From contig JBFMFX010000017.1 of NCBI GenBank assembly GCA_040752005.1, positions 10,871 to 74,870 of the forward strand: a stretch of 64,000 nucleotides of DNA. The letters are read 5' to 3'. The position numbers were made by a program, and so were the translations under genes. Every line of letters starts with the position of its first letter. The first letter of the stretch is position 1. The notes under the pieces were generated by a model. The model ran no database searches, was not told where the DNA came from, and was given only the letters and a program-made list of their open reading frames with translations. The DNA is from Pseudomonadota bacterium. GTDB taxonomy: Bacteria; Pseudomonadota; Gammaproteobacteria; Burkholderiales; SG8-39. This document shows, one piece after another, positions 1-64,000 of the stretch.

Positions 1-490
1 GGTGCCGGTACTTGGTGTCCAGAACCCACTCCACCATCGGCCAGGCCATCTGCGGAAAACCCGGCACGAACCAGTGCGCGCGGATCGCGAAACCGGGGAT
101 GCGGTTGAAGGGATTCGGAATGATCTCGGCGCCCGCCGGGAATTCGCCCATCTTGAGGCGCTGCGGCGTCGTCTGGGCGCCGAAGCGGCCGCGGATTTCT
201 CGTTCGGCCTCAGGATGAAGCTCCAGCGGCACGCCGAGCGCGGCGGCCGCGCACTGGCGCGTGTGGTCGTCGGGCGTGGCGCCGATCCCGCCGAAGCTGA
301 AGACGATGTCGCCGGAGGCAAAGCTCACCCGCAGTGCCGCAGTGAGGCGGACCGGATCATCGCCGAGGTACTGGCACCACGCGAGCCTCAGGCTCCGCTT
401 CGCCAGCGCCCCGGCGAGAAAGCCCAGGTGCTTGTCCTGCCGCTTGCCGAGCAGGATCTCGTCGCCGATCACGAACGCGCCGAACGCCAT
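1..490 (-). CDS. Molybdopterin-binding (MoaB/MogA/CinA N-terminal type) domain protein; C-terminus lies beyond the window start
   Basis: Reverse translation from ATG 490-488 gives MAFGAFVIGDEILLGKRQDKHLGFLAGALAKRSL...FSFGGIGATPDDHTRQ, typical of this fold. High GC3. Missing from the ORF track because it is truncated by the window edge. Confidence 0.75.
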   Translation of the reverse strand, partial: MAFGAFVIGDEILLGKRQDKHLGFLAGALAKRSLRLAWCQYLGDDPVRLTAALRVSFASGDIVFSFGGIGATPDDHTRQCAAAALGVPLELHPEAEREIRGRFGAQTTPQRLKMGEFPAGAEIIPNPFNRIPGFAIRAHWFVPGFPQMAWPMVEWVLDTKYRH

Positions 491-496
491 CGCAAG

Positions 497-502
497 ATTC
501 TA
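497..502 (-). promoter_or_regulatory. -10-like TAGAAT hexamer 6 nt upstream of the ATG at 490 (leaderless-type arrangement)
   Basis: Minus strand reads TAGAAT-cttgcg-ATG. No SD can fit in 6 nt. Confidence 0.35.
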
Positions 503-581
503 GCGGCGACCTCGGGCGACGCCGGACGCCCGCACCCCCCTCCGGCCCGGGGCAGGCGCGCGGCCTCTGCTAGCATGGCAG

Positions 582-596
582 ATAGGACAGCCCTAT
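582..596 (+). promoter_or_regulatory. LTTR/OxyR-type box ATAG-N7-CTAT overlapping the oxyR start codon
   Basis: The sequence gATAGgacagccCTATg is read directly. It matches the ATAGnnnnnnnCTAT half of the OxyR consensus and the T-N11-A rule. Only one clean half-site was found. Confidence 0.35.
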
Positions 597-1497
597 GACT
601 CTCACTGAACTGAAATACGTGGTCGCGGTGGCCGAGGAACGGCATTTCGGCCGCGCCGCCGAGCGCTGTTTCGTCAGCCAGCCGAGCCTGTCGGCCGCGG
701 TCAAGAACCTGGAGGAGGAACTCGGGGTGAAGCTGTTCGAGCGCGGCAAGCGCGGCGTGCTGCTCACCGAGGCCGGCGAGCGCATCGTCGCACAGGCGCG
801 CCGCGCGCTGGAGGAAGCCGAGCGCGTGAAGCTCGTCGCCCGCCAGGGGCGCGATCCGCTCAAGGGCACGCTGCGGCTCGGGATCATCCACACCGTCGCG
901 CCGTACCTGCTCCCCGACCTCGTCGCCGCGCTGCGGCGCGCGGCGCCGGAGATGCCGCTCGATGTCGAGGAAAACATCACGGCCACGCTCGATCGCATGC
1001 TGCGCGCGGGCGAGCTCGACGCGGTGATCCTCGCCCTACCCTACGAGGCGCCCGGTATCGAGACCGTGCCGCTTTACGAGGAGACATTCAAGGTCGTCGC
1101 GCCCGCGAAGCACCCGCTCGGGCGCCGGCGCGCGATCGCGGTCGAGGAGCTGGATGCGGGCGAGCTGCTGCTGCTTCCGGTGGGACACTGCTTCCGTGAC
1201 CAGGTGCTCGATGCCTGCACCGAGTTCTCGCGCCCGCCCGAGCCCGGCCGCCAGGGCAATTCGCTCCAGACGCTGCGCAGCATGGTCGCCTCCGGTCTCG
1301 GCATCACGGTGCTGCCGGCGACGGCGCTCACGCCGCGCTACGCCAATCCGCTCGTCAAGGCGATTGACTTCACCGAGCCGCGGCCGGCGCGCCGCATCGC
1401 GCTCGCGTGGCGCCGGGGCTTTTACCGCGCGGCGGCGCTCGAGCGCCTCGCCGAGCTGATCCGCGGCCTCGAGCTGCCTGTCACGCGCCTGCAGTAG
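595..1497 (+). CDS. oxyR: LysR-family peroxide-sensing regulator OxyR
   Basis: The N-terminal wHTH (MTLTELKYVVAVAEERHFGRAAERCFVSQPSLS) is present. GHCFRDQVLDAC keeps both redox cysteines, equivalent to C199 and C208. Confidence 0.9.
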   Translation: MTLTELKYVVAVAEERHFGRAAERCFVSQPSLSAAVKNLEEELGVKLFERGKRGVLLTEAGERIVAQARRALEEAERVKLVARQGRDPLKGTLRLGIIHTVAPYLLPDLVAALRRAAPEMPLDVEENITATLDRMLRAGELDAVILALPYEAPGIETVPLYEETFKVVAPAKHPLGRRRAIAVEELDAGELLLLPVGHCFRDQVLDACTEFSRPPEPGRQGNSLQTLRSMVASGLGITVLPATALTPRYANPLVKAIDFTEPRPARRIALAWRRGFYRAAALERLAELIRGLELPVTRLQ

Positions 1498-2245
1498 TCA
1501 TCCGGGGCCGCGCCGCCGCGTCGCGCGCCGCCGCGCGCAGCGCCTGCAGCTCCGCGAGCAGATAGTGGGCGAAGGCGAGTCCGACGACCACCGGCGCAAG
1601 CAGACCGAGGATCGGCACATAGGCGATGAGCGCAAGCACGAAACCGAGCGCGTAGAGCCGGCCCCGGTGCGCGCGAAAGAGCGCGCGCATTTCCTCCGCA
1701 TCGGCGTGCTCGGCGAGCGCGTCGTAACGCAGGATCCGCTGGTTGACCCAGGCGAGGATCGCGACCGGAATGAGCGGCCACAGCGGCGGGAAGAGCCACA
1801 GCGGCGCCGACAGCACCGCGAGCGCGACCATGCCGGCGAGCGCGACGAGGCTGTTCCAGACGCTGCCCGCCACGCCGCCGCCGCCGCGGCGCGCGAGGTC
1901 GGGAAAGCGGGTCGCCGCCACGTGCTCGACGATCGCCGGCATGCCGAAGGCGCCGACGATGAGGAGCACGGTGAGCGCCACCAGCGGCACGAACAGCAGC
2001 ACGAGCAGCGCATGCGCGAGAAAGAGCGCCACGTCGGCGTAGCCGAGCGCGAAGGCGAGTATCGAGGTCTCGATCCAGGAGCGCATCGCCTCGGCGAGCC
2101 AGAGCGCCGCCCGCATCCAGAACAGGAGCGCCGCCGCGCCCCAGACGACGAGCGCGAGCAGCATTGGCCAGATCATCAGCCAGAGCATGCGCGGGTGAAC
2201 CGCGTGCACCAGCGCCCAGGCGAGCGCGCGCGCGACGGGACTCAT
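1481..2245 (-). CDS. EI24/CysZ-like integral membrane protein
   Basis: The start is trimmed to MSPVARALAW within ORF 1481..2539. The protein has multiple hydrophobic helices. Its ATG overlaps the hrpA stop (ATGA at 2242-2245). Confidence 0.7.
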   Translation of the reverse strand: MSPVARALAWALVHAVHPRMLWLMIWPMLLALVVWGAAALLFWMRAALWLAEAMRSWIETSILAFALGYADVALFLAHALLVLLFVPLVALTVLLIVGAFGMPAIVEHVAATRFPDLARRGGGGVAGSVWNSLVALAGMVALAVLSAPLWLFPPLWPLIPVAILAWVNQRILRYDALAEHADAEEMRALFRAHRGRLYALGFVLALIAYVPILGLLAPVVVGLAFAHYLLAELQALRAAARDAAARPRMTTAGA

Positions 2246-5200
2246 CGGCGCATACTCTGCCACAGGCGCGCGAGGCGCTTGGCCGACACCGGCACCGGGG
2301 TCTTCAGCTCCTGCGCGAAAAGCGAGACACGCAGCTCCTCGAGCAGCCAGCCGAACTGCTCCAACTCCGGCGTGAGCGCGCCGTCGCGTGCGCGCGCCGC
2401 GACCGCGCGGCGCCACGCCTGATCGAGCGGCGCGATTTCCGCCATGCGCGCGGCGTCGCGCGCGGGGTCGGCGCGCAGCTTCTCCAGTCGCAGCGAGGCG
2501 GCCTTGAGGTAGCGCGGCAGGTGTCGCAGGCGCTCCCACGGCGTACGCGCGACGAAGCCGGACGCGAGCAGCCGCCCGACCTGCTCGCGCACATCCGCCA
2601 CGGCCTGCGGGAACGCCTTCTGCGCCGCGGCAAGGCGTCTTTCCAGTTCCGAGCGCTCGGCAAGGATCGCCGCCACCTGCCGCTCCAGTTCCTGGGCGAT
2701 CAGCGACAGCCGGCTGCGGCCCTCCTGCACGCGGCGGGTGAACTCGGCCTGCTTCATCGGCAGGCCGTCGGCGAGAAACGTGCGCGCGAGCGCGGCGACC
2801 AGGAGATCGTCCCCGTGCGGCGCGAGCAGCATGTTGCGCGCGAGCGCTTTCTCGATGTCGCGCAGCCGGTCGCGGAACGCGATCCGCAGCAGCCGCAGTA
2901 CGCCGGCGCGATGCACCTCCCTTGCCCGCTCCGGCGATTCAAAGACCTCGATCGTGACCGCGTCGCCGAGATCCGCGAGCCCCGGGTAACCGACGAGCGT
3001 GTGCCCGCCGCGACGCAGTGTCATCACTTCTTCCAGATCGCCGAACATCCAGGCGGTGTAGCGCCCGCATTCTTCCGTCTCGATCTCGCTTCGCAGCGCC
3101 GATTGCGTCTGCGGGGCGAACTGCGCCTTGAGCGCCGCCAGATCGCGCCCCATGCCGAGCTGCCGCCCGTCGGCATCCACGACGCGGAAATTCATGCGCA
3201 GGTGCGGCGGCGCCGAGGCCGGGCGGAACGCGTCGCCCGGCACTTCGAGCTGGTACCGTTCGCGCAGGTACCGCGCCAGGGCTTCGGCGAGCGGCGTGTC
3301 GGCGGGCGGCACCGCGGCGACGAATTCGCGCGCGAACCCCTCCAGCGCGCCCTGCCGCTGGCGCAGCCGCTGCGGCATGCCCTTCGCGAGCACCTGCACT
3401 TTTTCCTTCAGCATCCCGGGCACCAGCCACTCGCAGCGCGCCGCCGGCACCTGGTTGAGGAGGGCCACCGGAACGGTCATCGTGACGCCGTCGCGCGGCG
3501 AACCGGGCTCGAAACGGTATTCGAGCGCGAAGCAGTTCGGGCCGAGCGCGATACTGTGCGGGAAGTTCTCGGTGGTGATCCCCGCCGCCTCGTGGCGCAT
3601 CAGGTCCTCGCGGCGAAGGTAAAGCAGCCGCGGATCGGAGCGCTCGGCCTCCTTGCGCCATTTCTCGAAATCGGCGCCGCTGCTGATGCCCTCGGGCACC
3701 CGCGCGTCGTAGAAGGCGTAGATCAGCTCGTCGTCCACCAGGATGTCGGGGCGACGCGACTTGTGCTCCAGGCGCTCGATTTCGGCGATGAGCCGCCGGT
3801 TGTGGGCGAAGAACGGCGCCCGGGTTTCGTACTCGCCCTCGACCAGGGCCGAACGGATGAAGATTGCGCGCGCGAGTTTCGGGTCTCGCGGACCGTAATG
3901 GATCCGCCGGTCGCTGTACACCGGCAGGCCGTACAGCGTACCGCGCTCGAAGGCGACCACCTGCGCGCGGGATTTTTCCCAGTGCGGCCGCTCGGCGTGG
4001 CGCCGGATGACGTGCGCGCCGATCTCCTCGAGCCACTTCGGGTCCACGGTCGCCACCGTGCGCGCATAGAGCCGCGTCGTCTCGACGAGCTCGGCGGCGA
4101 CGATCCACTTGCCCGGCTTTCTCGCGCCCGAGCCGGGATGCACCCAGAACCGGATCCCGCGCGCGCCGGTGTAATGCCCCTCGGCCTCGTCCTTCATGCC
4201 GACGTTGCCGAGCAGCCCCGCGAGCAGCGCGCGGTGGATCGCGCGATAGCCTTCCGGCTTCTCGGGGTTGGCGTGCGATTCCTTCCAGCCCATCTCGCGC
4301 ACGGCCTCGGCGAGCTGCCGGTGGACGTCGCGCCATTCGCGCATTCTGGGGTAGGAGAGGAAGTTCTCCCGGCACTCGCGACGCGACGGCCCGTCGGGGA
4401 ACGCCTTCCAGAGCTTGAGGAACGCGAGGAAATCCGAGCGCTCGTCGGCAAAGCGCACGTGCCGCTCGTCGGCCGCCGCGGCCTTCTCCAGCGGCCGCTC
4501 GCGCGGATCCTGCACCGAAAGCGCCGCGGCGATGACCAGCGTCTCGGCGAGGCAGCCTTCGTCGCGCGCGGCGACGAGCATCCGGCCGATGCGCGGATCG
4601 AGCGGCAGGCGCGCGAGCTCGCGCCCGATCGCCGTGAGCGCGTTGCGCTCGTCCACCGCGCCGAGCTCCGCGAGCAGCGCGTAGCCGTCGGCGATTGCGC
4701 GCGCCGCGGGCGGGTCGGGAAACGGGAACTCCTCCACCTTTCCGAGATCGAGCGCGAGCGCGCGCAGGATGACGCCGGCGAGCGAGGAGCGCAGCAGCTC
4801 GGGATCGGTGTGGGCCGGGCGCGCGTCGAAGTCCTCCTGCGAGTAGAGGCGGAAGCACACGCCGTCGGCGACGCGTCCACAGCGGCCGGCGCGCTGCTTC
4901 GCCGCGGCCTTCGACACCGGTTCGATGCGCAGCTGTTCGACCTTGTTGCGATAGCTATAGCGCTTGATGCGCGCAAGGCCGGTGTCCACGACGTAGCGGA
5001 TGCGCGGCACGGTGAGCGAGGTTTCCGCGACGTTGGTGGCGAGCACGATGCGGCGCAGCGCCCCCGGCCGGAAGACGCGGTCCTGCTCGGCCGCCGAGAG
5101 CCGGCTGTAGAGAGGCAGGATTTCCACGTCGCGCAGGCGCCTTGCGCGGATCGCCTCGGCCGCCTCGCGGATCTCGCGCTCGCCGGGAAGAAACACGAGA

Positions 5201-5895
5201 ATGTCGCCGGGCCCGGAGCGGCAGGCTTCCTCGACCGCGTCGGCGAGCGCGTCTTCCTCCTCCTCGCGCGTCGTGTCCTCCGCATCGCCCGCCACTTCGC
5301 GCCAGCGGATCTCCACCGGGTAGAGTCGGCCCGAGACCTCGATCACCGGCGCCGGCCGACCGCCGAAGGCGAAATGCCGCGCGAACTTCTCCGCGTCGAG
5401 GGTCGCCGAGGTGACGACGAGCCTGAGGTCGGGCCGGCGCGGCAGCAGCCGCCTGAGATAGCCGAGCAGAAAGTCCATGTTGAGGTTCCGCTCGTGCGCC
5501 TCGTCGAGCACGAGGGTGTCGTAGGCGGCGAGCTCCGGGTCGCTCTGCGTCTCGGCAAGCAGGATGCCGTCGGTCATGAGCTTCACCACCGTGTCCTTGG
5601 CGACGCGGTCGGTGAAGCGCACCTTGTAGCCGACCGCACCGCCGAGCGCCACGCCCAGCTCCGCGGCGATGCGCGCGGCGACCGAGCGCGCGGCGATGCG
5701 CCGCGGCTGGGTGTGGCCGATCATTCCGGCCGCACCGCGCCCCATCGCGAGCAGGATCTTCGGGATCTGCGTCGTCTTGCCCGAGCCGGTTTCGCCGCAG
5801 ACGATCACCGCCGGGTGCTCGGCCACCGCGCGCGCGATCTCCTCGCGCTTTGCGGTGATCGGCAGCGCGGGGTCGAATTCCAGCCGAAAGTTCAT
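2242..5895 (-). CDS. hrpA: ATP-dependent RNA helicase HrpA (DEAH box)
   Basis: 1217 aa. Contains the GETGSGKTTQIPK Walker A, DEAHERNL, TNVAETSLTVP and a HrpA-type C-terminal extension. Confidence 0.95.
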   Translation of the reverse strand: MNFRLEFDPALPITAKREEIARAVAEHPAVIVCGETGSGKTTQIPKILLAMGRGAAGMIGHTQPRRIAARSVAARIAAELGVALGGAVGYKVRFTDRVAKDTVVKLMTDGILLAETQSDPELAAYDTLVLDEAHERNLNMDFLLGYLRRLLPRRPDLRLVVTSATLDAEKFARHFAFGGRPAPVIEVSGRLYPVEIRWREVAGDAEDTTREEEEDALADAVEEACRSGPGDILVFLPGEREIREAAEAIRARRLRDVEILPLYSRLSAAEQDRVFRPGALRRIVLATNVAETSLTVPRIRYVVDTGLARIKRYSYRNKVEQLRIEPVSKAAAKQRAGRCGRVADGVCFRLYSQEDFDARPAHTDPELLRSSLAGVILRALALDLGKVEEFPFPDPPAARAIADGYALLAELGAVDERNALTAIGRELARLPLDPRIGRMLVAARDEGCLAETLVIAAALSVQDPRERPLEKAAAADERHVRFADERSDFLAFLKLWKAFPDGPSRRECRENFLSYPRMREWRDVHRQLAEAVREMGWKESHANPEKPEGYRAIHRALLAGLLGNVGMKDEAEGHYTGARGIRFWVHPGSGARKPGKWIVAAELVETTRLYARTVATVDPKWLEEIGAHVIRRHAERPHWEKSRAQVVAFERGTLYGLPVYSDRRIHYGPRDPKLARAIFIRSALVEGEYETRAPFFAHNRRLIAEIERLEHKSRRPDILVDDELIYAFYDARVPEGISSGADFEKWRKEAERSDPRLLYLRREDLMRHEAAGITTENFPHSIALGPNCFALEYRFEPGSPRDGVTMTVPVALLNQVPAARCEWLVPGMLKEKVQVLAKGMPQRLRQRQGALEGFAREFVAAVPPADTPLAEALARYLRERYQLEVPGDAFRPASAPPHLRMNFRVVDADGRQLGMGRDLAALKAQFAPQTQSALRSEIETEECGRYTAWMFGDLEEVMTLRRGGHTLVGYPGLADLGDAVTIEVFESPERAREVHRAGVLRLLRIAFRDRLRDIEKALARNMLLAPHGDDLLVAALARTFLADGLPMKQAEFTRRVQEGRSRLSLIAQELERQVAAILAERSELERRLAAAQKAFPQAVADVREQVGRLLASGFVARTPWERLRHLPRYLKAASLRLEKLRADPARDAARMAEIAPLDQAWRRAVAARARDGALTPELEQFGWLLEELRVSLFAQELKTPVPVSAKRLARLWQSMRR

Positions 5896-6449
5896 GCTCT
5901 TGCGCGAAGGCGCTCGAGATAGCGGGCGATCAGGTCAACTTCCAGATTCACCTTCGCGCCGGGCCGGAGCCGCTTGAGGGTGGTTACCCTCAGCGTGTGC
6001 GGGATGAGGAACACCTCGAAGTCCGCTCCGCGCACGCGGTTCACCGTCAGGCTGACGCCGTCCACCGCGATCGAGCCCTTGCGCGCGATGTAGCGCGCAA
6101 GCCGGCGCGGCGCGCGGATGCGAGTGACGCCGTCCTCGACCGAAACGACCCGCCCGACACCGTCCACATGGCCGGTGACGAAGTGCCCGCCGAGACGCTC
6201 GCCGATCGCGAGCGACTTTTCCAGGTTCACCTCGCCGGGTGCATCGAGCCCCGCGGTGACCGAAAGCGTCTCGCGCGAGACGTCGAACGCGAGCCGCCGC
6301 CCGCGCTTGGCGGTAACGGTCAGGCAGACGCCCTGCACGCACACCGAGTCGCCGACCCGCACGTCGCGAAGCGCAAGTCCGTCCGCGTCCACCACGAACG
6401 GCCGGGTGGAGACGATGCGGCCGACGGCCTGGACGATGCCGGTGAACAT
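5892..6449 (-). CDS. ribE: Riboflavin synthase (alpha chain, RibE/RibC)
   Basis: [12 protein letters not shown]...GDSVCVQGVCLTV...GHVDGVG...SIAVDGVSLTV shows the two lumazine-binding repeats. The start is trimmed inside ORF 5892..7283. The stop overlaps the hrpA ATG (ATGA). Confidence 0.92.
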   Translation of the reverse strand: MFTGIVQAVGRIVSTRPFVVDADGLALRDVRVGDSVCVQGVCLTVTAKRGRRLAFDVSRETLSVTAGLDAPGEVNLEKSLAIGERLGGHFVTGHVDGVGRVVSVEDGVTRIRAPRRLARYIARKGSIAVDGVSLTVNRVRGADFEVFLIPHTLRVTTLKRLRPGAKVNLEVDLIARYLERLRARA

Positions 6450-7519
6450 CAGCGTAACCGGGCGATGAGGCGCAGATCCCCGCCCACGCGCTCGACCGAG
6501 TGGATGCGCAGCCGAATCCGTTCGTCGAGCAAGGCAACCGCCGGCAGTTCCACCATGCCCTGCGCGGCATCGCCGAGCAGGCTCGGATTGAGGTAGATCA
6601 GGAACTCGTCCACGCAGCCTTCGCGCACGAGCGAGCCGTTGAGGCGAAACCCCGCCTCGACGTGCAGCTCGTTGACCCCGCGGCGCGCAAGCTCCTCCAG
6701 CATCGCCGGCAGCTCGACCTTGCCGCGTGCGTTCGGCAGCACCACCACGTCCGCGTTCGGCGGTGTCCTCCCTCCCTGGGCTGCGAAGATCAGCACGCGC
6801 TCGCCGGCGAGGATGCGCGCCGAATCGGGAATCTCCAGCCGGCTGTCCACCACCACGCGCAGCGGCTGGCGCGGCGTGTCCACCGCGCGCACCGTAAGCT
6901 GGGGATCGTCGGCCTTGACCGTGCCGATGCCGGTGAGCAGCGCGCAGGCGCGCGCGCGCCAGCGGTGGCCGTCGGCGCGCGCCTCCGGCCCGGTGATCCA
7001 GCGGCTGCGGCCGTCGGCGAGCGCGGTGCGGCCGTCCAGCGTCGCGGCGATCTTCATGCGCACCCACGGGCGGCCGCGCGTCATGCGCGAAAAAAAACCG
7101 ATGTTCAGCTCGCGCGCCGCCTCCTCGAGCAGGCCGAACTCGACGCGCACGCCGGCCGCGGCGAGCGCCTCGCCGCCGCGGCGCGCCAGCGGATTCGGGT
7201 CGCGCACCGCCGCCACCACGCGCGCGATGCCGGCGCGCGCGAGCGCCTCGGCGCAGGGGGGTGTCCTGCCGTAATGGTTGCACGGCTCCAGCGTCACGTA
7301 CGCCGTCGCGCCCCTCGCCGCGCCTCCGGCCGCGGCAAGCGCGTTCGCCTCGGCATGCGGCGCGCCGGCCTGCTCGTGCCAGCCTTCGCCGACGATGCGG
7401 TTGCCTTGCGCGATCACGCAGCCAACGCGCGGGTTGGGCGTCGCGGTGTACAAGCCCCGCTCGGCGAGCGCGAGCGCGCGCGCCATCATCGCCCGGTCGA
7501 GGCCGGAGAAGCCGCTCAC
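6449..7519 (-). CDS. ribD: Bifunctional diaminohydroxyphosphoribosylaminopyrimidine deaminase / 5-amino-6-(5-phosphoribosylamino)uracil reductase RibD
   Basis: [25 protein letters not shown]...HAE...[14 protein letters not shown] is the CDA zinc motif, followed by a reductase domain. The start is either GTG 7519 (GTGA overlap with the nrdR stop) or ATG 7489. Confidence 0.9.
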
Positions 7520-7983
7520 CGCCTGCGGCGGCGCGAAGCCTTCACTTCCTGCACCGCCTCGCGGAAGTCGTCCGGCGTCTCGAAGCTGCGGTACACCGAG
7601 GCGAACCGGATGTAGGCGATCTTGTCGAGCTTCGCCAGCTCGCGCATGACCAGGTCGCCGACGCGGCTGGTGGGAATTTCGCGCTCGCCGAGCGAGCGCA
7701 GCTTTTCCTCGATCCGGTCCACCGCCGCATCCACCGCCTCGGTCGCGACCGGCCGTTTCCTGAGCGCGAGCATCATGCTGCCCACCAGCTTTTCGCGGTC
7801 GTAGTCGGCGCGCGTGCCGTCCTTCTTGACCAGCCGCGGCATGCGCAGCTCGACCCGCTCGTAGGTGGTGAAGCGCTTGTCGCACTTCGGGCAGCGCCGG
7901 CGCCGGCGTACCACGTTCGCGCCGGGGTTGGAGCGCGTGTCCACTACGCTGGTGTCCTCGTGCGAGCAGAACGGGCAGCGCAT
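7516..7983 (-). CDS. nrdR: Transcriptional repressor NrdR
   Basis: [17 protein letters not shown]...[12 protein letters not shown] is the zinc ribbon, followed by an ATP-cone. Confidence 0.95.
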
Positions 7984-7992
7984 CGGCGCGCC

Positions 7993-9231
7993 TCAGCCGT
8001 AGACCGGGAATCGCGCGCACAGCGCGGCGACCTCGCGCCGCACGCGCTCGACGCGCAGCGTGTCCGATGGAGCCTCGATCACGTCGGCGATCAGCTCGGC
8101 GAGCCGCTCGGCCTCCTCCTCGCGCATGCCGCGCGTGGTCATCGCCGGCGTGCCGATGCGGATCCCGGAAGTCACCGTGGGCTTTTCCGGATCGTGCGGC
8201 ACGGCGTTCTTGTTCACCGTGATGTGCGCGCGCCCGAGCGCCTCCTCCGCCGCCTGGCCGGTGATGCCCTTCGTGCGCAGGTCCACCAGGAACATGTGGC
8301 ACTCGGTGCGCCCGGAGACGATCCGCAGGCCGCGGCGCGCGAGCGTCTCGGCCATGACGCGCGCGTTCTTCATCACCTGAACCTGATAGTCACGGAACTC
8401 GGGCCGCGCCGCCTCGGCGAGCGCCACCGCTTTCGCCGCGATCGCGTGCATCAGCGGGCCGCCCTGGATGCCGGGAAACACCGCCGAATCGAGCGCGCGC
8501 GCGTGCTCGGCGTTGGCGAGGATCATGCCGCCGCGCGGCCCGCGCAGCGTCTTGTGCGTGGTGGTGGTGACGACGTCGGCGATCCCGACCGGGCTCGGGT
8601 AGAGCCCGGCCGCGACCAGCCCGGCGTAGTGCGCGATGTCGGCCACCAGCACCGCGTCCACCTCGTCGGCGATGTGGCGCAGCCGCTGCCAGTCAATGCG
8701 CAGCGAATAGGCGGAGGCGCCGGCGACGATGACGCGCGGGTTGTGCTCGAGCGCCAGCTTCTCCGCCTCCGCGTAGTCGAGCACCTCGTCGGCGTCGAGG
8801 CCGTAGGAGATCGCGCGGTAGAGCTTGCCGCTCGAATTCACCGCCGCGCCGTGCGTGAGGTGCCCACCGTGCGCGAGGGACATGCCGAGAATCGTATCGC
8901 CGGGCCTGAGAAACGCGAGATATACGGCCTGGTTCGCCTGCGAACCCGAATGCGGCTGCACGTTGGCGTACTCGGCGCCGAACAGGCGCTTGGCACGCTC
9001 GATCGCCAGGTGCTCGGCGATATCCACGAAGGCGCAGCCGCCGTAATAGCGCCGTCCGGGGTAGCCCTCGGCATACTTGTTGGTGAGGAGCGACCCCTGC
9101 GCCGCGAGCACCGCGGGGCTGGCGTAATTCTCCGAGGCAATCAGCTCGACGTGCTCTTCCTGGCGCCGCGTTTCCTGGCGGATCGCCTGGAAAACCTCCG
9201 GATCGGTCTGCTCCAGGGTGGCGGCAAGCAT
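7993..9231 (-). CDS. glyA: Serine hydroxymethyltransferase
   Basis: 412 aa. Contains [30 protein letters not shown] and [14 protein letters not shown] (the PLP lysine). Confidence 0.97.
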
Positions 9232-9294
9232 GGTGCGGGGTGGCGCGAGGCGGCGAAGGGGCGAATTCTACTCGACCCCCGGCGCGCGCCCGGT

Positions 9295-9873
9295 CTATAC
9301 CGTCGCCGGCGGCGCGAGGTCGGAGGGGCGGTCTATGTCGCGCAGGACCCCGGGATCGCCCACCGGCACCTTGACGATTCTGTCCTCGTGCGCGGCGAGG
9401 ATCGCTCGCGCGCCCTCGTCGCCGGCGCAGCGCTCCAGCAGGGCACGAAAGCGCGCCGAAAAGCCCACCGGATGGCCGCGGCGGGCCCGGTAGTACGGCG
9501 CCGCGATCGGGGCGCCGGCGGCGAGCGCGTCGCGCACCGCGGCGATCGTGCTCGGGCGCACGAACGGCATGTCGGCGAGCGCGACGAGCCACCCGTCGGC
9601 GTCGGCCGCAGCGCGCACGCCGCAGGCAAGGCTCGCGCCCATGCCCTCGGCGGCGCCCGCGCAGAACACCGTCTCGCAGCCCTCCTCGGCGAGCAGCCGC
9701 CCGATTTCCTCGGCGCCCGGCCGCAGCACCGCGAGCACGCGCGCCAGCTCCGCACGGAGGTTTCTCGCCGCCTGCGCCGCCATCAGGACGCCGTGCGGCA
9801 GGGGGTGCAGCAGCTTGTCCGAGCCGAAGCGGCTGGCCGATCCCGCCGCGAGCAGCAGGCCGACGAGCTTCAA
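9295..9873 (-). CDS. MobA/MocA-like nucleotidyltransferase (probable molybdenum cofactor cytidylyltransferase)
   Basis: LLLAAGSASRFGSDKLL is the NTP-transferase motif. The start is set at TTG 9873 (TTGA overlap with the xdhC stop) rather than at the longer ORF start 9945. Confidence 0.75.
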   Translation of the reverse strand: MKLVGLLLAAGSASRFGSDKLLHPLPHGVLMAAQAARNLRAELARVLAVLRPGAEEIGRLLAEEGCETVFCAGAAEGMGASLACGVRAAADADGWLVALADMPFVRPSTIAAVRDALAAGAPIAAPYYRARRGHPVGFSARFRALLERCAGDEGARAILAAHEDRIVKVPVGDPGVLRDIDRPSDLAPPATV

Positions 9874-10895
9874 GCCCGGGCGGGGGTGTCCGGCGCCACC
9901 TCGCAGGCCGAGGGATCGAAGCGGCGCTGTTCCTTGGCCGCCCATGACGGCTCCACGACGCCGTGGCGCACGGCGGTCATCTCGGCGAGGATCGCCACCG
10001 CGATCTCCGGCGGGGTCTTCGAACCGATGTACAGCCCCACCGGGCCCCGCAGCCGGGCGATCTCCTCTTGCGACAGGTCGAACTCCGCCAGGCGCCTGCG
10101 GCGCGCGTCGTTATTCTTCTTCGAGCCGATCGCGCCGACGTAGAACGCGGGCGACTTCAGCGCTTCCAGGAGCGCGAGGTCATCGAGCTTCGGATCATGC
10201 GTGAGCGCCACCACCGCGCTGTGGGCGTCGAGGTTCATCTCGCGGATGACGTCGTCGGGCATGCCGCGCTCCAGCGCCACGCCCTCGACCCGCCATCCGG
10301 CGGCGTACTCCTCGCGCGGATCGATGACCGTCACGTGGTAGTCGAGCATGCGCGCCATCGTCGCGAGGTAATGCGTGAGCTGGCCGGCGCCGATCAGCAC
10401 CAGGCGCCAGCGCGGGCCGTGCACCGTGACGAGCACGCGGCCGTCGAATTCCAGCGTGTCGCTCCAGCGCCCGGGCTCGAGCGAAACCGCGCCGCTCGCC
10501 ATGTCCAGCCGCCGGCGCACGAGCTGCTGGCGCGAAATGGTGTCGAGCAGCTCCCCAATGCCGCTCCTTTCGGTCACCGGTTCGAGCACGATCTGCAGCG
10601 TCCCGCCGCAGGGCAGCCCCCAGCGGGTCGCCTCCTCGTTGGTGACCCCGTACTTGACGAGCTGCGGCAGATCCTTCGCCACCGCCCGCGCGCGCACCTT
10701 CTCGACCAGATCGTCCTCGACGCAACCGCCGGAAACCGATCCCACGACCTGCCCATCGTCGCGGATCGCGACCAGCGCGCCGACCGGACGAGGCGCCGAG
10801 CCCCAGGTCTTGACGATGGTGCCGAGCGTAACGCGATGCCCGGCCGCTCGCCAGGCCTCGGCGGTGCGCAGAACCTCGATGTCCACGCTGTCCAT
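9870..10895 (-). CDS. XdhC/CoxI-family molybdoenzyme maturation factor
   Basis: 341 aa. WGSAPRPVGALVAIRDDGQVVGSVSGGCVE is the XdhC N-domain. LIGAGQLTHYLATMA is the Rossmann-like C-domain. Confidence 0.85.
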   Translation of the reverse strand: MDSVDIEVLRTAEAWRAAGHRVTLGTIVKTWGSAPRPVGALVAIRDDGQVVGSVSGGCVEDDLVEKVRARAVAKDLPQLVKYGVTNEEATRWGLPCGGTLQIVLEPVTERSGIGELLDTISRQQLVRRRLDMASGAVSLEPGRWSDTLEFDGRVLVTVHGPRWRLVLIGAGQLTHYLATMARMLDYHVTVIDPREEYAAGWRVEGVALERGMPDDVIREMNLDAHSAVVALTHDPKLDDLALLEALKSPAFYVGAIGSKKNNDARRRRLAEFDLSQEEIARLRGPVGLYIGSKTPPEIAVAILAEMTAVRHGVVEPSWAAKEQRRFDPSACEVAPDTPARA

Positions 10896-10901
10896 GGCGC
10901 G

Positions 10902-10907
10902 ATTCTA
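10902..10907 (-). promoter_or_regulatory. -10-like TAGAAT 6 nt upstream of the xdhC ATG; the hexamer includes the kinase TAG stop
   Basis: Minus strand reads TAGAAT-cgcgcc-ATG, read directly. Confidence 0.3.
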
Positions 10908-12269
10908 CGCCCGCGCAAAGCGCAGGGCCACGCGGCACCCCTGGCCTGCGGCGCCCGCCCCGACCTCCAGAGCCGCCCCGTGCGCCAGCGCGATCTCGCG
11001 CACGATCGCCAGCCCCAGGCCGCTGCCCTCGCCCGGTGTGCCTGGCACCCGGTAGAAGCGCTCCAGCACCCGTTCGCGCTCGGCGGGCGCGATGCCCGGG
11101 CCGTCGTCCTCGACTTCCAGGAAGCTCGCGCCCTGGCGCACGCCGCTGCGCACCGTCACCCGGGCTCCGGACCCGGCGTACTCGATCGCGTTGTGGACCA
11201 GGTTGGCGAGCGCCTCGCGCAGCAAGAGCGCGTCGCCGCGCACCGGCGCCGGCGCCAGCTCGAACCCGAGGTCGATGCCGCGCGCCAGCGCGCGGTGCAC
11301 CCATTCGTCGGCCGCTTCCTCGACGACCGCGCGCAGATCGAGCGGCGCGAACCGTTCCGCGCTCCAGCCCCCGGGCTCGGCGCGCGCGAGCGCCAGCAGC
11401 TGGTTGGCCAGACGCGCGGTGCGGATGGTCGCGCGGTGAACCTGCTCCAGCTCTGCCCGGCAGGCCGCCGGCAGCTCGTGCGCGAGCGCAAGCTCCGTAT
11501 GCGCCTGCAGCCCGGCAAGCGGCGTGCGCAACTGATGGGCCGCGTTGGCGATGAAGCGGCGCTGGTTCTCGGCCGCTTCGGCGACCCGGCCGAGCAGATG
11601 GTTGAGGGCATTGGCGAGCGGTTGGACCTCCAGCGGCGCGTCCGCGGCATCCAGCGGGCGCAGGTCGCGCGCCGAGCGTGCCTTGATCTCGGCCGAAAGA
11701 GCCTCCAGCGGCGCAAGGCCCCGCTTGACGCCGAACCACACCGCGGCGAGCGCCGCGGCCGCCACCAGCAGCTCCGGCACCAGGCCGGTGAACAGGATGG
11801 CGCGCGCCAGGCTGCGCCTCTTGTTGCCGGTTTCGGCGACCTGCACCGTGCACACGCGGCCGGCGCAGGGCACGAGCATCGCGACCACGTGCACTGCGCT
11901 GCCGCGGTAGCGCGCGTCGTAGCGGATCACGCCGTCCTGCGCCCGCGCCCCCGGCGGCGGATCGGGCAGGCCGGCGTCGCCCGCGATCGCGGTGCCGTCC
12001 GGGGCGCGCACCTGGTAGTAGATGGTGTCGTAGCGGTCGGTGCGCAGGGCGCGGTCGGCCGCCCCCGGGAGATCGAAGGCGTAGCGGTCGCCGGAGGCGC
12101 GGATGCGCTCGGCGAGCGCGAGCGCGATGTCGGCGAGCGCCTGATCGTAAGCCTCGCTCGCCGGCTCGAGCGACACGAAGTATACGGCGACCGCGCCCAG
12201 CGCGAGCAGCGCCGCCACCGGCGCGAGCAGCAGCCGCAGCAGCTGGCCGCGCAGGCTGCGTGCGGCCAT
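10905..12269 (-). CDS. Two-component sensor histidine kinase, TctE/QseC-like
   Basis: Two TM segments flank a periplasmic domain. The H-box is FIANAAHQLRTPLAGL. The HATPase part contains EVEDDGPGIAP and GSGLGLAIV. Confidence 0.88.
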   Translation of the reverse strand: MAARSLRGQLLRLLLAPVAALLALGAVAVYFVSLEPASEAYDQALADIALALAERIRASGDRYAFDLPGAADRALRTDRYDTIYYQVRAPDGTAIAGDAGLPDPPPGARAQDGVIRYDARYRGSAVHVVAMLVPCAGRVCTVQVAETGNKRRSLARAILFTGLVPELLVAAAALAAVWFGVKRGLAPLEALSAEIKARSARDLRPLDAADAPLEVQPLANALNHLLGRVAEAAENQRRFIANAAHQLRTPLAGLQAHTELALAHELPAACRAELEQVHRATIRTARLANQLLALARAEPGGWSAERFAPLDLRAVVEEAADEWVHRALARGIDLGFELAPAPVRGDALLLREALANLVHNAIEYAGSGARVTVRSGVRQGASFLEVEDDGPGIAPAERERVLERFYRVPGTPGEGSGLGLAIVREIALAHGAALEVGAGAAGQGCRVALRFARA

Positions 12270-12270
12270 G

Positions 12271-12945
12271 TCAGCTTTCCTTGTACTCCTCGAGCATGTA
12301 GCCGAAGCCGCGCACGGTGCGAATGCGGATGCCGGCCGGCTCCAGCTTCGCGCGCAAGCGCGATATGTACACCTCGATCGCGTTGGGCGACAGCTCCTCG
12401 TTCCAGTCGGTCACCGCATGGATGATCGCCTCCTTGGAGACGATGTGTTCGACGCGCGCAAGCAGCACTTCGAGCACCGCCCATTCGCGCGCCGCCAGCT
12501 CCAGCGGCGCGCCGCCAAGGTAGGCGCGCCGCGCCGCGCTGTCGAGCGTGAGCGGTCCGTGCTGCACGCGCGGCCCGGCGCGCGCCTGCGATCGGCGGAT
12601 GAGCGCGCGCACTCGCGCCGTCAGCTCCGGCATCGCGAAGGGCTTGGCCATGTAGTCGTCGGCGCCGAGATCGAGCCCCCGCACCCGGTCCTCGATCTGG
12701 TCGCGCGCCGTGAGGACCAGCACCGGCGTCGCGCCGCCCGCGCCGCGCAGTCGGCGCAGCACCTCGTAGCCGTCCATTCCGGGCAGACCGATGTCGAGGA
12801 TCACCAGATCGAACGCTTCCTGGCGTGCGGCGAGCACCGCCTGCTCGCCGCTCGACATCGCGTCCACTGCGTAGCCCTCCGCGCGCAGCATCTGGGCGAG
12901 CGCCCCGGCGAGCGAGGCGTCATCCTCGACGATCAGAATCCGCAC
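12271..12945 (-). CDS. OmpR-family response regulator, TctD-like
   Basis: (V)RILIVEDD...LVILDIGLPGMDG...MAKPF is the receiver, followed by a winged-helix domain (IRTVRGFGYML). The GTG start at 12945 is chosen over the long ORF start 13251. Confidence 0.88.
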   Translation of the reverse strand: MRILIVEDDASLAGALAQMLRAEGYAVDAMSSGEQAVLAARQEAFDLVILDIGLPGMDGYEVLRRLRGAGGATPVLVLTARDQIEDRVRGLDLGADDYMAKPFAMPELTARVRALIRRSQARAGPRVQHGPLTLDSAARRAYLGGAPLELAAREWAVLEVLLARVEHIVSKEAIIHAVTDWNEELSPNAIEVYISRLRAKLEPAGIRIRTVRGFGYMLEEYKES

Positions 12946-12951
12946 GCGCCG

Positions 12952-12957
12952 ATGATA
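12952..12957 (-). promoter_or_regulatory. -10-like TATCAT 6 nt upstream of the response-regulator GTG
   Basis: Minus strand reads TATCAT-cggcgc-GTG. Confidence 0.25.
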
Positions 12958-13076
12958 CCGCCACGTGGCGCTTGCCGATCCCGCACGCCGGCGCGCCACC
13001 ATGCCGCACGACGGGCGGTTCATCTGCCGCGCGCGCGCACGCCTGCGATCGCACCTTGGCCAGGCCGCGAAGCGCC

Positions 13077-13103
13077 AAAAAAAAAGCCCGCGCGAACGCG
13101 GGC
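13077..13103 (-). terminator. Rho-independent terminator downstream of czcA
   Basis: Read on the minus strand, the stem GCCCGCG-(ttcg)-CGCGGGC is followed by a U9 tract. On the plus strand this is A9 at 13077-13085 plus the hairpin at 13086-13103. Confidence 0.7.
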
Positions 13104-13247
13104 TCGGCAGGCGCCGGCCGGGCGGAGGAAGGAACCCGGCCAGCCCCTGCAGGGGGCCGGTCGGAAACGGCCAGGCGAGACGCAGTCTGCGCGCGCATCC
13201 TTGCAGCGCACTTGCGCGTGACTTGCGCGCGGCTGACAGCGCCTGAC

Positions 13248-16200
13248 TCATCCGGCCGGCGCCCGCCTGCGCCCGCGCCAGCCCGCCATCATCACGTACA
13301 GCACCGGCAGGACGAAGAGAACGAGCAGCGTGGCCGAGGCGAGCCCACCGATCACCACCACCGCGAGCGGCTTTTGCGTTTCGGCACCGATGCCGGTGGA
13401 AAGCGCCATCGGCAGCAGGCCCAGCGAGGCGAGCAGCGCCGTCATCAGCACCGTGCGCAGGCGCGTGCGCGCGCCCTGGATCGCGGCCTCCTCCGGCGCG
13501 GCGCCGCGATGGCGCAGCTCGTTGAAGAGCGCGACCATCACCACGCCGTTCAGCACCGCCTGGCCGAACAGCGCGATGAAGCCGATCGCCGCCGACACCG
13601 ACAGATAGATCCCGGTCAGCCAGAGCGCGAGGATCCCGCCGATCGCGGAAAACGGGATGTTGGCGACGATGAGGAGCGAGTTGCGGAACGACTTGAAGGC
13701 GTCGAACAGCAGCAGGAAGATGATCAGGATCGAGATCGGCACGATCACCGCCAGGCGCGCCATCGCGCGCTCCTGGTTCTCGAACTCGCCCGACCAGGTG
13801 ATCGCGTAGCCCTCGGGCAGCGGCACGTTGCGGCGCACCTTCGCCTGCATGTCGGAGACGACGCTGCCCATGTCGCGGCCGCGGATGAAGACACCGACCG
13901 CGAGCACCCGCCGGCCGTTCTCGCGCGCGATGTTCATCATGCCGCCGACGGTGCGCAAGCTCGCCACCTCCGACAGCGGCACGTAGGCGCCGTTCGGTGT
14001 CGCCACCAGCAGCTCCTGCATGCCGGTGAGGGTGCGTTCAGCCTCCTCCAGCCGCACCGCCACTCCGAAGCGCTGCTCGCCTTCCCATATCTGCGTCACC
14101 TGCTTGCCGCCGAGCGCGGTCTCGATCACGTCCTGGATATCGGCGACGTTCAGCCCGTAGCGCGCCGCCCGCGCGCGGTCCACCCGCACCTGGATCTGCG
14201 GCAGCTCGCCGAGCCGGTCCACGAAGGCGCGTGCGACCCCGGGTACCTCCTGCACCTGCCTGAGCACGCCGAGCGCAAGCTCGCGCAGCCGCTCGAGATC
14301 CTCGCCGAACACCTTGATCACGATCTGTCCGTCAATCTGCGAGATGGATTCGAGCACGTTGTCGCGGATCGGCTGCGAAAACGTCGGCACCACGCCGGGC
14401 AGCTTGACGATCTCGGCCTCCATCTCGCGCAGCAGCCCCGCCTTGTCCACGCCGCGCGTCCATTCGGTCTCGGGCTTGAGATCGACCAGAAATTCGGCCA
14501 TGTTGATGAGCTTCGGATCGGTGCCGTCCTCGGGCCGGCCGACTCTGGAGTTGACCTTCCTGACCTCCGGAAACTTGCGGATCGCGGCGCGGATCCGCGC
14601 CACCATCTCCTGCGCTTCGGACACCGAGACGCTGGTGGGCAGAGTGACGTTCACCCACAGCGCCCCCTCGTTCAGTTCCGGCAGGAACTCGGTGCCCAGG
14701 CGCGGCACGAGCGCGAGGCTGCCGGCGAGTGCGGCCAGCGCAAGACCGAGCACCGCGCGCCGGTGCGCGAGCGCCCACCTGAGCGCCGGCTCATAGGCGC
14801 GCCCGGCGGCGCGCACCAGCACGTTCTCGCGCTCCGGGAGGTTGCGCCTGAGCGTCACCGCGCACAGCAGCGGCACCAGCGTGAGCGAGAGCACGAGCGC
14901 CCCGGCGAGCGCCGAGACCACCGAATAGGCCATCGGCGCGAAGATGCGGCCCTCGTGCCGCGTCAGCGTGAAGATCGGGATGTGCGCGGCGATGATGATC
15001 AGCATCGAGAACAGCGTCGGCCGGCCGACCTCGACCGCGGCGTCGAGGATGATCTGCTTGCGCCGGCTCTCGGCGAGGACCTTGTGCCCGTGACTCGCCT
15101 CGGAGAGCTTGCGGAATACGTTCTCCACCACGATCACCGCGCCGTCCACGATGATGCCGAAGTCCATCGCGCCGAGCGAAAGCAGGTTCGCGGGGATCCC
15201 GATCCACGTGAGACCGAGGAAGGTGGCGAGCAGCGCGAGCGGCATGGTCAGCGCGACGATCGCCGCCGCGCGCAGGTTGCCGAGAAAGAGCCACAGCACC
15301 GCCGACACGAGCAGCGCACCCTCGAGCAGGTTGGTGAACACCGTCGTCAGCGTGCGGCCGATCAGCCACGTGCGGTCGTAGATCGGCTCGATTCTCACGC
15401 CCGCCGGCAGGCCGCCGGCGTTGAGTGCCGCGACGCGCTCGCGCACGCGCCCGAGCACCTCCGAGGGATTTTCGCCGCGGCGCATCAACACCACGCCGGT
15501 GACCACATCGTCCTCGTCGTCCTCGCCGGCGACGCCCTGCCGCGGCACCGCGCCGACTGCCACGCGTGCGATGTCGCGCACCAGGATCGGCGTTCCGCCG
15601 CGCTCGGTGACCACGACGTTGGCGATGTCTTCCGGGCCCTGGAACAGGCCGATGCCGCGGATCAGATACTGCTGGCGGCCCTGCTCGACGTAGCTTCCGC
15701 CCGCGTTGCGGTTGCCGCGCTCGATCGCCTGCGCGAGCTGCGCGAGCGTCACGCGGTAGTCGCGCATGCGCGCCGGGTCGGGGCGCACCTCGTACTGCTT
15801 GATGAGGCCGCCCAGACTGGTGACGTCGGCCACGCCCGGCACCTGCTTCAGGCTGCGCTGCACCACCCAGTCCTGCAGGGTGCGCAGCTCGCGCGGCCCG
15901 AGCCCCTCGCCCCTTAGCCGGTAGCGATAGATCTCGCCGATCGCGGTCGAGAACGGCGCCAGCTGGGAATCCACTCCCGGCGGCAGCTCCACCTCGCGCA
16001 GCCGCTCGACCACCTGCTGGCGCGCAAAATACCCGTTCACGCCGTCATCGAAGGTAATGGTCAGGAACGACAGGCCGAACTGGGTGTGCACGAACATGCG
16101 CACCGCTCCGGGCAGGCCCGAGAGCGCCACCTCGAGCGGAATCGTCACCTGCTTCTCGACCTCCTCGGCGGCGCGGCCGGGGTAGAGCGAGATCACCGTG

Positions 16201-16340
16201 ACCTGCGTGTCGGTGACGTCGGGGAACGCCTCGACTGGCAGCCGATTGAACGCCGCGATGCCCGCGCCGACGAACACGACCACGCCCAGCACGATGAACA
16301 GCGGCTGGTAGAGGGCAAAGGCGACGACGCGCCGGATCAC
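13248..16340 (-). CDS. czcA: Heavy-metal-efflux (HME) RND inner-membrane pump, CzcA/CusA family
   Basis: 1030 aa. Contains FNRLPVEAFPDVTDTQVTV and the HME-type TM4 motif MDFGIIVDGAVIVVEN. Confidence 0.93.
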   Translation of the reverse strand: MIRRVVAFALYQPLFIVLGVVVFVGAGIAAFNRLPVEAFPDVTDTQVTVISLYPGRAAEEVEKQVTIPLEVALSGLPGAVRMFVHTQFGLSFLTITFDDGVNGYFARQQVVERLREVELPPGVDSQLAPFSTAIGEIYRYRLRGEGLGPRELRTLQDWVVQRSLKQVPGVADVTSLGGLIKQYEVRPDPARMRDYRVTLAQLAQAIERGNRNAGGSYVEQGRQQYLIRGIGLFQGPEDIANVVVTERGGTPILVRDIARVAVGAVPRQGVAGEDDEDDVVTGVVLMRRGENPSEVLGRVRERVAALNAGGLPAGVRIEPIYDRTWLIGRTLTTVFTNLLEGALLVSAVLWLFLGNLRAAAIVALTMPLALLATFLGLTWIGIPANLLSLGAMDFGIIVDGAVIVVENVFRKLSEASHGHKVLAESRRKQIILDAAVEVGRPTLFSMLIIIAAHIPIFTLTRHEGRIFAPMAYSVVSALAGALVLSLTLVPLLCAVTLRRNLPERENVLVRAAGRAYEPALRWALAHRRAVLGLALAALAGSLALVPRLGTEFLPELNEGALWVNVTLPTSVSVSEAQEMVARIRAAIRKFPEVRKVNSRVGRPEDGTDPKLINMAEFLVDLKPETEWTRGVDKAGLLREMEAEIVKLPGVVPTFSQPIRDNVLESISQIDGQIVIKVFGEDLERLRELALGVLRQVQEVPGVARAFVDRLGELPQIQVRVDRARAARYGLNVADIQDVIETALGGKQVTQIWEGEQRFGVAVRLEEAERTLTGMQELLVATPNGAYVPLSEVASLRTVGGMMNIARENGRRVLAVGVFIRGRDMGSVVSDMQAKVRRNVPLPEGYAITWSGEFENQERAMARLAVIVPISILIIFLLLFDAFKSFRNSLLIVANIPFSAIGGILALWLTGIYLSVSAAIGFIALFGQAVLNGVVMVALFNELRHRGAAPEEAAIQGARTRLRTVLMTALLASLGLLPMALSTGIGAETQKPLAVVVIGGLASATLLVLFVLPVLYVMMAGWRGRRRAPAG

Positions 16341-16341
16341 C

Positions 16342-17475
16342 TCAGTCCTTCGCCGCGAGCAGGCGCTCGAGGAGCAGGTTGCCGTCGACCACCACGCGCT
16401 CGTGCAAGGCCACGCCCTCCAGCACGACTTGATGCGCGTCTATCGTCGGTCCGAGGCGCACTCGCCGTCGTTCGAAGCGGCCGTCGCCTCGCTCGACGAA
16501 CACGTAGTGCTGCTCGCCGCGCAGGTACACCGCACGCGCCGGAACCAGCAACCCTCCGGCCGCCGGCACGCGCAGCTCGGCGGTGACGAACATTTCCGCC
16601 TTGGCGCGCCGCTCCCGGTTCTCGACCGCGCCGCGCACCTTGACCGTGCGCGTCTGCGGATCCACGAAATCGGCGATGGCCGTGATCCGCCCGGCGAGGG
16701 TCCGGTCGCCGAGGAGCGTCGCGCGCAGCTGCACCTCGGCGCCGACCCGGACGGCGCCGACATCGGCTTCGGCGATGTCGAGCAAAAACCACAGCCGTCC
16801 CGGGTCCGAGATCACGAACAGGCCCTTTTCCGGCTGTGCGTCGGCGCGCAGCTCCTGCCCCGGGTTGAGATTGCGCTCGACCACCACGCCGGCGATCGGA
16901 GCGGCGAGTGCAAAGCGCTGATCCACCGTCGCGGCCGCGGCGCCGTACAGGCGCAGGCGCGCTACCTGGCGCTCGCGCTCGGCGACGGCACGGGCGGCCT
17001 CCGTGCGCGCCGCCAGCAGGTCCTTCGCCGGCGCGACGCCCGCCGCGTGCAGCTCCTCGATGCGCGCAAGGTTCGTGCGCGCGAGTTCCTCGTCCACTTT
17101 CGCCTTGCGCGCCTCGGCCTGCGCCGCGCCCAGCTCGGGCGAGGCGATCACGGCAAGCGTCTGTCCGGCGCGCACCGCGTCGCCCGCGCGTACCGCGACC
17201 GCGACGACCCGCCCGCCGAGCGGGCTGAACACGCGCACGGTGCGGTCCTCGTCCCATACCAGACGCCCGGGAAAGCGCAGCACCGACTCGCGCCACGGCT
17301 CGATTGCCGCGACCGCGAGCGACGCGATCTGGGGGCTCTCCGGTGCGAAGACGATCGTCTGGCCTTCGACGCGCGGCTGCGGCGCAGACGTTTGCGGCGC
17401 CGAGTCGCCGCAGGCCGCCGGACCGAGCGCGGCGAGCGCCGCCCAGAGCACCGCAAGCGCGCGCGCCGGATTCAT
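16342..17475 (-). CDS. czcB: RND efflux periplasmic adaptor (membrane fusion protein)
   Basis: Lipobox-like N-terminus (LGPAACG), coiled-coil hairpin and beta-barrel regions. The start overlaps the upstream OMF stop (ATGA). Confidence 0.88.
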   Translation of the reverse strand: MNPARALAVLWAALAALGPAACGDSAPQTSAPQPRVEGQTIVFAPESPQIASLAVAAIEPWRESVLRFPGRLVWDEDRTVRVFSPLGGRVVAVAVRAGDAVRAGQTLAVIASPELGAAQAEARKAKVDEELARTNLARIEELHAAGVAPAKDLLAARTEAARAVAERERQVARLRLYGAAAATVDQRFALAAPIAGVVVERNLNPGQELRADAQPEKGLFVISDPGRLWFLLDIAEADVGAVRVGAEVQLRATLLGDRTLAGRITAIADFVDPQTRTVKVRGAVENRERRAKAEMFVTAELRVPAAGGLLVPARAVYLRGEQHYVFVERGDGRFERRRVRLGPTIDAHQVVLEGVALHERVVVDGNLLLERLLAAKD

Positions 17476-18731
17476 CGCCGTTCCTCCAGCGTCTGGACCG
17501 TGGCGCTCGCCGCGCGCCAGGCGGCGAGCGCCTTCGCGTAGTCGGCGCGCGCGGCGAGCGCCTCCAGGCGGACCGCGCGCAGCGTACGGCGCGCATCGAG
17601 CACCTCGAGCACCGAAACCGCGCCGCGCCGGAACGCGAACTCGGCGGCCTGCGCGGCTCGCTCGGCCGCACCGAGGAGCGCCGTGTCGTAGCGCTCCAGG
17701 CGTTCGCCGGCCGAGGCGAGCTCGGCGGCGGCGCGGCCGATGTCGTTGTGCGCCACCGCCTGCGCCTTCTCGAGGGCATCGAGCGCGGCGTAGCGTTCGA
17801 CCTCGGCGCGCTGAATGTCGCCGGAGAAGTCGTAGCCGGTGAAAAGCGGAAAAGAGATGCCGAAGCCGACCGAGTAGGAAGACGGCGCCGGAAACCGGTA
17901 CAGCTGCGCGCCCACCGTGATATCCCGCGTCTGCAGGCTGCGCGCGAGATCCCGCAGTTTCTCGGCGGCGGCAAGGCGCGCCCGGGCAGCGGCCACGTCA
18001 GGCCGAGACTCGATCGCGCGCTCGAGCGTGGCCCGCTCGGGCGGCACACGCGCCGGCCAGTCGTCGGCGGCGCGCAGCTCGCCGGCCGAGCGCTCCTCGC
18101 CGATCAGGTACGCGAGCGCGAAGCGTGCCCGGTCGAGCTCGGCGCGGGCGGCGCGCACCTCGTTGCGCGCCCGCTCGTGATCCACCTGCACCTTGGCGAC
18201 ATCGGCCTCGGCCAGATCGCCGGCCTTGAGCCGTGCTTGCGCCGCGGCGAGCGTCTGCCCGAAGAGCTGCGCGAGGTCCTCCAGCAGAAAGAGCTTGTCC
18301 TGGGCCTGCTTGAGCTCGTAATAGGCGACACGAAGTTGCGCAAGCTGCACGCGCAGCATCTCCAGCGACTCGCTGCGCGCGGCGCGTTCGAGCTCCTCGG
18401 CCGCCTGCATGCGCAGCTCGCGCTTGTTGCCGCGCTCGAGCGGCTGGTCAATGCGCAGCGTCGCGTCCAGCCTCTGGTCGCGCAGCGGTCCCGGTCCGAT
18501 CGCATTCGGCGCCACCGACACCCCGGAGGTGGCGAGCGACACCGTCGGGTTCGGCCGCGCGGCGGCGATCAGGCGCTGCGCCCCGGCCGCCTCGACCGCG
18601 CGGCGCGCGGCTGCCAGCTCGCGATTGCGCTCGAGCAGCAGCCGCTCGGCCTCGGCGAGGGTCAGATCGCGCGCGGGCGATGCGCTGGCGGCGGCAGTGG
18701 CGAGAAAAAAAACAAGGCAGCGCGCCTTCAT
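17472..18731 (-). CDS. czcC: TolC-family outer-membrane efflux protein
   Basis: The start is trimmed to [20 protein letters not shown], which is a signal peptide. Two OEP repeats follow. Confidence 0.85.
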
Positions 18732-18808
18732 CGGGGCGCCGAAGGCTACCGGCGCCGGTTGTCGCGCGCCTTGCGGCAAGCTTTCGGCATGCTGAAGCGC
18801 CGCGGCGT

Positions 18809-18852
18809 TTGCGCGGCGCAACATTGCCGGAGCGATGCCGCTTGGCTAGGAT
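18809..18852 (+). promoter_or_regulatory. Candidate coxSLM promoter: 13-bp palindrome TTGCGCgGCGCAA abutting TTGCCG-17 nt-TAGGAT
   Basis: Palindrome at 18809-18821, -35-like at 18824-18829, -10-like at 18847-18852, and coxS SD GAGGAGG at about 18891. All read from the sequence; function is inferred. Confidence 0.3.
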
Positions 18853-18901
18853 TCCGCCTTCCCGAGGAAACAAGCAATCACAATCGTCGCGAGGAGGCGC
18901 C

Positions 18902-19381
18902 ATGGCGGTCAGAGTTTCCATGAAGGTGAACGGCAAACCGGTATCCGGCGAGATGGAGGAGCGCACGCTTCTGGTCACCTTCATTCGCGAGCATCTGCGG
19001 CTCACCGGAACGCATGTCGGTTGCGACACCGCGCAGTGCGGGGCGTGCACCGTGATCATGAACGGCCGCGCGGTGAAGTCGTGCTCGATCCTTGCGATGC
19101 AGGCCGAGGGCGCGGACATCACCACCATCGAGGGCGTGGCCAGGCCCGACGGAACGCTGCATCCGATGCAGGCGGCCTTCAAGGAGCACCACGGCCTGCA
19201 GTGCGGCTTCTGCACGCCGGGAATGGTGATGAACGCGATTGACTTCGCCAGCCGCAACCCCAACCCCACCGAGCAGGAGATCCGCGAGGCGCTGGAAGGG
19301 AACCTCTGCCGCTGCACCGGCTATCACAACATCGTGAAGTCCATCGCCGCCGGAGCGCGGGCGATGGCCGCCGCGAAATGA
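18902..19381 (+). CDS. coxS: Molybdo-hydroxylase small subunit, [2Fe-2S]-binding (CoxS-like)
   Basis: [11 protein letters not shown] and CGFCTPGMV...CRCTGY are the cysteine clusters. SD GAGGAGG lies upstream of ATG 18902. The start is trimmed from ORF 18680..19381. Confidence 0.92.
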
Positions 19382-19391
19382 GGAGGACGCC

Positions 19392-21737
<2,346 letters not shown>

Positions 21738-21752
21738 GAAGGAGAACCGGAC

Positions 21753-22550
21753 ATGCGTGCATTCCACTACCACCGCCCGGCGAGCCTCGCCGAGGCTGCT
21801 TCGCTCGCCGCCAGAGGGGAAGCGAAACTGCTGGCCGGCGGCCAGTCGCTCGTGCAGGCGATGAAGCTGCGGCTCGCCTCGCCCTCGGACGTCGTGGACC
21901 TGGGGGGCCTCAGGGACCTCGGCGGAATCAAGTCCGACGGCAAGACGCTCACCATCGGCGCGATGACGCGCCACGCCGAAGTCGCCGATTCGGCCGAAGT
22001 GAAGAAGGCGATCCCGGCCCTCGCGGCGCTCGCTGGCATGATCGGTGACCGCCAGGTCCGGGCGATGGGCACCCTGGGCGGCTCGATCGCCAACAACGAT
22101 CCCGCGGCCGACTATCCGGCGGCGGTGCTCGGCCTCAATGCGGTCGTGCATACCAACAAGGGCCGGCACGAGGCCGACAAGTTCTTCAAGGGCCTGTACG
22201 AAACCGCGCTTGCGCCCGGCGAGATCATCACCTCGGTCGCCTTCCAGATTCCGAAACGCGCCGCCTACATGAAGTTCAAGAACCCGGCTTCGCGCTTCGC
22301 CATCGTCGGCGTGTTCGTCGCCGATTTCGGCGGCGGCAACGTGCGCGTGGCGGTGACCGGCGCCGGCCCGTGCGTGTTCCGCCAGACGGACATGGAGAAG
22401 GCGCTGGCGGCGAAGTTCGAGCCGGCCTCGGTCGCCAACGTCAAGGTGAGCCCTGCCGGACTGAACAGCGACCTGCACGCGAGCGCAGAGTATCGGGCGC
22501 ACCTCGTCACCGTCATGGCGAAGCGCGCGGTGGAGGCGGCGCTGAAGTAG
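21753..22550 (+). CDS. coxM: Molybdo-hydroxylase FAD-binding medium subunit (CoxM-like)
   Basis: LLAGGQSLVQAMKLR and GTLGGSIANNDPAADYP are the PCMH-type FAD-binding motifs. Confidence 0.92.
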   Translation: MRAFHYHRPASLAEAASLAARGEAKLLAGGQSLVQAMKLRLASPSDVVDLGGLRDLGGIKSDGKTLTIGAMTRHAEVADSAEVKKAIPALAALAGMIGDRQVRAMGTLGGSIANNDPAADYPAAVLGLNAVVHTNKGRHEADKFFKGLYETALAPGEIITSVAFQIPKRAAYMKFKNPASRFAIVGVFVADFGGGNVRVAVTGAGPCVFRQTDMEKALAAKFEPASVANVKVSPAGLNSDLHASAEYRAHLVTVMAKRAVEAALK

Positions 22551-22583
22551 AGAAGGTTGTTCGGGAGGGGGAGCGGGAGGAAA

Positions 22584-22609
22584 GCCCGCGCGCTGCGCGG
22601 GCTTTTTTT
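22584..22609 (+). terminator. Rho-independent terminator after coxM
   Basis: Stem GCCCGCG-(cgctg)-CGCGGGC followed by T7 at 22603-22609. Confidence 0.8.
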
Positions 22610-22614
22610 CGCCG

Positions 22615-23001
22615 CTACGTCACTCTCCGGAACGTGAACTCCCACCGGCCCGGCCGTAGATGGAGCGTGTCGCCGTCGGCGCGGAAAAAATGAAACAGCT
22701 CGCCTTCCTCGGCGACGTCGTTCCAGTTGCGCCGCCGGCTGATCACGAAGGCTTCGCCGACGACCCGGTAGCGCCCGGAGAAGGCGAAGGCTTCACGGAA
22801 CGCCGCGAGGATCTCGCCCACGTCCTTCGCGCCCGGTTCATGGCCATCGAGCAGCGCCATGAACCGGCGCGCCGGGGTAAACAGGATGCAGGCGCGTGGC
22901 AGCCGGCCCGGCGCCCGCAGGCCGTCATGTCTCGCCTCGGCGATCTCCCAGACACCGACCAGCGCGTCCCCGCCCCGTGGCGGCTCGACTTGACGTTCCA
23001 T
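22615..23001 (-). CDS. Lipocalin-like domain protein (hypothetical)
   Basis: The start is trimmed to MERQVEPP. LVGVWEI...ILFTPARRFMALL...FSGRYRVVGEAFV...GDTLHLR fits the lipocalin-like (PF13924-type) pattern as I recall it. Confidence 0.55.
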   Translation of the reverse strand: MERQVEPPRGGDALVGVWEIAEARHDGLRAPGRLPRACILFTPARRFMALLDGHEPGAKDVGEILAAFREAFAFSGRYRVVGEAFVISRRRNWNDVAEEGELFHFFRADGDTLHLRPGRWEFTFRRVT

Positions 23002-23166
23002 TTCCCTTTGCTGGCCGAGAACCACCGCTTCGCTCCTTCGGCACCGGTCGGATGATCGAGCAGAGTGCTCCCGGCGGTTCCGCCCGTCAGCCAGTTGCGT
23101 CACGCCGGCGCCGTGCAATCTGCACGCCGGAGCAAACGGAGAGTGGCGCCTGCCAGCCAAATGCCC

Positions 23167-23183
23167 GAAAATGTGGCATTTTC
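23167..23183. promoter_or_regulatory. Inverted repeat GAAAATG-tgg-CATTTTC upstream of coxD; overlaps a weak GG-N10-GC (sigma-54-like) spacing
   Basis: The repeat has 7-bp perfect arms, read directly. TGGCAT-N5-cAGC resembles TGGCAC-N5-TTGC only partly. Confidence 0.25.
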
Positions 23184-23200
23184 GCAGCGCGCAAATCCTC

Positions 23201-24118
23201 ATGCCCAGCCCCCGAGCGTTCCCCAGATCCATCGAAGAGACCCTGCAGATCCTCGGCGCCGCCGATTACGTCGCCGACCGCAGCCTCGCCACCGCGGTGT
23301 ACCTCGCTCTCGCCATGCGGCGGCCGCTCTTCCTCGAAGGCGAAGCCGGCGTCGGCAAGACCGAGATCGCCAAGGTGCTCGCCGCGAGCCTCGGACGCGA
23401 GCTGATCCGCCTGCAATGCTACGAGGGCCTGGACATCGCGCAGGCGGCCTACGAGTGGAACTACTCGCGCCAGATGATCGAGATCCGGCTCGCCGAGGCC
23501 GCCGGGGAAAAATCGCGCGAGAGGCTCGCGCAGGACATCTACGCCGAGCGGTTCCTCGTCAAGCGGCCGCTGGCGCGCGCGCTGGAGGGAAAGCCGGGCG
23601 CCACCCCGGTATTGCTCATTGACGAGCTGGACCGCACCGACGAGCCGTTCGAGGCGTATCTGCTGGAGGTGCTCTCCGACTGGCAGATCACGATCCCGGA
23701 GCTCGGCACCCTGCGCGCTGCCGAGCCGCCGGTGGTGGTGATCACCTCGAACCGCACGCGCGAGATCCACGACGCGGTCAAGCGCCGCTGCTTCTACTAC
23801 TGGGTGGACTATCCGGACGCCGAACGCGAGCTGGAGATATTGCGGCGCAAGGCACCCGGCGCCGCCGCCGCGCTCTCGCGCGAGGTCGTCGAGTTCGTGC
23901 AGCGTCTGCGCAGGATGGATCTGTTCAAGGTGCCGGGAGTGGCGGAGACGATAGACTGGGCGAACTGCCTGGTCGCGCTCGACCGCGTCGCGCTCGACCC
24001 GGAGACGGTGAGCAACACGCTCGGGGTGCTGCTCAAGTACCGGGACGACATCGAACGCCTCTCCGGCGCGGAGGCCGAGCGGCTCGTGAGCGAGGCGAAG
24101 TCCGCCGTCGCCGCCTGA
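23201..24118 (+). CDS. coxD: MoxR-type AAA+ ATPase (CoxD-like)
   Basis: LFLEGEAGVGKTEIAK is Walker A and VLLIDELDR is Walker B, followed by VVITSNRTREIHDAVKRRC. The start could instead be ATG 23171. Confidence 0.85.
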   Translation: MPSPRAFPRSIEETLQILGAADYVADRSLATAVYLALAMRRPLFLEGEAGVGKTEIAKVLAASLGRELIRLQCYEGLDIAQAAYEWNYSRQMIEIRLAEAAGEKSRERLAQDIYAERFLVKRPLARALEGKPGATPVLLIDELDRTDEPFEAYLLEVLSDWQITIPELGTLRAAEPPVVVITSNRTREIHDAVKRRCFYYWVDYPDAERELEILRRKAPGAAAALSREVVEFVQRLRRMDLFKVPGVAETIDWANCLVALDRVALDPETVSNTLGVLLKYRDDIERLSGAEAERLVSEAKSAVAA

Positions 24119-24124
24119 CACCGG

Positions 24125-25453
24125 ATGAGCGCGGTTTCACTTCTGCGCCGCCTGCTCGGGCGCCCGCGATCCGGCATCGCGCCACGCACGCGCCAGCTGG
24201 TGCAACTGTGCCAGGCGCTGCTGGGCGAGGGCGGCGAGGTCTCGGGCATGGCCACCGCCCGCCAGGCCTTGGCCGCCTACCACGCGCTCGATGAGCGGGA
24301 GCGCGAACAGTTCTTCGACGTCCTCAGCGAGGACTTTTCGCCTTCGCCGGAGGCCGTCGGCAAGGCGGCCGACGCCTACCGCGACGACCCGACGCCGCAC
24401 AACCTGATCCGGCTGCAGCAGGTGGTCGAGCCGCCGCGGCAGGAGCTTTTCCGGCGCCTGAACATGGCCGCCGGCGGCACCGCCGCGCTGGTGGAGATGC
24501 GCCGGCTGGTGCTGCGCGGGCTCGCCGCGCATCCGGCATGGAAGGTGATTGACGCCGATCTGCTGCACCTGTTCCGCTCCTGGTTCAACCGCGGCTTCCT
24601 GCGGCTCGAGCGCATCGACTGGCACACGCCGGCGATCGTGCTCGAGAAGCTGATCCGGTACGAAGCGGTGCATGCGATTCAGGGATGGCGCGACCTGCGG
24701 CGGCGGCTGGAGGCGGACCGGCGCTGCTTCGCGTTCTTTCACCCGCAGCTGCCGGAAGAGCCGATCATCTTCATCGAGGTGGCGCTCACGCGGGGGATGA
24801 GCGCACAGGTCCAGCCGCTGCTCGACGTCGGCGCGCCGGTCTTCCCGCCCGAGCAGGCCGACTGCGCCATGTTCTACTCCATCACCAACTGCCAGGAAGG
24901 CCTGCGCGGCATATCCTTCGGCAACCTGCTCATCAAGCAGGTCGTCGAAGACCTGAAGCGCGAGTTCCCGCACCTGAAGACGTTTGCGACCCTCTCGCCG
25001 ATTCCCGGCTTTCGCAAATGGCTCGCGGAGCCCGATACGCGGGTGCGGCTCGCCATGGGTCGAGACGGCGAAGCGCGCATCGCGCTGCTCGCGCAGATCC
25101 ACACGCCGGGCTGGCATCTGCACGAGGTGCCGGAATCGCTGCAGAAGATGCTGATGCGCCTGTGCGCCTGGTATCTGCTGCACGCCAAGCGCGGCACGGA
25201 ACCCTACGACGCGGTGGCGCGTTTCCACCTGGAGAACGGTGCGGCGCTGGAGCGCCTCAACTGGCTGAGCGACACCTCGGAGGCGGGGATGGCGCGCTCG
25301 GCCGGCCTGATGGTCAATTACGTCTACCGGCTGGAGGACGTGGAGCGCAATCACCAGCGCTATTTCGCCGCGCACGAGGTGGTCGCCTCGCGCGCTGTCG
25401 AGAAGCTGGCGCGCAAATGCGTGCTGGCGCTGGACAAGCCGGGCGAGGGCTGA
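24125..25453 (+). CDS. Malonyl-CoA decarboxylase family protein
   Basis: CFAFFHPQLPEEPIIFIEVALT...MFYSITNCQEGLRGISFGNLLIKQVVEDLKREFPHLKTFATLSPIPGFRKWL closely parallels the conserved MCD catalytic region. Confidence 0.88.
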   Translation: MSAVSLLRRLLGRPRSGIAPRTRQLVQLCQALLGEGGEVSGMATARQALAAYHALDEREREQFFDVLSEDFSPSPEAVGKAADAYRDDPTPHNLIRLQQVVEPPRQELFRRLNMAAGGTAALVEMRRLVLRGLAAHPAWKVIDADLLHLFRSWFNRGFLRLERIDWHTPAIVLEKLIRYEAVHAIQGWRDLRRRLEADRRCFAFFHPQLPEEPIIFIEVALTRGMSAQVQPLLDVGAPVFPPEQADCAMFYSITNCQEGLRGISFGNLLIKQVVEDLKREFPHLKTFATLSPIPGFRKWLAEPDTRVRLAMGRDGEARIALLAQIHTPGWHLHEVPESLQKMLMRLCAWYLLHAKRGTEPYDAVARFHLENGAALERLNWLSDTSEAGMARSAGLMVNYVYRLEDVERNHQRYFAAHEVVASRAVEKLARKCVLALDKPGEG

Positions 25454-25454
25454 C

Positions 25455-26660
25455 ATGATCGCGCCGCTCGATACGCCCGCTCCCCAGGGCAGGCTCGCCG
25501 AGAACGTGATGCACTTCGCGCGCCTGCTGCGCGCCGCGGGCCTGCGCATCGGCCCCGATCGCGTGCTCGACTGCGTGCAGGCGCTGGCGCTCGCCGGCTG
25601 CAAGTGCCGCGAGGACTGGTACTGGACGATGTCCGCGGTGCTGCTCTCGCGCGAGGAACAGCGCCCGATCTTCGATCAGGCGTTCCGCATCTTCTGGCGC
25701 GACCCGCGACTCACCGAGCGCATGATGCAGGCGCTTCTGCCCAAGGCCTACGGCCGCGTGGACAAACCCAAGGAGCAGAGCCAGCGGCTCACGGACGCGC
25801 TCTTCGGCCAGAAGAAGCCCGAGCCGCGTGAGGAGCGCAAGGTGGAGCTCGACGCGCGCCTCACCTTTTCCTCGCGCGAGGTGCTGCAGCGCATGGACTT
25901 CGACACCATGTCGGCCGCCGAGCTGGCGGAGGCGAAGAAAATGCTGGCCGAGCTGCGCCTGCCGCTGCCGATGGTGCGCACGCGGCGCCTTGCGCCCGCG
26001 GCGCGCGGCGAGCGCGTGCACATGCGCGCCACCCTGCGCCAGAGCCTGCGCGAAGGCGGCGACATCATCGCGCTCGTGCGCGCGGCGCCGGTCGAAGTGC
26101 ACCCGCCGCTGGTGGTGCTGTGCGACATTTCCGGTTCGATGAACCCGTACGCGCGCATGTTCCTGCATTTCCTGCACGCGATCACCAACGACCGCGACCG
26201 CGTCAGCGTGTTCGTGTTCGGCACGCGCCTGACCAACATCACGCGGCAGTTGCGGCATCGCGACGTGGACGTGGCGATGGCGCGCGTCGCCGACGTGATC
26301 AAGGACTGGTCCGGGGGCACCCGCATCGGCGCCTGCCTGCGCGAGTTCAACTGGCGCTGGTCGCGGCGCGTGCTCGGCCAGAACGCGTGCGTGCTGCTCG
26401 TCTCCGACGGCCTGGACCGCGAGGCGGGCGAAGGGCTCGCTGAGGAAATGGAGCGGCTGCACAAGTCGTGCCGGGATCTCATCTGGCTCAACCCTCTGCT
26501 GCGCTACGAGAAATTCGAGGCGCGCCCCGCCGGCGTGCGCGCGATGCTGCCGCACGTGGACCGGTTCCTGCCCGTGCACAATCTGAAGAGCCTCGTGGAC
26601 CTCGCGCACGCGCTGGCGCGGCCCGAGCCTCGGCACCTGGAGAAACGCGCATGGAGATGA
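25455..26660 (+). CDS. coxE: VWA-domain protein (CoxE-like)
   Basis: The CoxE-type N-region is ENVMHFARLLRAAGLRIGPDR. The C-terminal VWA has a MIDAS-like VVLCDISGSM motif. Confidence 0.88.
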   Translation: MIAPLDTPAPQGRLAENVMHFARLLRAAGLRIGPDRVLDCVQALALAGCKCREDWYWTMSAVLLSREEQRPIFDQAFRIFWRDPRLTERMMQALLPKAYGRVDKPKEQSQRLTDALFGQKKPEPREERKVELDARLTFSSREVLQRMDFDTMSAAELAEAKKMLAELRLPLPMVRTRRLAPAARGERVHMRATLRQSLREGGDIIALVRAAPVEVHPPLVVLCDISGSMNPYARMFLHFLHAITNDRDRVSVFVFGTRLTNITRQLRHRDVDVAMARVADVIKDWSGGTRIGACLREFNWRWSRRVLGQNACVLLVSDGLDREAGEGLAEEMERLHKSCRDLIWLNPLLRYEKFEARPAGVRAMLPHVDRFLPVHNLKSLVDLAHALARPEPRHLEKRAWR

Positions 26661-27253
26661 CCGGCGAGCAGCTCATTCCGGCCTCGCAGGAGGAAACCTG
26701 GAAGGCGCTCAACGACACCGAGTTCCTGAAGCAGTGCGTGCCCGGCTGCGAGGCGATCGAGCCGGCCGGCGACAACACCTACACGGTGCAGATGACGGCG
26801 CGCGTCGGCCCGGTGAGCGCGAAGTTCAAGGGCAAGCTGACGCTGTCGGACCTCGATCCGCCGCGCGCGTACTCGATCGCCTTCGAGGGCCAGGGCGGCG
26901 TGGCGGGCTTCGCCCGCGGCAGCGCCCGGGTGCACCTCGTACCCGACGGCGACCGCACGAAGCTCACCTACACGGTGAAGGCGAGTGTCGGCGGCAAGCT
27001 GGCGCAGATCGGCTCGCGGCTGGTGGACGCGGCGGCGCAGAAAGTGGCGAACGACTTCTTCACCGCGTTCAACGACAAGCTCGCCGAGCGCCGGCCGCAG
27101 GCGGCCGCCGTGGCGGACGAATATCACGACCCGCACTTCCCCGAGCCGGTGCCGCGCGACCCGGAGCTGCCCGACGTGTCGGATGCCACGCTGGCGTTTT
27201 TCGCCGCCGGCATGCTCGTCGTCGTCGCGGTGGCGCTGCTGACGCTGCTCTGA
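26651..27253 (+). CDS. coxG: SRPBCC-fold CoxG-like protein with C-terminal membrane anchor
   Basis: MEMTGEQLIPASQEETWKALNDTEFLKQCVPGCE...VGPVSAKFKG is followed by a terminal hydrophobic helix (FFAAGMLVVVAVALLTLL). It overlaps coxE by 10 nt. Confidence 0.85.
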   Translation: MEMTGEQLIPASQEETWKALNDTEFLKQCVPGCEAIEPAGDNTYTVQMTARVGPVSAKFKGKLTLSDLDPPRAYSIAFEGQGGVAGFARGSARVHLVPDGDRTKLTYTVKASVGGKLAQIGSRLVDAAAQKVANDFFTAFNDKLAERRPQAAAVADEYHDPHFPEPVPRDPELPDVSDATLAFFAAGMLVVVAVALLTLL

Positions 27254-27948
27254 TGAGCACAGCGCTCGTCTTTCGTGACGACGCCTACGCACGCGCCTGC
27301 GAGGCCACCGTCGTCTCGGTGCGCGAGAACATCGTCGTGCTCGACCGCACCGTGTTCTATCCGCTCGGCGGCGGGCAGCCGGGCGACACCGGCCGCATCG
27401 GCGGCCTGCGCGTGACCGACACGCGCAAGGGCGAAGACGACACGGTGCTGCACATCGTCGAGCCGGGCGCGCCGCTGCCCGAGCCCGGCTCGCGCGTGCT
27501 CGCCGAGATTGACTGGGAGCGGCGCCACCGCCTGATGCGCTTTCATACCGCGCTGCACCTGCTCGGGGCGGTGGTGAAGGCTCCGGTCACCGGCGGACGC
27601 ATCGCCGAGGACAAGGCACATCTCGATTTCGACATCGAGATGGAGCGGCTCGTGAAGGACGAGATCGAGGAAGGCGTCAACGCGCTGGTGCGTGCGGGGC
27701 ACGCGACGCGGGCAAGCTGGATCACCGACGCCGAGCTCGATGCGCGGCCCGAACTCGTGCGCACGATGTCGGTCGCGCCGCCGCGCGGCGCCGGGCGCGT
27801 GCGCCTTGTCGAAATTCCGGGGGTGGACCTCCAGGCCTGCGGCGGCACTCATGTGGCCAACACGCGCGAGATCGGCCCGATCACGGTTGTGCGCATTCGT
27901 TCCGAAGGCAGGCGCAACAAGCGCGTCACCATCGCGTTCGCGGAATAG
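27253..27948 (+). CDS. alaX: AlaX-type alanyl-tRNA editing protein (Ser-tRNA(Ala) deacylase family)
   Basis: TVFYPLGGGQPGDTG, the HTALHLL zinc motif and CGGTHV are present. The ATG shares one nt with the coxG stop (TGATG). Confidence 0.85.
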   Translation: MSTALVFRDDAYARACEATVVSVRENIVVLDRTVFYPLGGGQPGDTGRIGGLRVTDTRKGEDDTVLHIVEPGAPLPEPGSRVLAEIDWERRHRLMRFHTALHLLGAVVKAPVTGGRIAEDKAHLDFDIEMERLVKDEIEEGVNALVRAGHATRASWITDAELDARPELVRTMSVAPPRGAGRVRLVEIPGVDLQACGGTHVANTREIGPITVVRIRSEGRRNKRVTIAFAE

Positions 27949-28056
27949 TTCACGCCGCGCCCTCCCCGTCGCGGGAAGAACGGGAAGCCGTTCCTGTCTT
28001 GCAGTTTCTTGCAAGCCCCACGCTCGGGTTCACGCCCCATCTGGCGCGGCAGCCCG

Positions 28057-28236
28057 GTGCAGACCGCGCAGCGGGCGCGCGCCGGGGAAATCGTCCTCTC
28101 GGACGCGGTGATGGGCGCGCTTTCGGTCGAAAACCTCGACCTCGACGCCGAGCCGCTGCCGCCGCTCGAGCTTGCGCGCCGCCAGCCGCTGCGGATCTAC
28201 GGCGTGCTGCTCGAGAGCCGGCTCGACTTCACGTAG
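28057..28236 (+). CDS. Small hypothetical protein (about 59 aa from GTG)
   Basis: Strong GC3 periodicity from about 28057 to TAG 28236 (...EIVLSDAVMGALSVENLDLDAEPLPPLELARRQPLRIYGVLLESRLDFT). No family recognised, and the start is uncertain. Confidence 0.3.
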   Translation: MQTAQRARAGEIVLSDAVMGALSVENLDLDAEPLPPLELARRQPLRIYGVLLESRLDFT

Positions 28237-28852
28237 CGGCAGCCTCGCGGATCGCCGTGGCGAGCTCGCCGGGCGGCACGGCGCCGGACAGCCCCGAGCG
28301 GCGGTCGAATATGAAGGTGGGCACCGCCGAGATGCCGAAACCGCGCACCAGCTCCTCCTGCTCGGCCACCCGCACCGGATCGGCCGCCTCCGGCCAGCGG
28401 CGCACGCCGCAGCGCGCGGCGATTCTTGCCAGCACCGCCGCATCGCCGATGTCCCGCGCTTCCTCGAAGTAGGCGCGGAACAGCGCCTCCACCACCGGGC
28501 TCGCGCAGCCCTGCGCCTGCGCGACGTCTATCAGGCAGTGCGCGGCGGCGGTGTTCGGCGTGCGCGCGATGCGCTCGAAGGCGAACGCGATGCCTTCGCC
28601 CGCGCCCTCGGCGGCGACGCGCGCATCCAGCGCCCGCGCACGCTCGGGCGAACCGAACTTGGCGCGCCGGTAGTCTGCGCGCGCCATCCCCTCGGCCGGC
28701 ATGCCCGGGTTGAGCTGGAACGGAAGCCAGGCGATTTCAGCCTCGACTTCACCCTTCAGCAGCGCGAGCGCCTTCTCCAGCCGCCGCTTGCCGATGAAGC
28801 ACCACGGGCAGACGACATCGGAGGCGACCTCGATGCGCAGCCGCCCGGCCAT
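28229..28852 (-). CDS. DsbA/FrnE-family thiol oxidoreductase
   Basis: IEVASDVVCPWCFIGKRRLE carries the CPWC active site, and the rest fits a DsbA-like fold. Confidence 0.88.
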   Translation of the reverse strand: MAGRLRIEVASDVVCPWCFIGKRRLEKALALLKGEVEAEIAWLPFQLNPGMPAEGMARADYRRAKFGSPERARALDARVAAEGAGEGIAFAFERIARTPNTAAAHCLIDVAQAQGCASPVVEALFRAYFEEARDIGDAAVLARIAARCGVRRWPEAADPVRVAEQEELVRGFGISAVPTFIFDRRSGLSGAVPPGELATAIREAAAT

Positions 28853-28853
28853 G

Positions 28854-29393
28854 TCAGCGCCGCCCGGACGCGCCCGGGATGGTCCACAGGTACACGGTGC
28901 GGCCGTTCACCTCCAGCTTCTTTTCCGGCTTCCAGTCCCCCATGTCGAACTGGTGCGAGACGATGCGGGTACCGGGCTTGAGCTCCTTGAGCAGCCGCGG
29001 CCGCAGCTTCAGGTTGAGATCCGGCAGGAGGTAGAGCGTGATCACCGTTGCCTCCTTCCAGTTCGCCTGGAAGAGGTCCTCGTTGCGGAATTCGACCAGT
29101 TTCGTCACGCCCGCCTTGCGGGCGTTCTCGGTCGCTTCCTTGATCCGGTCAGGGTCTATGTCGATCCCCACCGCGCGCACGCCGTAACGGCGCGCGGCGG
29201 TGATCGGGATGCGCCCGTCGCCCGAACCGAGGTCGTAGAGCACGTCGCCTTTCCTGACACCGGCAAGGCACAGCATGTCGTCCACCACCTCCTGCGGCGT
29301 CGGCACGAAGATGACGTCGGGCGCGCGCGCCGGCTGCGCGGCAAGCGGCGGGGCGAGGATGACAAGAACGGCGATCGCAATGGCACGCAGCAT
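28854..29393 (-). CDS. Class I SAM-dependent methyltransferase with N-terminal signal/anchor sequence
   Basis: MLRAIAIAVLVILAPPLAAQPA is followed by VLYDLGSGDGRIPITAA (motif I). SD GAGGAGG lies upstream. The start is trimmed from ORF 28854..31256. Confidence 0.8.
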   Translation of the reverse strand: MLRAIAIAVLVILAPPLAAQPARAPDVIFVPTPQEVVDDMLCLAGVRKGDVLYDLGSGDGRIPITAARRYGVRAVGIDIDPDRIKEATENARKAGVTKLVEFRNEDLFQANWKEATVITLYLLPDLNLKLRPRLLKELKPGTRIVSHQFDMGDWKPEKKLEVNGRTVYLWTIPGASGRR

Positions 29394-29410
29394 CCGGTGT
29401 GACCTCCTCT

Positions 29411-30808
29411 CTAGTGGCCTGCGATGGTCATGCGCTCGATCAGCATGGAGCCGCAACGGTAGGCGCCGCGCACCACCTCGTCGGAGCCGATCGCCACCAC
29501 GCCGCGGAACATGTCCTTGAGGTTTCCGGCGACCGTGATTTCCTCGACCGGATGCACGATCTCGCCGTCCTCGACCCAGTAGCCGGCCGCGCCGCGCGAG
29601 TAGTCTCCGGTGACCAGATTGATGCCGTGGCCGAGCAGCTCGGTGACCAGGAGTCCCCGCCCGAGCTTTTTCAGCATGCCGCGCAGGTCCGGGCCGTCGG
29701 CGATCGCGACCAGATTGTGCGGGCCGCCGGCGTTGCCGGTGCTTTTCATGCCGAGCTTGCGCGCGGAATACGTGCCGAGGAAATAGCCGCGCAGCTCGCC
29801 TTTTTCCACCACCGCGCGCGGCTGCGTCGCGACGCCCTCCTCGTCGTAGGGAGCGCTGGCGAGGCCCTGCGGTTCGTGCGGGCGTTCCTCGATGGTGACG
29901 TTCGGCGCGAACACCCGCTGCCCGAGCGCGTCGGCGAGAAACGACGCCTTGCGGTAGAGGTTTGTGCCGCTTGCGGCGCTGGCGAACGCCGCCAGCAGTC
30001 CGGTGGCCACCGGCGCCTCGAACAGGACCGGCGCCTGGCAGGTCGCGATCTTGCGCGCCCCCAGGCGCGCGAGCGCCCGCTCCCCGGCGTAGCGCCCGAG
30101 CGCCTCCGGGTCGGCGAGCCGCGCCGGGGCGCGCGCGGCGCTGTACCAGTCGTCGCGCTGCATCAGTCCGCCGTCCTCTGCGATGACCGCGAGGGACAGG
30201 CTGTGGCGCGAGCTGGGAAAGCCGTGCATGAAGCCGAGGCTGTTGGCGAGCACGAACTGGCCGTGCTGCGCCGAGACCATCGCGCCCTCCGAATTGCGGA
30301 TCTTCGGCGAGAGCGCGAACGCGGCGCGCTCGATGCGGCGCGCGAGGCGGATCGCCTCGCCGGTTCCGATCGACCACGGATGGAAAAGATCGAGGTCCCG
30401 CGGCGCGCGCGCCAGGGTGTCGGGCTCCGGCGGCCCGGCGCAGTCGTCCACCGCCGTGCGGCGCGCGATCGCGAGCGCCGCCTCCACGGTGCGCTCGATC
30501 GCCGCGGCGGAAAAGTCCGAGGTGCTGGCGTGGCCGCGGCGCGCCGCCGGCCGCTCGCCGAGATAGACCGTGACGCCGATCATCTTGTCGCGATGGTGCT
30601 CGATCGTCTCCACTTCGCCCATGCGCACCGTGACCGAAAGACCGTAGCCCTCGGACACCTCGCACTCGCAGGCGGAAGCGCCACCGCGGCGCGCAGAATC
30701 GAGCACGCGCTCGGCAAGCGCGCGCAGTTGCGCATCGGTATGGCTGAAGCGCACCCCGCCCGCCGCAGGCCGGGCGGGGCGCCGGGAAACGGACGGCACC
30801 ACGCTCAT
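29411..30808 (-). CDS. pmbA: Metalloprotease PmbA (TldE)
   Basis: 465 aa. The PmbA/TldD family pattern runs throughout (EGYGLSVTVRMGEVETIEH...GDYSRGAAGYWVEDGEI). Confidence 0.93.
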   Translation of the reverse strand: MSVVPSVSRRPARPAAGGVRFSHTDAQLRALAERVLDSARRGGASACECEVSEGYGLSVTVRMGEVETIEHHRDKMIGVTVYLGERPAARRGHASTSDFSAAAIERTVEAALAIARRTAVDDCAGPPEPDTLARAPRDLDLFHPWSIGTGEAIRLARRIERAAFALSPKIRNSEGAMVSAQHGQFVLANSLGFMHGFPSSRHSLSLAVIAEDGGLMQRDDWYSAARAPARLADPEALGRYAGERALARLGARKIATCQAPVLFEAPVATGLLAAFASAASGTNLYRKASFLADALGQRVFAPNVTIEERPHEPQGLASAPYDEEGVATQPRAVVEKGELRGYFLGTYSARKLGMKSTGNAGGPHNLVAIADGPDLRGMLKKLGRGLLVTELLGHGINLVTGDYSRGAAGYWVEDGEIVHPVEEITVAGNLKDMFRGVVAIGSDEVVRGAYRCGSMLIERMTIAGH

Positions 30809-30815
30809 CGCGCGC

Positions 30816-30822
30816 TATCATA
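30816..30822. promoter_or_regulatory. Back-to-back -10-like elements (TATCAT on plus, TATGAT on minus) in the 22-bp pmbA/darP intergenic region
   Basis: The plus strand reads TATCAT-9 nt-ATG(darP). The minus strand reads TATGAT-8 nt-ATG(pmbA). Confidence 0.35.
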
Positions 30823-30830
30823 ACAGCGCG

Positions 30831-31316
30831 ATGCAGCCCGAATTCCCCAGCAAGACGCAGCGCAAGCGCGCGATGACGGAGCTGCAGGCGCTCGGTGCGG
30901 CGCTGCTCGAGCTGCCTCCTGCGCGCGTGCAGGCGCTCGCGCTGCCCGAGCCGCTCGCCGAGGCGCTCGCCGAGGCGCGCCGCATCGCCAGCCGCGAGGC
31001 GCGCCGCAGACAGATCCAGTTCATCGGCCGGCTGATGCGCGCGGTGGACCCGGAGCCGATCCGCGCGGCGCTCGCCGAGGCCGAAGGCCGCTCGGCGGCG
31101 GCGCGGGCGCGCCAGCGCCAGCTCGAGCGCTGGCGCGAACGCCTGATCGCCGATGACGCCGCGCTCACCGAATTCGCTCGCGCCCACCCGGCGGCCGAGC
31201 TTCAGGCGCTGCGCGCGGCGATCCGCAACGCGCGCAAGGAGATCGCCGGCGGTCATCCGCCGCGCGCACAGCGCGCGCTTTATCGCCTCATCCGGGAAGC
31301 GGTCGGCGAGTCGTGA
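30831..31316 (+). CDS. darP: Ribosome-associated protein DarP/YjgA (DUF615)
   Basis: SKTQRKRAMTELQALGAALLELP...RRRQIQFIGRLMR is present. The gene is divergent from pmbA, as in E. coli. Confidence 0.88.
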   Translation: MQPEFPSKTQRKRAMTELQALGAALLELPPARVQALALPEPLAEALAEARRIASREARRRQIQFIGRLMRAVDPEPIRAALAEAEGRSAAARARQRQLERWRERLIADDAALTEFARAHPAAELQALRAAIRNARKEIAGGHPPRAQRALYRLIREAVGES

Positions 31317-31546
31317 TCGAGACCGAGTTCCTCCGCCGGATCCGCATCACGCTCGAGCCGGCGCGCGAGCTGGGGCACGGGCCGCTCGGCCGGCGCCGCG
31401 TCATCGGCATCACCGGCGGCGAATTCGAGGGCCCGCGCTTCTCGGGCCGGGTGCTCGCGGGCGGAGCCGACTGGCAGCTTGTGCGCACCGACGGCGTGGC
31501 GTACCTGAATGCGCGCGACATCCAGGATTTCTGCCTCGTGCGATGA
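31313..31546 (+). pseudogene. Truncated DUF3237-family ORF (N-terminal half only)
   Basis: GRRRVIGITGGEFEGPRFSGRVLAGGADWQLVRTDGVAYLNAR matches the first half of the roughly 150-aa DUF3237 proteins. The ORF then ends after 77 aa, exactly where mog starts. Confidence 0.5.
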
Positions 31547-32133
31547 GCGGGGAGCTTCGCGTCGGACTGGTATCGGTGAGCGACCGCGCCTCGCGCGGCG
31601 TGTATCGCGACGAGGGGCTGCCGGCGCTGAAGGACTGGCTCGGCCGGGCGATCCGCTCGCCGGCGGTGCGTTATGAGGAACGGCTGATTCCGGACGAGCA
31701 GTCGCTCATCGAGGCCGCGCTGGTCGAGCTGGTGGATGCGAGAGGCTGCCACCTCGTGCTCACCACCGGCGGCACCGGACCCGCGCCGCGCGACGTCACG
31801 CCCGAGGCGACCCTCGCGGTCGCCGACAAGGTGATGCCGGGATTCGGCGAGCAGATGCGCCGCATCAGCCTGGAGTTCGTGCCGACCGCGATCCTGTCGC
31901 GCCAGGTCGCCGTGATCCGCAAGGGCTGCCTGATCGTCAACCTGCCGGGTCAGCCCAAGTCCATCCGTGAGACGCTTGAAGGTCTCAAGGACGCGAGCGG
32001 CAAGCCGATCGTTCCGGGCATCTTCGCCGCCATCCCCTACTGCATCGACCTGATCGGCGGCCCCTACGTCGAAACCGACGAAGCGGTGATCAAGGCATTT
32101 CGCCCGAAGTCGGCCGTGCGGCCGAAGGCATAG
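31543..32133 (+). CDS. mog: Molybdopterin adenylyltransferase MogA
   Basis: LRVGLVSVSDRASRGVYRDEG...LVLTTGGTGPAPRDVTPEAT is present. The start is trimmed from ORF 31153..32133, with an ATGA overlap to the upstream ORF. Confidence 0.9.
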   Translation: MSGELRVGLVSVSDRASRGVYRDEGLPALKDWLGRAIRSPAVRYEERLIPDEQSLIEAALVELVDARGCHLVLTTGGTGPAPRDVTPEATLAVADKVMPGFGEQMRRISLEFVPTAILSRQVAVIRKGCLIVNLPGQPKSIRETLEGLKDASGKPIVPGIFAAIPYCIDLIGGPYVETDEAVIKAFRPKSAVRPKA

Positions 32134-32138
32134 CGGGC

Positions 32139-32792
32139 GTGCTGGCGACGATCGAGGTCGAAACCGGCGCGCGCCCCGACGCCGCCGTCATCTGGATGCA
32201 TGGCCTGGGCGCCGACGGTCATGACTTCGAGCCGGTCGTGCCCGAGCTGCGCCTGCCGCAGGGGCTGCGCGTGCGCTTCGTGTTTCCCCACGCGCCCATC
32301 CGCCCGGTGACGATCAACGCCGGCATGCGCATGCGGGCGTGGTACGACGTCTTCCAGCTTGGCGGCGGTGCCGAAGACGAAGCCGGCATCCGCGCCTCGC
32401 AGGCCGAGGTGGAGAAACTGATCGAGCGCGAGACGCAACGCGGCGTCCGGCCCGGCCGGATCGTGCTCGCCGGCTTCTCTCAGGGCGGGGCGATGGCGCT
32501 GCATACCGGCCTGCGCCATCCGGAACCGCTCGCCGGAATCGTTGCGCTTTCGACCTGGCTGCCGCTCGCGGCGAGGCTGCCGGCCGAGCGCCACGCGGCG
32601 AACGCCGCCGCGCCGATCTTCATGGCGCACGGCACGGAAGATCCCATGGTGCCGCTCGCGCTCGCGCAGGCCTCGCGCGCGGCGCTGGAGCGTCTGGGGT
32701 ACGCCGTCGAGTGGCATCAGTACCCGATGCCCCATTCGGTCTGCGGCGAGGAAATCGCCGATATCGCCGCGTTCCTCGTCAGGATTCTCTGA
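32139..32792 (+). CDS. Phospholipase/carboxylesterase-family alpha/beta hydrolase
   Basis: VIWMHGLGADGHDF, GFSQGGAM (nucleophile elbow) and HGTEDPMVP...MPHS are present. Confidence 0.85.
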   Translation: MLATIEVETGARPDAAVIWMHGLGADGHDFEPVVPELRLPQGLRVRFVFPHAPIRPVTINAGMRMRAWYDVFQLGGGAEDEAGIRASQAEVEKLIERETQRGVRPGRIVLAGFSQGGAMALHTGLRHPEPLAGIVALSTWLPLAARLPAERHAANAAAPIFMAHGTEDPMVPLALAQASRAALERLGYAVEWHQYPMPHSVCGEEIADIAAFLVRIL

Positions 32793-34281
32793 CCATTTCC
32801 CGATAGCGGCCGATGTCGTAGTCCTCGCCGCGCTCGGCGAGGCCCTGCGGGATGTACACGCGCGTGCGCTCGCCTTCCCGCACCTCCAGGTTCTGCAGCG
32901 GCGCGTAGATCCCGGGCTTGAGCAGGATGCGCACCTCTGCCGCGCCGGCGTCGCGCATCAGCACACCCTCCTCGAGCGCGCCGCTCACCTCGAAGCGCCG
33001 CACCTCGGCCGAGCGCGCCAGCGTCTGGATTCCGACGCGCGCCTCGCGCGGGGTGGTCTTGTTCACCCGGCGCACGATCCCGAGCACCCAGTTCGTGCCA
33101 CCTTCTCCCTGAAGCGCGACGAGCGTTCCGACGCGCAGCCAGTCGCCCTTCAACTGCGGCACCACCGCACCGAAGCCCCCGGCGCTCACGTTCTCCACCA
33201 CCCAGCTCTCGGTGCCTTCGGCGCTGGAGCCGAGGCCGCCGGCAGCGCCCATCGCACCGAGTGCGCCCTCGTAGCCGTGCGCGACGAACACGCGCGATTT
33301 GACCGCGTGGCGCTGCGACTTGCGCTCCGGCGGCTGCGGCGACCACGCCCGCACCAGATGACGCAGCACGCCGAGCACCGATTCCGGGTCCACGCCCGTG
33401 ACGGCGGCGAGTTCCGAGGGCACCTGCCCGCGGGTGTACACGCGCTCCACGAGGGCCTCGGCTTCGGCGAGCGCGGCGCCGGCGCCGAACCAGCGTGCGG
33501 CCGGCGCCGCCTGCGCGCCACGGGCGCTGCGCTGCGGAGCCATCGGCCGGGAGAGGTCAATCCACCAGCCGAGCTCCGGGGCGGGCGCGGGCGCGATCGC
33601 GAAGCTCGGAGCGAAGTGTGCGATGAGGCGCTCGGCGAGGTCGGCCTCGGCCGGCAGCAGGCAATCGGGGCTCGCCGCGCTGAACATCGCACCCTTGAGA
33701 AATTCAAGCTGCGGCGAGGATTCGCCCGGCACGCCCGGATAGGCCGGCACGCGCGCCTGCGCGAGCTGGCGCGCCTCTGCAAAGGCGTACACACCGTTGA
33801 ACACCGCCCAGACGGCCGGATCAATCGGGCCATAGCGCAGGTGCATCCACTTGATCTGCTGCGCAAGGCTCCTCAGGGTCCGCACGAGGAGCGCCGGAAG
33901 CGAGGCGCGCGCCTGCTCGGCGCCCTTGGCGCCCTGCACGAACAGATCCACGGCTTTCGCCAGCGACAGGCCCGCCTGCCGGTAATAGCCGTGCACCGCG
34001 CTCCAGAGCCGGTTCTCCTGAAAGCGGGACGGCCGCTCCGCGGCAAAGTAGTCTCGGGCGAGTCTGCGCAGGCGCGGCTGCGCCGCCTCGTCTACCGCGA
34101 AGAGCGCCTGAATGCGGGCTTCGGGACGGAACTGTCCGGCGGCCGTCACCGACTCCAGCCAGTGCGTCAGCTCCTCCAGCGCCTTGAATGGGTCCTGAGC
34201 CGGAAGCTCGCCGAGGATCCGGCGCGCCTCCTTCGGATCGGCGAGGGGATGGTCGGGCTTGCCGCCAAACAGACGAAGCAT
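32779..34281 (-). CDS. PilZ-domain protein with a large uncharacterised N-terminal region
   Basis: The C-terminus carries RKSQR ... ENVSAGGFG, which fits RxxxR / (D/N)xSxxG. The start is set at MLRLFGGKP with GGAGG 5 nt upstream. Confidence 0.7.
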   Translation of the reverse strand: MLRLFGGKPDHPLADPKEARRILGELPAQDPFKALEELTHWLESVTAAGQFRPEARIQALFAVDEAAQPRLRRLARDYFAAERPSRFQENRLWSAVHGYYRQAGLSLAKAVDLFVQGAKGAEQARASLPALLVRTLRSLAQQIKWMHLRYGPIDPAVWAVFNGVYAFAEARQLAQARVPAYPGVPGESSPQLEFLKGAMFSAASPDCLLPAEADLAERLIAHFAPSFAIAPAPAPELGWWIDLSRPMAPQRSARGAQAAPAARWFGAGAALAEAEALVERVYTRGQVPSELAAVTGVDPESVLGVLRHLVRAWSPQPPERKSQRHAVKSRVFVAHGYEGALGAMGAAGGLGSSAEGTESWVVENVSAGGFGAVVPQLKGDWLRVGTLVALQGEGGTNWVLGIVRRVNKTTPREARVGIQTLARSAEVRRFEVSGALEEGVLMRDAGAAEVRILLKPGIYAPLQNLEVREGERTRVYIPQGLAERGEDYDIGRYREMVRES

Positions 34282-34313
34282 TGCCTCCGCTCCTCGTGGA
34301 GCCGCATCATGCA

Positions 34314-35627
34314 ATGTCCGGCAGGCTTTATCAATCCGTCCGGCCCCGGCACAATTCGGCGAGCGTCGTGGAGCCCCTGCGCTTTCTGATCGTGAGCGAT
34401 TCGCGCGACGAATGCGCCGCGCTCGCGCGCATGCTCGCGGCGCGCTGGCCGCAGGCCGCGATCGAGCACTGGGCGCCGATCGAGCGCGGCGGGTTGCCGG
34501 GCGATCGGCTCGCAGGCTGGAGCGCCATCCTGCTCGACGCGGGTCCGGGGCGGGAGGCGCCGCTCGCGTGGCTTTCGCGCCTGCGCCAGACCGCCGATCC
34601 CCCGCCGGTGCTCTTGCTCACCGCGCCCGGCAGCGAGATCGGGGCCGAGCAGGCGAGCCGAGCTGGGGTGGCGGACCTCCTCCACTGGGCAGGGCTCGAA
34701 CCGCGGCAGCTCGCGCGCGCCGTCGGGGACGCGCTTGCCGAGCGCGAGGCGCGGCGCGCCGAGCAGACGGGCGCCGACCCGCCGTGGCTTCGCACGACGC
34801 GCTGGGAACCGGCACGCATCGGCGCGCCGCTCGACGACGCTGCGCGCGAAGTGCCCGGCTACCGCCTGTTGCGCAAGATCGGCGAGGGCGGAATGGGGCA
34901 GGTGTATCTTGCCGAGCGCGTGCACGACGGCCTGCAATTGGTGCTCAAGCTGCTCGGGCCCGCGCTGCGCGGCGATCCCGTCTTCCTGCAGAGGTTCGTG
35001 CGCGAGTACAAACTGATCGCGGCAATCGCCGACGAGCATGTGGCGCGCATCTACGACCAGGGCTTCGCCGGCGTGCAGCCCTACCTCGCCATGGAGTTTC
35101 TTGCCGGCGGCACGCTCGCGGCGCGCATCCATGAGGGCATGACTTCGCTCGCGGCGCTGCGGCTCGCCGGCGGAATCGCGCGCGCGCTGGACGCGATCCA
35201 CCGGCACGGCATCGTGCATCGCGACCTCAAGCCCCAGAACATCATGTTCCGGGCCGGCGGCGCGCGTCCGGTGATCGTGGATTTCGGGCTGGCGCGCGAG
35301 CTCCACGGCGACTCGACGCTCACGCGGCACGGGCCGCTGCTCGCCACGCCGCGCTACATGAGCCCGGAGCAGTGCCTCGGCGAGCCGGTGGACGCGCGCT
35401 CCGACCTCTACAGCCTCGGCGTCATCTTCTACGAAATGCTGACCGGCCAGAAGCTGTTCGGGGACGCCTCCCCGGCCGACCTGATGCTCGCGCACGTGCG
35501 CGGCGAGGTGCCGCGGCTGCCGCCGCGCCTTGCCGGCTACCAGCCGGTGCTCGATCGCCTGCTCGCCAGGGATCCCGAGCGGCGGTTCCAGAGCGCACGC
35601 GAGCTTTTCGCTACCATCGCGATATGA
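34314..35627 (+). CDS. Hanks-type Ser/Thr protein kinase with N-terminal receiver-like domain
   Basis: [28 protein letters not shown] and SPE motifs are present. The N-terminus (LRFLIVSD...AILLDAG...VLLLTAPG) is REC-like. The start is uncertain: ATG 34314 or GTG at about 34369. Confidence 0.85.
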
Positions 35628-36436
35628 GCGCCAACCGCGAAGAGCAGCAGTACCTGGACCTGCTCGCCGAGGTGATGGCGAGCGGCGCGCGCAAGCCCGA
35701 CCGCACCGGCACCGGCACGCTGTCGGTGTTCGGCCGGCAGATGCGCTTCGGCCTCGACGGGCGCTTTCCGCTGCTCACCACGAAGAAGCTGCATTTCAAG
35801 TCCATCGCGTACGAGCTGCTGTGGTTCCTGCGCGGCGACACCAACGTGCGCTGGCTGCAGGAGCGCGGGGTCACGATCTGGGACGAATGGGCGGACGCGA
35901 ACGGCGAGCTGGGGCCGGTCTACGGCTACCAGTGGCGCCACTGGCGCACCCCCGACGGGCGCGAGATTGACCAGATCCGCGACGTCGTCGAGGCGATCCG
36001 GCGCGACCCGCATTCGCGTCGCCACGTCGTCTCGGCCTGGAACCCGGCCGACATCGGCCGCATGGCGCTGCCGCCGTGCCATGCGCTGTTCCAGTTCTAC
36101 GCCGCCGAGGGGCGACTGTCCTGCCAGATGTACCAGAGGAGCGCAGACCTGTTTCTCGGCGTGCCGTTCAACATCGCCTCCTATGCCTTGCTCACCCTGA
36201 TGGTCGCGCAGGTCACCAGCCTTGCTGCGGGCGAGTTCATTCTGACGCTGGGCGACGCGCACCTGTACCTCAACCACCTCGAGCAGGCGCGCGAGCAGCT
36301 CACGCGCGCGCCGCGCCCGTTTCCGCGCATGCGGCTGAACCCGGAGGTGCGCGACCTGTTCGCCTTCCGCTACGAGGACTTCACGCTCGAAGGCTACGAC
36401 CCGCACCCGGCGATCCGGGCGCCGATCGCGGTCTGA
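35624..36436 (+). CDS. thyA: Thymidylate synthase
   Basis: [23 protein letters not shown] (catalytic Cys) and DAHLYLNH are present. The ATG overlaps the kinase stop (ATGA). Confidence 0.97.
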
Positions 36437-36439
36437 GCG

Positions 36440-37450
36440 CTATGGGCGGCGGGGCTCCGCGGACGCCGTCCTCCCCGCCGGGCGCGGCTTGAACGTCGCC
36501 GGCGCGAGCGCGTGGCGCGCGAGCAGCCGATAGAACTCGGTGCGGTTGCGCCCGGCCAGGCGCGCGGCGCGAGTGACGTTGCCGGAGGTGATCCTCAGCA
36601 CACGCTCGAGGTAGTCGCGCTCGAAGGCGCGGCGCGCCTCGTCGAGCGGGACGAACCGGGGCGCCGCGCCGAGCGCCTCCTCCACCATCGCGCGCGTGAT
36701 CGGACCGGCGGCGGCCATCGCCACGAGCTGCTCGACGAACGCGAACAGCTGGCGCACGTTGCCCGGCCAAGACGCGGCGATCAGCGGCTCGAGCGCATCG
36801 TCGCCGATCTCCGGTCGCGCACCCCGGTACCGTGCGCCGAGCCGCGCAAGCGCGTGCGCGACGAGCAGCGGGATGTCTTCGCGCCGCTCGTCAAGCGGCG
36901 GAACGACGAGCCGGATCACTCCGAGGCGGAAGAAAAGATCCTCGCGAAAGGCGCCGGCGGCGACCCGCTCCTCGAGCGGCTCGCGCGTGCCGGCGATGAG
37001 ACGCGCGCCGCCGGGCCCCGGCGCGCGCTCTTCGAGCGCCTCCAGCAGGCCTGCCTGCAGTGGCGGCGAAAGCTCGCTCACGCCATCGAGATAGAGCGTG
37101 CCCCCGGTCGCGGCCGGCGCCGACGCGGGCCGCGCCTCGCCCTCGCCCGGCGATCCGAGCATCGCCCGCCGGATCTCCGCCTCCACGGCCTGCGAGCAGC
37201 GCGTGACGACGAAGGGGCCCGCCGCGCGAGGGCTCGCGCGATGGATCGCGCGCGCCACGGTCTTCTTGCCGGCGCCGGCCGGGCCGACGATGCACACCGC
37301 GGTATCCGAGGCGGCGGCGCGCCGCGCCTGCGCCAGCACCGTCTCCATCGCTTGCGAGCGCGCCACGATGTGCGCGCGCCACGAGGCCGCTTCGCTCTGC
37401 GGCTCGTCTGCGACGCGCGCCGCTTCGGTCAGGTTGGAGATCGAGACCAT
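36440..37450 (-). CDS. Sigma-54-activator-like AAA+ transcriptional regulator, degenerate (no GAFTGA, Walker B Glu replaced)
   Basis: GPAGAGKK, GGTLYLDGVSEL, FREDLFFRL, WPGNVRQL and a Fis-type HTH (NVTRAARLAGRNRTEFYRLL) are present. There is no receiver or sensor domain. The start is trimmed to MVSISNL. Confidence 0.8.
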   Translation of the reverse strand: MVSISNLTEAARVADEPQSEAASWRAHIVARSQAMETVLAQARRAAASDTAVCIVGPAGAGKKTVARAIHRASPRAAGPFVVTRCSQAVEAEIRRAMLGSPGEGEARPASAPAATGGTLYLDGVSELSPPLQAGLLEALEERAPGPGGARLIAGTREPLEERVAAGAFREDLFFRLGVIRLVVPPLDERREDIPLLVAHALARLGARYRGARPEIGDDALEPLIAASWPGNVRQLFAFVEQLVAMAAAGPITRAMVEEALGAAPRFVPLDEARRAFERDYLERVLRITSGNVTRAARLAGRNRTEFYRLLARHALAPATFKPRPAGRTASAEPRRP

Positions 37451-37461
37451 CTTCGCCCCTC

Positions 37462-37467
37462 TATAAT
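37462..37467 (+). promoter_or_regulatory. Consensus -10 TATAAT 30 nt upstream of folA
   Basis: The context cTATAATcggcgca is read directly. No convincing -35 was found. Confidence 0.4.
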
Positions 37468-37497
37468 CGGCGCAAAGATCCGTCAGGACCAGGACGT

Positions 37498-38025
37498 ATG
37501 TCACAGAATGCTCGCACCCCGGCGCCGTCGGTCGCCCCGAACGAGCCGCGCATCTACCTGGTCGCCGCGGTGGCGGCGAACGGTGTGATCGGCGCCGGTG
37601 GGCGGATTCCCTGGCATCTGCCGGAGGATCTGAAGCACTTTCGCACGCTCACGCTCGGGCATCCGGTGATCATGGGCCGCCGGACCTGGGAGTCACTCGG
37701 CAAGCCGCTGCCCGGACGCGAAAACATCGTGGTCACGCGCCGGCGCGGCTACGAGGCACCCGGTGCGTGCGTCGCCGCCTCGCTGGAGGCGGCGCTCGCG
37801 CTGTGTCGCGGCGAGCCGGTGGTGTTCGTGATCGGGGGAGCGGAACTCTACGCAGCGGCGTTGCCGCTCGCGCACGGAATGGTGATGACCGAGATCCACC
37901 GCGACTACGAGGGCGACGTCCGGTTCCCGGAGTGGGACCGCACCCGTTGGCGCGAGACTCAGCGAAAGCCGCAGACCAGCGCCGACGGCCTGCGGTTCGA
38001 TTTCGTGCTCTACGAGCGGGTCTAG
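37498..38025 (+). CDS. folA: Dihydrofolate reductase
   Basis: IYLVAAVAANGVIGAGGRIPWHLPEDLKHFRTLTLGHPVIMGRRTWESL is present. Confidence 0.95.
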   Translation: MSQNARTPAPSVAPNEPRIYLVAAVAANGVIGAGGRIPWHLPEDLKHFRTLTLGHPVIMGRRTWESLGKPLPGRENIVVTRRRGYEAPGACVAASLEAALALCRGEPVVFVIGGAELYAAALPLAHGMVMTEIHRDYEGDVRFPEWDRTRWRETQRKPQTSADGLRFDFVLYERV

Positions 38026-39236
38026 CGCGCCTCGCCCTTGGACTCGAAGACGCGGACCTCGGGCAGCGGAAAGCCGTTGAACTCGCTCGCGTACGCCGTC
38101 GTGTAGGCGCCCGCGTTGCGGATGTAGATGAAATCGCCCTCCTGCAGGTCCGAGGGCAGCGGTTCGTCGCGCAGGACCACGTCCACCGAGTCGCAGGTGG
38201 GGCCGGCCACGTTCCACGGCACGTCCGGCCCGGAGCGCTCGCTGCGGATCTTGTACTTGAGCCCCTCGGTGGTTTCGATGATGCCGCCAAAGAGGCCCGC
38301 GTCCCAGTGCATCCAGCGCTTGCCGCCGCGCACTGTGGTGCCAACGACCCGGCAGACGAAGTAGCCGGCGTCGGAGGTCATGTAACGTCCGGGCTCGGCG
38401 ACCACCTGAACGTCGTCGGCAAACGCCTTCAGCGCCTCGTTGACCACCGCCCCGATCACCTCGATCGAGGGAATCGGCTTGACGTGGCGTACCGGGAACC
38501 CTCCCCCGATGTCGAGCATCCGGGGCTTCAGGCCCGCCTTCAGCATGGCGTCGAACACCCCGCGCGCCTTTTCGATGCCGACGCGCCAGTTCTCCGGGTT
38601 GCGGCACTGCGAGCCGACGTGGAACGTCACCCCGGCCAGGTCGGCGCCGAGCTTGGCGGCCGTGGCGATGATTTCGCGGGTCTCGGTCGCCCCGGCGCCG
38701 AACTTGCCCGAAAGCGGCCAGTCGCTGCCGATGTTCGGCGTCGCGATGCGCACGTAGATTCGGGCGTCGGCGCGCGTCTCGTGCACGCGGCGCAGCTCGT
38801 CCACGCTGTCCACCGCGAACCACTGCACGCCCTTGCCGGCGGCGCAGGCGATCGCCGCACGCGATTTCATCGGGTTGGAAAACAGGATCTCCTCGGCCGG
38901 AACGCCCAGCGCGAGCAGCAGCTCCAGCTCCGCGGTCGAGGCGATTTCAAAGCCGCAGCCTTCCTGGGCGAGCACCTTGAGCACGCGCCGGTCGGGATTC
39001 GCTTTCACCGCATAGTGCGGCCGCACGCGCGGCATGGCGGCGCGGAACCGGCGCACCTTCTGGCGCACGATGGCGGTGTCGAGGATCAGAAACGGCCGCG
39101 TGTAGCGTTGCCGGGCGGCCTGGCGCACGATCTCGAAGTCGAGACTCGCTTCGGGATGCGTGTCGAAGAGCTGTTCTTGCGGTTGCGGGTTCTGTCTGCT
39201 GTTGCGCGCGATGCTACTCGGAGGGCGAGCGCCCAT
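38022..39236 (-). CDS. Fold-type-III PLP decarboxylase (ornithine/lysine/arginine decarboxylase family 2; eukaryotic-ODC-like)
   Basis: HYAVKANP (PLP lysine), DIGGGFP, EPGRY and GPTCDSVD motifs are present. SD AAGGAG lies 9 nt upstream of ATG 39236. Confidence 0.88.
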   Translation of the reverse strand: MGARPPSSIARNSRQNPQPQEQLFDTHPEASLDFEIVRQAARQRYTRPFLILDTAIVRQKVRRFRAAMPRVRPHYAVKANPDRRVLKVLAQEGCGFEIASTAELELLLALGVPAEEILFSNPMKSRAAIACAAGKGVQWFAVDSVDELRRVHETRADARIYVRIATPNIGSDWPLSGKFGAGATETREIIATAAKLGADLAGVTFHVGSQCRNPENWRVGIEKARGVFDAMLKAGLKPRMLDIGGGFPVRHVKPIPSIEVIGAVVNEALKAFADDVQVVAEPGRYMTSDAGYFVCRVVGTTVRGGKRWMHWDAGLFGGIIETTEGLKYKIRSERSGPDVPWNVAGPTCDSVDVVLRDEPLPSDLQEGDFIYIRNAGAYTTAYASEFNGFPLPEVRVFESKGEAR

Positions 39237-39256
39237 TCTGCCGATCTCCTTGCGAA

Positions 39257-39316
39257 CTAAGTTTCAGGAAGGTCGAGGATGCAGACGCAAGCGCCGGAGT
39301 TCCTTTTGCCTGTCAT
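39257..39316 (-). CDS. Candidate leader peptide uORF (MTGKRNSGACVCILDLPET) in the decarboxylase 5' leader
   Basis: The ATG is preceded by GAAGGAGGT with 5-nt spacing. The TAG stop lies 5 nt before the decarboxylase SD. No homologue was recognised. Confidence 0.3.
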   Translation of the reverse strand: MTGKRNSGACVCILDLPET

Positions 39317-39369
39317 GATGACCTCCTTCGTTCAGTTCGTCGAGCGCACGGTGAAAAAAGTCTGCGCCG

Positions 39370-39397
39370 ATTATAGGTACGACCCCCTCGCTGTCAA
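39370..39397 (-). promoter_or_regulatory. Near-consensus sigma-70 promoter TTGACA-16 nt-TATAAT driving the decarboxylase
   Basis: Minus strand reads TTGACAgcgagggggtcgtaccTATAAT. The -35 is at 39397-39392 and the -10 at 39375-39370. Confidence 0.6.
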
Positions 39398-39404
39398 GAG
39401 TTTC

Positions 39405-39431
39405 GGCGCCGCGCGCGGCGCGCGCGGCGCC
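39405..39431. repeat. 27-nt perfect GC palindrome (13-bp arms around one central base) just upstream of the -35
   Basis: ggcgccgcgcgcg-g-cgcgcgcggcgcc was verified base by base. It lies 78 nt downstream of the dcd stop, and no U-tract follows. Confidence 0.5.
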
Positions 39432-39508
39432 GCCGCCGGTCGCCCCGCGGCGCTTCCAATGCACTACATGTGGGGTGCCCTGCCGGCCGCCCCGCCCTAT
39501 CTAGTAGG

Positions 39509-40072
39509 TCAGATCTTGGGCGGCGTGACGCCGCGCTGGCCCTGGTACTTGCCGCGGCGGTCGCGGTAAGAGGTTTCGCAGACTTCGTCGGACTCGATGA
39601 AGATCACCTGCGCGACGCCCTCGTTGGCGTAGACCTTCGCCGGCAGCGGCGTGGTGTTGGAGAACTCCAGGGTGACGTGGCCTTCCCACTCCGGCTCGAG
39701 CGGGGTGACGTTGACGATGATCCCGCAGCGCGCGTAGGTGGACTTGCCCAGACAGATGGTGAGCACGTTTCTCGGGATGCGGAAGTACTCCACGGTGCGC
39801 GCGAGCGCAAAGGAGTTGGGCGGGATGATGCAGACCTCGCCTTCGAAGTCCACGAAGCTCTTGGCGTCAAACGCCTTCGGGTCAACGATCGTCGAGTTGA
39901 TATTGGTGAAGATCTTGAATTCGGTCGAGCAGCGGATGTCGTAGCCGTAGCTCGAGGTGCCGTAGGAAACGACCGGCCGGCCGTCCAGCGCCTTCACCTG
40001 GCCGGGCTCGAACGGCTCGATCATGCCCTGCGCCGCCATGCGGCGGATCCAGCGGTCCGACTTGATCGTCAT
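39509..40072 (-). CDS. dcd: dCTP deaminase
   Basis: 187 aa. Contains SSYGYDIRC and [23 protein letters not shown]. Confidence 0.96.
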
Positions 40073-40094
40073 CGGGCGCGCAGCCGGCGGCGCT

Positions 40095-41180
40095 TCAGGT
40101 GTTCTGCACCACGATGTTGGGGAATTTCGAGCTCATGTCCTTCTGCAGCTCGGCGATCTTCACCGCGCAGCGGCGCGCGATCCTCTTGTAGATCTCGGCG
40201 GCCGCCCCGTCCGGATCGGACACCAGCGTCGGCCGGCCGGAATCGGCCTGCTCGCGGATCGCCGCGTCGAGCGGCAATTGCCCCAGCAGCTCGGTGCCGT
40301 AGTCGGCGCACATGCGTGCCGCGCCTCCCTCGCCGAAGATGTGGCTCTGGTGGCCGCAGCGGGGGCACACATGCACCGACATGTTCTCGACCACGCCGAG
40401 TATCGGGATTCCCACCTTCTCGAACATTTTCAGGCCCTTGCGCGCATCAATCAGCGCGATGTCCTGCGGCGTCGTGACGATGACGGCGCCGGTCACCGGC
40501 ACCTTCTGCGCAAGGGTGAGCTGGATGTCGCCGGTGCCGGGGGGCAGGTCCACCACCAGGTAATCGAGATCGCGCCAGCGCGTATCGCGCAGCAGCTGCT
40601 CCAGAGCCTGGGTGACCATCGGACCGCGCCAGATCATCGGCGTGTCCACGTCGATCAGGAACCCGATCGAGATCACCTGCAGGCCGTGGCCTTCCATCGG
40701 CTCGAGCGTGCGGCCGTCCTTCGACTCCGGTCGCCCGGCGATGCCGAGCATCGTCGGCTGCGACGGGCCGTAGATGTCGGCATCGAGAATGCCAGCCGAG
40801 GCGCCCTCGGCGGCGAGCGCGAGCGCGAGGTTGGCCGCCGTGGTGGACTTGCCGACACCGCCCTTCGCCGAGGCGACCGCGATGATGTTCTTCACGCCGG
40901 GCACGAGCTTGACGCCGCGCTGCACCGCGTGCGCGACGACCTTCGAACGCACGCTGACCGCGGCGCTCGCGGCCCCGCCCGCCCTGAGCGCCTCGATCAC
41001 CTGGCGGCGGATCGGCTCGAACTGGCTCCTGCCCGGGTACCCCAGCTCGATGGCCACCGCCACCGCGTCGCCCTCGACCCTGAGATCCTTGACCGCGCGC
41101 GCGCTGACGTAGTCCTTGCCAGTATTGGGGTCCACGAGCCGGGAGAGGATCGCCCGGGCATCGGCTTCAGTGATCGGCAT
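40095..41180 (-). CDS. apbC: Fe-S cluster carrier ATPase ApbC/Mrp
   Basis: [20 protein letters not shown] (deviant Walker A) and the CPRCGH motif are present. Confidence 0.93.
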
Positions 41181-41250
41181 GGCGCTGGGTTATCGGCAAG
41201 ACAGTCGAATGTGAAGTGTAAGCTAAAATTCGCGCTTTTCCCCCGCCCCG

Positions 41251-43347
41251 ATGCCCCACGGCAAGCTCTTCGTCACCACCGCTCTCCCCTACGCCAACGG
41301 GGCCTTTCACATCGGCCACATTATGGAGTACATCCAGGCCGACATCTGGGTGCGCTTCCAGCGCATGCTCGGGCGCGAAGTGCACTTCGTCGGCGCCGAT
41401 GACGCGCATGGTGCGCCGATCATGCTGGCGGCGGAGAAGGCCGGGATGTCGCCCGAGGCGTTCGTCGCCGAGATCGCGCGCGGGCGCAGGCTCTACCTGG
41501 AAGGCTTTCACATCGGGTTCGACCACTGGCACTCGACGCACTCGCCGGAGAACACGGCGCTGTCGCAGGACATCTTCCGGCGCCTGAGGCAGGCCGGATT
41601 CATCTATGTGCGGGCGATCGAGCAATTGTACGACCCGGTCAAGGGCATGTTCCTCGCCGACCGCTACGTCAAGGGCGAGTGCCCGAGGTGCGGCGCGCCG
41701 GACCAGTACGGCGACGCCTGCGAGCGCTGCAGCTCGGTGTACCCGGCGACCGAGCTGAAAAACCCGTACTCGACGCTGTCGGGGGCGCGCCCGGTGCTGC
41801 GCTCCTCCGAGCATTATTTCTTCCGCCTCTCGGACGAGCGCTGCAAGCGGTTCCTGCGCGAGTGGCTGCAGACCCCGGGGCGGCTGCAGCCGCAGGTGGT
41901 CAACAAGGCGCGCGAGTGGCTCGAGGGCGAGGGCGAGAAGGCGCTCGCCGACTGGGACATCTCGCGCGATCCGCCCTACTTCGGCATCCGCGTGCCCGAC
42001 ATCGCCGAGGAGAAGTACCTCTACGTGTGGCTGGATGCCCCGATCGGCTATCTCGCCTCGCTCAAGCACTACTTCGACTCGGGCAAGGCGCGCGCGCGGG
42101 GCGAGACGCGCTCGTTCGAGCAGTTCCTCGCCGACCCCGATACGCGCCAGATCCACTTCATCGGCAAGGACATCATCTACTTCCATACCCTGTTCTGGCC
42201 GGCGATGCTCAGGTTCGCCGGCCCGCCCTATCGCGTGCCGGACCACATCTGGGTGCACGGGTTCATCACCGTCTCGGGCGACAAGATGTCGAAGTCGCGC
42301 GGCACCGGCATTGATCCCCTGCGCTATCTGCGCCTGGGCATGAACCCGGAATGGCTGCGCTACTACCTCGCCGCCAAGCTCAACGCCAACGTCGAGGACC
42401 TCGACTTCAATCCGGAGGACTTCGTCGCTCGCGTCAACAGCGACCTCGTCGGCAAGTACGTCAACATCGCCAGCCGCGCGGCCGGGTTCCTCACCCGGAA
42501 TTTCGGCGGCCGGCTCTACGACTTCCGGCCCGACCAGCTCAGCCCGCAGCACAGCGGGGTGGCGGCGGAGGCGGCGGCCGAGACGATCGCGCAGGCCTAC
42601 GAGGAGCGCGAGTTCGGCAAGGTCGTGCGCGAGGTGATGCGCCTCGCCGACCTCGCCAACCAGCGCTACGACCGGGCAAAGCCCTGGGAGCTCGCCAAGG
42701 ACCCGCTGCGGCGCGAGGAGCTGCACCGGGTGTGCAGCGAAGCGATCCACGCCTTCCATGCGCTCACGGTGTATCTCGCCCCGGTCCTGCCCGCCACGGC
42801 CGAGCGGGTGGCGCGCGAGCTGTTCGGCATGGACCGCGGCTTCGTCTTCGACGACATCCGCGCGCGACCGACGCAGATCGGTCCTTTCAGGCACCTGCTC
42901 ACCCGCGTCCAGGAAAGCCAGCTCGAGGCGCTGTTCAGCGCCGAGGCGGTGCCCCAGCCGGCGGCGCCGCAGCGCCACGCCGAAGTGCGACAGAGAACCG
43001 TCAAGGAGCATGCCGTGACCAGCCAGATCACGATCGAGGATTTCGCCCGCGTGGACCTGCGCGTAGCGAGGATCGCCAGGGCCGAAGCGGTCGAGGGCGC
43101 CGACAAGCTGCTCAAGCTCACGCTCGACCTCGGCGATGAGCAGCGCACGGTCTTTGCCGGAATAAAGTCGGCCTATGAGCCGGCGGCGCTCGAGGGGCGG
43201 CTGACGATCGTGGTGGCGAATCTCGCCCCGCGCAAGATGAAGTTCGGCGTCTCCGAAGGCATGGTGCTCGCCGCCTCCGGCGAGGGGTCGGGCATCTTCC
43301 TGCTGTCGGTGGATTCTGGGGCGCAGCCCGGAATGAAGGTGAGATAG
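41251..43347 (+). CDS. metG: Methionine--tRNA ligase
   Basis: [13 protein letters not shown] (HIGH), KMSKSRG (KMSKS), zinc knuckles [17 protein letters not shown] and a C-terminal tRNA-binding domain are present. Confidence 0.97.
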
Positions 43348-43393
43348 CCCCGGCGCCGGGCAACGCGCGGCACCGCCCTCCGGCGCGGTCGAA

Positions 43394-43789
43394 TCAGTCC
43401 TTTCCGCCGCAGGCGGCCGGCATCGCAGAGATCGGATAGCCCCGGCAGCTCCAGGCGAGCTTGCCTCCCTGCAGACTCGGGATCAGCGCGATCTCGATGG
43501 CGTTCTTCTCGTTCCAGCCGCGGATCGCACCGTTCGCCTCGACCACCCACTTCAGCTCGCCCGCCTTCGGATCGTTGCGCGGGGCGATCTTGACGCCATT
43601 GCCCGAGCCGGTGAGGCTCCCGGTCTTCTCCGCGGCCGCCGCCACCTGTGTCTTGGCCGGCTCCGCGCCGGCGATCAGCGCTTGCGCAGCCTCCCTCGCC
43701 TCGGCGCCGGACATCCCCGGCAGTACATAGGCGACGCCGATGAAGCCCAGCAGCGCCAGGATCGCAACCACCAGCAGGACCGTACGCAT
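43394..43789 (-). CDS. Pilin-like small exported protein lacking a prepilin cleavage motif
   Basis: The start is trimmed to MRTVLLVVAILALLGFIGVAYVLPG, with GGAGGGAGG upstream. The C-terminal WSCRGYPISAMPAACGGKD resembles a pilin disulfide loop. Confidence 0.6.
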   Translation of the reverse strand: MRTVLLVVAILALLGFIGVAYVLPGMSGAEAREAAQALIAGAEPAKTQVAAAAEKTGSLTGSGNGVKIAPRNDPKAGELKWVVEANGAIRGWNEKNAIEIALIPSLQGGKLAWSCRGYPISAMPAACGGKD

Positions 43790-43913
43790 ATCCTCCCTCC
43801 GCGAGGCTCCGGTGAGCCTGTTTTCTCGTCGCGGACCGAGATTATCACGGGCTGCACAACGCTTCGGGTCGGCGAATCCGCCGATCCGGCGTCGCAAAAG
43901 GCAAAATCAAGTC

Positions 43914-44201
43914 ATGAACGTGACGCGCTACCTGCTCATCCGCGGTCGCGTGCAGGGTGTGGGCTTTCGCGAGGCGATGCGGCGCGAGGCGATCGCGCGG
44001 GGCTGCACCGGATGGGTGCGCAACCGGCGCGACGGCAGCGTCGAGGCCGTTGTTCAGGGCGATCCGGCGGCGGTCGAGGCGGTCCTTGCCTGGGCGAGGC
44101 GAGGTCCTCCCGCCGCGCGCGTCGATGACGTCGTCGTCGCCGCCGCCGCGGGCGAGCTTGCGCGCGAGTACGCAAGCTTCGAGTGGCTGCCCACGGTGTA
44201 A
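43914..44201 (+). CDS. acyP: Acylphosphatase
   Basis: IRGRVQGVGFREAMRREA...GWVRNRRDGSVE is present. CAAAAT lies 6 nt upstream of the ATG. Confidence 0.9.
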   Translation: MNVTRYLLIRGRVQGVGFREAMRREAIARGCTGWVRNRRDGSVEAVVQGDPAAVEAVLAWARRGPPAARVDDVVVAAAAGELAREYASFEWLPTV

Positions 44202-44228
44202 CCGGCGGTATCGCCGCCGGCGACTTTC
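44202..44228 (+). terminator. Weak hairpin after acyP
   Basis: Stem CCGGCGG-(tatcg)-CCGCCGG followed by cgacTTT. The U-tract is poor. Confidence 0.3.
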
Positions 44229-44297
44229 CGCGGCGGCGTTGCGCGCTGCGGGGCACCGCACACAATCGCGCACATCCATCGCACAGCCGGTGCCGCC

Positions 44298-45314
44298 ATG
44301 CTTGCCGAATTCACCCCTCCCGTTCCCCCGGACCTCGGCGCCGTCCCGCGCACCGCGACGGTACTGGTCCGCTCCGCCGAAGAGCTGCGGCGCGCCTTGC
44401 GCCAGGCGCGCACCAGCGCGGTCAGGCTAGACGGGTCCGCGCTCGACCGGGTGCTCGGCGTGGACCGCGAGCGCGGCCGCGCAGAGATTCAGGCGGCGGC
44501 GCGCTGGGCGAGCCTTGCCGAGCATCCGGCACTCGCGCCTCTGGGCCTTGACGCATTCACCACGGAATTCGGAGCGGCGCAGACGGTGGGCGAGAGCGTG
44601 AACGTCAACTGGGCCGGACCGGACGGCGCGCCGATGTCCCGCCACATCGCGGCAATCACACTGGTCACGCCCGATGGCGAACTGCGGCGCGCCGACCGGG
44701 AGTCGAACCCGGACCTTTTCCGGCTGGCCGTCGGCGGCCAGGGCGTGTTCGGGGTGCTCTACAGCGTGACGCTCGATCTCGCTTCGCTCGGCGCCGCCGC
44801 GGCCGCGGCGCAGCCGCCGGTGCGGCTTGCGCTCGGCGACGAGAGCGCCGCGGCGGGCAGCGCGAGCGCGCTCGAGCTGCTCGTGCCGCCGCTGGCCCTG
44901 GAGCGCTTCCTCGACGCGGTGCGCAGGATGGCCGCCGAACGGCGCGTCGCGTTGCGGCACATCTCGGTACGGCGCACGCTGGCGGAGGACGAAACCCGCC
45001 TGCGCTGGGCGAGGCGCGACTGGGCGGCGGTGCACATCCGTTTCGCCGCGCGCGGCTCGCTCGGCGCTGCGGTGTACGCGGCCGAAACGCGGCGCGAGCT
45101 GCTGGCGCAGGCGCTCGACTGCGGCGGCTCGTTCCCGGTGCGCGATCTGCGCGACGCCACGCGCGCGCAGCTCGAAGCCTGCTATCCCGCGCTCGGCGTC
45201 GTTCTCGCCGAGAAACGCCGCGCCGACCCCGCCGACCGGCTGCAGAACGCCTGGCTGCGCCGGGCGCGCGCGATCCTGCGCGAGGACCGCTGCGAGTCTC
45301 GCTGGTCGCACTGA
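44298..45314 (+). CDS. PCMH/FAD-binding-4-like oxidoreductase homologue, FAD motifs degenerate
   Basis: TVGESVNVNWAGPDG...HIAAITLVTPDGELRRADRESNPDLFRLAVGGQGVFGVLYSVTL fits the PCMH subdomain. No GGGHS-type loop is seen. Confidence 0.5.
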   Translation: MLAEFTPPVPPDLGAVPRTATVLVRSAEELRRALRQARTSAVRLDGSALDRVLGVDRERGRAEIQAAARWASLAEHPALAPLGLDAFTTEFGAAQTVGESVNVNWAGPDGAPMSRHIAAITLVTPDGELRRADRESNPDLFRLAVGGQGVFGVLYSVTLDLASLGAAAAAAQPPVRLALGDESAAAGSASALELLVPPLALERFLDAVRRMAAERRVALRHISVRRTLAEDETRLRWARRDWAAVHIRFAARGSLGAAVYAAETRRELLAQALDCGGSFPVRDLRDATRAQLEACYPALGVVLAEKRRADPADRLQNAWLRRARAILREDRCESRWSH

Positions 45315-45387
45315 CGCAGGCGGCGCGCGCTCGCGCACGTCGGCCCCGGCCCGGCAACGGACGCCCTCGCCGGCGCGCGCCTCGCGC

Positions 45388-48300
45388 TCAGGGCGTGCCG
45401 TTCGCGTACTCGACGGCGACGTTCTCCGGCGCAAGCCACGCCGACAGCTCCCCGATCAGGCGCGCATCGGGCCGTACCCGCCAGGCGTCGCCGAGCGCGA
45501 GGTCGCAGCTCGCCGCGCCGTTCTCGTAGTGCACCAGCACGGTGCAGCCGCCCCCGCCCTCGACGCGATAGGGTGCGAGCGCTTCGCGTAGCCGCGCCGC
45601 CGCCCGCGGCTCGCGCGCGGCGCCGTTCAGCGCGATGCGCAGGCGCGCGCCGAAGCGCTCGCGCAGCGCCGCGAGGTCGTAGATCTCCTCGGCGGTGACG
45701 CGCAGGCCGCCGACGAACTCGTCGCGCTGCACGCGCCCGGCGACGATGAGCAGCGCGTCCTCCCTCAGCTTGTCGCGGTGCTGTTCGAACAGCTCGTTGA
45801 ACACGCTCACCTCGACCTGCCCGGTCCCATCCTCGAGCACGACCGCCACCATGCGACCGCGGCGCGTCATCTGCGCCCGCACCGACGCGGCGACGCCGGC
45901 GATCCAGGCGCGATCCGCGGCGCCGAGCTTGCCGATGGGCGTGCGCGGAAATCCCGCGAGCGAGCGCTCGTGAACCGAGAACGGGTGCGCCGAAAGGCAG
46001 AAGCCGAGCGCCGCTTTTTCCTCGGCGAGTGTGCGCGCCAGGTCCCAGGGCGGCGCCTCGACGCGCGCGAGCCCAGCCTCGTGGGCCGCTTCCGCCTCGC
46101 CGAACAGGCTCGCCTGAGCGGCCGCGCGCTCGGCGCGCTCGGCCGCTTCCAGCGCCCGGCCGACCGAGGCCAGCAGGCTGGCGCGGTTCGCTTCCAGCGA
46201 ATCGAAACTGCCGGCGCGCACCAGCGCCTCGACCGCGCGCCGGTTGACGATGCGCTTGTCCACCCGCCGGCAGAAGTCGTACAGATCGGCGAACGGGCGC
46301 GCGCTGCGCGCGGCGAGGATCGCCTGCACGGCCGCCTGCCCGGTGCCGCGGATCGCGCCCAGGCCGTAGCGGATCGTGCGCTCGTCCACCGGTACGAAGC
46401 GGTAGTCCGAAGCATTGATGTCGGGCGGCAGAACGCGCAGCCCGTTCGCCACGGCGTCGTCGTAGAACTGGCGCACCTTGTCGGTATCGTCCATCACCGC
46501 CGACAGGTTGGCCGCCATGAAGGCCGCCGGATGGTGGCACTTCATGTACGCCGTCTGATAGGCGAGCAGCGCATACGCCGCGGCGTGCGACTTGTTGAAG
46601 CCGTAGCCGGCGAATTTCGCCATCAGATCGAACAGCTGCATCGCCTTGCCGCGCGGCATGCCGTTCTTCTGCGCCCCGGTGACGAACGTGTCGCGCTGCG
46701 CGTCCATCTCCTGCTGGTTCTTCTTGCCCATCGCGCGGCGAAGGAGATCCGCGCCACCCAGCGTGTAGCCGGCGATCACCTGCGCGATCTGCATCACCTG
46801 CTCCTGATAGACCATGATCCCGTACGTCGGCGCGAGGATCGGCTCCAGGCGCGGGTCGAGGTACTCGACGCGCTCCTCGCCGTGCTTGCGGCGGATGAAG
46901 TCCGGGATCAGGTCCATCGGTCCGGGGCGGTACAGCGCCACCAGTGCGATCACGTCCTCGAAGCGGTCCGGGCGCGCGCGCCGGAGCAGGTCGCGCATGC
47001 CGCGCGATTCGAGCTGGAACACCGCGGTGGTGTTCCCGGAGGCGAGCAGGCGGTAGGTCTCGGCGTCATCGAGCGGGATCTCCTCCAGAGAAAACCCGGC
47101 GTGGCCGAGCTGGCGCACGTAGCGCTGCGCGCAGTCGAGAACGGTGAGGGTGGTGAGCCCGAGGAAGTCGAATTTCACCAGCCCGATTCTCTCGACGTCG
47201 TCCTTGTCGAACTGGGAGATCGCGTGCGCGCCGCCCTCGGCCGCGTACAGCGGGCAGAAGTCGGTAAGCCTGCCCGGTGCGATCAGCACCCCGCCGGCGT
47301 GCATGCCGACGTTGCGCACCAGCCCTTCCAGCTTTTCGGCGAGCGCGAGCAGATCGCGCACTTCTTCTTCCTGCCGCTCGCGCTGGGCGAGCAGCGGCTC
47401 CAGCTCGCGCGCCTCGGCCAGGGTGATCAGCCTGCCGGGCTGAAACGGGATCAGCTTGGCGATCTGGTCGCAGAAACCATAGCCGAGGTCGAGCACCCGG
47501 CCGACGTCGCGCACCACGGCGCGCGCCGCCATGGTGCCGAAGGTGGCGATCTGCGCGACCGATTCCTCGCCGTATTTGCTGCGCACGTACTCGATCACCC
47601 GGTCGCGGCCGTCCTGACAGAAGTCGATGTCGAAGTCCGGCATCGAGACGCGCTCGGGATTGAGGAATCGCTCGAACAGCAGGTCGTAGCGCAGCGGATC
47701 GAGATCGGTGATGCCGAGCGCGTAGGCGACGAGCGATCCGGCGCCGGAGCCGCGTCCCGGACCCACCGGAACGCCGTTCGCGCGCGCCCAGCCAATGAAG
47801 TCGGCGACGATCAGGAAGTAGCCGGCGAAGCCCATCTTGACGATGGTGCCGATCTCGAATTCCAGGCGCGCCCGGTAGCGTGGCGTCTCGGCCGCTCGCC
47901 GCGCCGCGTCCGGGTAGAGCCGGGCCAGGCGCCGCTCGAGCCCCTGCTCGGCCTGGCTGCGCAGGTAGCGGTCCACGCCGATGCCGCCCGGTGTCGGGAA
48001 TTCCGGCAGGCGGCTCCTGCCCAGCTCGATGGCGAGGTTGCAGCGGCGCGCGATCTCGACCGCATTGGCGAGCGCCTGCGGCACATCGGCGAACAGCTGC
48101 ACCATCTCGTCCTGCGACTTGAAATACTGCTCGGACGTGAACAGGCGCGGCCGGCGCTGGTCGCCAAGCACGTACCCTTGCGCGATGCACACGCGCGCTT
48201 CATGCGCCTTGAAATCCTGCGGCGCGATGAACTGTACCGGATGCGTCGCGACCACCGGAAGCCCGGTGCGCGCGGCGAGCGCCAGCGTGCGCGCCACCAG

Positions 48301-48843
48301 CGCCTCGCCCTGCGGCGCGCCGGCGCGCTGAATCTCCAGGTAATAGCGGCCCGGAAAGCGCCGCGCCCAGAGGCCGGCGAGCTTTTCGGCCGCGGCATCG
48401 TTGCCCGCGGCGAGTGCGTGGCCGACATCGCCCGCGGCGAAGCCGGAGAGTGCGATCAGGCCCTCGGTGCCCAGCTCGTCGAACCAGGCCGCCGCGATCT
48501 CGCCCCGCCCGCGCCAGGCGTTCTTCAGCCAAGCGCGCGTGAGCAGCTCGCACAGCCGGCGGTATCCCGCCTGCGAGGCGCACAGCAGCAGCAGGCGGTG
48601 CGGCTTGTCGCGGTCGGCGTCGTTCTTCAGCCAGCAGTCGGCTCCGACGATCGGCTTGATGCCGGCGGCGCGCGCCGCGCCGTAGAACTTCACCATGCCG
48701 AAGAGGTTCGCGCTGTCGGTGAGCGCCAGCGCCGGCATGCCGTCGGCCGCCGCGCGCGCCACCGCCTCTTCGATCCGCACGATTCCATCCGTGATGGAGT
48801 ACTCGCTGTGCAGCCGCAGATGGACGAAGCGCGGGCCCGGCAT
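45388..48843 (-). CDS. dnaE: DNA polymerase III alpha subunit
   Basis: The start is trimmed to MPGPRFVHLRLHSEYSITDG (PHP domain). 1151 aa. GSGAGSLVAYALGITDLDP is present. Confidence 0.97.
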   Translation of the reverse strand: MPGPRFVHLRLHSEYSITDGIVRIEEAVARAAADGMPALALTDSANLFGMVKFYGAARAAGIKPIVGADCWLKNDADRDKPHRLLLLCASQAGYRRLCELLTRAWLKNAWRGRGEIAAAWFDELGTEGLIALSGFAAGDVGHALAAGNDAAAEKLAGLWARRFPGRYYLEIQRAGAPQGEALVARTLALAARTGLPVVATHPVQFIAPQDFKAHEARVCIAQGYVLGDQRRPRLFTSEQYFKSQDEMVQLFADVPQALANAVEIARRCNLAIELGRSRLPEFPTPGGIGVDRYLRSQAEQGLERRLARLYPDAARRAAETPRYRARLEFEIGTIVKMGFAGYFLIVADFIGWARANGVPVGPGRGSGAGSLVAYALGITDLDPLRYDLLFERFLNPERVSMPDFDIDFCQDGRDRVIEYVRSKYGEESVAQIATFGTMAARAVVRDVGRVLDLGYGFCDQIAKLIPFQPGRLITLAEARELEPLLAQRERQEEEVRDLLALAEKLEGLVRNVGMHAGGVLIAPGRLTDFCPLYAAEGGAHAISQFDKDDVERIGLVKFDFLGLTTLTVLDCAQRYVRQLGHAGFSLEEIPLDDAETYRLLASGNTTAVFQLESRGMRDLLRRARPDRFEDVIALVALYRPGPMDLIPDFIRRKHGEERVEYLDPRLEPILAPTYGIMVYQEQVMQIAQVIAGYTLGGADLLRRAMGKKNQQEMDAQRDTFVTGAQKNGMPRGKAMQLFDLMAKFAGYGFNKSHAAAYALLAYQTAYMKCHHPAAFMAANLSAVMDDTDKVRQFYDDAVANGLRVLPPDINASDYRFVPVDERTIRYGLGAIRGTGQAAVQAILAARSARPFADLYDFCRRVDKRIVNRRAVEALVRAGSFDSLEANRASLLASVGRALEAAERAERAAAQASLFGEAEAAHEAGLARVEAPPWDLARTLAEEKAALGFCLSAHPFSVHERSLAGFPRTPIGKLGAADRAWIAGVAASVRAQMTRRGRMVAVVLEDGTGQVEVSVFNELFEQHRDKLREDALLIVAGRVQRDEFVGGLRVTAEEIYDLAALRERFGARLRIALNGAAREPRAAARLREALAPYRVEGGGGCTVLVHYENGAASCDLALGDAWRVRPDARLIGELSAWLAPENVAVEYANGTP

Positions 48844-48851
48844 CCTAAAAA

Positions 48852-48857
48852 ATTCTA
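48852..48857 (-). promoter_or_regulatory. -10-like TAGAAT 8 nt upstream of the dnaE ATG
   Basis: Minus strand reads TAGAAT-tttttagg-ATG. Confidence 0.35.
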
Positions 48858-48909
48858 CCACCCGCTGAGCGGCGAACCGCGCCGTCGCGGCGCTGTCCAA
48901 CGGTGCGAC

Positions 48910-49218
48910 ATGACGCGGGGAATCGCCGTCTTTGTCGCGCTTCTTGCCGCCGCGAGTGTCGCGCTGGCTCAGCGCGCCACCGACGAACTGGAACGCGCCT
49001 ACGCCGAAGTCGTCGCGGCGCAGAAGGCGCTCGACGAAGCCAGGCGCAGGCGCGAGGAGGGCCTGGAGCCGCGGCCGGGCGAGCGGATCGGCACGGTGAG
49101 CGGCAAAAGCAGGCTCACCGAAGCCTACTTCGAAAGGCAGAAGGCACTGGAGGAAGAAGTCCGCGCCGCCGAGCAGCGGCTCACGGAAGCCTACCGGCGC
49201 TGGAACGATCTGAAATAG
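48910..49218 (+). CDS. Small secreted coiled-coil protein (hypothetical)
   Basis: MTRGIAVFVALLAAASVALAQ is a signal peptide, followed by a charged helical region. It is the 3' tail of the antisense-to-dnaE ORF 45778..49218. Confidence 0.55.
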   Translation: MTRGIAVFVALLAAASVALAQRATDELERAYAEVVAAQKALDEARRRREEGLEPRPGERIGTVSGKSRLTEAYFERQKALEEEVRAAEQRLTEAYRRWNDLK

Positions 49219-49259
49219 CGCCGGAGAGCGCCAGCCCACGCTGCTAACATCGGCGGCGC

Positions 49260-50120
49260 ATGAATCTTGCGCTCGCCGCGCTGCTCGCCGGCGCGACCTG
49301 CATCGCGCTGTCGCCGATCTGGGTGCGGCTCGCCGACGTCGGGCCGACCGCGAGCGCATTCTGGCGCGTCGCGCTCGCGGTGCCGCTGCTGTGGCTGCTG
49401 TGCGCCGCGTTCGAGCCGCGGCGGCTCGTCGCGCCGCGTGCGCGCGAGCGCCGCTGGCTCGTCTTCGCCGGCATCGCCTTCGCCGGCGACCTCGCGTTCT
49501 GGCACTGGTCCATCCAGCTCACCTCGGTCGCCAACTCCACCCTGCTCGCCAATCTCGCCACCCTGTTCGTCACCCTCGCCGCGTGGCTCATCTGGAAACA
49601 AAGGCCGACGATCCTTTTTGTCGCCGGTCTCGCCGCCGCGCTCGCCGGCGTGGCGATGCTGGTGCGCGCCAGCCTTTCGTTCTCGCCCACCGCGCTCACC
49701 GGCGATGCGCTCGGCGTGGTCACCGCGATGTTCTACGCCGGGTATCTGCTGTCGGTGAAGGAGGTGCGCGACCGGGGCGCGGCGACGGTCCGCCTGATGG
49801 CGGTCACCACCACCGTCACGGCGCTGCTGCTGTTTCCGGTCGCGCTCGCCTCCGGCGAGCGGCTGCTGCCGCGCGCGCCGGAAGGCTGGCTCGTTCTCGC
49901 CGGCCTCGCCTGGATTTCGCACTCGGGCGGCCAGGGCCTGATCGCCTGGGCGCTCGCGCATCTGCCCGCAGCGTTCTCCTCGGTGAGCCTGCTCTTTCAG
50001 CCGGTGATGGCGGCGGTGTTCGCCTGGCTGCTGCTCGGCGAGGGGCTCGCGCCGCTGCAAATCGCCGGCGGCGCGGTGGTGCTCGCCGGCATCTGGCTGG
50101 CGCGCCGCGGCTCGGCGTAG
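49260..50120 (+). CDS. EamA/DMT-family transporter
   Basis: 286 aa, about 10 TM segments, two EamA repeats. Confidence 0.88.
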   Translation: MNLALAALLAGATCIALSPIWVRLADVGPTASAFWRVALAVPLLWLLCAAFEPRRLVAPRARERRWLVFAGIAFAGDLAFWHWSIQLTSVANSTLLANLATLFVTLAAWLIWKQRPTILFVAGLAAALAGVAMLVRASLSFSPTALTGDALGVVTAMFYAGYLLSVKEVRDRGAATVRLMAVTTTVTALLLFPVALASGERLLPRAPEGWLVLAGLAWISHSGGQGLIAWALAHLPAAFSSVSLLFQPVMAAVFAWLLLGEGLAPLQIAGGAVVLAGIWLARRGSA

Positions 50121-50154
50121 CAGGCGGCTGGCGGCCGCCGCGCCGCGTCGCGTC

Positions 50155-51156
50155 TCAGACGATGGCCGCCTGCGGCTCGCCCTCGTGGCGCTCGATGCAG
50201 CCGATCGCGTACACCGTCTCGCCCGCCTCGCGCAGCAGCGCTGCGGCGCGATCGGCGTCGGCCGCGCCCACCACCACGACCATGCCGATGCCGCAGTTGA
50301 AGACGCGGAACATCTCGTCCTCGGCGATCGCACCCGAACGCTGCAACCAGTCGAACACCACCGGCCGCGGCCAGGAGCTTTTTTCGATGCGCGCGCGCGT
50401 GCCGGCCGGAAGGATGCGCGGCAGGTTGCCGGGAATGCCGCCGCCGGTGATGTGCGCCAGGCCCTTCACCGGTACCGCTTCGAGCAGCCTGAGCACCGGC
50501 TTGACGTAGATTCGCGTCGGCTCGAGCAGATCCACGCCGGCGGGCGGCGCGGCGCGCTCGAGGACGCGGCGGATGAGCGAATAGCCGTTCGAATGCGCGC
50601 CGCTGGAGGCGAGCCCGAGCAGCGCATCGCCGGGTGCGATCGCGCGCCCGTCCACGATGCGGCTCGCCTCGACCACCCCGACGCAGAATCCGGCGAGGTC
50701 GTACTCGCCGGGCGGATACATGCCCGGCATCTCGGCGGTTTCTCCGCCTATCAGCGCACAGCCGGCGAGCTCGCAGCCGCGCGCGATGCCGCGGATCACT
50801 TCCGCGGCGACGCCCGCCTCCAGCCTGCCGCAGGCAAAGTAGTCGAGAAAGAACAGCGGCTCGGCACCCTGCACCAGAACGTCGTTCGCGCTCATCGCGA
50901 CCAGGTCTATGCCGACGGTGTCGTGGCGCCCGGCGGCGAAGGCGAGCTTGAGCTTGGTGCCGACGCCATCGGTACCGGACACCAGCACCGGCTCGCGGTA
51001 GCGCGCGGGGATGCGGCACAGTGCGCCGAAACCGCCGATGCCGGCCATCACCTCCGGGCGCATCGTGCGCGCCGCGTACGGGCGTATCGCCTCGACGAGC
51101 GCATCGCCCGCCTCGATGTCAACGCCGGCGTCGCGGTAGGAAAGTCCCTCGGGCAT
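50155..51156 (-). CDS. purM: Phosphoribosylformylglycinamidine cyclo-ligase
   Basis: [13 protein letters not shown]...[13 protein letters not shown]...GGETAEMPG is present. Confidence 0.96.
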
Positions 51157-51332
51157 GGCGGGCTAGAATTCGCGGATGGTCGCGGGCGATTCTACGTGAA
51201 ATGAACGGCGCCGCCCCCGCTTCGCCGCCGCGGATGCGGCTCGCGAGCGCGACGCCGAGGCTCGCGCCGCGCCGCCGGCGCCGCGTCGGCCGCAGCGGCG
51301 CGCCGCACACGGACGGCCTCTGACCGGTTGAC

Positions 51333-51932
51333 ATGCGACAGCTTGCGCTGCCGATCTCGCCGCCTCCCGAGCCGACGCTGGAGAACTTCGTGGCGGGTGC
51401 GAATGCGGAGCTCGTCGCGCGCCTGCGCGAGCTCGTCGCCGGTCGTCTCGCCGAAAGCGTGCTCTACCTCTGGGGCGCGCCCGGCTGCGGCCGCACCCAT
51501 CTGCTGCGCGCCTGCGCCGGTGCCGCGGTCGCGCTCGCCGACGACGTCGAGACGCTGGCGGAACCGGCCCAGGTGGCGCTGTTCCACGCCATCAACACAG
51601 CGCGCGAGCGCGGCGGAACGGTGCTCGCCGCCGGCGCCGCGCCCCCGGCGCAACTGCCGCTGCGCGCGGACCTGAGGAGCCGCCTCGCCTGGGGGCTGGT
51701 GTACGAGGTGAAGCCGCTCACCGACGAGGAACGCGCGCAGTATCTTCGCGCCGAGGCCGCGCGCCGCGGCCTGCGCGTCGGCGAGGAAGTCGTGCGTTAC
51801 CTGCTTGCGCAGGTGCGCCGCGACCTGCCCACTCTGGTCGCCCTCATGGAGCACCTGGACCGGACCGCGCTCGAATTGCAGCGCCCGCTCACGCTGCCGC
51901 TGGTGCGCGAGGCGCTGAAGGCGCTGCGATGA
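51333..51932 (+). CDS. hda: DnaA-inactivating protein Hda (short form)
   Basis: The N-terminal clamp-binding-type QLALPI, GAPGCGRTHLL (Walker A) and a DnaA-like AAA+ core are present. Confidence 0.85.
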   Translation: MRQLALPISPPPEPTLENFVAGANAELVARLRELVAGRLAESVLYLWGAPGCGRTHLLRACAGAAVALADDVETLAEPAQVALFHAINTARERGGTVLAAGAAPPAQLPLRADLRSRLAWGLVYEVKPLTDEERAQYLRAEAARRGLRVGEEVVRYLLAQVRRDLPTLVALMEHLDRTALELQRPLTLPLVREALKALR

Positions 51933-52591
51933 GGCTGGCGCTCTTCGACCTCGACCACACGCTGCTCGCCGGCGACAGCGACTACGAGTGGGGCCAGTTC
52001 CTGGTGGACCACGGCGTGCTGGCGCGCGAGGAGTACGAGGCGCAGAACGCCGCCTTCTACGAGCAGTACAAGGCGGGAACGCTCGACATCCACGAATTCC
52101 TCGGTTTCGCGCTGCGCCCGCTCGCCGATCACACCGACGCCGAGCTGGCGCGCTGGCACGCCCGGTTCATGGCCGAGCGCATCCGGCCGATGATCTCCGA
52201 GCGCGCGCGGGCACTGGTACGCGAGCACCTGCAGGCGGGAGACTTGTGCGCGATCGTCACCGCCACCAACAGCTTCGTCACCGCTCCGATCGCGCGCGAG
52301 TTCGGCGTGCCGCACCTGGTCGCGACCGAACCGGAGCGCGCCGGCGGGCGCTACACCGGCCGCGTCGCCGGCACGCCCTGCTTTCGCGAGGGCAAGATCC
52401 GGCGCGTCGCGGAGTGGCTGGCGGGCCTCGGGCATACGCTCGGCGAGTTCGAGCAGAGCACCTTCTACAGCGACTCGCACAACGATCTGCCGCTGCTCGA
52501 GCGCGTGACGCGCCCGGTCGCCGTGGACCCGGACCCGCAGCTCGCCGCGACCGCGCGCGCGCGCGGCTGGCCGGTGATTTCCCTGCGATAA
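51929..52591 (+). CDS. HAD-IB family hydrolase
   Basis: LALFDLDHTLL (motif I), IVTATN and YSDSHNDLPLL are present. ATGA overlap with hda. Confidence 0.85.
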   Translation: MRLALFDLDHTLLAGDSDYEWGQFLVDHGVLAREEYEAQNAAFYEQYKAGTLDIHEFLGFALRPLADHTDAELARWHARFMAERIRPMISERARALVREHLQAGDLCAIVTATNSFVTAPIAREFGVPHLVATEPERAGGRYTGRVAGTPCFREGKIRRVAEWLAGLGHTLGEFEQSTFYSDSHNDLPLLERVTRPVAVDPDPQLAATARARGWPVISLR

Positions 52592-52602
52592 TCCGCCGCC
52601 CG

Positions 52603-53949
52603 ATGATCCGGCGCTTCATCCAGCGGGTGCTCGGCCTGCGCAAGGCGGCGCCCGCGCGCGTGCCGCGCGCGCGGCACGGCATCGCCCGCGAAGCGATCAG
52701 CCCGGCTGCGCGCAAGGTCTGCGAGGTGCTCGCCGCACACGGCTTTTCCGCCTACATCGTAGGCGGCGCGGTGCGCGACCTCCTTCTCGGCATCGCGCCG
52801 AAGGACTTCGACGTCGCCACCGACGCGCGTCCGGAGGAGGTCAAGCCGCTGTTCCGCCGCGCGCTGTTGATCGGCCGGCGCTTCCGGCTGGTGCACGTCA
52901 TCATCGGCGGCGAGACGGTCGAGGTATCCACCTTCCGCGGCGCGGCCGACGGCGACGCGCAGGCGGACGGCGACAGTCTCGTGCGCGACGAACACGGCCG
53001 CGTGCTGCGCGACAACGTCTTCGGTACCCAGGAGGAGGACGCGCGGCGGCGCGACTTCACCATCAACGCGCTCTATTACGACCCGGCGACCGAGGAAGTC
53101 ATTGACTACCACGGCGGCATGGCGGACCTGAAGAAGCGCGTGCTGCGCATGATCGGCGATCCGGAGGAACGCTACCGCGAGGATCCGGTGCGCATGCTGC
53201 GCGCGGTGCGCCTTGCCGCCAAGCTCGGCCTCACCATCGACCCAGCGACGCGCACGCCGATCCGGCGCCTTGCGCCGCTGCTCGAGCACGTGCCGCCGGC
53301 GCGCCTGTTCGAGGAAATGCTCAAGCTGCTGCTCTCCGGCCACGCCAGCGCCTGCGTGCGCCAGCTGCGCAACGAAGGCCTCTCGCACGGGCTGTTGCCG
53401 CTCCTCGACGTGATCCTCGAGCAGCCGCTCGGCGAGCGCTTCGTCACGCTCGCGCTCGCGCAGACCGACGAGCGGGTGCTCGCGGGGCGTCCGGTGTCGC
53501 CCGCTTTCCTGTTCGCGGCGCTGCTCTGGCACCAGGTGCTGGCGGCGTGGAAGGAGCGCGAGCGCCGCGGCGAACGGCCGATCCCGGCGCTCGCCGCGGC
53601 GATGGACGAGGTGCTCGACGCGCAGTGCGAGAAGCTCGCGCTCACCCGGCGGCTGACCGCCACCATGCGCGAGATCTGGGCGATGCAGCCGCGCTTCGAG
53701 CAGCGCTCCGGGAGCCGCCCGCTGCGCCTGCTGGAATCGCCGCGCTTTCGCATGGCCTACGACTTTCTCGCCCTGCGCGCGGCGAGCGGCGAGGTGCCGG
53801 CGGAGCTGGAGAACTGGTGGCGCGCGTTCCAGCAGGCCGATCCGGAGACGCGCCGCGCGATGCTGCTGCCCGCGGCCGCTCCGACCAAGCGCCGCCGCCG
53901 GCGCCGGCGCGGCCGCAAGGCGGCTGCGGCCCCCGCGGGCGAGGCATGA
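52603..53949 (+). CDS. pcnB: Poly(A) polymerase I
   Basis: YIVGGAVRDLLLGIAPKDFDVAT and RRDFTINALYYD are present, with a basic C-terminus. The start is trimmed from ORF 51988..53949. Confidence 0.93.
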   Translation: MIRRFIQRVLGLRKAAPARVPRARHGIAREAISPAARKVCEVLAAHGFSAYIVGGAVRDLLLGIAPKDFDVATDARPEEVKPLFRRALLIGRRFRLVHVIIGGETVEVSTFRGAADGDAQADGDSLVRDEHGRVLRDNVFGTQEEDARRRDFTINALYYDPATEEVIDYHGGMADLKKRVLRMIGDPEERYREDPVRMLRAVRLAAKLGLTIDPATRTPIRRLAPLLEHVPPARLFEEMLKLLLSGHASACVRQLRNEGLSHGLLPLLDVILEQPLGERFVTLALAQTDERVLAGRPVSPAFLFAALLWHQVLAAWKERERRGERPIPALAAAMDEVLDAQCEKLALTRRLTATMREIWAMQPRFEQRSGSRPLRLLESPRFRMAYDFLALRAASGEVPAELENWWRAFQQADPETRRAMLLPAAAPTKRRRRRRRGRKAAAAPAGEA

Positions 53950-54421
53950 CGCGCGCATACGTGGGACTGGGCGCCAACCTCGACGATCCGCGCTCGCACA
54001 TCGAGCGCGCGCTCGCGGAACTCGCGCGTCTGCCGCGCACGCGCCTTGCGGCGCGCTCGAGCCTCTACCGCAGCGCCCCGGTGGGCTTTCGCGCCCAACC
54101 GGACTTCCTGAACGCGGTGGCGGCGCTGGACACCGATCTCGACCCCCAGAGCCTGTTCGAGGCGCTGCGCGCGATCGAGCGGTGCCACGGGCGCGAGCGG
54201 CCGTTTCCCGGCGCGCCCCGCACCCTCGATCTCGACCTCCTGCTCTACGGCGAGGAGACCATCGCGACTCCGACCCTCACCGTACCCCACCCGCGCATGC
54301 ACGAGCGCGCGTTCGTGCTCGCGCCGCTCGCCGAGATCGCGCCCGAGGTGCGCGTGCCGGGCCGCGGCCCGGTCGCCGAGCTGCTCGCGGCCTGCGCCGG
54401 GCAGCGCATCGAGCGTCTCGC

Positions 54422-54425
<4 letters not shown>
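53946..54425 (+). CDS. folK: 2-amino-4-hydroxy-6-hydroxymethyldihydropteridine diphosphokinase
   Basis: AYVGLGANL...RTLDLDLLLYG...VPHPRMHERAFVL is present. ATGA overlap with pcnB. Confidence 0.93.
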
Positions 54426-56099
<1,674 letters not shown>

Positions 56100-56191
56100 G
56101 CCCGCCTCTCGCAGCGTTGCGCTCCGCAAGCGGAAAACTCTAACCGATCTTCCGCTCTCGTGCCATACCCGCGGTCGCGGGGATCGCGCGC

Positions 56192-57793
56192 TCAGAAACC
56201 GGCGACGCAGCCGTCGCTGCGCGGGTCGGCCGCGCCCTGCAGGATGCCGTCGGGACCGCGCACCAGGGCACCGGCGTGACCCATGCGCTCGTCGAACTCG
56301 CCGAGCATCTCCACCTCATGGCCGCGCCGGCGCAGTTCCTCGACTACGTGCGGCGCAAAGCGCGCCTCCAGTTTGAGCGTCTCGGAGGCCGAGCCCCAGG
56401 TGCGCCCGAGCAGCCAGCGCGGCGCGGTGACCGCGTGCGCCAGTGGCCGGCCGAACACCGCATAGCGCGTAAAGACCGCCGCTTGCGTCTGCGGCTGGCC
56501 GTCGCCGCCCATCGTGCCGTACACCATCACGCGGCCGTCGCGCAGGCGTGCGAGCGCCGGATTGAGCGTATGAAACGGCCTCTTTCCCGGACGCAGGCGA
56601 TTGATGTGCGCCTCGTCGAGCGAGAAGCTCGCGCCGCGGTTCTGCCAGTTGACGTGCGTGCCCGGAAGCACCACGCCGGAACCGAATTCGTGATAAATGC
56701 TCTGGATGAAGCTCACCGCGAGGCCATTGCCGTCCATGACGCCCATCCAGATCGTGCCGCCCGGCTTCGAGCCTCCGGGCCACGGGCGCGCGCGGCGCAT
56801 GTCAATGCCGGCGGCGAGCCGGTCGAGGCGCTCGTGCTCCAGCAGCCGCTGCGGCTCGAGCGGCATGTCCGCGGGATCGGTGAGGTACGGATCGCGGATG
56901 CCGAGGAACGCCGCCTTGGTCGCCTCGACGGCGGCGTGCACGTGATCGGCCCCATCGCACGCCATGTGCGCGAGGCCAAGCCGGTCGAGGATGCCGAGAA
57001 TGGCGAGCGACACCGCCCCCTGCGTCGGCGCGGTCATGTTGTAGAGCGTGCCGGCCGTGTGCGCAAGCTCTAGCGGCCGCACTTCCCGCGCCTCGTAGGC
57101 CTGCAGATCCTCCAGCGCGAGCGGGCTGCCGAGGGCAGCGAGGTCCTTCGCCAAGGATCGAGCGACCTCGCCCCGGTAGAAGTCCGCCAGGCCCGCCTCG
57201 GCGAGCCGGCGCAGCGTCGCACCGAGCACCGGCTGCCTGAAGAGCGTGCCCTCGCGGGGCACCTCGCCCGCGGGCAGGAACCGGTCGGCAAATCCGGCCA
57301 CGGGTTCGAGCTCGGCACGCTTTGCGCGCGTGTTGGCTTCCTGGCTCGCGGTCACCGGCACGCCTGCTTCGGCGTAGTGGATCGCGTCCTCCAGCAGCCG
57401 CGCAAGCGGCAGGCGGGCGCCCCAGCGGCCACGCGCCAGCGAAAGCGCCAGATCCCATCCGGCCACCGCGCCGGCGACGGTGTTCGCCGCGAGCGGCCCG
57501 CGCGCCGGAATGCTGCTCATTGCCGAGTCGCGATAGAGCGCGACGGTCGCGGCCCGCGCCGCCGGGCCACAGGCATCAATCGCGATCGGAGATCGGTCCG
57601 GAGCGGCGATCAGCCAGAACGCATCCCCGCCGATGCCGTTCATGTGCGGATAGACGACGGACACCGTGGCGGCGGCCGCCACCATCGCCTCGATCGCATT
57701 GCCGCCCTCGCGCAGCACCGAGAGCGCCGACTGCGCGGCGAGCGCATGGGGGGCCACGGCGATGCCGCGGCAGGCGTACCGCGTGTGGATCAT
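56192..57793 (-). CDS. Gamma-glutamyltransferase-family protein without signal peptide
   Basis: GGNAIEAMVAAAATVSVVYPHMNGIGGDAF is present. The predicted autoprocessing Thr is in PGGTIWMGVMDGNG. The start is trimmed to MIHTRYA, with an ATGA overlap to the upstream hydrolase. Confidence 0.9.
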   Translation of the reverse strand: MIHTRYACRGIAVAPHALAAQSALSVLREGGNAIEAMVAAAATVSVVYPHMNGIGGDAFWLIAAPDRSPIAIDACGPAARAATVALYRDSAMSSIPARGPLAANTVAGAVAGWDLALSLARGRWGARLPLARLLEDAIHYAEAGVPVTASQEANTRAKRAELEPVAGFADRFLPAGEVPREGTLFRQPVLGATLRRLAEAGLADFYRGEVARSLAKDLAALGSPLALEDLQAYEAREVRPLELAHTAGTLYNMTAPTQGAVSLAILGILDRLGLAHMACDGADHVHAAVEATKAAFLGIRDPYLTDPADMPLEPQRLLEHERLDRLAAGIDMRRARPWPGGSKPGGTIWMGVMDGNGLAVSFIQSIYHEFGSGVVLPGTHVNWQNRGASFSLDEAHINRLRPGKRPFHTLNPALARLRDGRVMVYGTMGGDGQPQTQAAVFTRYAVFGRPLAHAVTAPRWLLGRTWGSASETLKLEARFAPHVVEELRRRGHEVEMLGEFDERMGHAGALVRGPDGILQGAADPRSDGCVAGF

Positions 57794-58758
57794 CGCTCGA
57801 TCCGGTTTTCCCGATTTGCCGCAAGCAGGCTGGTCGCGGTGCTCGGCAGCTGCAGCCGTTCGAGCAACCAAGGCCATCCGGCCGCGCCGGCTCTCCGACC
57901 GAAGAAGCCGAAGTGGCCGATCCTGCGCACGCCGAGGTCGGCGGGCCTGAGCACCACGTGCCGCGGTGCCAGCCGCGGGTAATACGCAAGCAGCCGGCGG
58001 GTACCGGCTGCGGTCGCAAACGCGTCGTCGCTGAACCGCAAGGCGAGCGCGGGACGCTCAAGCAGCGCGCAACGCTGCAGAAGGCGCTGCGTGCGCTCCG
58101 CGTCTTGCCCCGCGCTGCCGGGCCGCAGATCGCCGGTGCGGCGTGAGGCCCACTGCAGCGCCACGCCGGCGGGGATGTCGTCGCCCAGCCCCAGCCGGCG
58201 CGCGGGAAAGTAGCCCACGAGGCGCGTGACCGCCGGCATCAGTCCATGCCATAAGACGGCCATCGGAAGTCGGTAGAGCGGATGGTAATCCCCGAAGTAA
58301 CCGGTATGGGCGCCGACAAGGACCAGGCGCGACTGCTCGCCGGCGTTGTGTGCGCCGCCGAACAGCAGTGCGCCCACCGAATGGGCAATCCCGATCAGTT
58401 CCGCACCCGGGTACCGATCACGCAACCAGCCGATGGCCGCACTGCAGTCGTATTCCGCCCAGTCCTCGATCACGGAGCGAAATCCTTGCAGTGTCGGTGG
58501 CCGGGATGCGCCGATACCGCGGTAATCGTAGAGGAGAACGGGCATTCCCGCGCCGGCGAGGAAACGTGCAAAGCGCCTGTAGTAGTGCGCCGGTATCCCG
58601 GCGCCGCCATGCACCACGACCACCCGTTTCGCCTCTTTGCCAGCAGCCGGCACGTACAGGTGTCCGCCCAGCTCGTAGCCGTCCAGGGCCGAAAACCGAA
58701 TGGGCCGCTCGTCGGCGGCGCCGGGTCCATCGCCGAAATCCAGGTGTGAGGACTGCAT
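57790..58758 (-). CDS. Alpha/beta hydrolase
   Basis: VVVHGGAGIPAHYY and GIAHSVGA (GxSxG-type) are present. The start at ATG 58758 is uncertain because no SD was found. Confidence 0.8.
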   Translation of the reverse strand: MQSSHLDFGDGPGAADERPIRFSALDGYELGGHLYVPAAGKEAKRVVVVHGGAGIPAHYYRRFARFLAGAGMPVLLYDYRGIGASRPPTLQGFRSVIEDWAEYDCSAAIGWLRDRYPGAELIGIAHSVGALLFGGAHNAGEQSRLVLVGAHTGYFGDYHPLYRLPMAVLWHGLMPAVTRLVGYFPARRLGLGDDIPAGVALQWASRRTGDLRPGSAGQDAERTQRLLQRCALLERPALALRFSDDAFATAAGTRRLLAYYPRLAPRHVVLRPADLGVRRIGHFGFFGRRAGAAGWPWLLERLQLPSTATSLLAANRENRIER

Positions 58759-59033
58759 CGTGGAGCAAAGTCGCGGTATCGGGCCTGTCACGAGCCGGGG
58801 ACCTGGGTCCTGCCGGGCCGCATCGCGCGCTCGGGCCGCGCGCCGCCAGCCCTGATCATTTCCGCCGATCTCGTCGTGCGGATGATACAGGGGTCGGGTC
58901 GCCACCGTCGCCGGCGATCCGTCGTATTTGCGCCCGACACACGAGGGGCGTCTAATGCTGGCCGAAGGCGCCGGCTGGACCGGCGTTTCGGGATTCACGG
59001 ACCCCGGAAGGGGATTTTGGAGGAGAACGCATC

Positions 59034-59963
59034 ATGAGCAACTTGAACGACGTCGCGGGTCTGCGGCTGGCCTGCGGTACCTACCCCGAGGTGGAATACG
59101 AGTTTGAGCCGGCGATCGGCACCGTCTGGGGCTACATGCGGCAGCGAGGCACTCCCTGCTTCAATCTCGGGCTGCTGAAATCCATTCGGGAGTTCGGTAA
59201 CGCGCTCACGGCGAACGGCGGCACGGTCGAGTGCGGCGGGACCCGGTACAAGGTGAACTACTACGTCGCCGCCTCCCGGGTGCCGCGCGTGTTCAACCTG
59301 GGCGGGGATATCGCGCTGTTCCTGCTGCTGATCAAGTCGGGCGATCGCGACGCGCTGGCGCATTACGCGCACCTGTGCATAGATAACATCTACGCTCGGG
59401 TGCGGAACTATGGCTGCCCGGAGCTGACGACGATCTCTCTGGTGCAGGGCGAGGCGCTCGGCGGCGGGTTCGAAACCGCGCTCGCCTCCGACGTCATCGT
59501 CGCCGAGGAATCAGCGATGATGGGACTGCCGGAAATCCTGTTCAACCTGTTCCCCGGAATGGGAGCCTACAGCCTGCTCGCCCGCCGCGTCGGGCCGCGG
59601 GTCGCCGAGGAGCTGATCCTCTCGGGGCGCGTCCTGCCCGCTGCACGGCTTCACGAAATGGGCATCGTCGACGTGTTGGCGAAGGACGGCGAAGGCGAGG
59701 CCGCGGTCCGCAGCTGGATCGCGAAGAACGCGCGCCGGCGCATCGGCTTTCAGGCGGTGATGCAGGCGCGCAAACAGGTATTTCCGCTCACGCGCGCCGA
59801 ACTCGATGCCGTCGTCGAAACATGGCTCGACTGCGCCCTGCGCATCGAGGAGCGCGACCTGCGCATGATGGAGCGTCTCGTACGCGCGCAGCTGGAGCGC
59901 ATGGAGCGCGGCGCCTGGGGAGGTGTCGGCGGTGGAGCCGCGGCTGCTGCCGCCGCGGGCTAA
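59034..59963 (+). CDS. rpfF: DSF-family (cis-2-enoic acid) signal synthase, crotonase fold, RpfF homologue
   Basis: VFNLGGDIALF, LVQGEALGGGFETAL, MMGLPEILFNLFPGMGAYSLLARR and MERLVRAQ parallel RpfF. Both catalytic Glu positions are retained. SD GGAGGAG lies upstream. Confidence 0.88.
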   Translation: MSNLNDVAGLRLACGTYPEVEYEFEPAIGTVWGYMRQRGTPCFNLGLLKSIREFGNALTANGGTVECGGTRYKVNYYVAASRVPRVFNLGGDIALFLLLIKSGDRDALAHYAHLCIDNIYARVRNYGCPELTTISLVQGEALGGGFETALASDVIVAEESAMMGLPEILFNLFPGMGAYSLLARRVGPRVAEELILSGRVLPAARLHEMGIVDVLAKDGEGEAAVRSWIAKNARRRIGFQAVMQARKQVFPLTRAELDAVVETWLDCALRIEERDLRMMERLVRAQLERMERGAWGGVGGGAAAAAAAG

Positions 59964-62488
59964 CCCGCCGAGGTGCGGCGCTCCCGCAGATACTGCTCGA
60001 GCGCCGCACGCGTTGCGGCGAGCTCCTCGCGCAGCGATTTCAGCAGCGCCGGCGCCTGCAGCTTGAGCTCGGGGTCGGAAAGTCTGCCGATATCGCGGCA
60101 AAGGGCCGTCAGCCGCTCCGCGCCCATGCTCGCCGCAGAGCCCTTCATGGCATGCAGGTGGCTGCGGAATTCGGGCGCGTTGCGCGCCGCGAGCGCGGCC
60201 TCCAGCCTGCTCAACAAGGCCGCGTTGTCGGCGGTGAACACCCCGATCAGCTTGTCCATGAAAGCGGGCGAGGACCCGAGCTCCTCCAGGTCGCGCAGCG
60301 TCTGCGGATTGACCACCGGCACCGCCCCGGCCGGCTGCTCGGCGCGAACCGCCTGCGGCGGCTCGACCGCTGGCGCCCGCCGCGGCTGCGCTTGCCTGGG
60401 GGCGCACAGAGCTTGGATCTCCTCGAGCAGCCTCCCAGCCTCCACCGGCTTGCCGAGGAACGCGTCGGCCCCCGCTTCCAGGCTTTCCTGCCTCGCCTCG
60501 GGCGTGACGTCGGCAGAAAGCAGGATCACGGGCATGCGCGTCGCCGCAGTAAGACGGATCGCCTTGACGGTATCCGTGCCGCTCATGCCCGGCATGTTCC
60601 GGTCAATAATCGCGATGTCGTAGCGGCCCGCCTCGAGCGCATCGAGCGCGCGATCACCGTCGGCAACCAGCGTGGGCACGTGGCCGGCCCGCTCCAGGAT
60701 CCGGCCGAGCACCTCGCGGTTGGTCGGATTGTCGTCGGCAACAAGCACCTTCAGGCCGACGGCGCCCGGCGCGCGGCGCGCGTAGTCCTGCAGCCGCACC
60801 ACCCCCTCGCGCGCCTCCTCCCCGGCGCGGACCGCGTGCAGCACGTGGAAAAGCTGCCGTTTGTCCACAGGCAGTTCCAGCAGCGCACCGAACCCTGCCG
60901 CAAGCGCCTCCCCGCGCGGCACCACACCGTCACGCTGGACTGCGAGCACCAGCGCCGGGGCGGGCTCAGGTACCGCGCGCCGGAAGCGCTGCGCCGGCCG
61001 CAGGTCCTTGTCGTCGGTGTAGATCAGGACGCTGTGATAGGGCCGCGCCAGGCTGATCTCCGCCACGATCCGGCTGATCCCCTCTTCGACATCGGACACA
61101 GCGATCGGCGTCGCCCCCCATCCCTCGAGCGCCTGCTCCAGCGCTTGCCGGTGCTGCGCCGGAAAGCCGACCAGCATCACCCGCGCGCCGGCGAGCTCGC
61201 CCGTACCGGTCACCGCGCGCTCCGGCTGCTTCTCGAGCTCGATCTCGAACCAGAACGTGCTGCCCAGGCCCACCGCGCTCTCCAGCCCGATGCGTCCGCC
61301 CATCAGCTCGACCAGCTGCTTGGCGATCGTGGTGCCCAGACCGGTGCCCCCGAAGCGCCGGGTGGTGGACTGGTCAGCCTGCATGAAGCTCTCGAAGATG
61401 CGCTGCTGCACCTCCGGCGCGATGCCGATGCCTGTGTCGCGCACCGAGAACTTAAGCTGCACGCGGGAGTCGGTTTCCTGCTGCACGCTCACGTGAACGG
61501 TCACGCTCCCCCGCTCGGTGAACTTGACCGCGTTGGCCACGAGATTGATCAGCACCTGGCGCAGGTGGTGCGCGTCGCCGCGCACCGCCAGCGGCACCTC
61601 CGGCATGATCGAAACTACGAAGTCCACACCCTTCGCCGCCGCCTGCGTGGCAAGGATGCGGCACGTGCTGTTCACCAGTGCATGCAGGTCGAAGTCGCTG
61701 CGTTCCAGCGCCAGCTTGCCCGCCTCGATCTTGGAGAAATCGAGCACGTCGTCCACCAGGCCGAGCATCACCCGCGCCGACCCGCGCAGCGTCTGCAGCA
61801 TGTCAGCCTGCTCGCGGTTGAGCGGGGTATCGCGCAGCAGGTCCGCCATACCGATGATCGCGTTGAGCGGCGTCCTCATCTCGTGGCTCACCACCGAGAT
61901 GAAGCGGCGCTTGGCCTGATTGGCGGCCTCGGCGCGCTCCAGCGCGTTGGACATGCGGCGCACGAGCGTCAGCACGTACAGACTCAGGGCCGCGAACCCG
62001 ACCATCATCCCGATGCCCACGCTCACCCGCTCGCGCCAGTACTCGCTCAGGACCATCGCTGTCGCAAAGCCGAGCGTGCTCAGCCCCAAGGAGACGACGA
62101 GATAGCGCGCGCCGTAGCGAAAGCCGTTGCCGAAGGTGAACCACAAGTACACGAGAAACAGGGGAACGCCCTTTTCTCCGAAGTACGCGATGCACCAGCT
62201 CAGGGTGGCGGAATCGAGGACCGTACCGAGAATGCGCCGGCTGGGCGATGCCTGAGGAAACGCGAGAATCGCTCCCAGAATGAACGCCGACAGGACAAGA
62301 AAGGCGACCCAGACCAGAAAGTGCGGTTCCTGCAACTCCGCCGAGCGCCGTTCCAGCATTTCCGGAAGCAGGTAAAGACCGAGCAGCAACCCCACCACCA
62401 TCCGCACGATCGCCTGCTCGTGCTCGGTGTCCGGGCGCGCCGCGAGGCGCGCCTTGAGTGCCGCGACGAGCGTGCCCGGAGCGATCAT
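59960..62488 (-). CDS. rpfC: RpfC-type hybrid sensor kinase (TM input-HisKA-HATPase-pseudoREC-REC-HPt)
   Basis: The RpfC-like input has RLAARPDTEHEQAIVRMVV and WFTFGNGFRYG. Also present are the H-box SHEMRTPLNAI, REC IAIIDRNMPGMSG and HPt HLHAMKGSA. The start is trimmed to MIAPGTL. Confidence 0.88.
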   Translation of the reverse strand: MIAPGTLVAALKARLAARPDTEHEQAIVRMVVGLLLGLYLLPEMLERRSAELQEPHFLVWVAFLVLSAFILGAILAFPQASPSRRILGTVLDSATLSWCIAYFGEKGVPLFLVYLWFTFGNGFRYGARYLVVSLGLSTLGFATAMVLSEYWRERVSVGIGMMVGFAALSLYVLTLVRRMSNALERAEAANQAKRRFISVVSHEMRTPLNAIIGMADLLRDTPLNREQADMLQTLRGSARVMLGLVDDVLDFSKIEAGKLALERSDFDLHALVNSTCRILATQAAAKGVDFVVSIMPEVPLAVRGDAHHLRQVLINLVANAVKFTERGSVTVHVSVQQETDSRVQLKFSVRDTGIGIAPEVQQRIFESFMQADQSTTRRFGGTGLGTTIAKQLVELMGGRIGLESAVGLGSTFWFEIELEKQPERAVTGTGELAGARVMLVGFPAQHRQALEQALEGWGATPIAVSDVEEGISRIVAEISLARPYHSVLIYTDDKDLRPAQRFRRAVPEPAPALVLAVQRDGVVPRGEALAAGFGALLELPVDKRQLFHVLHAVRAGEEAREGVVRLQDYARRAPGAVGLKVLVADDNPTNREVLGRILERAGHVPTLVADGDRALDALEAGRYDIAIIDRNMPGMSGTDTVKAIRLTAATRMPVILLSADVTPEARQESLEAGADAFLGKPVEAGRLLEEIQALCAPRQAQPRRAPAVEPPQAVRAEQPAGAVPVVNPQTLRDLEELGSSPAFMDKLIGVFTADNAALLSRLEAALAARNAPEFRSHLHAMKGSAASMGAERLTALCRDIGRLSDPELKLQAPALLKSLREELAATRAALEQYLRERRTSAG

Positions 62489-63579
62489 CTGCCCGCCTCG
62501 GCCATGGTGTCCTGGAAGTCGCGCTGCACTTCCAGCACCTTGGCCTTCATCCCGAGAAACGCATCCACCATGCGCGGATCGAAGTGCTTGCCGCGCTGGG
62601 CGCGAAGGTACTCGAATGCGTCCTCCGGCCGCCACGCCTTCTTGTACGGGCGCCGGGAGGTGAGCGCGTCGTAGACATCGGCCACCGCGACGATGCGCGC
62701 GCAAAGCGGAATGTGGTCGCCGTCCAGCCCGCTCGGGTAGCCCTTGCCGTCGTAGCGCTCATGGTGCCCGAGCGCGATCAGCGCCCCCATGCGCACGTAC
62801 TTGGAAGCGCTGCCCTTGAGGATCTCGTGGCCGATCAGCGGATGGCGCTGCATGACGTTCCATTCCGGCTCGTCCAGCCGCCCCGGCTTGAGCAGGATGC
62901 CGTCGGGAATGCCGATCTTGCCGATGTCGTGCAGCGGCGCCGCCAGCTCGATCGTCTCGGCCTCGTCGCGCTCCAGACCGATGGCGTTGGCGATCAGGCG
63001 CGAGTACCGCGCCATGCGGATGAGGTGATAGCCCGTCTCCTCGTCGCGGAATTCGCCCGCGCGCGCAAGGCGCAGAAGCGTCTCCTTTTCGCGCTCGCGG
63101 ATCTCGCGCGTGGCCTCCTCCACCATGCCTTCGAGCAACTTGCGCTTGTCGTCGAGGGCGAGCTGCTGGCGGCGCAGCGTCAGCAGGTTGCGGCAGCGCG
63201 CCAGGCACTCGCGCGCATCCACCGGCTTGATGAGGAAGTCGGTGATGCCGGCATCGAGCGCCGCGTATCGCACCCCCTTGTCCTCCTGCGCAGTGACCAT
63301 CACCATCGGCACGTGTTCGTAGCCGGGGAGTGCGCGCAGCCGTCCGACCAGCTCGATGCCGTTCATGTCGGGCATGAGGTAGTCCACGAGCACGAGGTCG
63401 GCGACGTGGCGCGTCGCCCACACCACCGCGTCCACCGGACGGGCGAAGCCCTCGACGATGACGCGCTCGTCGAGGCTGCGCACCACCTGCTCGAGGATGG
63501 CGCGGCCGGTGGATTGATCGTCCACGACCATGACGGTGTTGCGGGTAGCGGGCAGCACCAGGAGCTGCGCCTTGGCCAT
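62485..63579 (-). CDS. rpfG: Response regulator with HD-GYP c-di-GMP phosphodiesterase domain (RpfG-type)
   Basis: The REC part has VMVVDD...LVLVDYLMPDMNG. The HD-GYP part has PLHDIGKIGIP...HHERYDGKGYP. The stop overlaps the rpfC ATG (ATGA). Confidence 0.9.
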   Translation of the reverse strand: MAKAQLLVLPATRNTVMVVDDQSTGRAILEQVVRSLDERVIVEGFARPVDAVVWATRHVADLVLVDYLMPDMNGIELVGRLRALPGYEHVPMVMVTAQEDKGVRYAALDAGITDFLIKPVDARECLARCRNLLTLRRQQLALDDKRKLLEGMVEEATREIREREKETLLRLARAGEFRDEETGYHLIRMARYSRLIANAIGLERDEAETIELAAPLHDIGKIGIPDGILLKPGRLDEPEWNVMQRHPLIGHEILKGSASKYVRMGALIALGHHERYDGKGYPSGLDGDHIPLCARIVAVADVYDALTSRRPYKKAWRPEDAFEYLRAQRGKHFDPRMVDAFLGMKAKVLEVQRDFQDTMAEAGR

Positions 63580-63723
63580 CGCTCTCTCCCAGCCGATTTT
63601 CGCGCGGCAACAGCCTACGCCGGGCCGGCGGTCAGTGTCCAGCCGAAAAGTTCCGCACCTGATAGAGCTGACAAAGGCTTACGGAACTGCGCCCGCGTTT
63701 CGATCAGGGTGCCGCCGGCCGGC

Positions 63724-64000
63724 CTAGGCACGCTCGGCGACTAGGACGACGTTCGACCCCCCAAAGCCGAACGAATTGGACATCACGGCCCGCAAGTCGC
63801 CGGCGCGTTCAGCTTCCCGGGCAACGTGGCGCACCGCACAAGCCGGATCGGGTTCGTCGAGGTGCGCCGTTGGCGGCAGAACGCCCTCGCAGAGCGGCAT
63901 CAGGGCGGCGGCGAGCTCGAGCGCTCCGGCCGCGCCGAGAAGATGACCATGCATGGACTTGGTAGAGCTGACCGGCACGCGCTCGCCAACCTCGCCAAGC
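63724..64000 (-). CDS. Beta-ketoacyl-ACP synthase (KAS I/II family), C-terminal part; N-terminus beyond the window end
   Basis: STKSMHGHLLGAAGALE...NSFGFGGSNVVLV is the KAS C-terminal signature. Confidence 0.85.
   Translation of the reverse strand, partial: LGEVGERVPVSSTKSMHGHLLGAAGALELAAALMPLCEGVLPPTAHLDEPDPACAVRHVAREAERAGDLRAVMSNSFGFGGSNVVLVAERA

Follow-up and report, generated by a model that had tools for sequence, protein, structure and literature searches.

Quorum sensing through diffusible signal factor (DSF) has been studied almost solely in the pathogens Xanthomonas, Xylella, Stenotrophomonas, and Burkholderia. In the Rpf/DSF system of Xanthomonas campestris (Xcc), the gene of the crotonase RpfF is convergent with rpfG-(rpfH)-rpfC, and the full xanthomonad cluster also carries rpfB upstream of rpfF and, in some species, rpfH between rpfG and rpfC. 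The Xcc sensor kinase RpfC consists of a short N-terminal sensor (R-x-D-S/T-E-H-x-Q), a multi-transmembrane (multi-TM) input with a W.T.GNG.RYG motif, and a HisKA-HATPase-REC-HPt series, and its partner RpfG combines a receiver (REC) with an HD-GYP domain. RpfC of this type is activated on binding DSF, and its REC holds RpfF in check by binding it. The BDSF system of B. cenocepacia pairs the synthase BCAM0581 with RpfR, a cytoplasmic PAS-GGDEF-EAL receptor, and ties signal output to c-di-GMP turnover. In P. aeruginosa, PA1396 has an RpfC-type membrane input sensing cis-2 fatty acids and is presented as an interspecies sensor (PMC6536496). Complete rpfF-rpfG-rpfC clusters have also been reported outside the xanthomonads, from genomes of Thiobacillus, Methylobacillus, Methylophaga, and Leptospirillum (Ryan et al. 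2015 PMC4504480; PMC9040794; Bellenberg et al. 2021 PMC8357829). The first two are betaproteobacteria listed in reviews (PMC4504480, PMC9040794), and in Leptospirillum DSF-family compounds were detected (PMC8357829).

Here we describe a related locus near the right end of a 64,000-nucleotide stretch of DNA (hereafter the window). Most probably it is a quorum-sensing module of the DSF family, built on the RpfF/RpfC/RpfG plan and carried on the chromosome of an uncultured betaproteobacterium of Burkholderiales type. Its features are as follows:

57790-58758, minus strand: alpha/beta hydrolase of 322 aa (Pfam Hydrolase_4 and Abhydrolase_1), divergent from rpfF
58759-59033, no strand: intergenic region between hydrolase and rpfF, with blocks conserved in two related species
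59034-59963, plus strand: rpfF, 309 aa, predicted DSF-synthase-type crotonase
59960-62488, minus strand: rpfC, 842 aa from the ATG at 62488, hybrid sensor kinase
60005-60748, minus strand: RpfC receiver (residues 581-691, D629) and HPt (747-828, H779), from Pfam, motifs, and the Xanthomonas alignment
60821-61183, minus strand: RpfC pseudo-receiver (residues ~436-556), from hhalign
61232-61915, minus strand: RpfC kinase core, with HisKA (residues 192-257, phospho-His H202) and HATPase_c (304-419), from Pfam
61934-62488, minus strand: RpfC input domain (residues 1-185), from a colinear BLASTP alignment with the Xanthomonas RpfC input
62414-62437, minus strand: RpfC sensor motif R18-P-D20-T21-E22-H-E-Q25 (RPDTEHEQ, compared with RADSEHAQ in Xanthomonas)
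62485-63579, minus strand: rpfG, 364 aa, response regulator with receiver and HD-GYP
63580-63723, minus strand: intergenic region upstream of rpfG, with a promoter-like block
63724-64000, minus strand: KAS-II-like ketosynthase gene running past the end of the window, which contains its 3' end (L001 gene calls)

The three central open reading frames lie where an earlier note on this DNA had placed them, as the ORF coordinates confirm. The rpfF gene is convergent with rpfG-rpfC, the same layout as in the Xanthomonas reference locus (L083), whereas the Leptospirillum cluster is unidirectional (PMC8357829). At CTAA (59960-59963), the rpfF stop TAA (59961-59963) overlaps the minus-strand rpfC stop TAG (59960-59962), and the stop of rpfG and the start of rpfC share TCAT (62485-62488), which is ATGA when read on the minus strand. 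A longer rpfC from a TTG start at 62704 was ruled out, since it would extend 220 nt into rpfG and gene callers and homologues favour the ATG at 62488. The absence of rpfB and rpfH, also claimed in that note, held up. A tblastn search with Xanthomonas RpfB, an AMP-binding ligase, gave no match anywhere in the window, and the only match of Xanthomonas RpfH was the input domain of RpfC, so that the window differs from the full xanthomonad cluster in both genes. The genes next to rpfF are the alpha/beta hydrolase gene and rpfC, with no rpfR-like (PAS-GGDEF-EAL) gene flanking it; where B. cenocepacia has the cytoplasmic RpfR, the window has a membrane hybrid kinase and an HD-GYP regulator. The trio proved homologous to that of Xanthomonas, with identities of 39% for RpfF, 49% for RpfG over 349 aa (full length), and, for RpfC, 40% over residues 11-489 (membrane input and kinase core) and 33% over REC-HPt.

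Pfam sees generic domains only in these proteins (ECH_1 in RpfF; HisKA, HATPase_c, Response_reg, and Hpt in RpfC; Response_reg and HD_5/HD in RpfG), as would be expected if the resemblance were confined to domains and a generic enoyl-CoA hydratase happened to lie beside an unrelated hybrid kinase and HD-GYP regulator. We give this reading almost no weight. The best PDB matches of RpfF were the RpfF structures 7zq7, 6dgn, 5fus, and 3m6m (E of 1e-51 to 1e-55), and generic crotonases matched about 35 orders of magnitude more weakly (E of ~1e-16). DspI of P. aeruginosa (5wyb) is a distant crotonase, with an E of 1.5e-12 compared with 1e-55 for RpfF structures. RpfF also scored 349 bits against the NCBIfam model NF006452 (cut-off 177), a family that takes in Xanthomonas RpfF (422 bits) and the characterised B. 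cenocepacia BCAM0581 (392 bits), to which the window protein is 38% identical. Together with a neighbor-joining (NJ) tree, these scores bear out the claim that this homologue stands apart from generic enoyl-CoA hydratases.

Both catalytic glutamates are retained in GGGFE (E147) and GLPE (E167), as the sequence had first suggested. They correspond to Xcc E141 and E161 and were invariant in 84 of 84 sequences. The hydrophobic pocket residues of Xcc RpfF named in PMC9864630 (G85, L136, G137, G138, M170, W258, and L276) are kept in all seven cases, as G90, L142, G143, G144, M176, W264, and L282 of the window protein. Judged by family, fold, and residues, RpfF is thus a predicted DSF-synthase-family crotonase, with the two glutamates and the pocket of the Xanthomonas enzyme. 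It scored only 215 bits against NF053515, the narrow Xanthomonadales RpfF equivalog (cut-off 550), and is therefore no Xanthomonadales-type orthologue in the narrow sense. The validated BCAM0581 also fell below that cut-off at 185 bits, which shows NF053515 to be a clade-specific model. In the NJ tree, RpfF fell in a third clade, outside the Xanthomonadales and apart from both characterised groups, and the chain length or modification of its product could therefore differ from theirs.

Homology in RpfC extends well beyond the kinase domains. The protein runs from an N-terminal sensor through a multi-TM input, HisKA, HATPase, pseudo-receiver, and receiver to HPt. A crude hydropathy scan gave four strongly hydrophobic segments in the input, not exactly five helices, in a pattern parallel to that of Xanthomonas. 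The input motifs likened to those of Xcc RpfC in the earlier note, RPDTEHEQ at residues 18-25 and FGNGFRYG at 119, both align with Xanthomonas RpfC, the latter within WFTFGNGFRYG against WVTIGNGLRYG. Residues R15, D17, S18, E19, and Q22 of Xcc RpfC are essential for DSF sensing, and S18T is active (Cai et al., PMC5391125); their counterparts in the window are R18, D20, T21, E22, and Q25. The motif was conserved in 53 RpfC sequences, and the input family comprised 1978 representatives at E ≤ 1e-3. The H-box SHEMRTP at residue 201 aligns with SHEFRTP of Xanthomonas; with the receiver motif DRNMPGM and the HPt motif HAMKGSA, all three phosphorelay residues (H202, D629, and H779) have Xanthomonas equivalents, and the receiver matched that of Xcc RpfC (3m6m_D) at an E of 2e-26. 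RpfC is, as far as its residues tell, a putative DSF sensor kinase homologue with the DSF-sensing motif. The reach of the homology into the RpfC input and sensor motif stands against a merely domain-level resemblance, a reading already refuted by the NF006452 scores, the PDB E-values, and the Xanthomonas RpfC alignment taken together.

RpfC is longer than its 726-aa Xanthomonas counterpart because of an inserted pseudo-receiver. Pfam found no domain match in this insert (residues 424-578), and hhalign aligned it with the protein's own REC at a probability of 97% (E of 3.7e-11). The insert has a Tyr at the acceptor position in place of the phospho-acceptor Asp and has lost the DD pocket. It occurs in the ~840-aa RpfC of most non-xanthomonad relatives and is missing from RpfC of the Xanthomonadales, the Xanthomonas protein included.

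RpfG was correctly described as REC plus HD-GYP. The receiver carries D66, and the HDIGK (residue 217) and HHERYDGKGYP (residue 272) motifs are both intact. Its HD-GYP part matched the active phosphodiesterase PmGH (4mcw) at an E of 1.4e-60, and RpfG is a predicted c-di-GMP phosphodiesterase response regulator. Upstream of rpfG, a promoter-like block TGGACA-N18-TAGGCT and its flanking bases are conserved in the window and two related species (L003 and L004), and a strict consensus scan made no call there.

By homology to the Xanthomonas campestris system, we infer the signal chemistry, ligand binding, phosphotransfer, and regulon of the module. E147 and E167 of RpfF would dehydrate 3-hydroxyacyl-ACP from fatty-acid synthesis to cis-2-enoyl-ACP, and the enzyme would next cleave the thioester, releasing a diffusible cis-2-unsaturated fatty acid as the putative ligand of RpfC. 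The kinase would autophosphorylate on H202 and pass the phosphate via D629 of the receiver and H779 of the HPt to D66 of RpfG. Phosphorylated RpfG would then have its HD-GYP phosphodiesterase switched on, c-di-GMP would fall, and traits such as biofilm formation and motility would shift. Such an output would resemble that of B. cenocepacia, where a synthase of the same family (NF006452) acts through c-di-GMP turnover.

The same proteins could also form a fatty-acid-sensing two-component system that does not autoinduce, in which RpfC-RpfG respond to fatty acids from outside the cell or from the membrane, while lipid metabolism is the role of the RpfF homologue. RpfC-type inputs do occur elsewhere away from an adjacent RpfF, as in PA1396, which senses foreign DSF (PMC6536496). 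Two observations make this arrangement improbable here. RpfF has lost none of the catalytic and pocket residues that mark the DSF synthases, and in almost all loci examined, whether alpha-, beta-, or gammaproteobacterial, rpfF is tightly linked to rpfC, their stops often overlapping or nearly so.

The cluster belongs to an uncultured betaproteobacterium of Burkholderiales type, not to a xanthomonad. The closest syntenic relatives of the contig are metagenome-assembled genomes (MAGs) labelled Burkholderiales or Betaproteobacteria, which agrees with the earlier placement of its source outside the Xanthomonadales, and neither an Rfam nor a tRNA scan turned up a taxonomic marker in the window. At least 40 species-level MAGs of Betaproteobacteria carry the trio in this order. 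In ~35 of some 40 MAG species, its chromosomal position is shared, downstream of pcnB (and of panC where scored), and the other flank is queA-tgt where checked. The flanks of the window lineage (panC, GGT, queA, and tgt) differ from those of Xanthomonas (acnA, lysS, and prfB). Because the site near panC and pcnB is shared by ~35 related MAG species, the cluster looks vertically inherited within this clade.

We also weighed a recent horizontal acquisition from Xanthomonadales, or a mis-assigned xanthomonad contig, either of which would make the betaproteobacterial setting an artefact. The source MAG is labelled just "Pseudomonadota bacterium", and the GC content at 58-64 kb (0.67-0.70) is slightly under the window mean. 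Equally low values were found in other segments of the window, though, and identity to Xanthomonadales proteins is only 39-49%, while across the ~35 same-site MAG species the flanking PcnB and PanC are 76-91% and 68-88% identical, respectively. With the position of RpfF outside the Xanthomonadales clade, these observations make a xanthomonad origin very hard to credit.

The remainder of the window had been called housekeeping synteny. This was right for dnaE, metG, purM, hda, pcnB, folK, panC, and hrpA, but not for the gene at the right end, which does not belong to a housekeeping fab operon. In L001, whose contig is identical to the window, a divergent stand-alone ACP gene precedes the KAS gene. 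KAS scored 429 bits, under the fabF equivalog cut-off of 493.75, and the ACP fell under every NCBIfam ACP cut-off, with only ~30 bits against E. coli AcpP. A fab operon (fabF-acpP) was rejected on these cut-offs and on the flank, since in L004 the genes beyond ACP-KAS are queA and tgt; the two genes are a stand-alone divergent pair. The pair is limited to the lineage of the window, L003, and L004 (three species-level genomes). It may be an accessory of the rpf cluster, although its membership is uncertain.

The hydrolase on the other side of the trio is a conserved companion of the rpf cluster. In relatives, it closes an rpfG-rpfC-hydrolase operon at the 3' end and lies between rpfC and rpfF. 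Its family is narrow (944 matches at E ≤ 1e-5 among 8000 word-sharing candidates scored), and S127, D244/D245, and H282 were invariant in 38 sequences. The nearest folds to its AF2 model (pLDDT of 87) in Foldseek were monoacylglycerol lipases and RhlA, generic matches with a TM of ~0.55-0.6 and 15-20% identity, and the NCBIfam scan, AF2, and Foldseek gave no function narrower than lipase- or esterase-like. It is probably an acyl or lipid ester hydrolase. Comparison of the hydrolase-rpfF intergenic region with L003 and L004 revealed the conserved blocks GTGCGnATGATACAnGGG, ATTTGCGC, and GGCGTCTAATG and a GGAGGA ribosome-binding site, and no consensus sigma-70 site was found in this region. Scans for consensus promoters and terminators between 58.6 and 64 kb made no confident call.

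Both the hydrolase and ACP-KAS distinguish the window from the Xanthomonas campestris system, and relatives carry further enzymes. In 29 of them, a PF14518 heme-oxygenase-like (diiron-oxidase-like, HDO) gene lies between rpfF and rpfC, with an adjoining P450 gene in 5-6, and the cluster of L043 includes genes for a FabB-like KAS and a PlsC-like acyltransferase; the HDO and P450 genes were sought in the window and are absent. Because these accessory enzymes vary among relatives, there is a hint that the signal may be chemically modified. The same architecture would then use a signal other than plain cis-2-enoic acid: ACP-KAS would supply an unusual acyl-ACP precursor, and the signal, which would then be a chemically new DSF member, would be released, altered, or broken down by the hydrolase or, in relatives, by the diiron-oxidase-like enzyme and P450. 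This is a variant of the module described above and does not contradict it. In its favour are the location of the divergent ACP and KAS directly upstream of rpfG and outside a fab operon, the persistence of the hydrolase with its catalytic triad despite changes in gene order, the HDO, P450, and L043 genes of the relatives, and the separate clade of RpfF. The RpfC sensor motif and RpfF pocket, however, are almost as in Xanthomonas, which suggests a similar ligand. ACP-KAS is confined to its three genomes, the fold match of the hydrolase is generic, and rpfG, with its own promoter-like block, may not be co-regulated with ACP-KAS. On balance, we regard an altered signal as rather unlikely.

For the module as a whole, we counted on the negative side the third-clade position of RpfF, its miss on NF053515, the lack of a nearby rpfB-type ligase, the extra pseudo-receiver, the hint of signal modification from the accessory enzymes of relatives, and the lack of a confident promoter or terminator.

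The rarity implied in the earlier note was not borne out. Besides the betaproteobacterial MAG species above, there are thousands of metagenomic RpfF homologues, already named "DSF synthase" by JGI, and many lineages of alpha- and gammaproteobacteria have related rpfF-rpfC pairs. The cluster is thus common in uncultured Betaproteobacteria of soil and water, and betaproteobacterial occurrences of this kind are already published. By published description, the clusters of Thiobacillus, Methylobacillus, Methylophaga, and Leptospirillum are likewise complete non-xanthomonad trios, partly betaproteobacterial, although the window lineage, unlike them, is uncultured. A literature search for DSF in metagenomic Burkholderiales found no reports. 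Since published work already covers the gene content, the mechanism, and the distribution beyond xanthomonads, the core of the locus opens no new question, and its potential for discovery lies only in the variable accessory lipid enzymes. We put forward, tentatively and with more doubt than belief, that lineages add exchangeable lipid-tailoring genes (ACP-KAS and hydrolase; HDO with or without P450; FabB-like KAS and acyltransferase) to a conserved rpfF/rpfC/rpfG core and may thereby make and sense distinct, undescribed DSF-family signals, and that the hydrolase or oxidases might replace RpfB in turnover or tailoring. The natural variants of RpfC and RpfF offer a set for structure-function work. 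Set against a field centred on pathogens, the module appears to be a stable, vertically inherited trait of environmental Betaproteobacteria in a widespread uncultured clade, with some 40 syntenic MAG species, and it may matter to microbial ecology, for example where biofilm behaviour in soil and water is under c-di-GMP control.

Three open reading frames make up the rpf cluster, at the positions where the earlier note had placed them, and the domain make-up it had proposed (a crotonase RpfF, a hybrid kinase RpfC, and an RpfG with receiver and HD-GYP domains) was borne out by Pfam:

59034-59963, plus strand: rpfF, 309 aa; Pfam ECH_1
59960-62488, minus strand: rpfC, 842 aa from the ATG at 62488; Pfam HisKA-HATPase_c-Response_reg-Hpt
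60821-61183, minus strand: RpfC pseudo-receiver, approximately residues 436-556, between the ATPase and receiver domains
62485-63579, minus strand: rpfG, 364 aa; Pfam Response_reg and HD_5/HD

Both of the overlaps described previously were present. CTAA at 59960-59963 holds the TAA stop of rpfF and, on the opposite strand, the TAG stop of rpfC, while at 62485-62488 the bases TCAT, ATGA on the minus strand, combine the stop of rpfG with the start codon of rpfC.

The window RpfF scored 349 bits against the NCBIfam model NF006452 (cut-off 177) and did not reach that of NF053515, the narrow RpfF equivalog (215 vs. 550 bits). Xanthomonas RpfF passed both models (422 and 586 bits, respectively), and BCAM0581, the experimentally validated BDSF synthase of B. 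cenocepacia, passed NF006452 (392 bits) and not NF053515 (185 bits); NF006452 therefore represents the DSF-synthase family and NF053515 a Xanthomonadales-only model. The best four PDB matches were all RpfF-type proteins (7zq7, 6dgn, 5fus, and 3m6m; E values of 1e-51 to 1e-55), whereas generic crotonases appeared from 1e-16. Given this gap and the NF006452 score, we assign a low likelihood to the protein being a generic hydratase rather than a DSF synthase. The two catalytic glutamates of Xcc RpfF, E141 and E161, correspond to E147 and E167 in the window protein and were invariant in 84 sequences, in keeping with the DSF-synthase homologue originally recognized. All of the pocket residues reported for Xcc RpfF (G85, L136, G137, G138, M170, W258, and L276; PMC9864630) were retained, at overall identities of 41% to Xcc RpfF and 38% to BCAM0581. 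A neighbor-joining tree, which is only a guide since it is distance-based, midpoint-rooted, and without support values, separated RpfF into BCAM0581, the Xanthomonadales, and a large environmental clade. The latter contained the window sequence, alpha-, beta-, and gammaproteobacterial MAGs, and cultured Inquilinus, Gluconacetobacter, Arenibaculum, Agaricicola, and Crenalkalicoccus.

A Xanthomonas locus (L083, assembly GCA_020783675.1), whose RpfF shares 96% identity with the sequence of the Xcc crystal structure, served as the reference for gene order. It carries rpfB and rpfF on the plus strand followed by rpfC, rpfH, and rpfG on the minus strand, and thus shares the convergent arrangement of the window, supporting the claim of Xanthomonas-like parts and orientation. 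The window cluster differs in its lack of rpfB and rpfH, as had been reported: no rpfB-like ligase was found within the 64 kb, where a Xanthomonas RpfH query matched only the input domain of RpfC itself. RpfC was colinear with the L083 protein at 40% identity over residues 11-489, membrane input included, and the resemblance of its input motifs to Xcc RpfC is evident in the aligned segments (LKARLAARPDTEHEQAIVR vs. LKRRLSGRADSEHAQNLIR; LWFTFGNGFRYG vs. MWVTIGNGLRYG). The region from the receiver to the HPt domain was 33% identical to Xanthomonas RpfC. DSF perception by the 22-residue sensor at the N terminus of Xcc RpfC requires R15, D17, S18, E19, and Q22, and an S18T variant is active (Cai et al., PMC5391125). 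The window protein has R18, D20, T21, E22, and Q25 as its sensor residues, a motif kept across 53 RpfC homologues.

The window RpfC is 116 aa longer than that of Xanthomonas. Its insert (approximately residues 436-556) had no Pfam match, yet aligned with the protein's own receiver domain using hhalign (probability 97%, E 3.7e-11). Its phospho-acceptor site is occupied by Tyr and the acidic pocket is gone, which makes it a pseudo-receiver. The domain is general in the ~840-aa RpfC proteins that are the rule outside the Xanthomonadales, and it is missing from the RpfC of the Xanthomonadales. RpfG was 49% identical to Xanthomonas RpfG over its full length; its HD-GYP half matched the active phosphodiesterase PmGH (4mcw, 1.4e-60), with the motifs HDIGK and HHERYDGKGYP intact. 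The phosphorelay residues were present as H202, D629, and H779 of RpfC (aligned to Xanthomonas) and D66 of RpfG.

Layout, homology, residues, and conservation of the cluster are thus demonstrated; signal chemistry, binding, phosphotransfer, and regulon are what we infer. Most likely, RpfF would convert 3-hydroxyacyl-ACP to a cis-2-unsaturated fatty acid, which the N-terminal sensor of RpfC would perceive, phosphate would pass from H202 through D629 and H779 to D66 of RpfG, and the HD-GYP domain would lower c-di-GMP. A sensor-only system has a low likelihood.

The window contained no rRNA or tRNA genes. It encodes dnaE, metG, purM, hda, pcnB, folK, panC, and hrpA, which places it on a core chromosome, the housekeeping setting that the earlier note had described. 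Scanning a single genome for each GTDB species returned 95 RpfF relatives. The closest (86%) were in two MAGs labelled Burkholderiales, which share the gene order (flanking gene GGT 80%, PcnB 91%, PanC 87-88%, RpfC 83%, and RpfG 91-92%). RpfF at 56-79% identity was present in approximately 40 more MAG species, whose labels were Betaproteobacteria, Burkholderiales, or simply Pseudomonadota. In most of these the cluster occupied the same site, lying downstream of pcnB (~35 species) and of panC where scored; the other flank was queA-tgt in the loci checked. This shared site and order in related betaproteobacterial MAGs indicates that the cluster is ancestral in the clade, and recent transfer from xanthomonads has a low likelihood. 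A 78-aa ORF without a Pfam match always lay between panC and the cluster (window 55863-56099, minus strand; L089 9077-9313; L091 9031-9267), directly upstream of rpfF in relatives. Elsewhere in the window, a second two-component system adjoins an RND efflux pump (10905-18845, minus strand); the former comprises a QseC-like kinase bearing a 2CSK_N domain (10905-12410) and a receiver-containing gene (~12560-12950), the latter AcrB (13248-16439) plus an outer-membrane factor (17472-18845). Genes for a malonyl-CoA decarboxylase (24119-25453, plus strand) and for a Ser/Thr protein kinase of eukaryotic type (34188-35627, plus strand) are unlinked to the rpf cluster.

The cluster is real and the earlier reading correct, and its kind is known and widespread. 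More than 7900 RpfF homologues were found among 8000 candidates scored; the top 120 (71-99% identity) were mostly metagenomic, under the JGI name "DSF synthase". For the RpfC input domain alone, 1978 cluster representatives passed E<=1e-3 and 1199 passed E<=1e-10, most of them ~840 aa long. Clusters of rpfF-rpfG-rpfC have been described in Thiobacillus and Methylobacillus (Ryan et al., PMC4504480), likewise for Methylobacillus flagellatus and Thiobacillus denitrificans (PMC9040794), and RpfC-RpfG pairs were reported by a KEGG-based survey from Nitrospira as well as from alpha- and betaproteobacteria (PMC8895600). Leptospirillum cultures were found to contain compounds of the DSF family (PMC8357829). 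Given these published and metagenomic occurrences, the presence of a Xanthomonas-type rpf cluster in a betaproteobacterial host is already known in kind. Seven input-domain proteins of ~1010-1260 aa (P0362, P0373, P0374, P0378, P0394, P0396, and P0397) had at least two tandem copies of the domain and may represent an RpfH-like module fused to RpfC. Loci from cultured alphaproteobacteria (Gluconacetobacter, Inquilinus, and Agaricicola; L050, L058, L063, L068, L070, and L072) had rpfF convergent with a long rpfC and no adjacent REC-HD-GYP gene. Of RpfG, just the receiver part found a match there, in a ~710-750-aa protein a few kb away, and the output module may be different.

Features absent from the Xanthomonas cluster lie beside that of the window:

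57790-58758, minus strand: alpha/beta hydrolase of a narrow, cluster-linked family
63724-64000, minus strand: 3' part of a KAS-II-like ketosynthase (KAS), directly upstream of rpfG and cut by the window's right end
L001 (contig identical to the window) 14691-16206 and L004 (a related species) 12664-14173, minus strand: stand-alone ACP-KAS pair upstream of rpfG

The hydrolase family had 944 matches at E<=1e-5 among 8000 word-sharing candidates scored. The gene is divergent from rpfF in the window and in two related species (L003 and L004), whereas many relatives (e.g., L089 7001-7912; L091 7001-7909) have it at the 3' end of an operon rpfG-rpfC-hydrolase. It may act in release or turnover of the signal, or in another step. 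Its Ser-Asp-His triad (S127, D244/D245, H282) was invariant in 38 aligned sequences, and the nearest folds to its AF2 model (pLDDT 87) were monoacylglycerol lipases and RhlA, a generic resemblance only. The KAS scored below the fabF equivalog cut-off (NCBIfam), and the divergent 81-aa ACP preceding it in L001 was below every NCBIfam ACP cut-off. Since queA and tgt are the next genes beyond the pair in L004, a fab operon was ruled out. Among the relatives compared, the pair occurred only in the lineage of the window, L003, and L004. Because rpfG has a conserved promoter-like block of its own, a connection between ACP-KAS and the signalling genes is no more than suggested.

In 29 relatives, a PF14518 heme-oxygenase-like (diiron-type) gene lies between rpfF and rpfC, adjoined in 5-6 of them by a cytochrome P450; the window has neither. 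The sole PDB relative of the PF14518 protein is the TenA-like 3dde, itself without an assigned function. Examples, annotated "iron-containing redox enzyme", are found at 8910-9581 in L007 and 8938-9618 in L005, the latter beside a second gene at 9692-11044 (all minus strand). The PF14518 gene, with or without the P450, may serve to tailor the signal oxidatively or to turn it over. In L043, a betaproteobacterial MAG, a PlsC-like acyltransferase follows rpfF (8904-9800, plus strand) and a FabB-like KAS follows rpfC (9843-11111, minus strand), both within the cluster. The RpfC sensor motif and RpfF pocket, nearly identical to those of Xanthomonas, argue against a very different ligand. The accessory-gene pattern in relatives supports the most novel, though less likely, reading, in which lineages of the clade would each tailor the DSF-family signal differently, and it is in these accessory genes that most of the interest of the finding rests.
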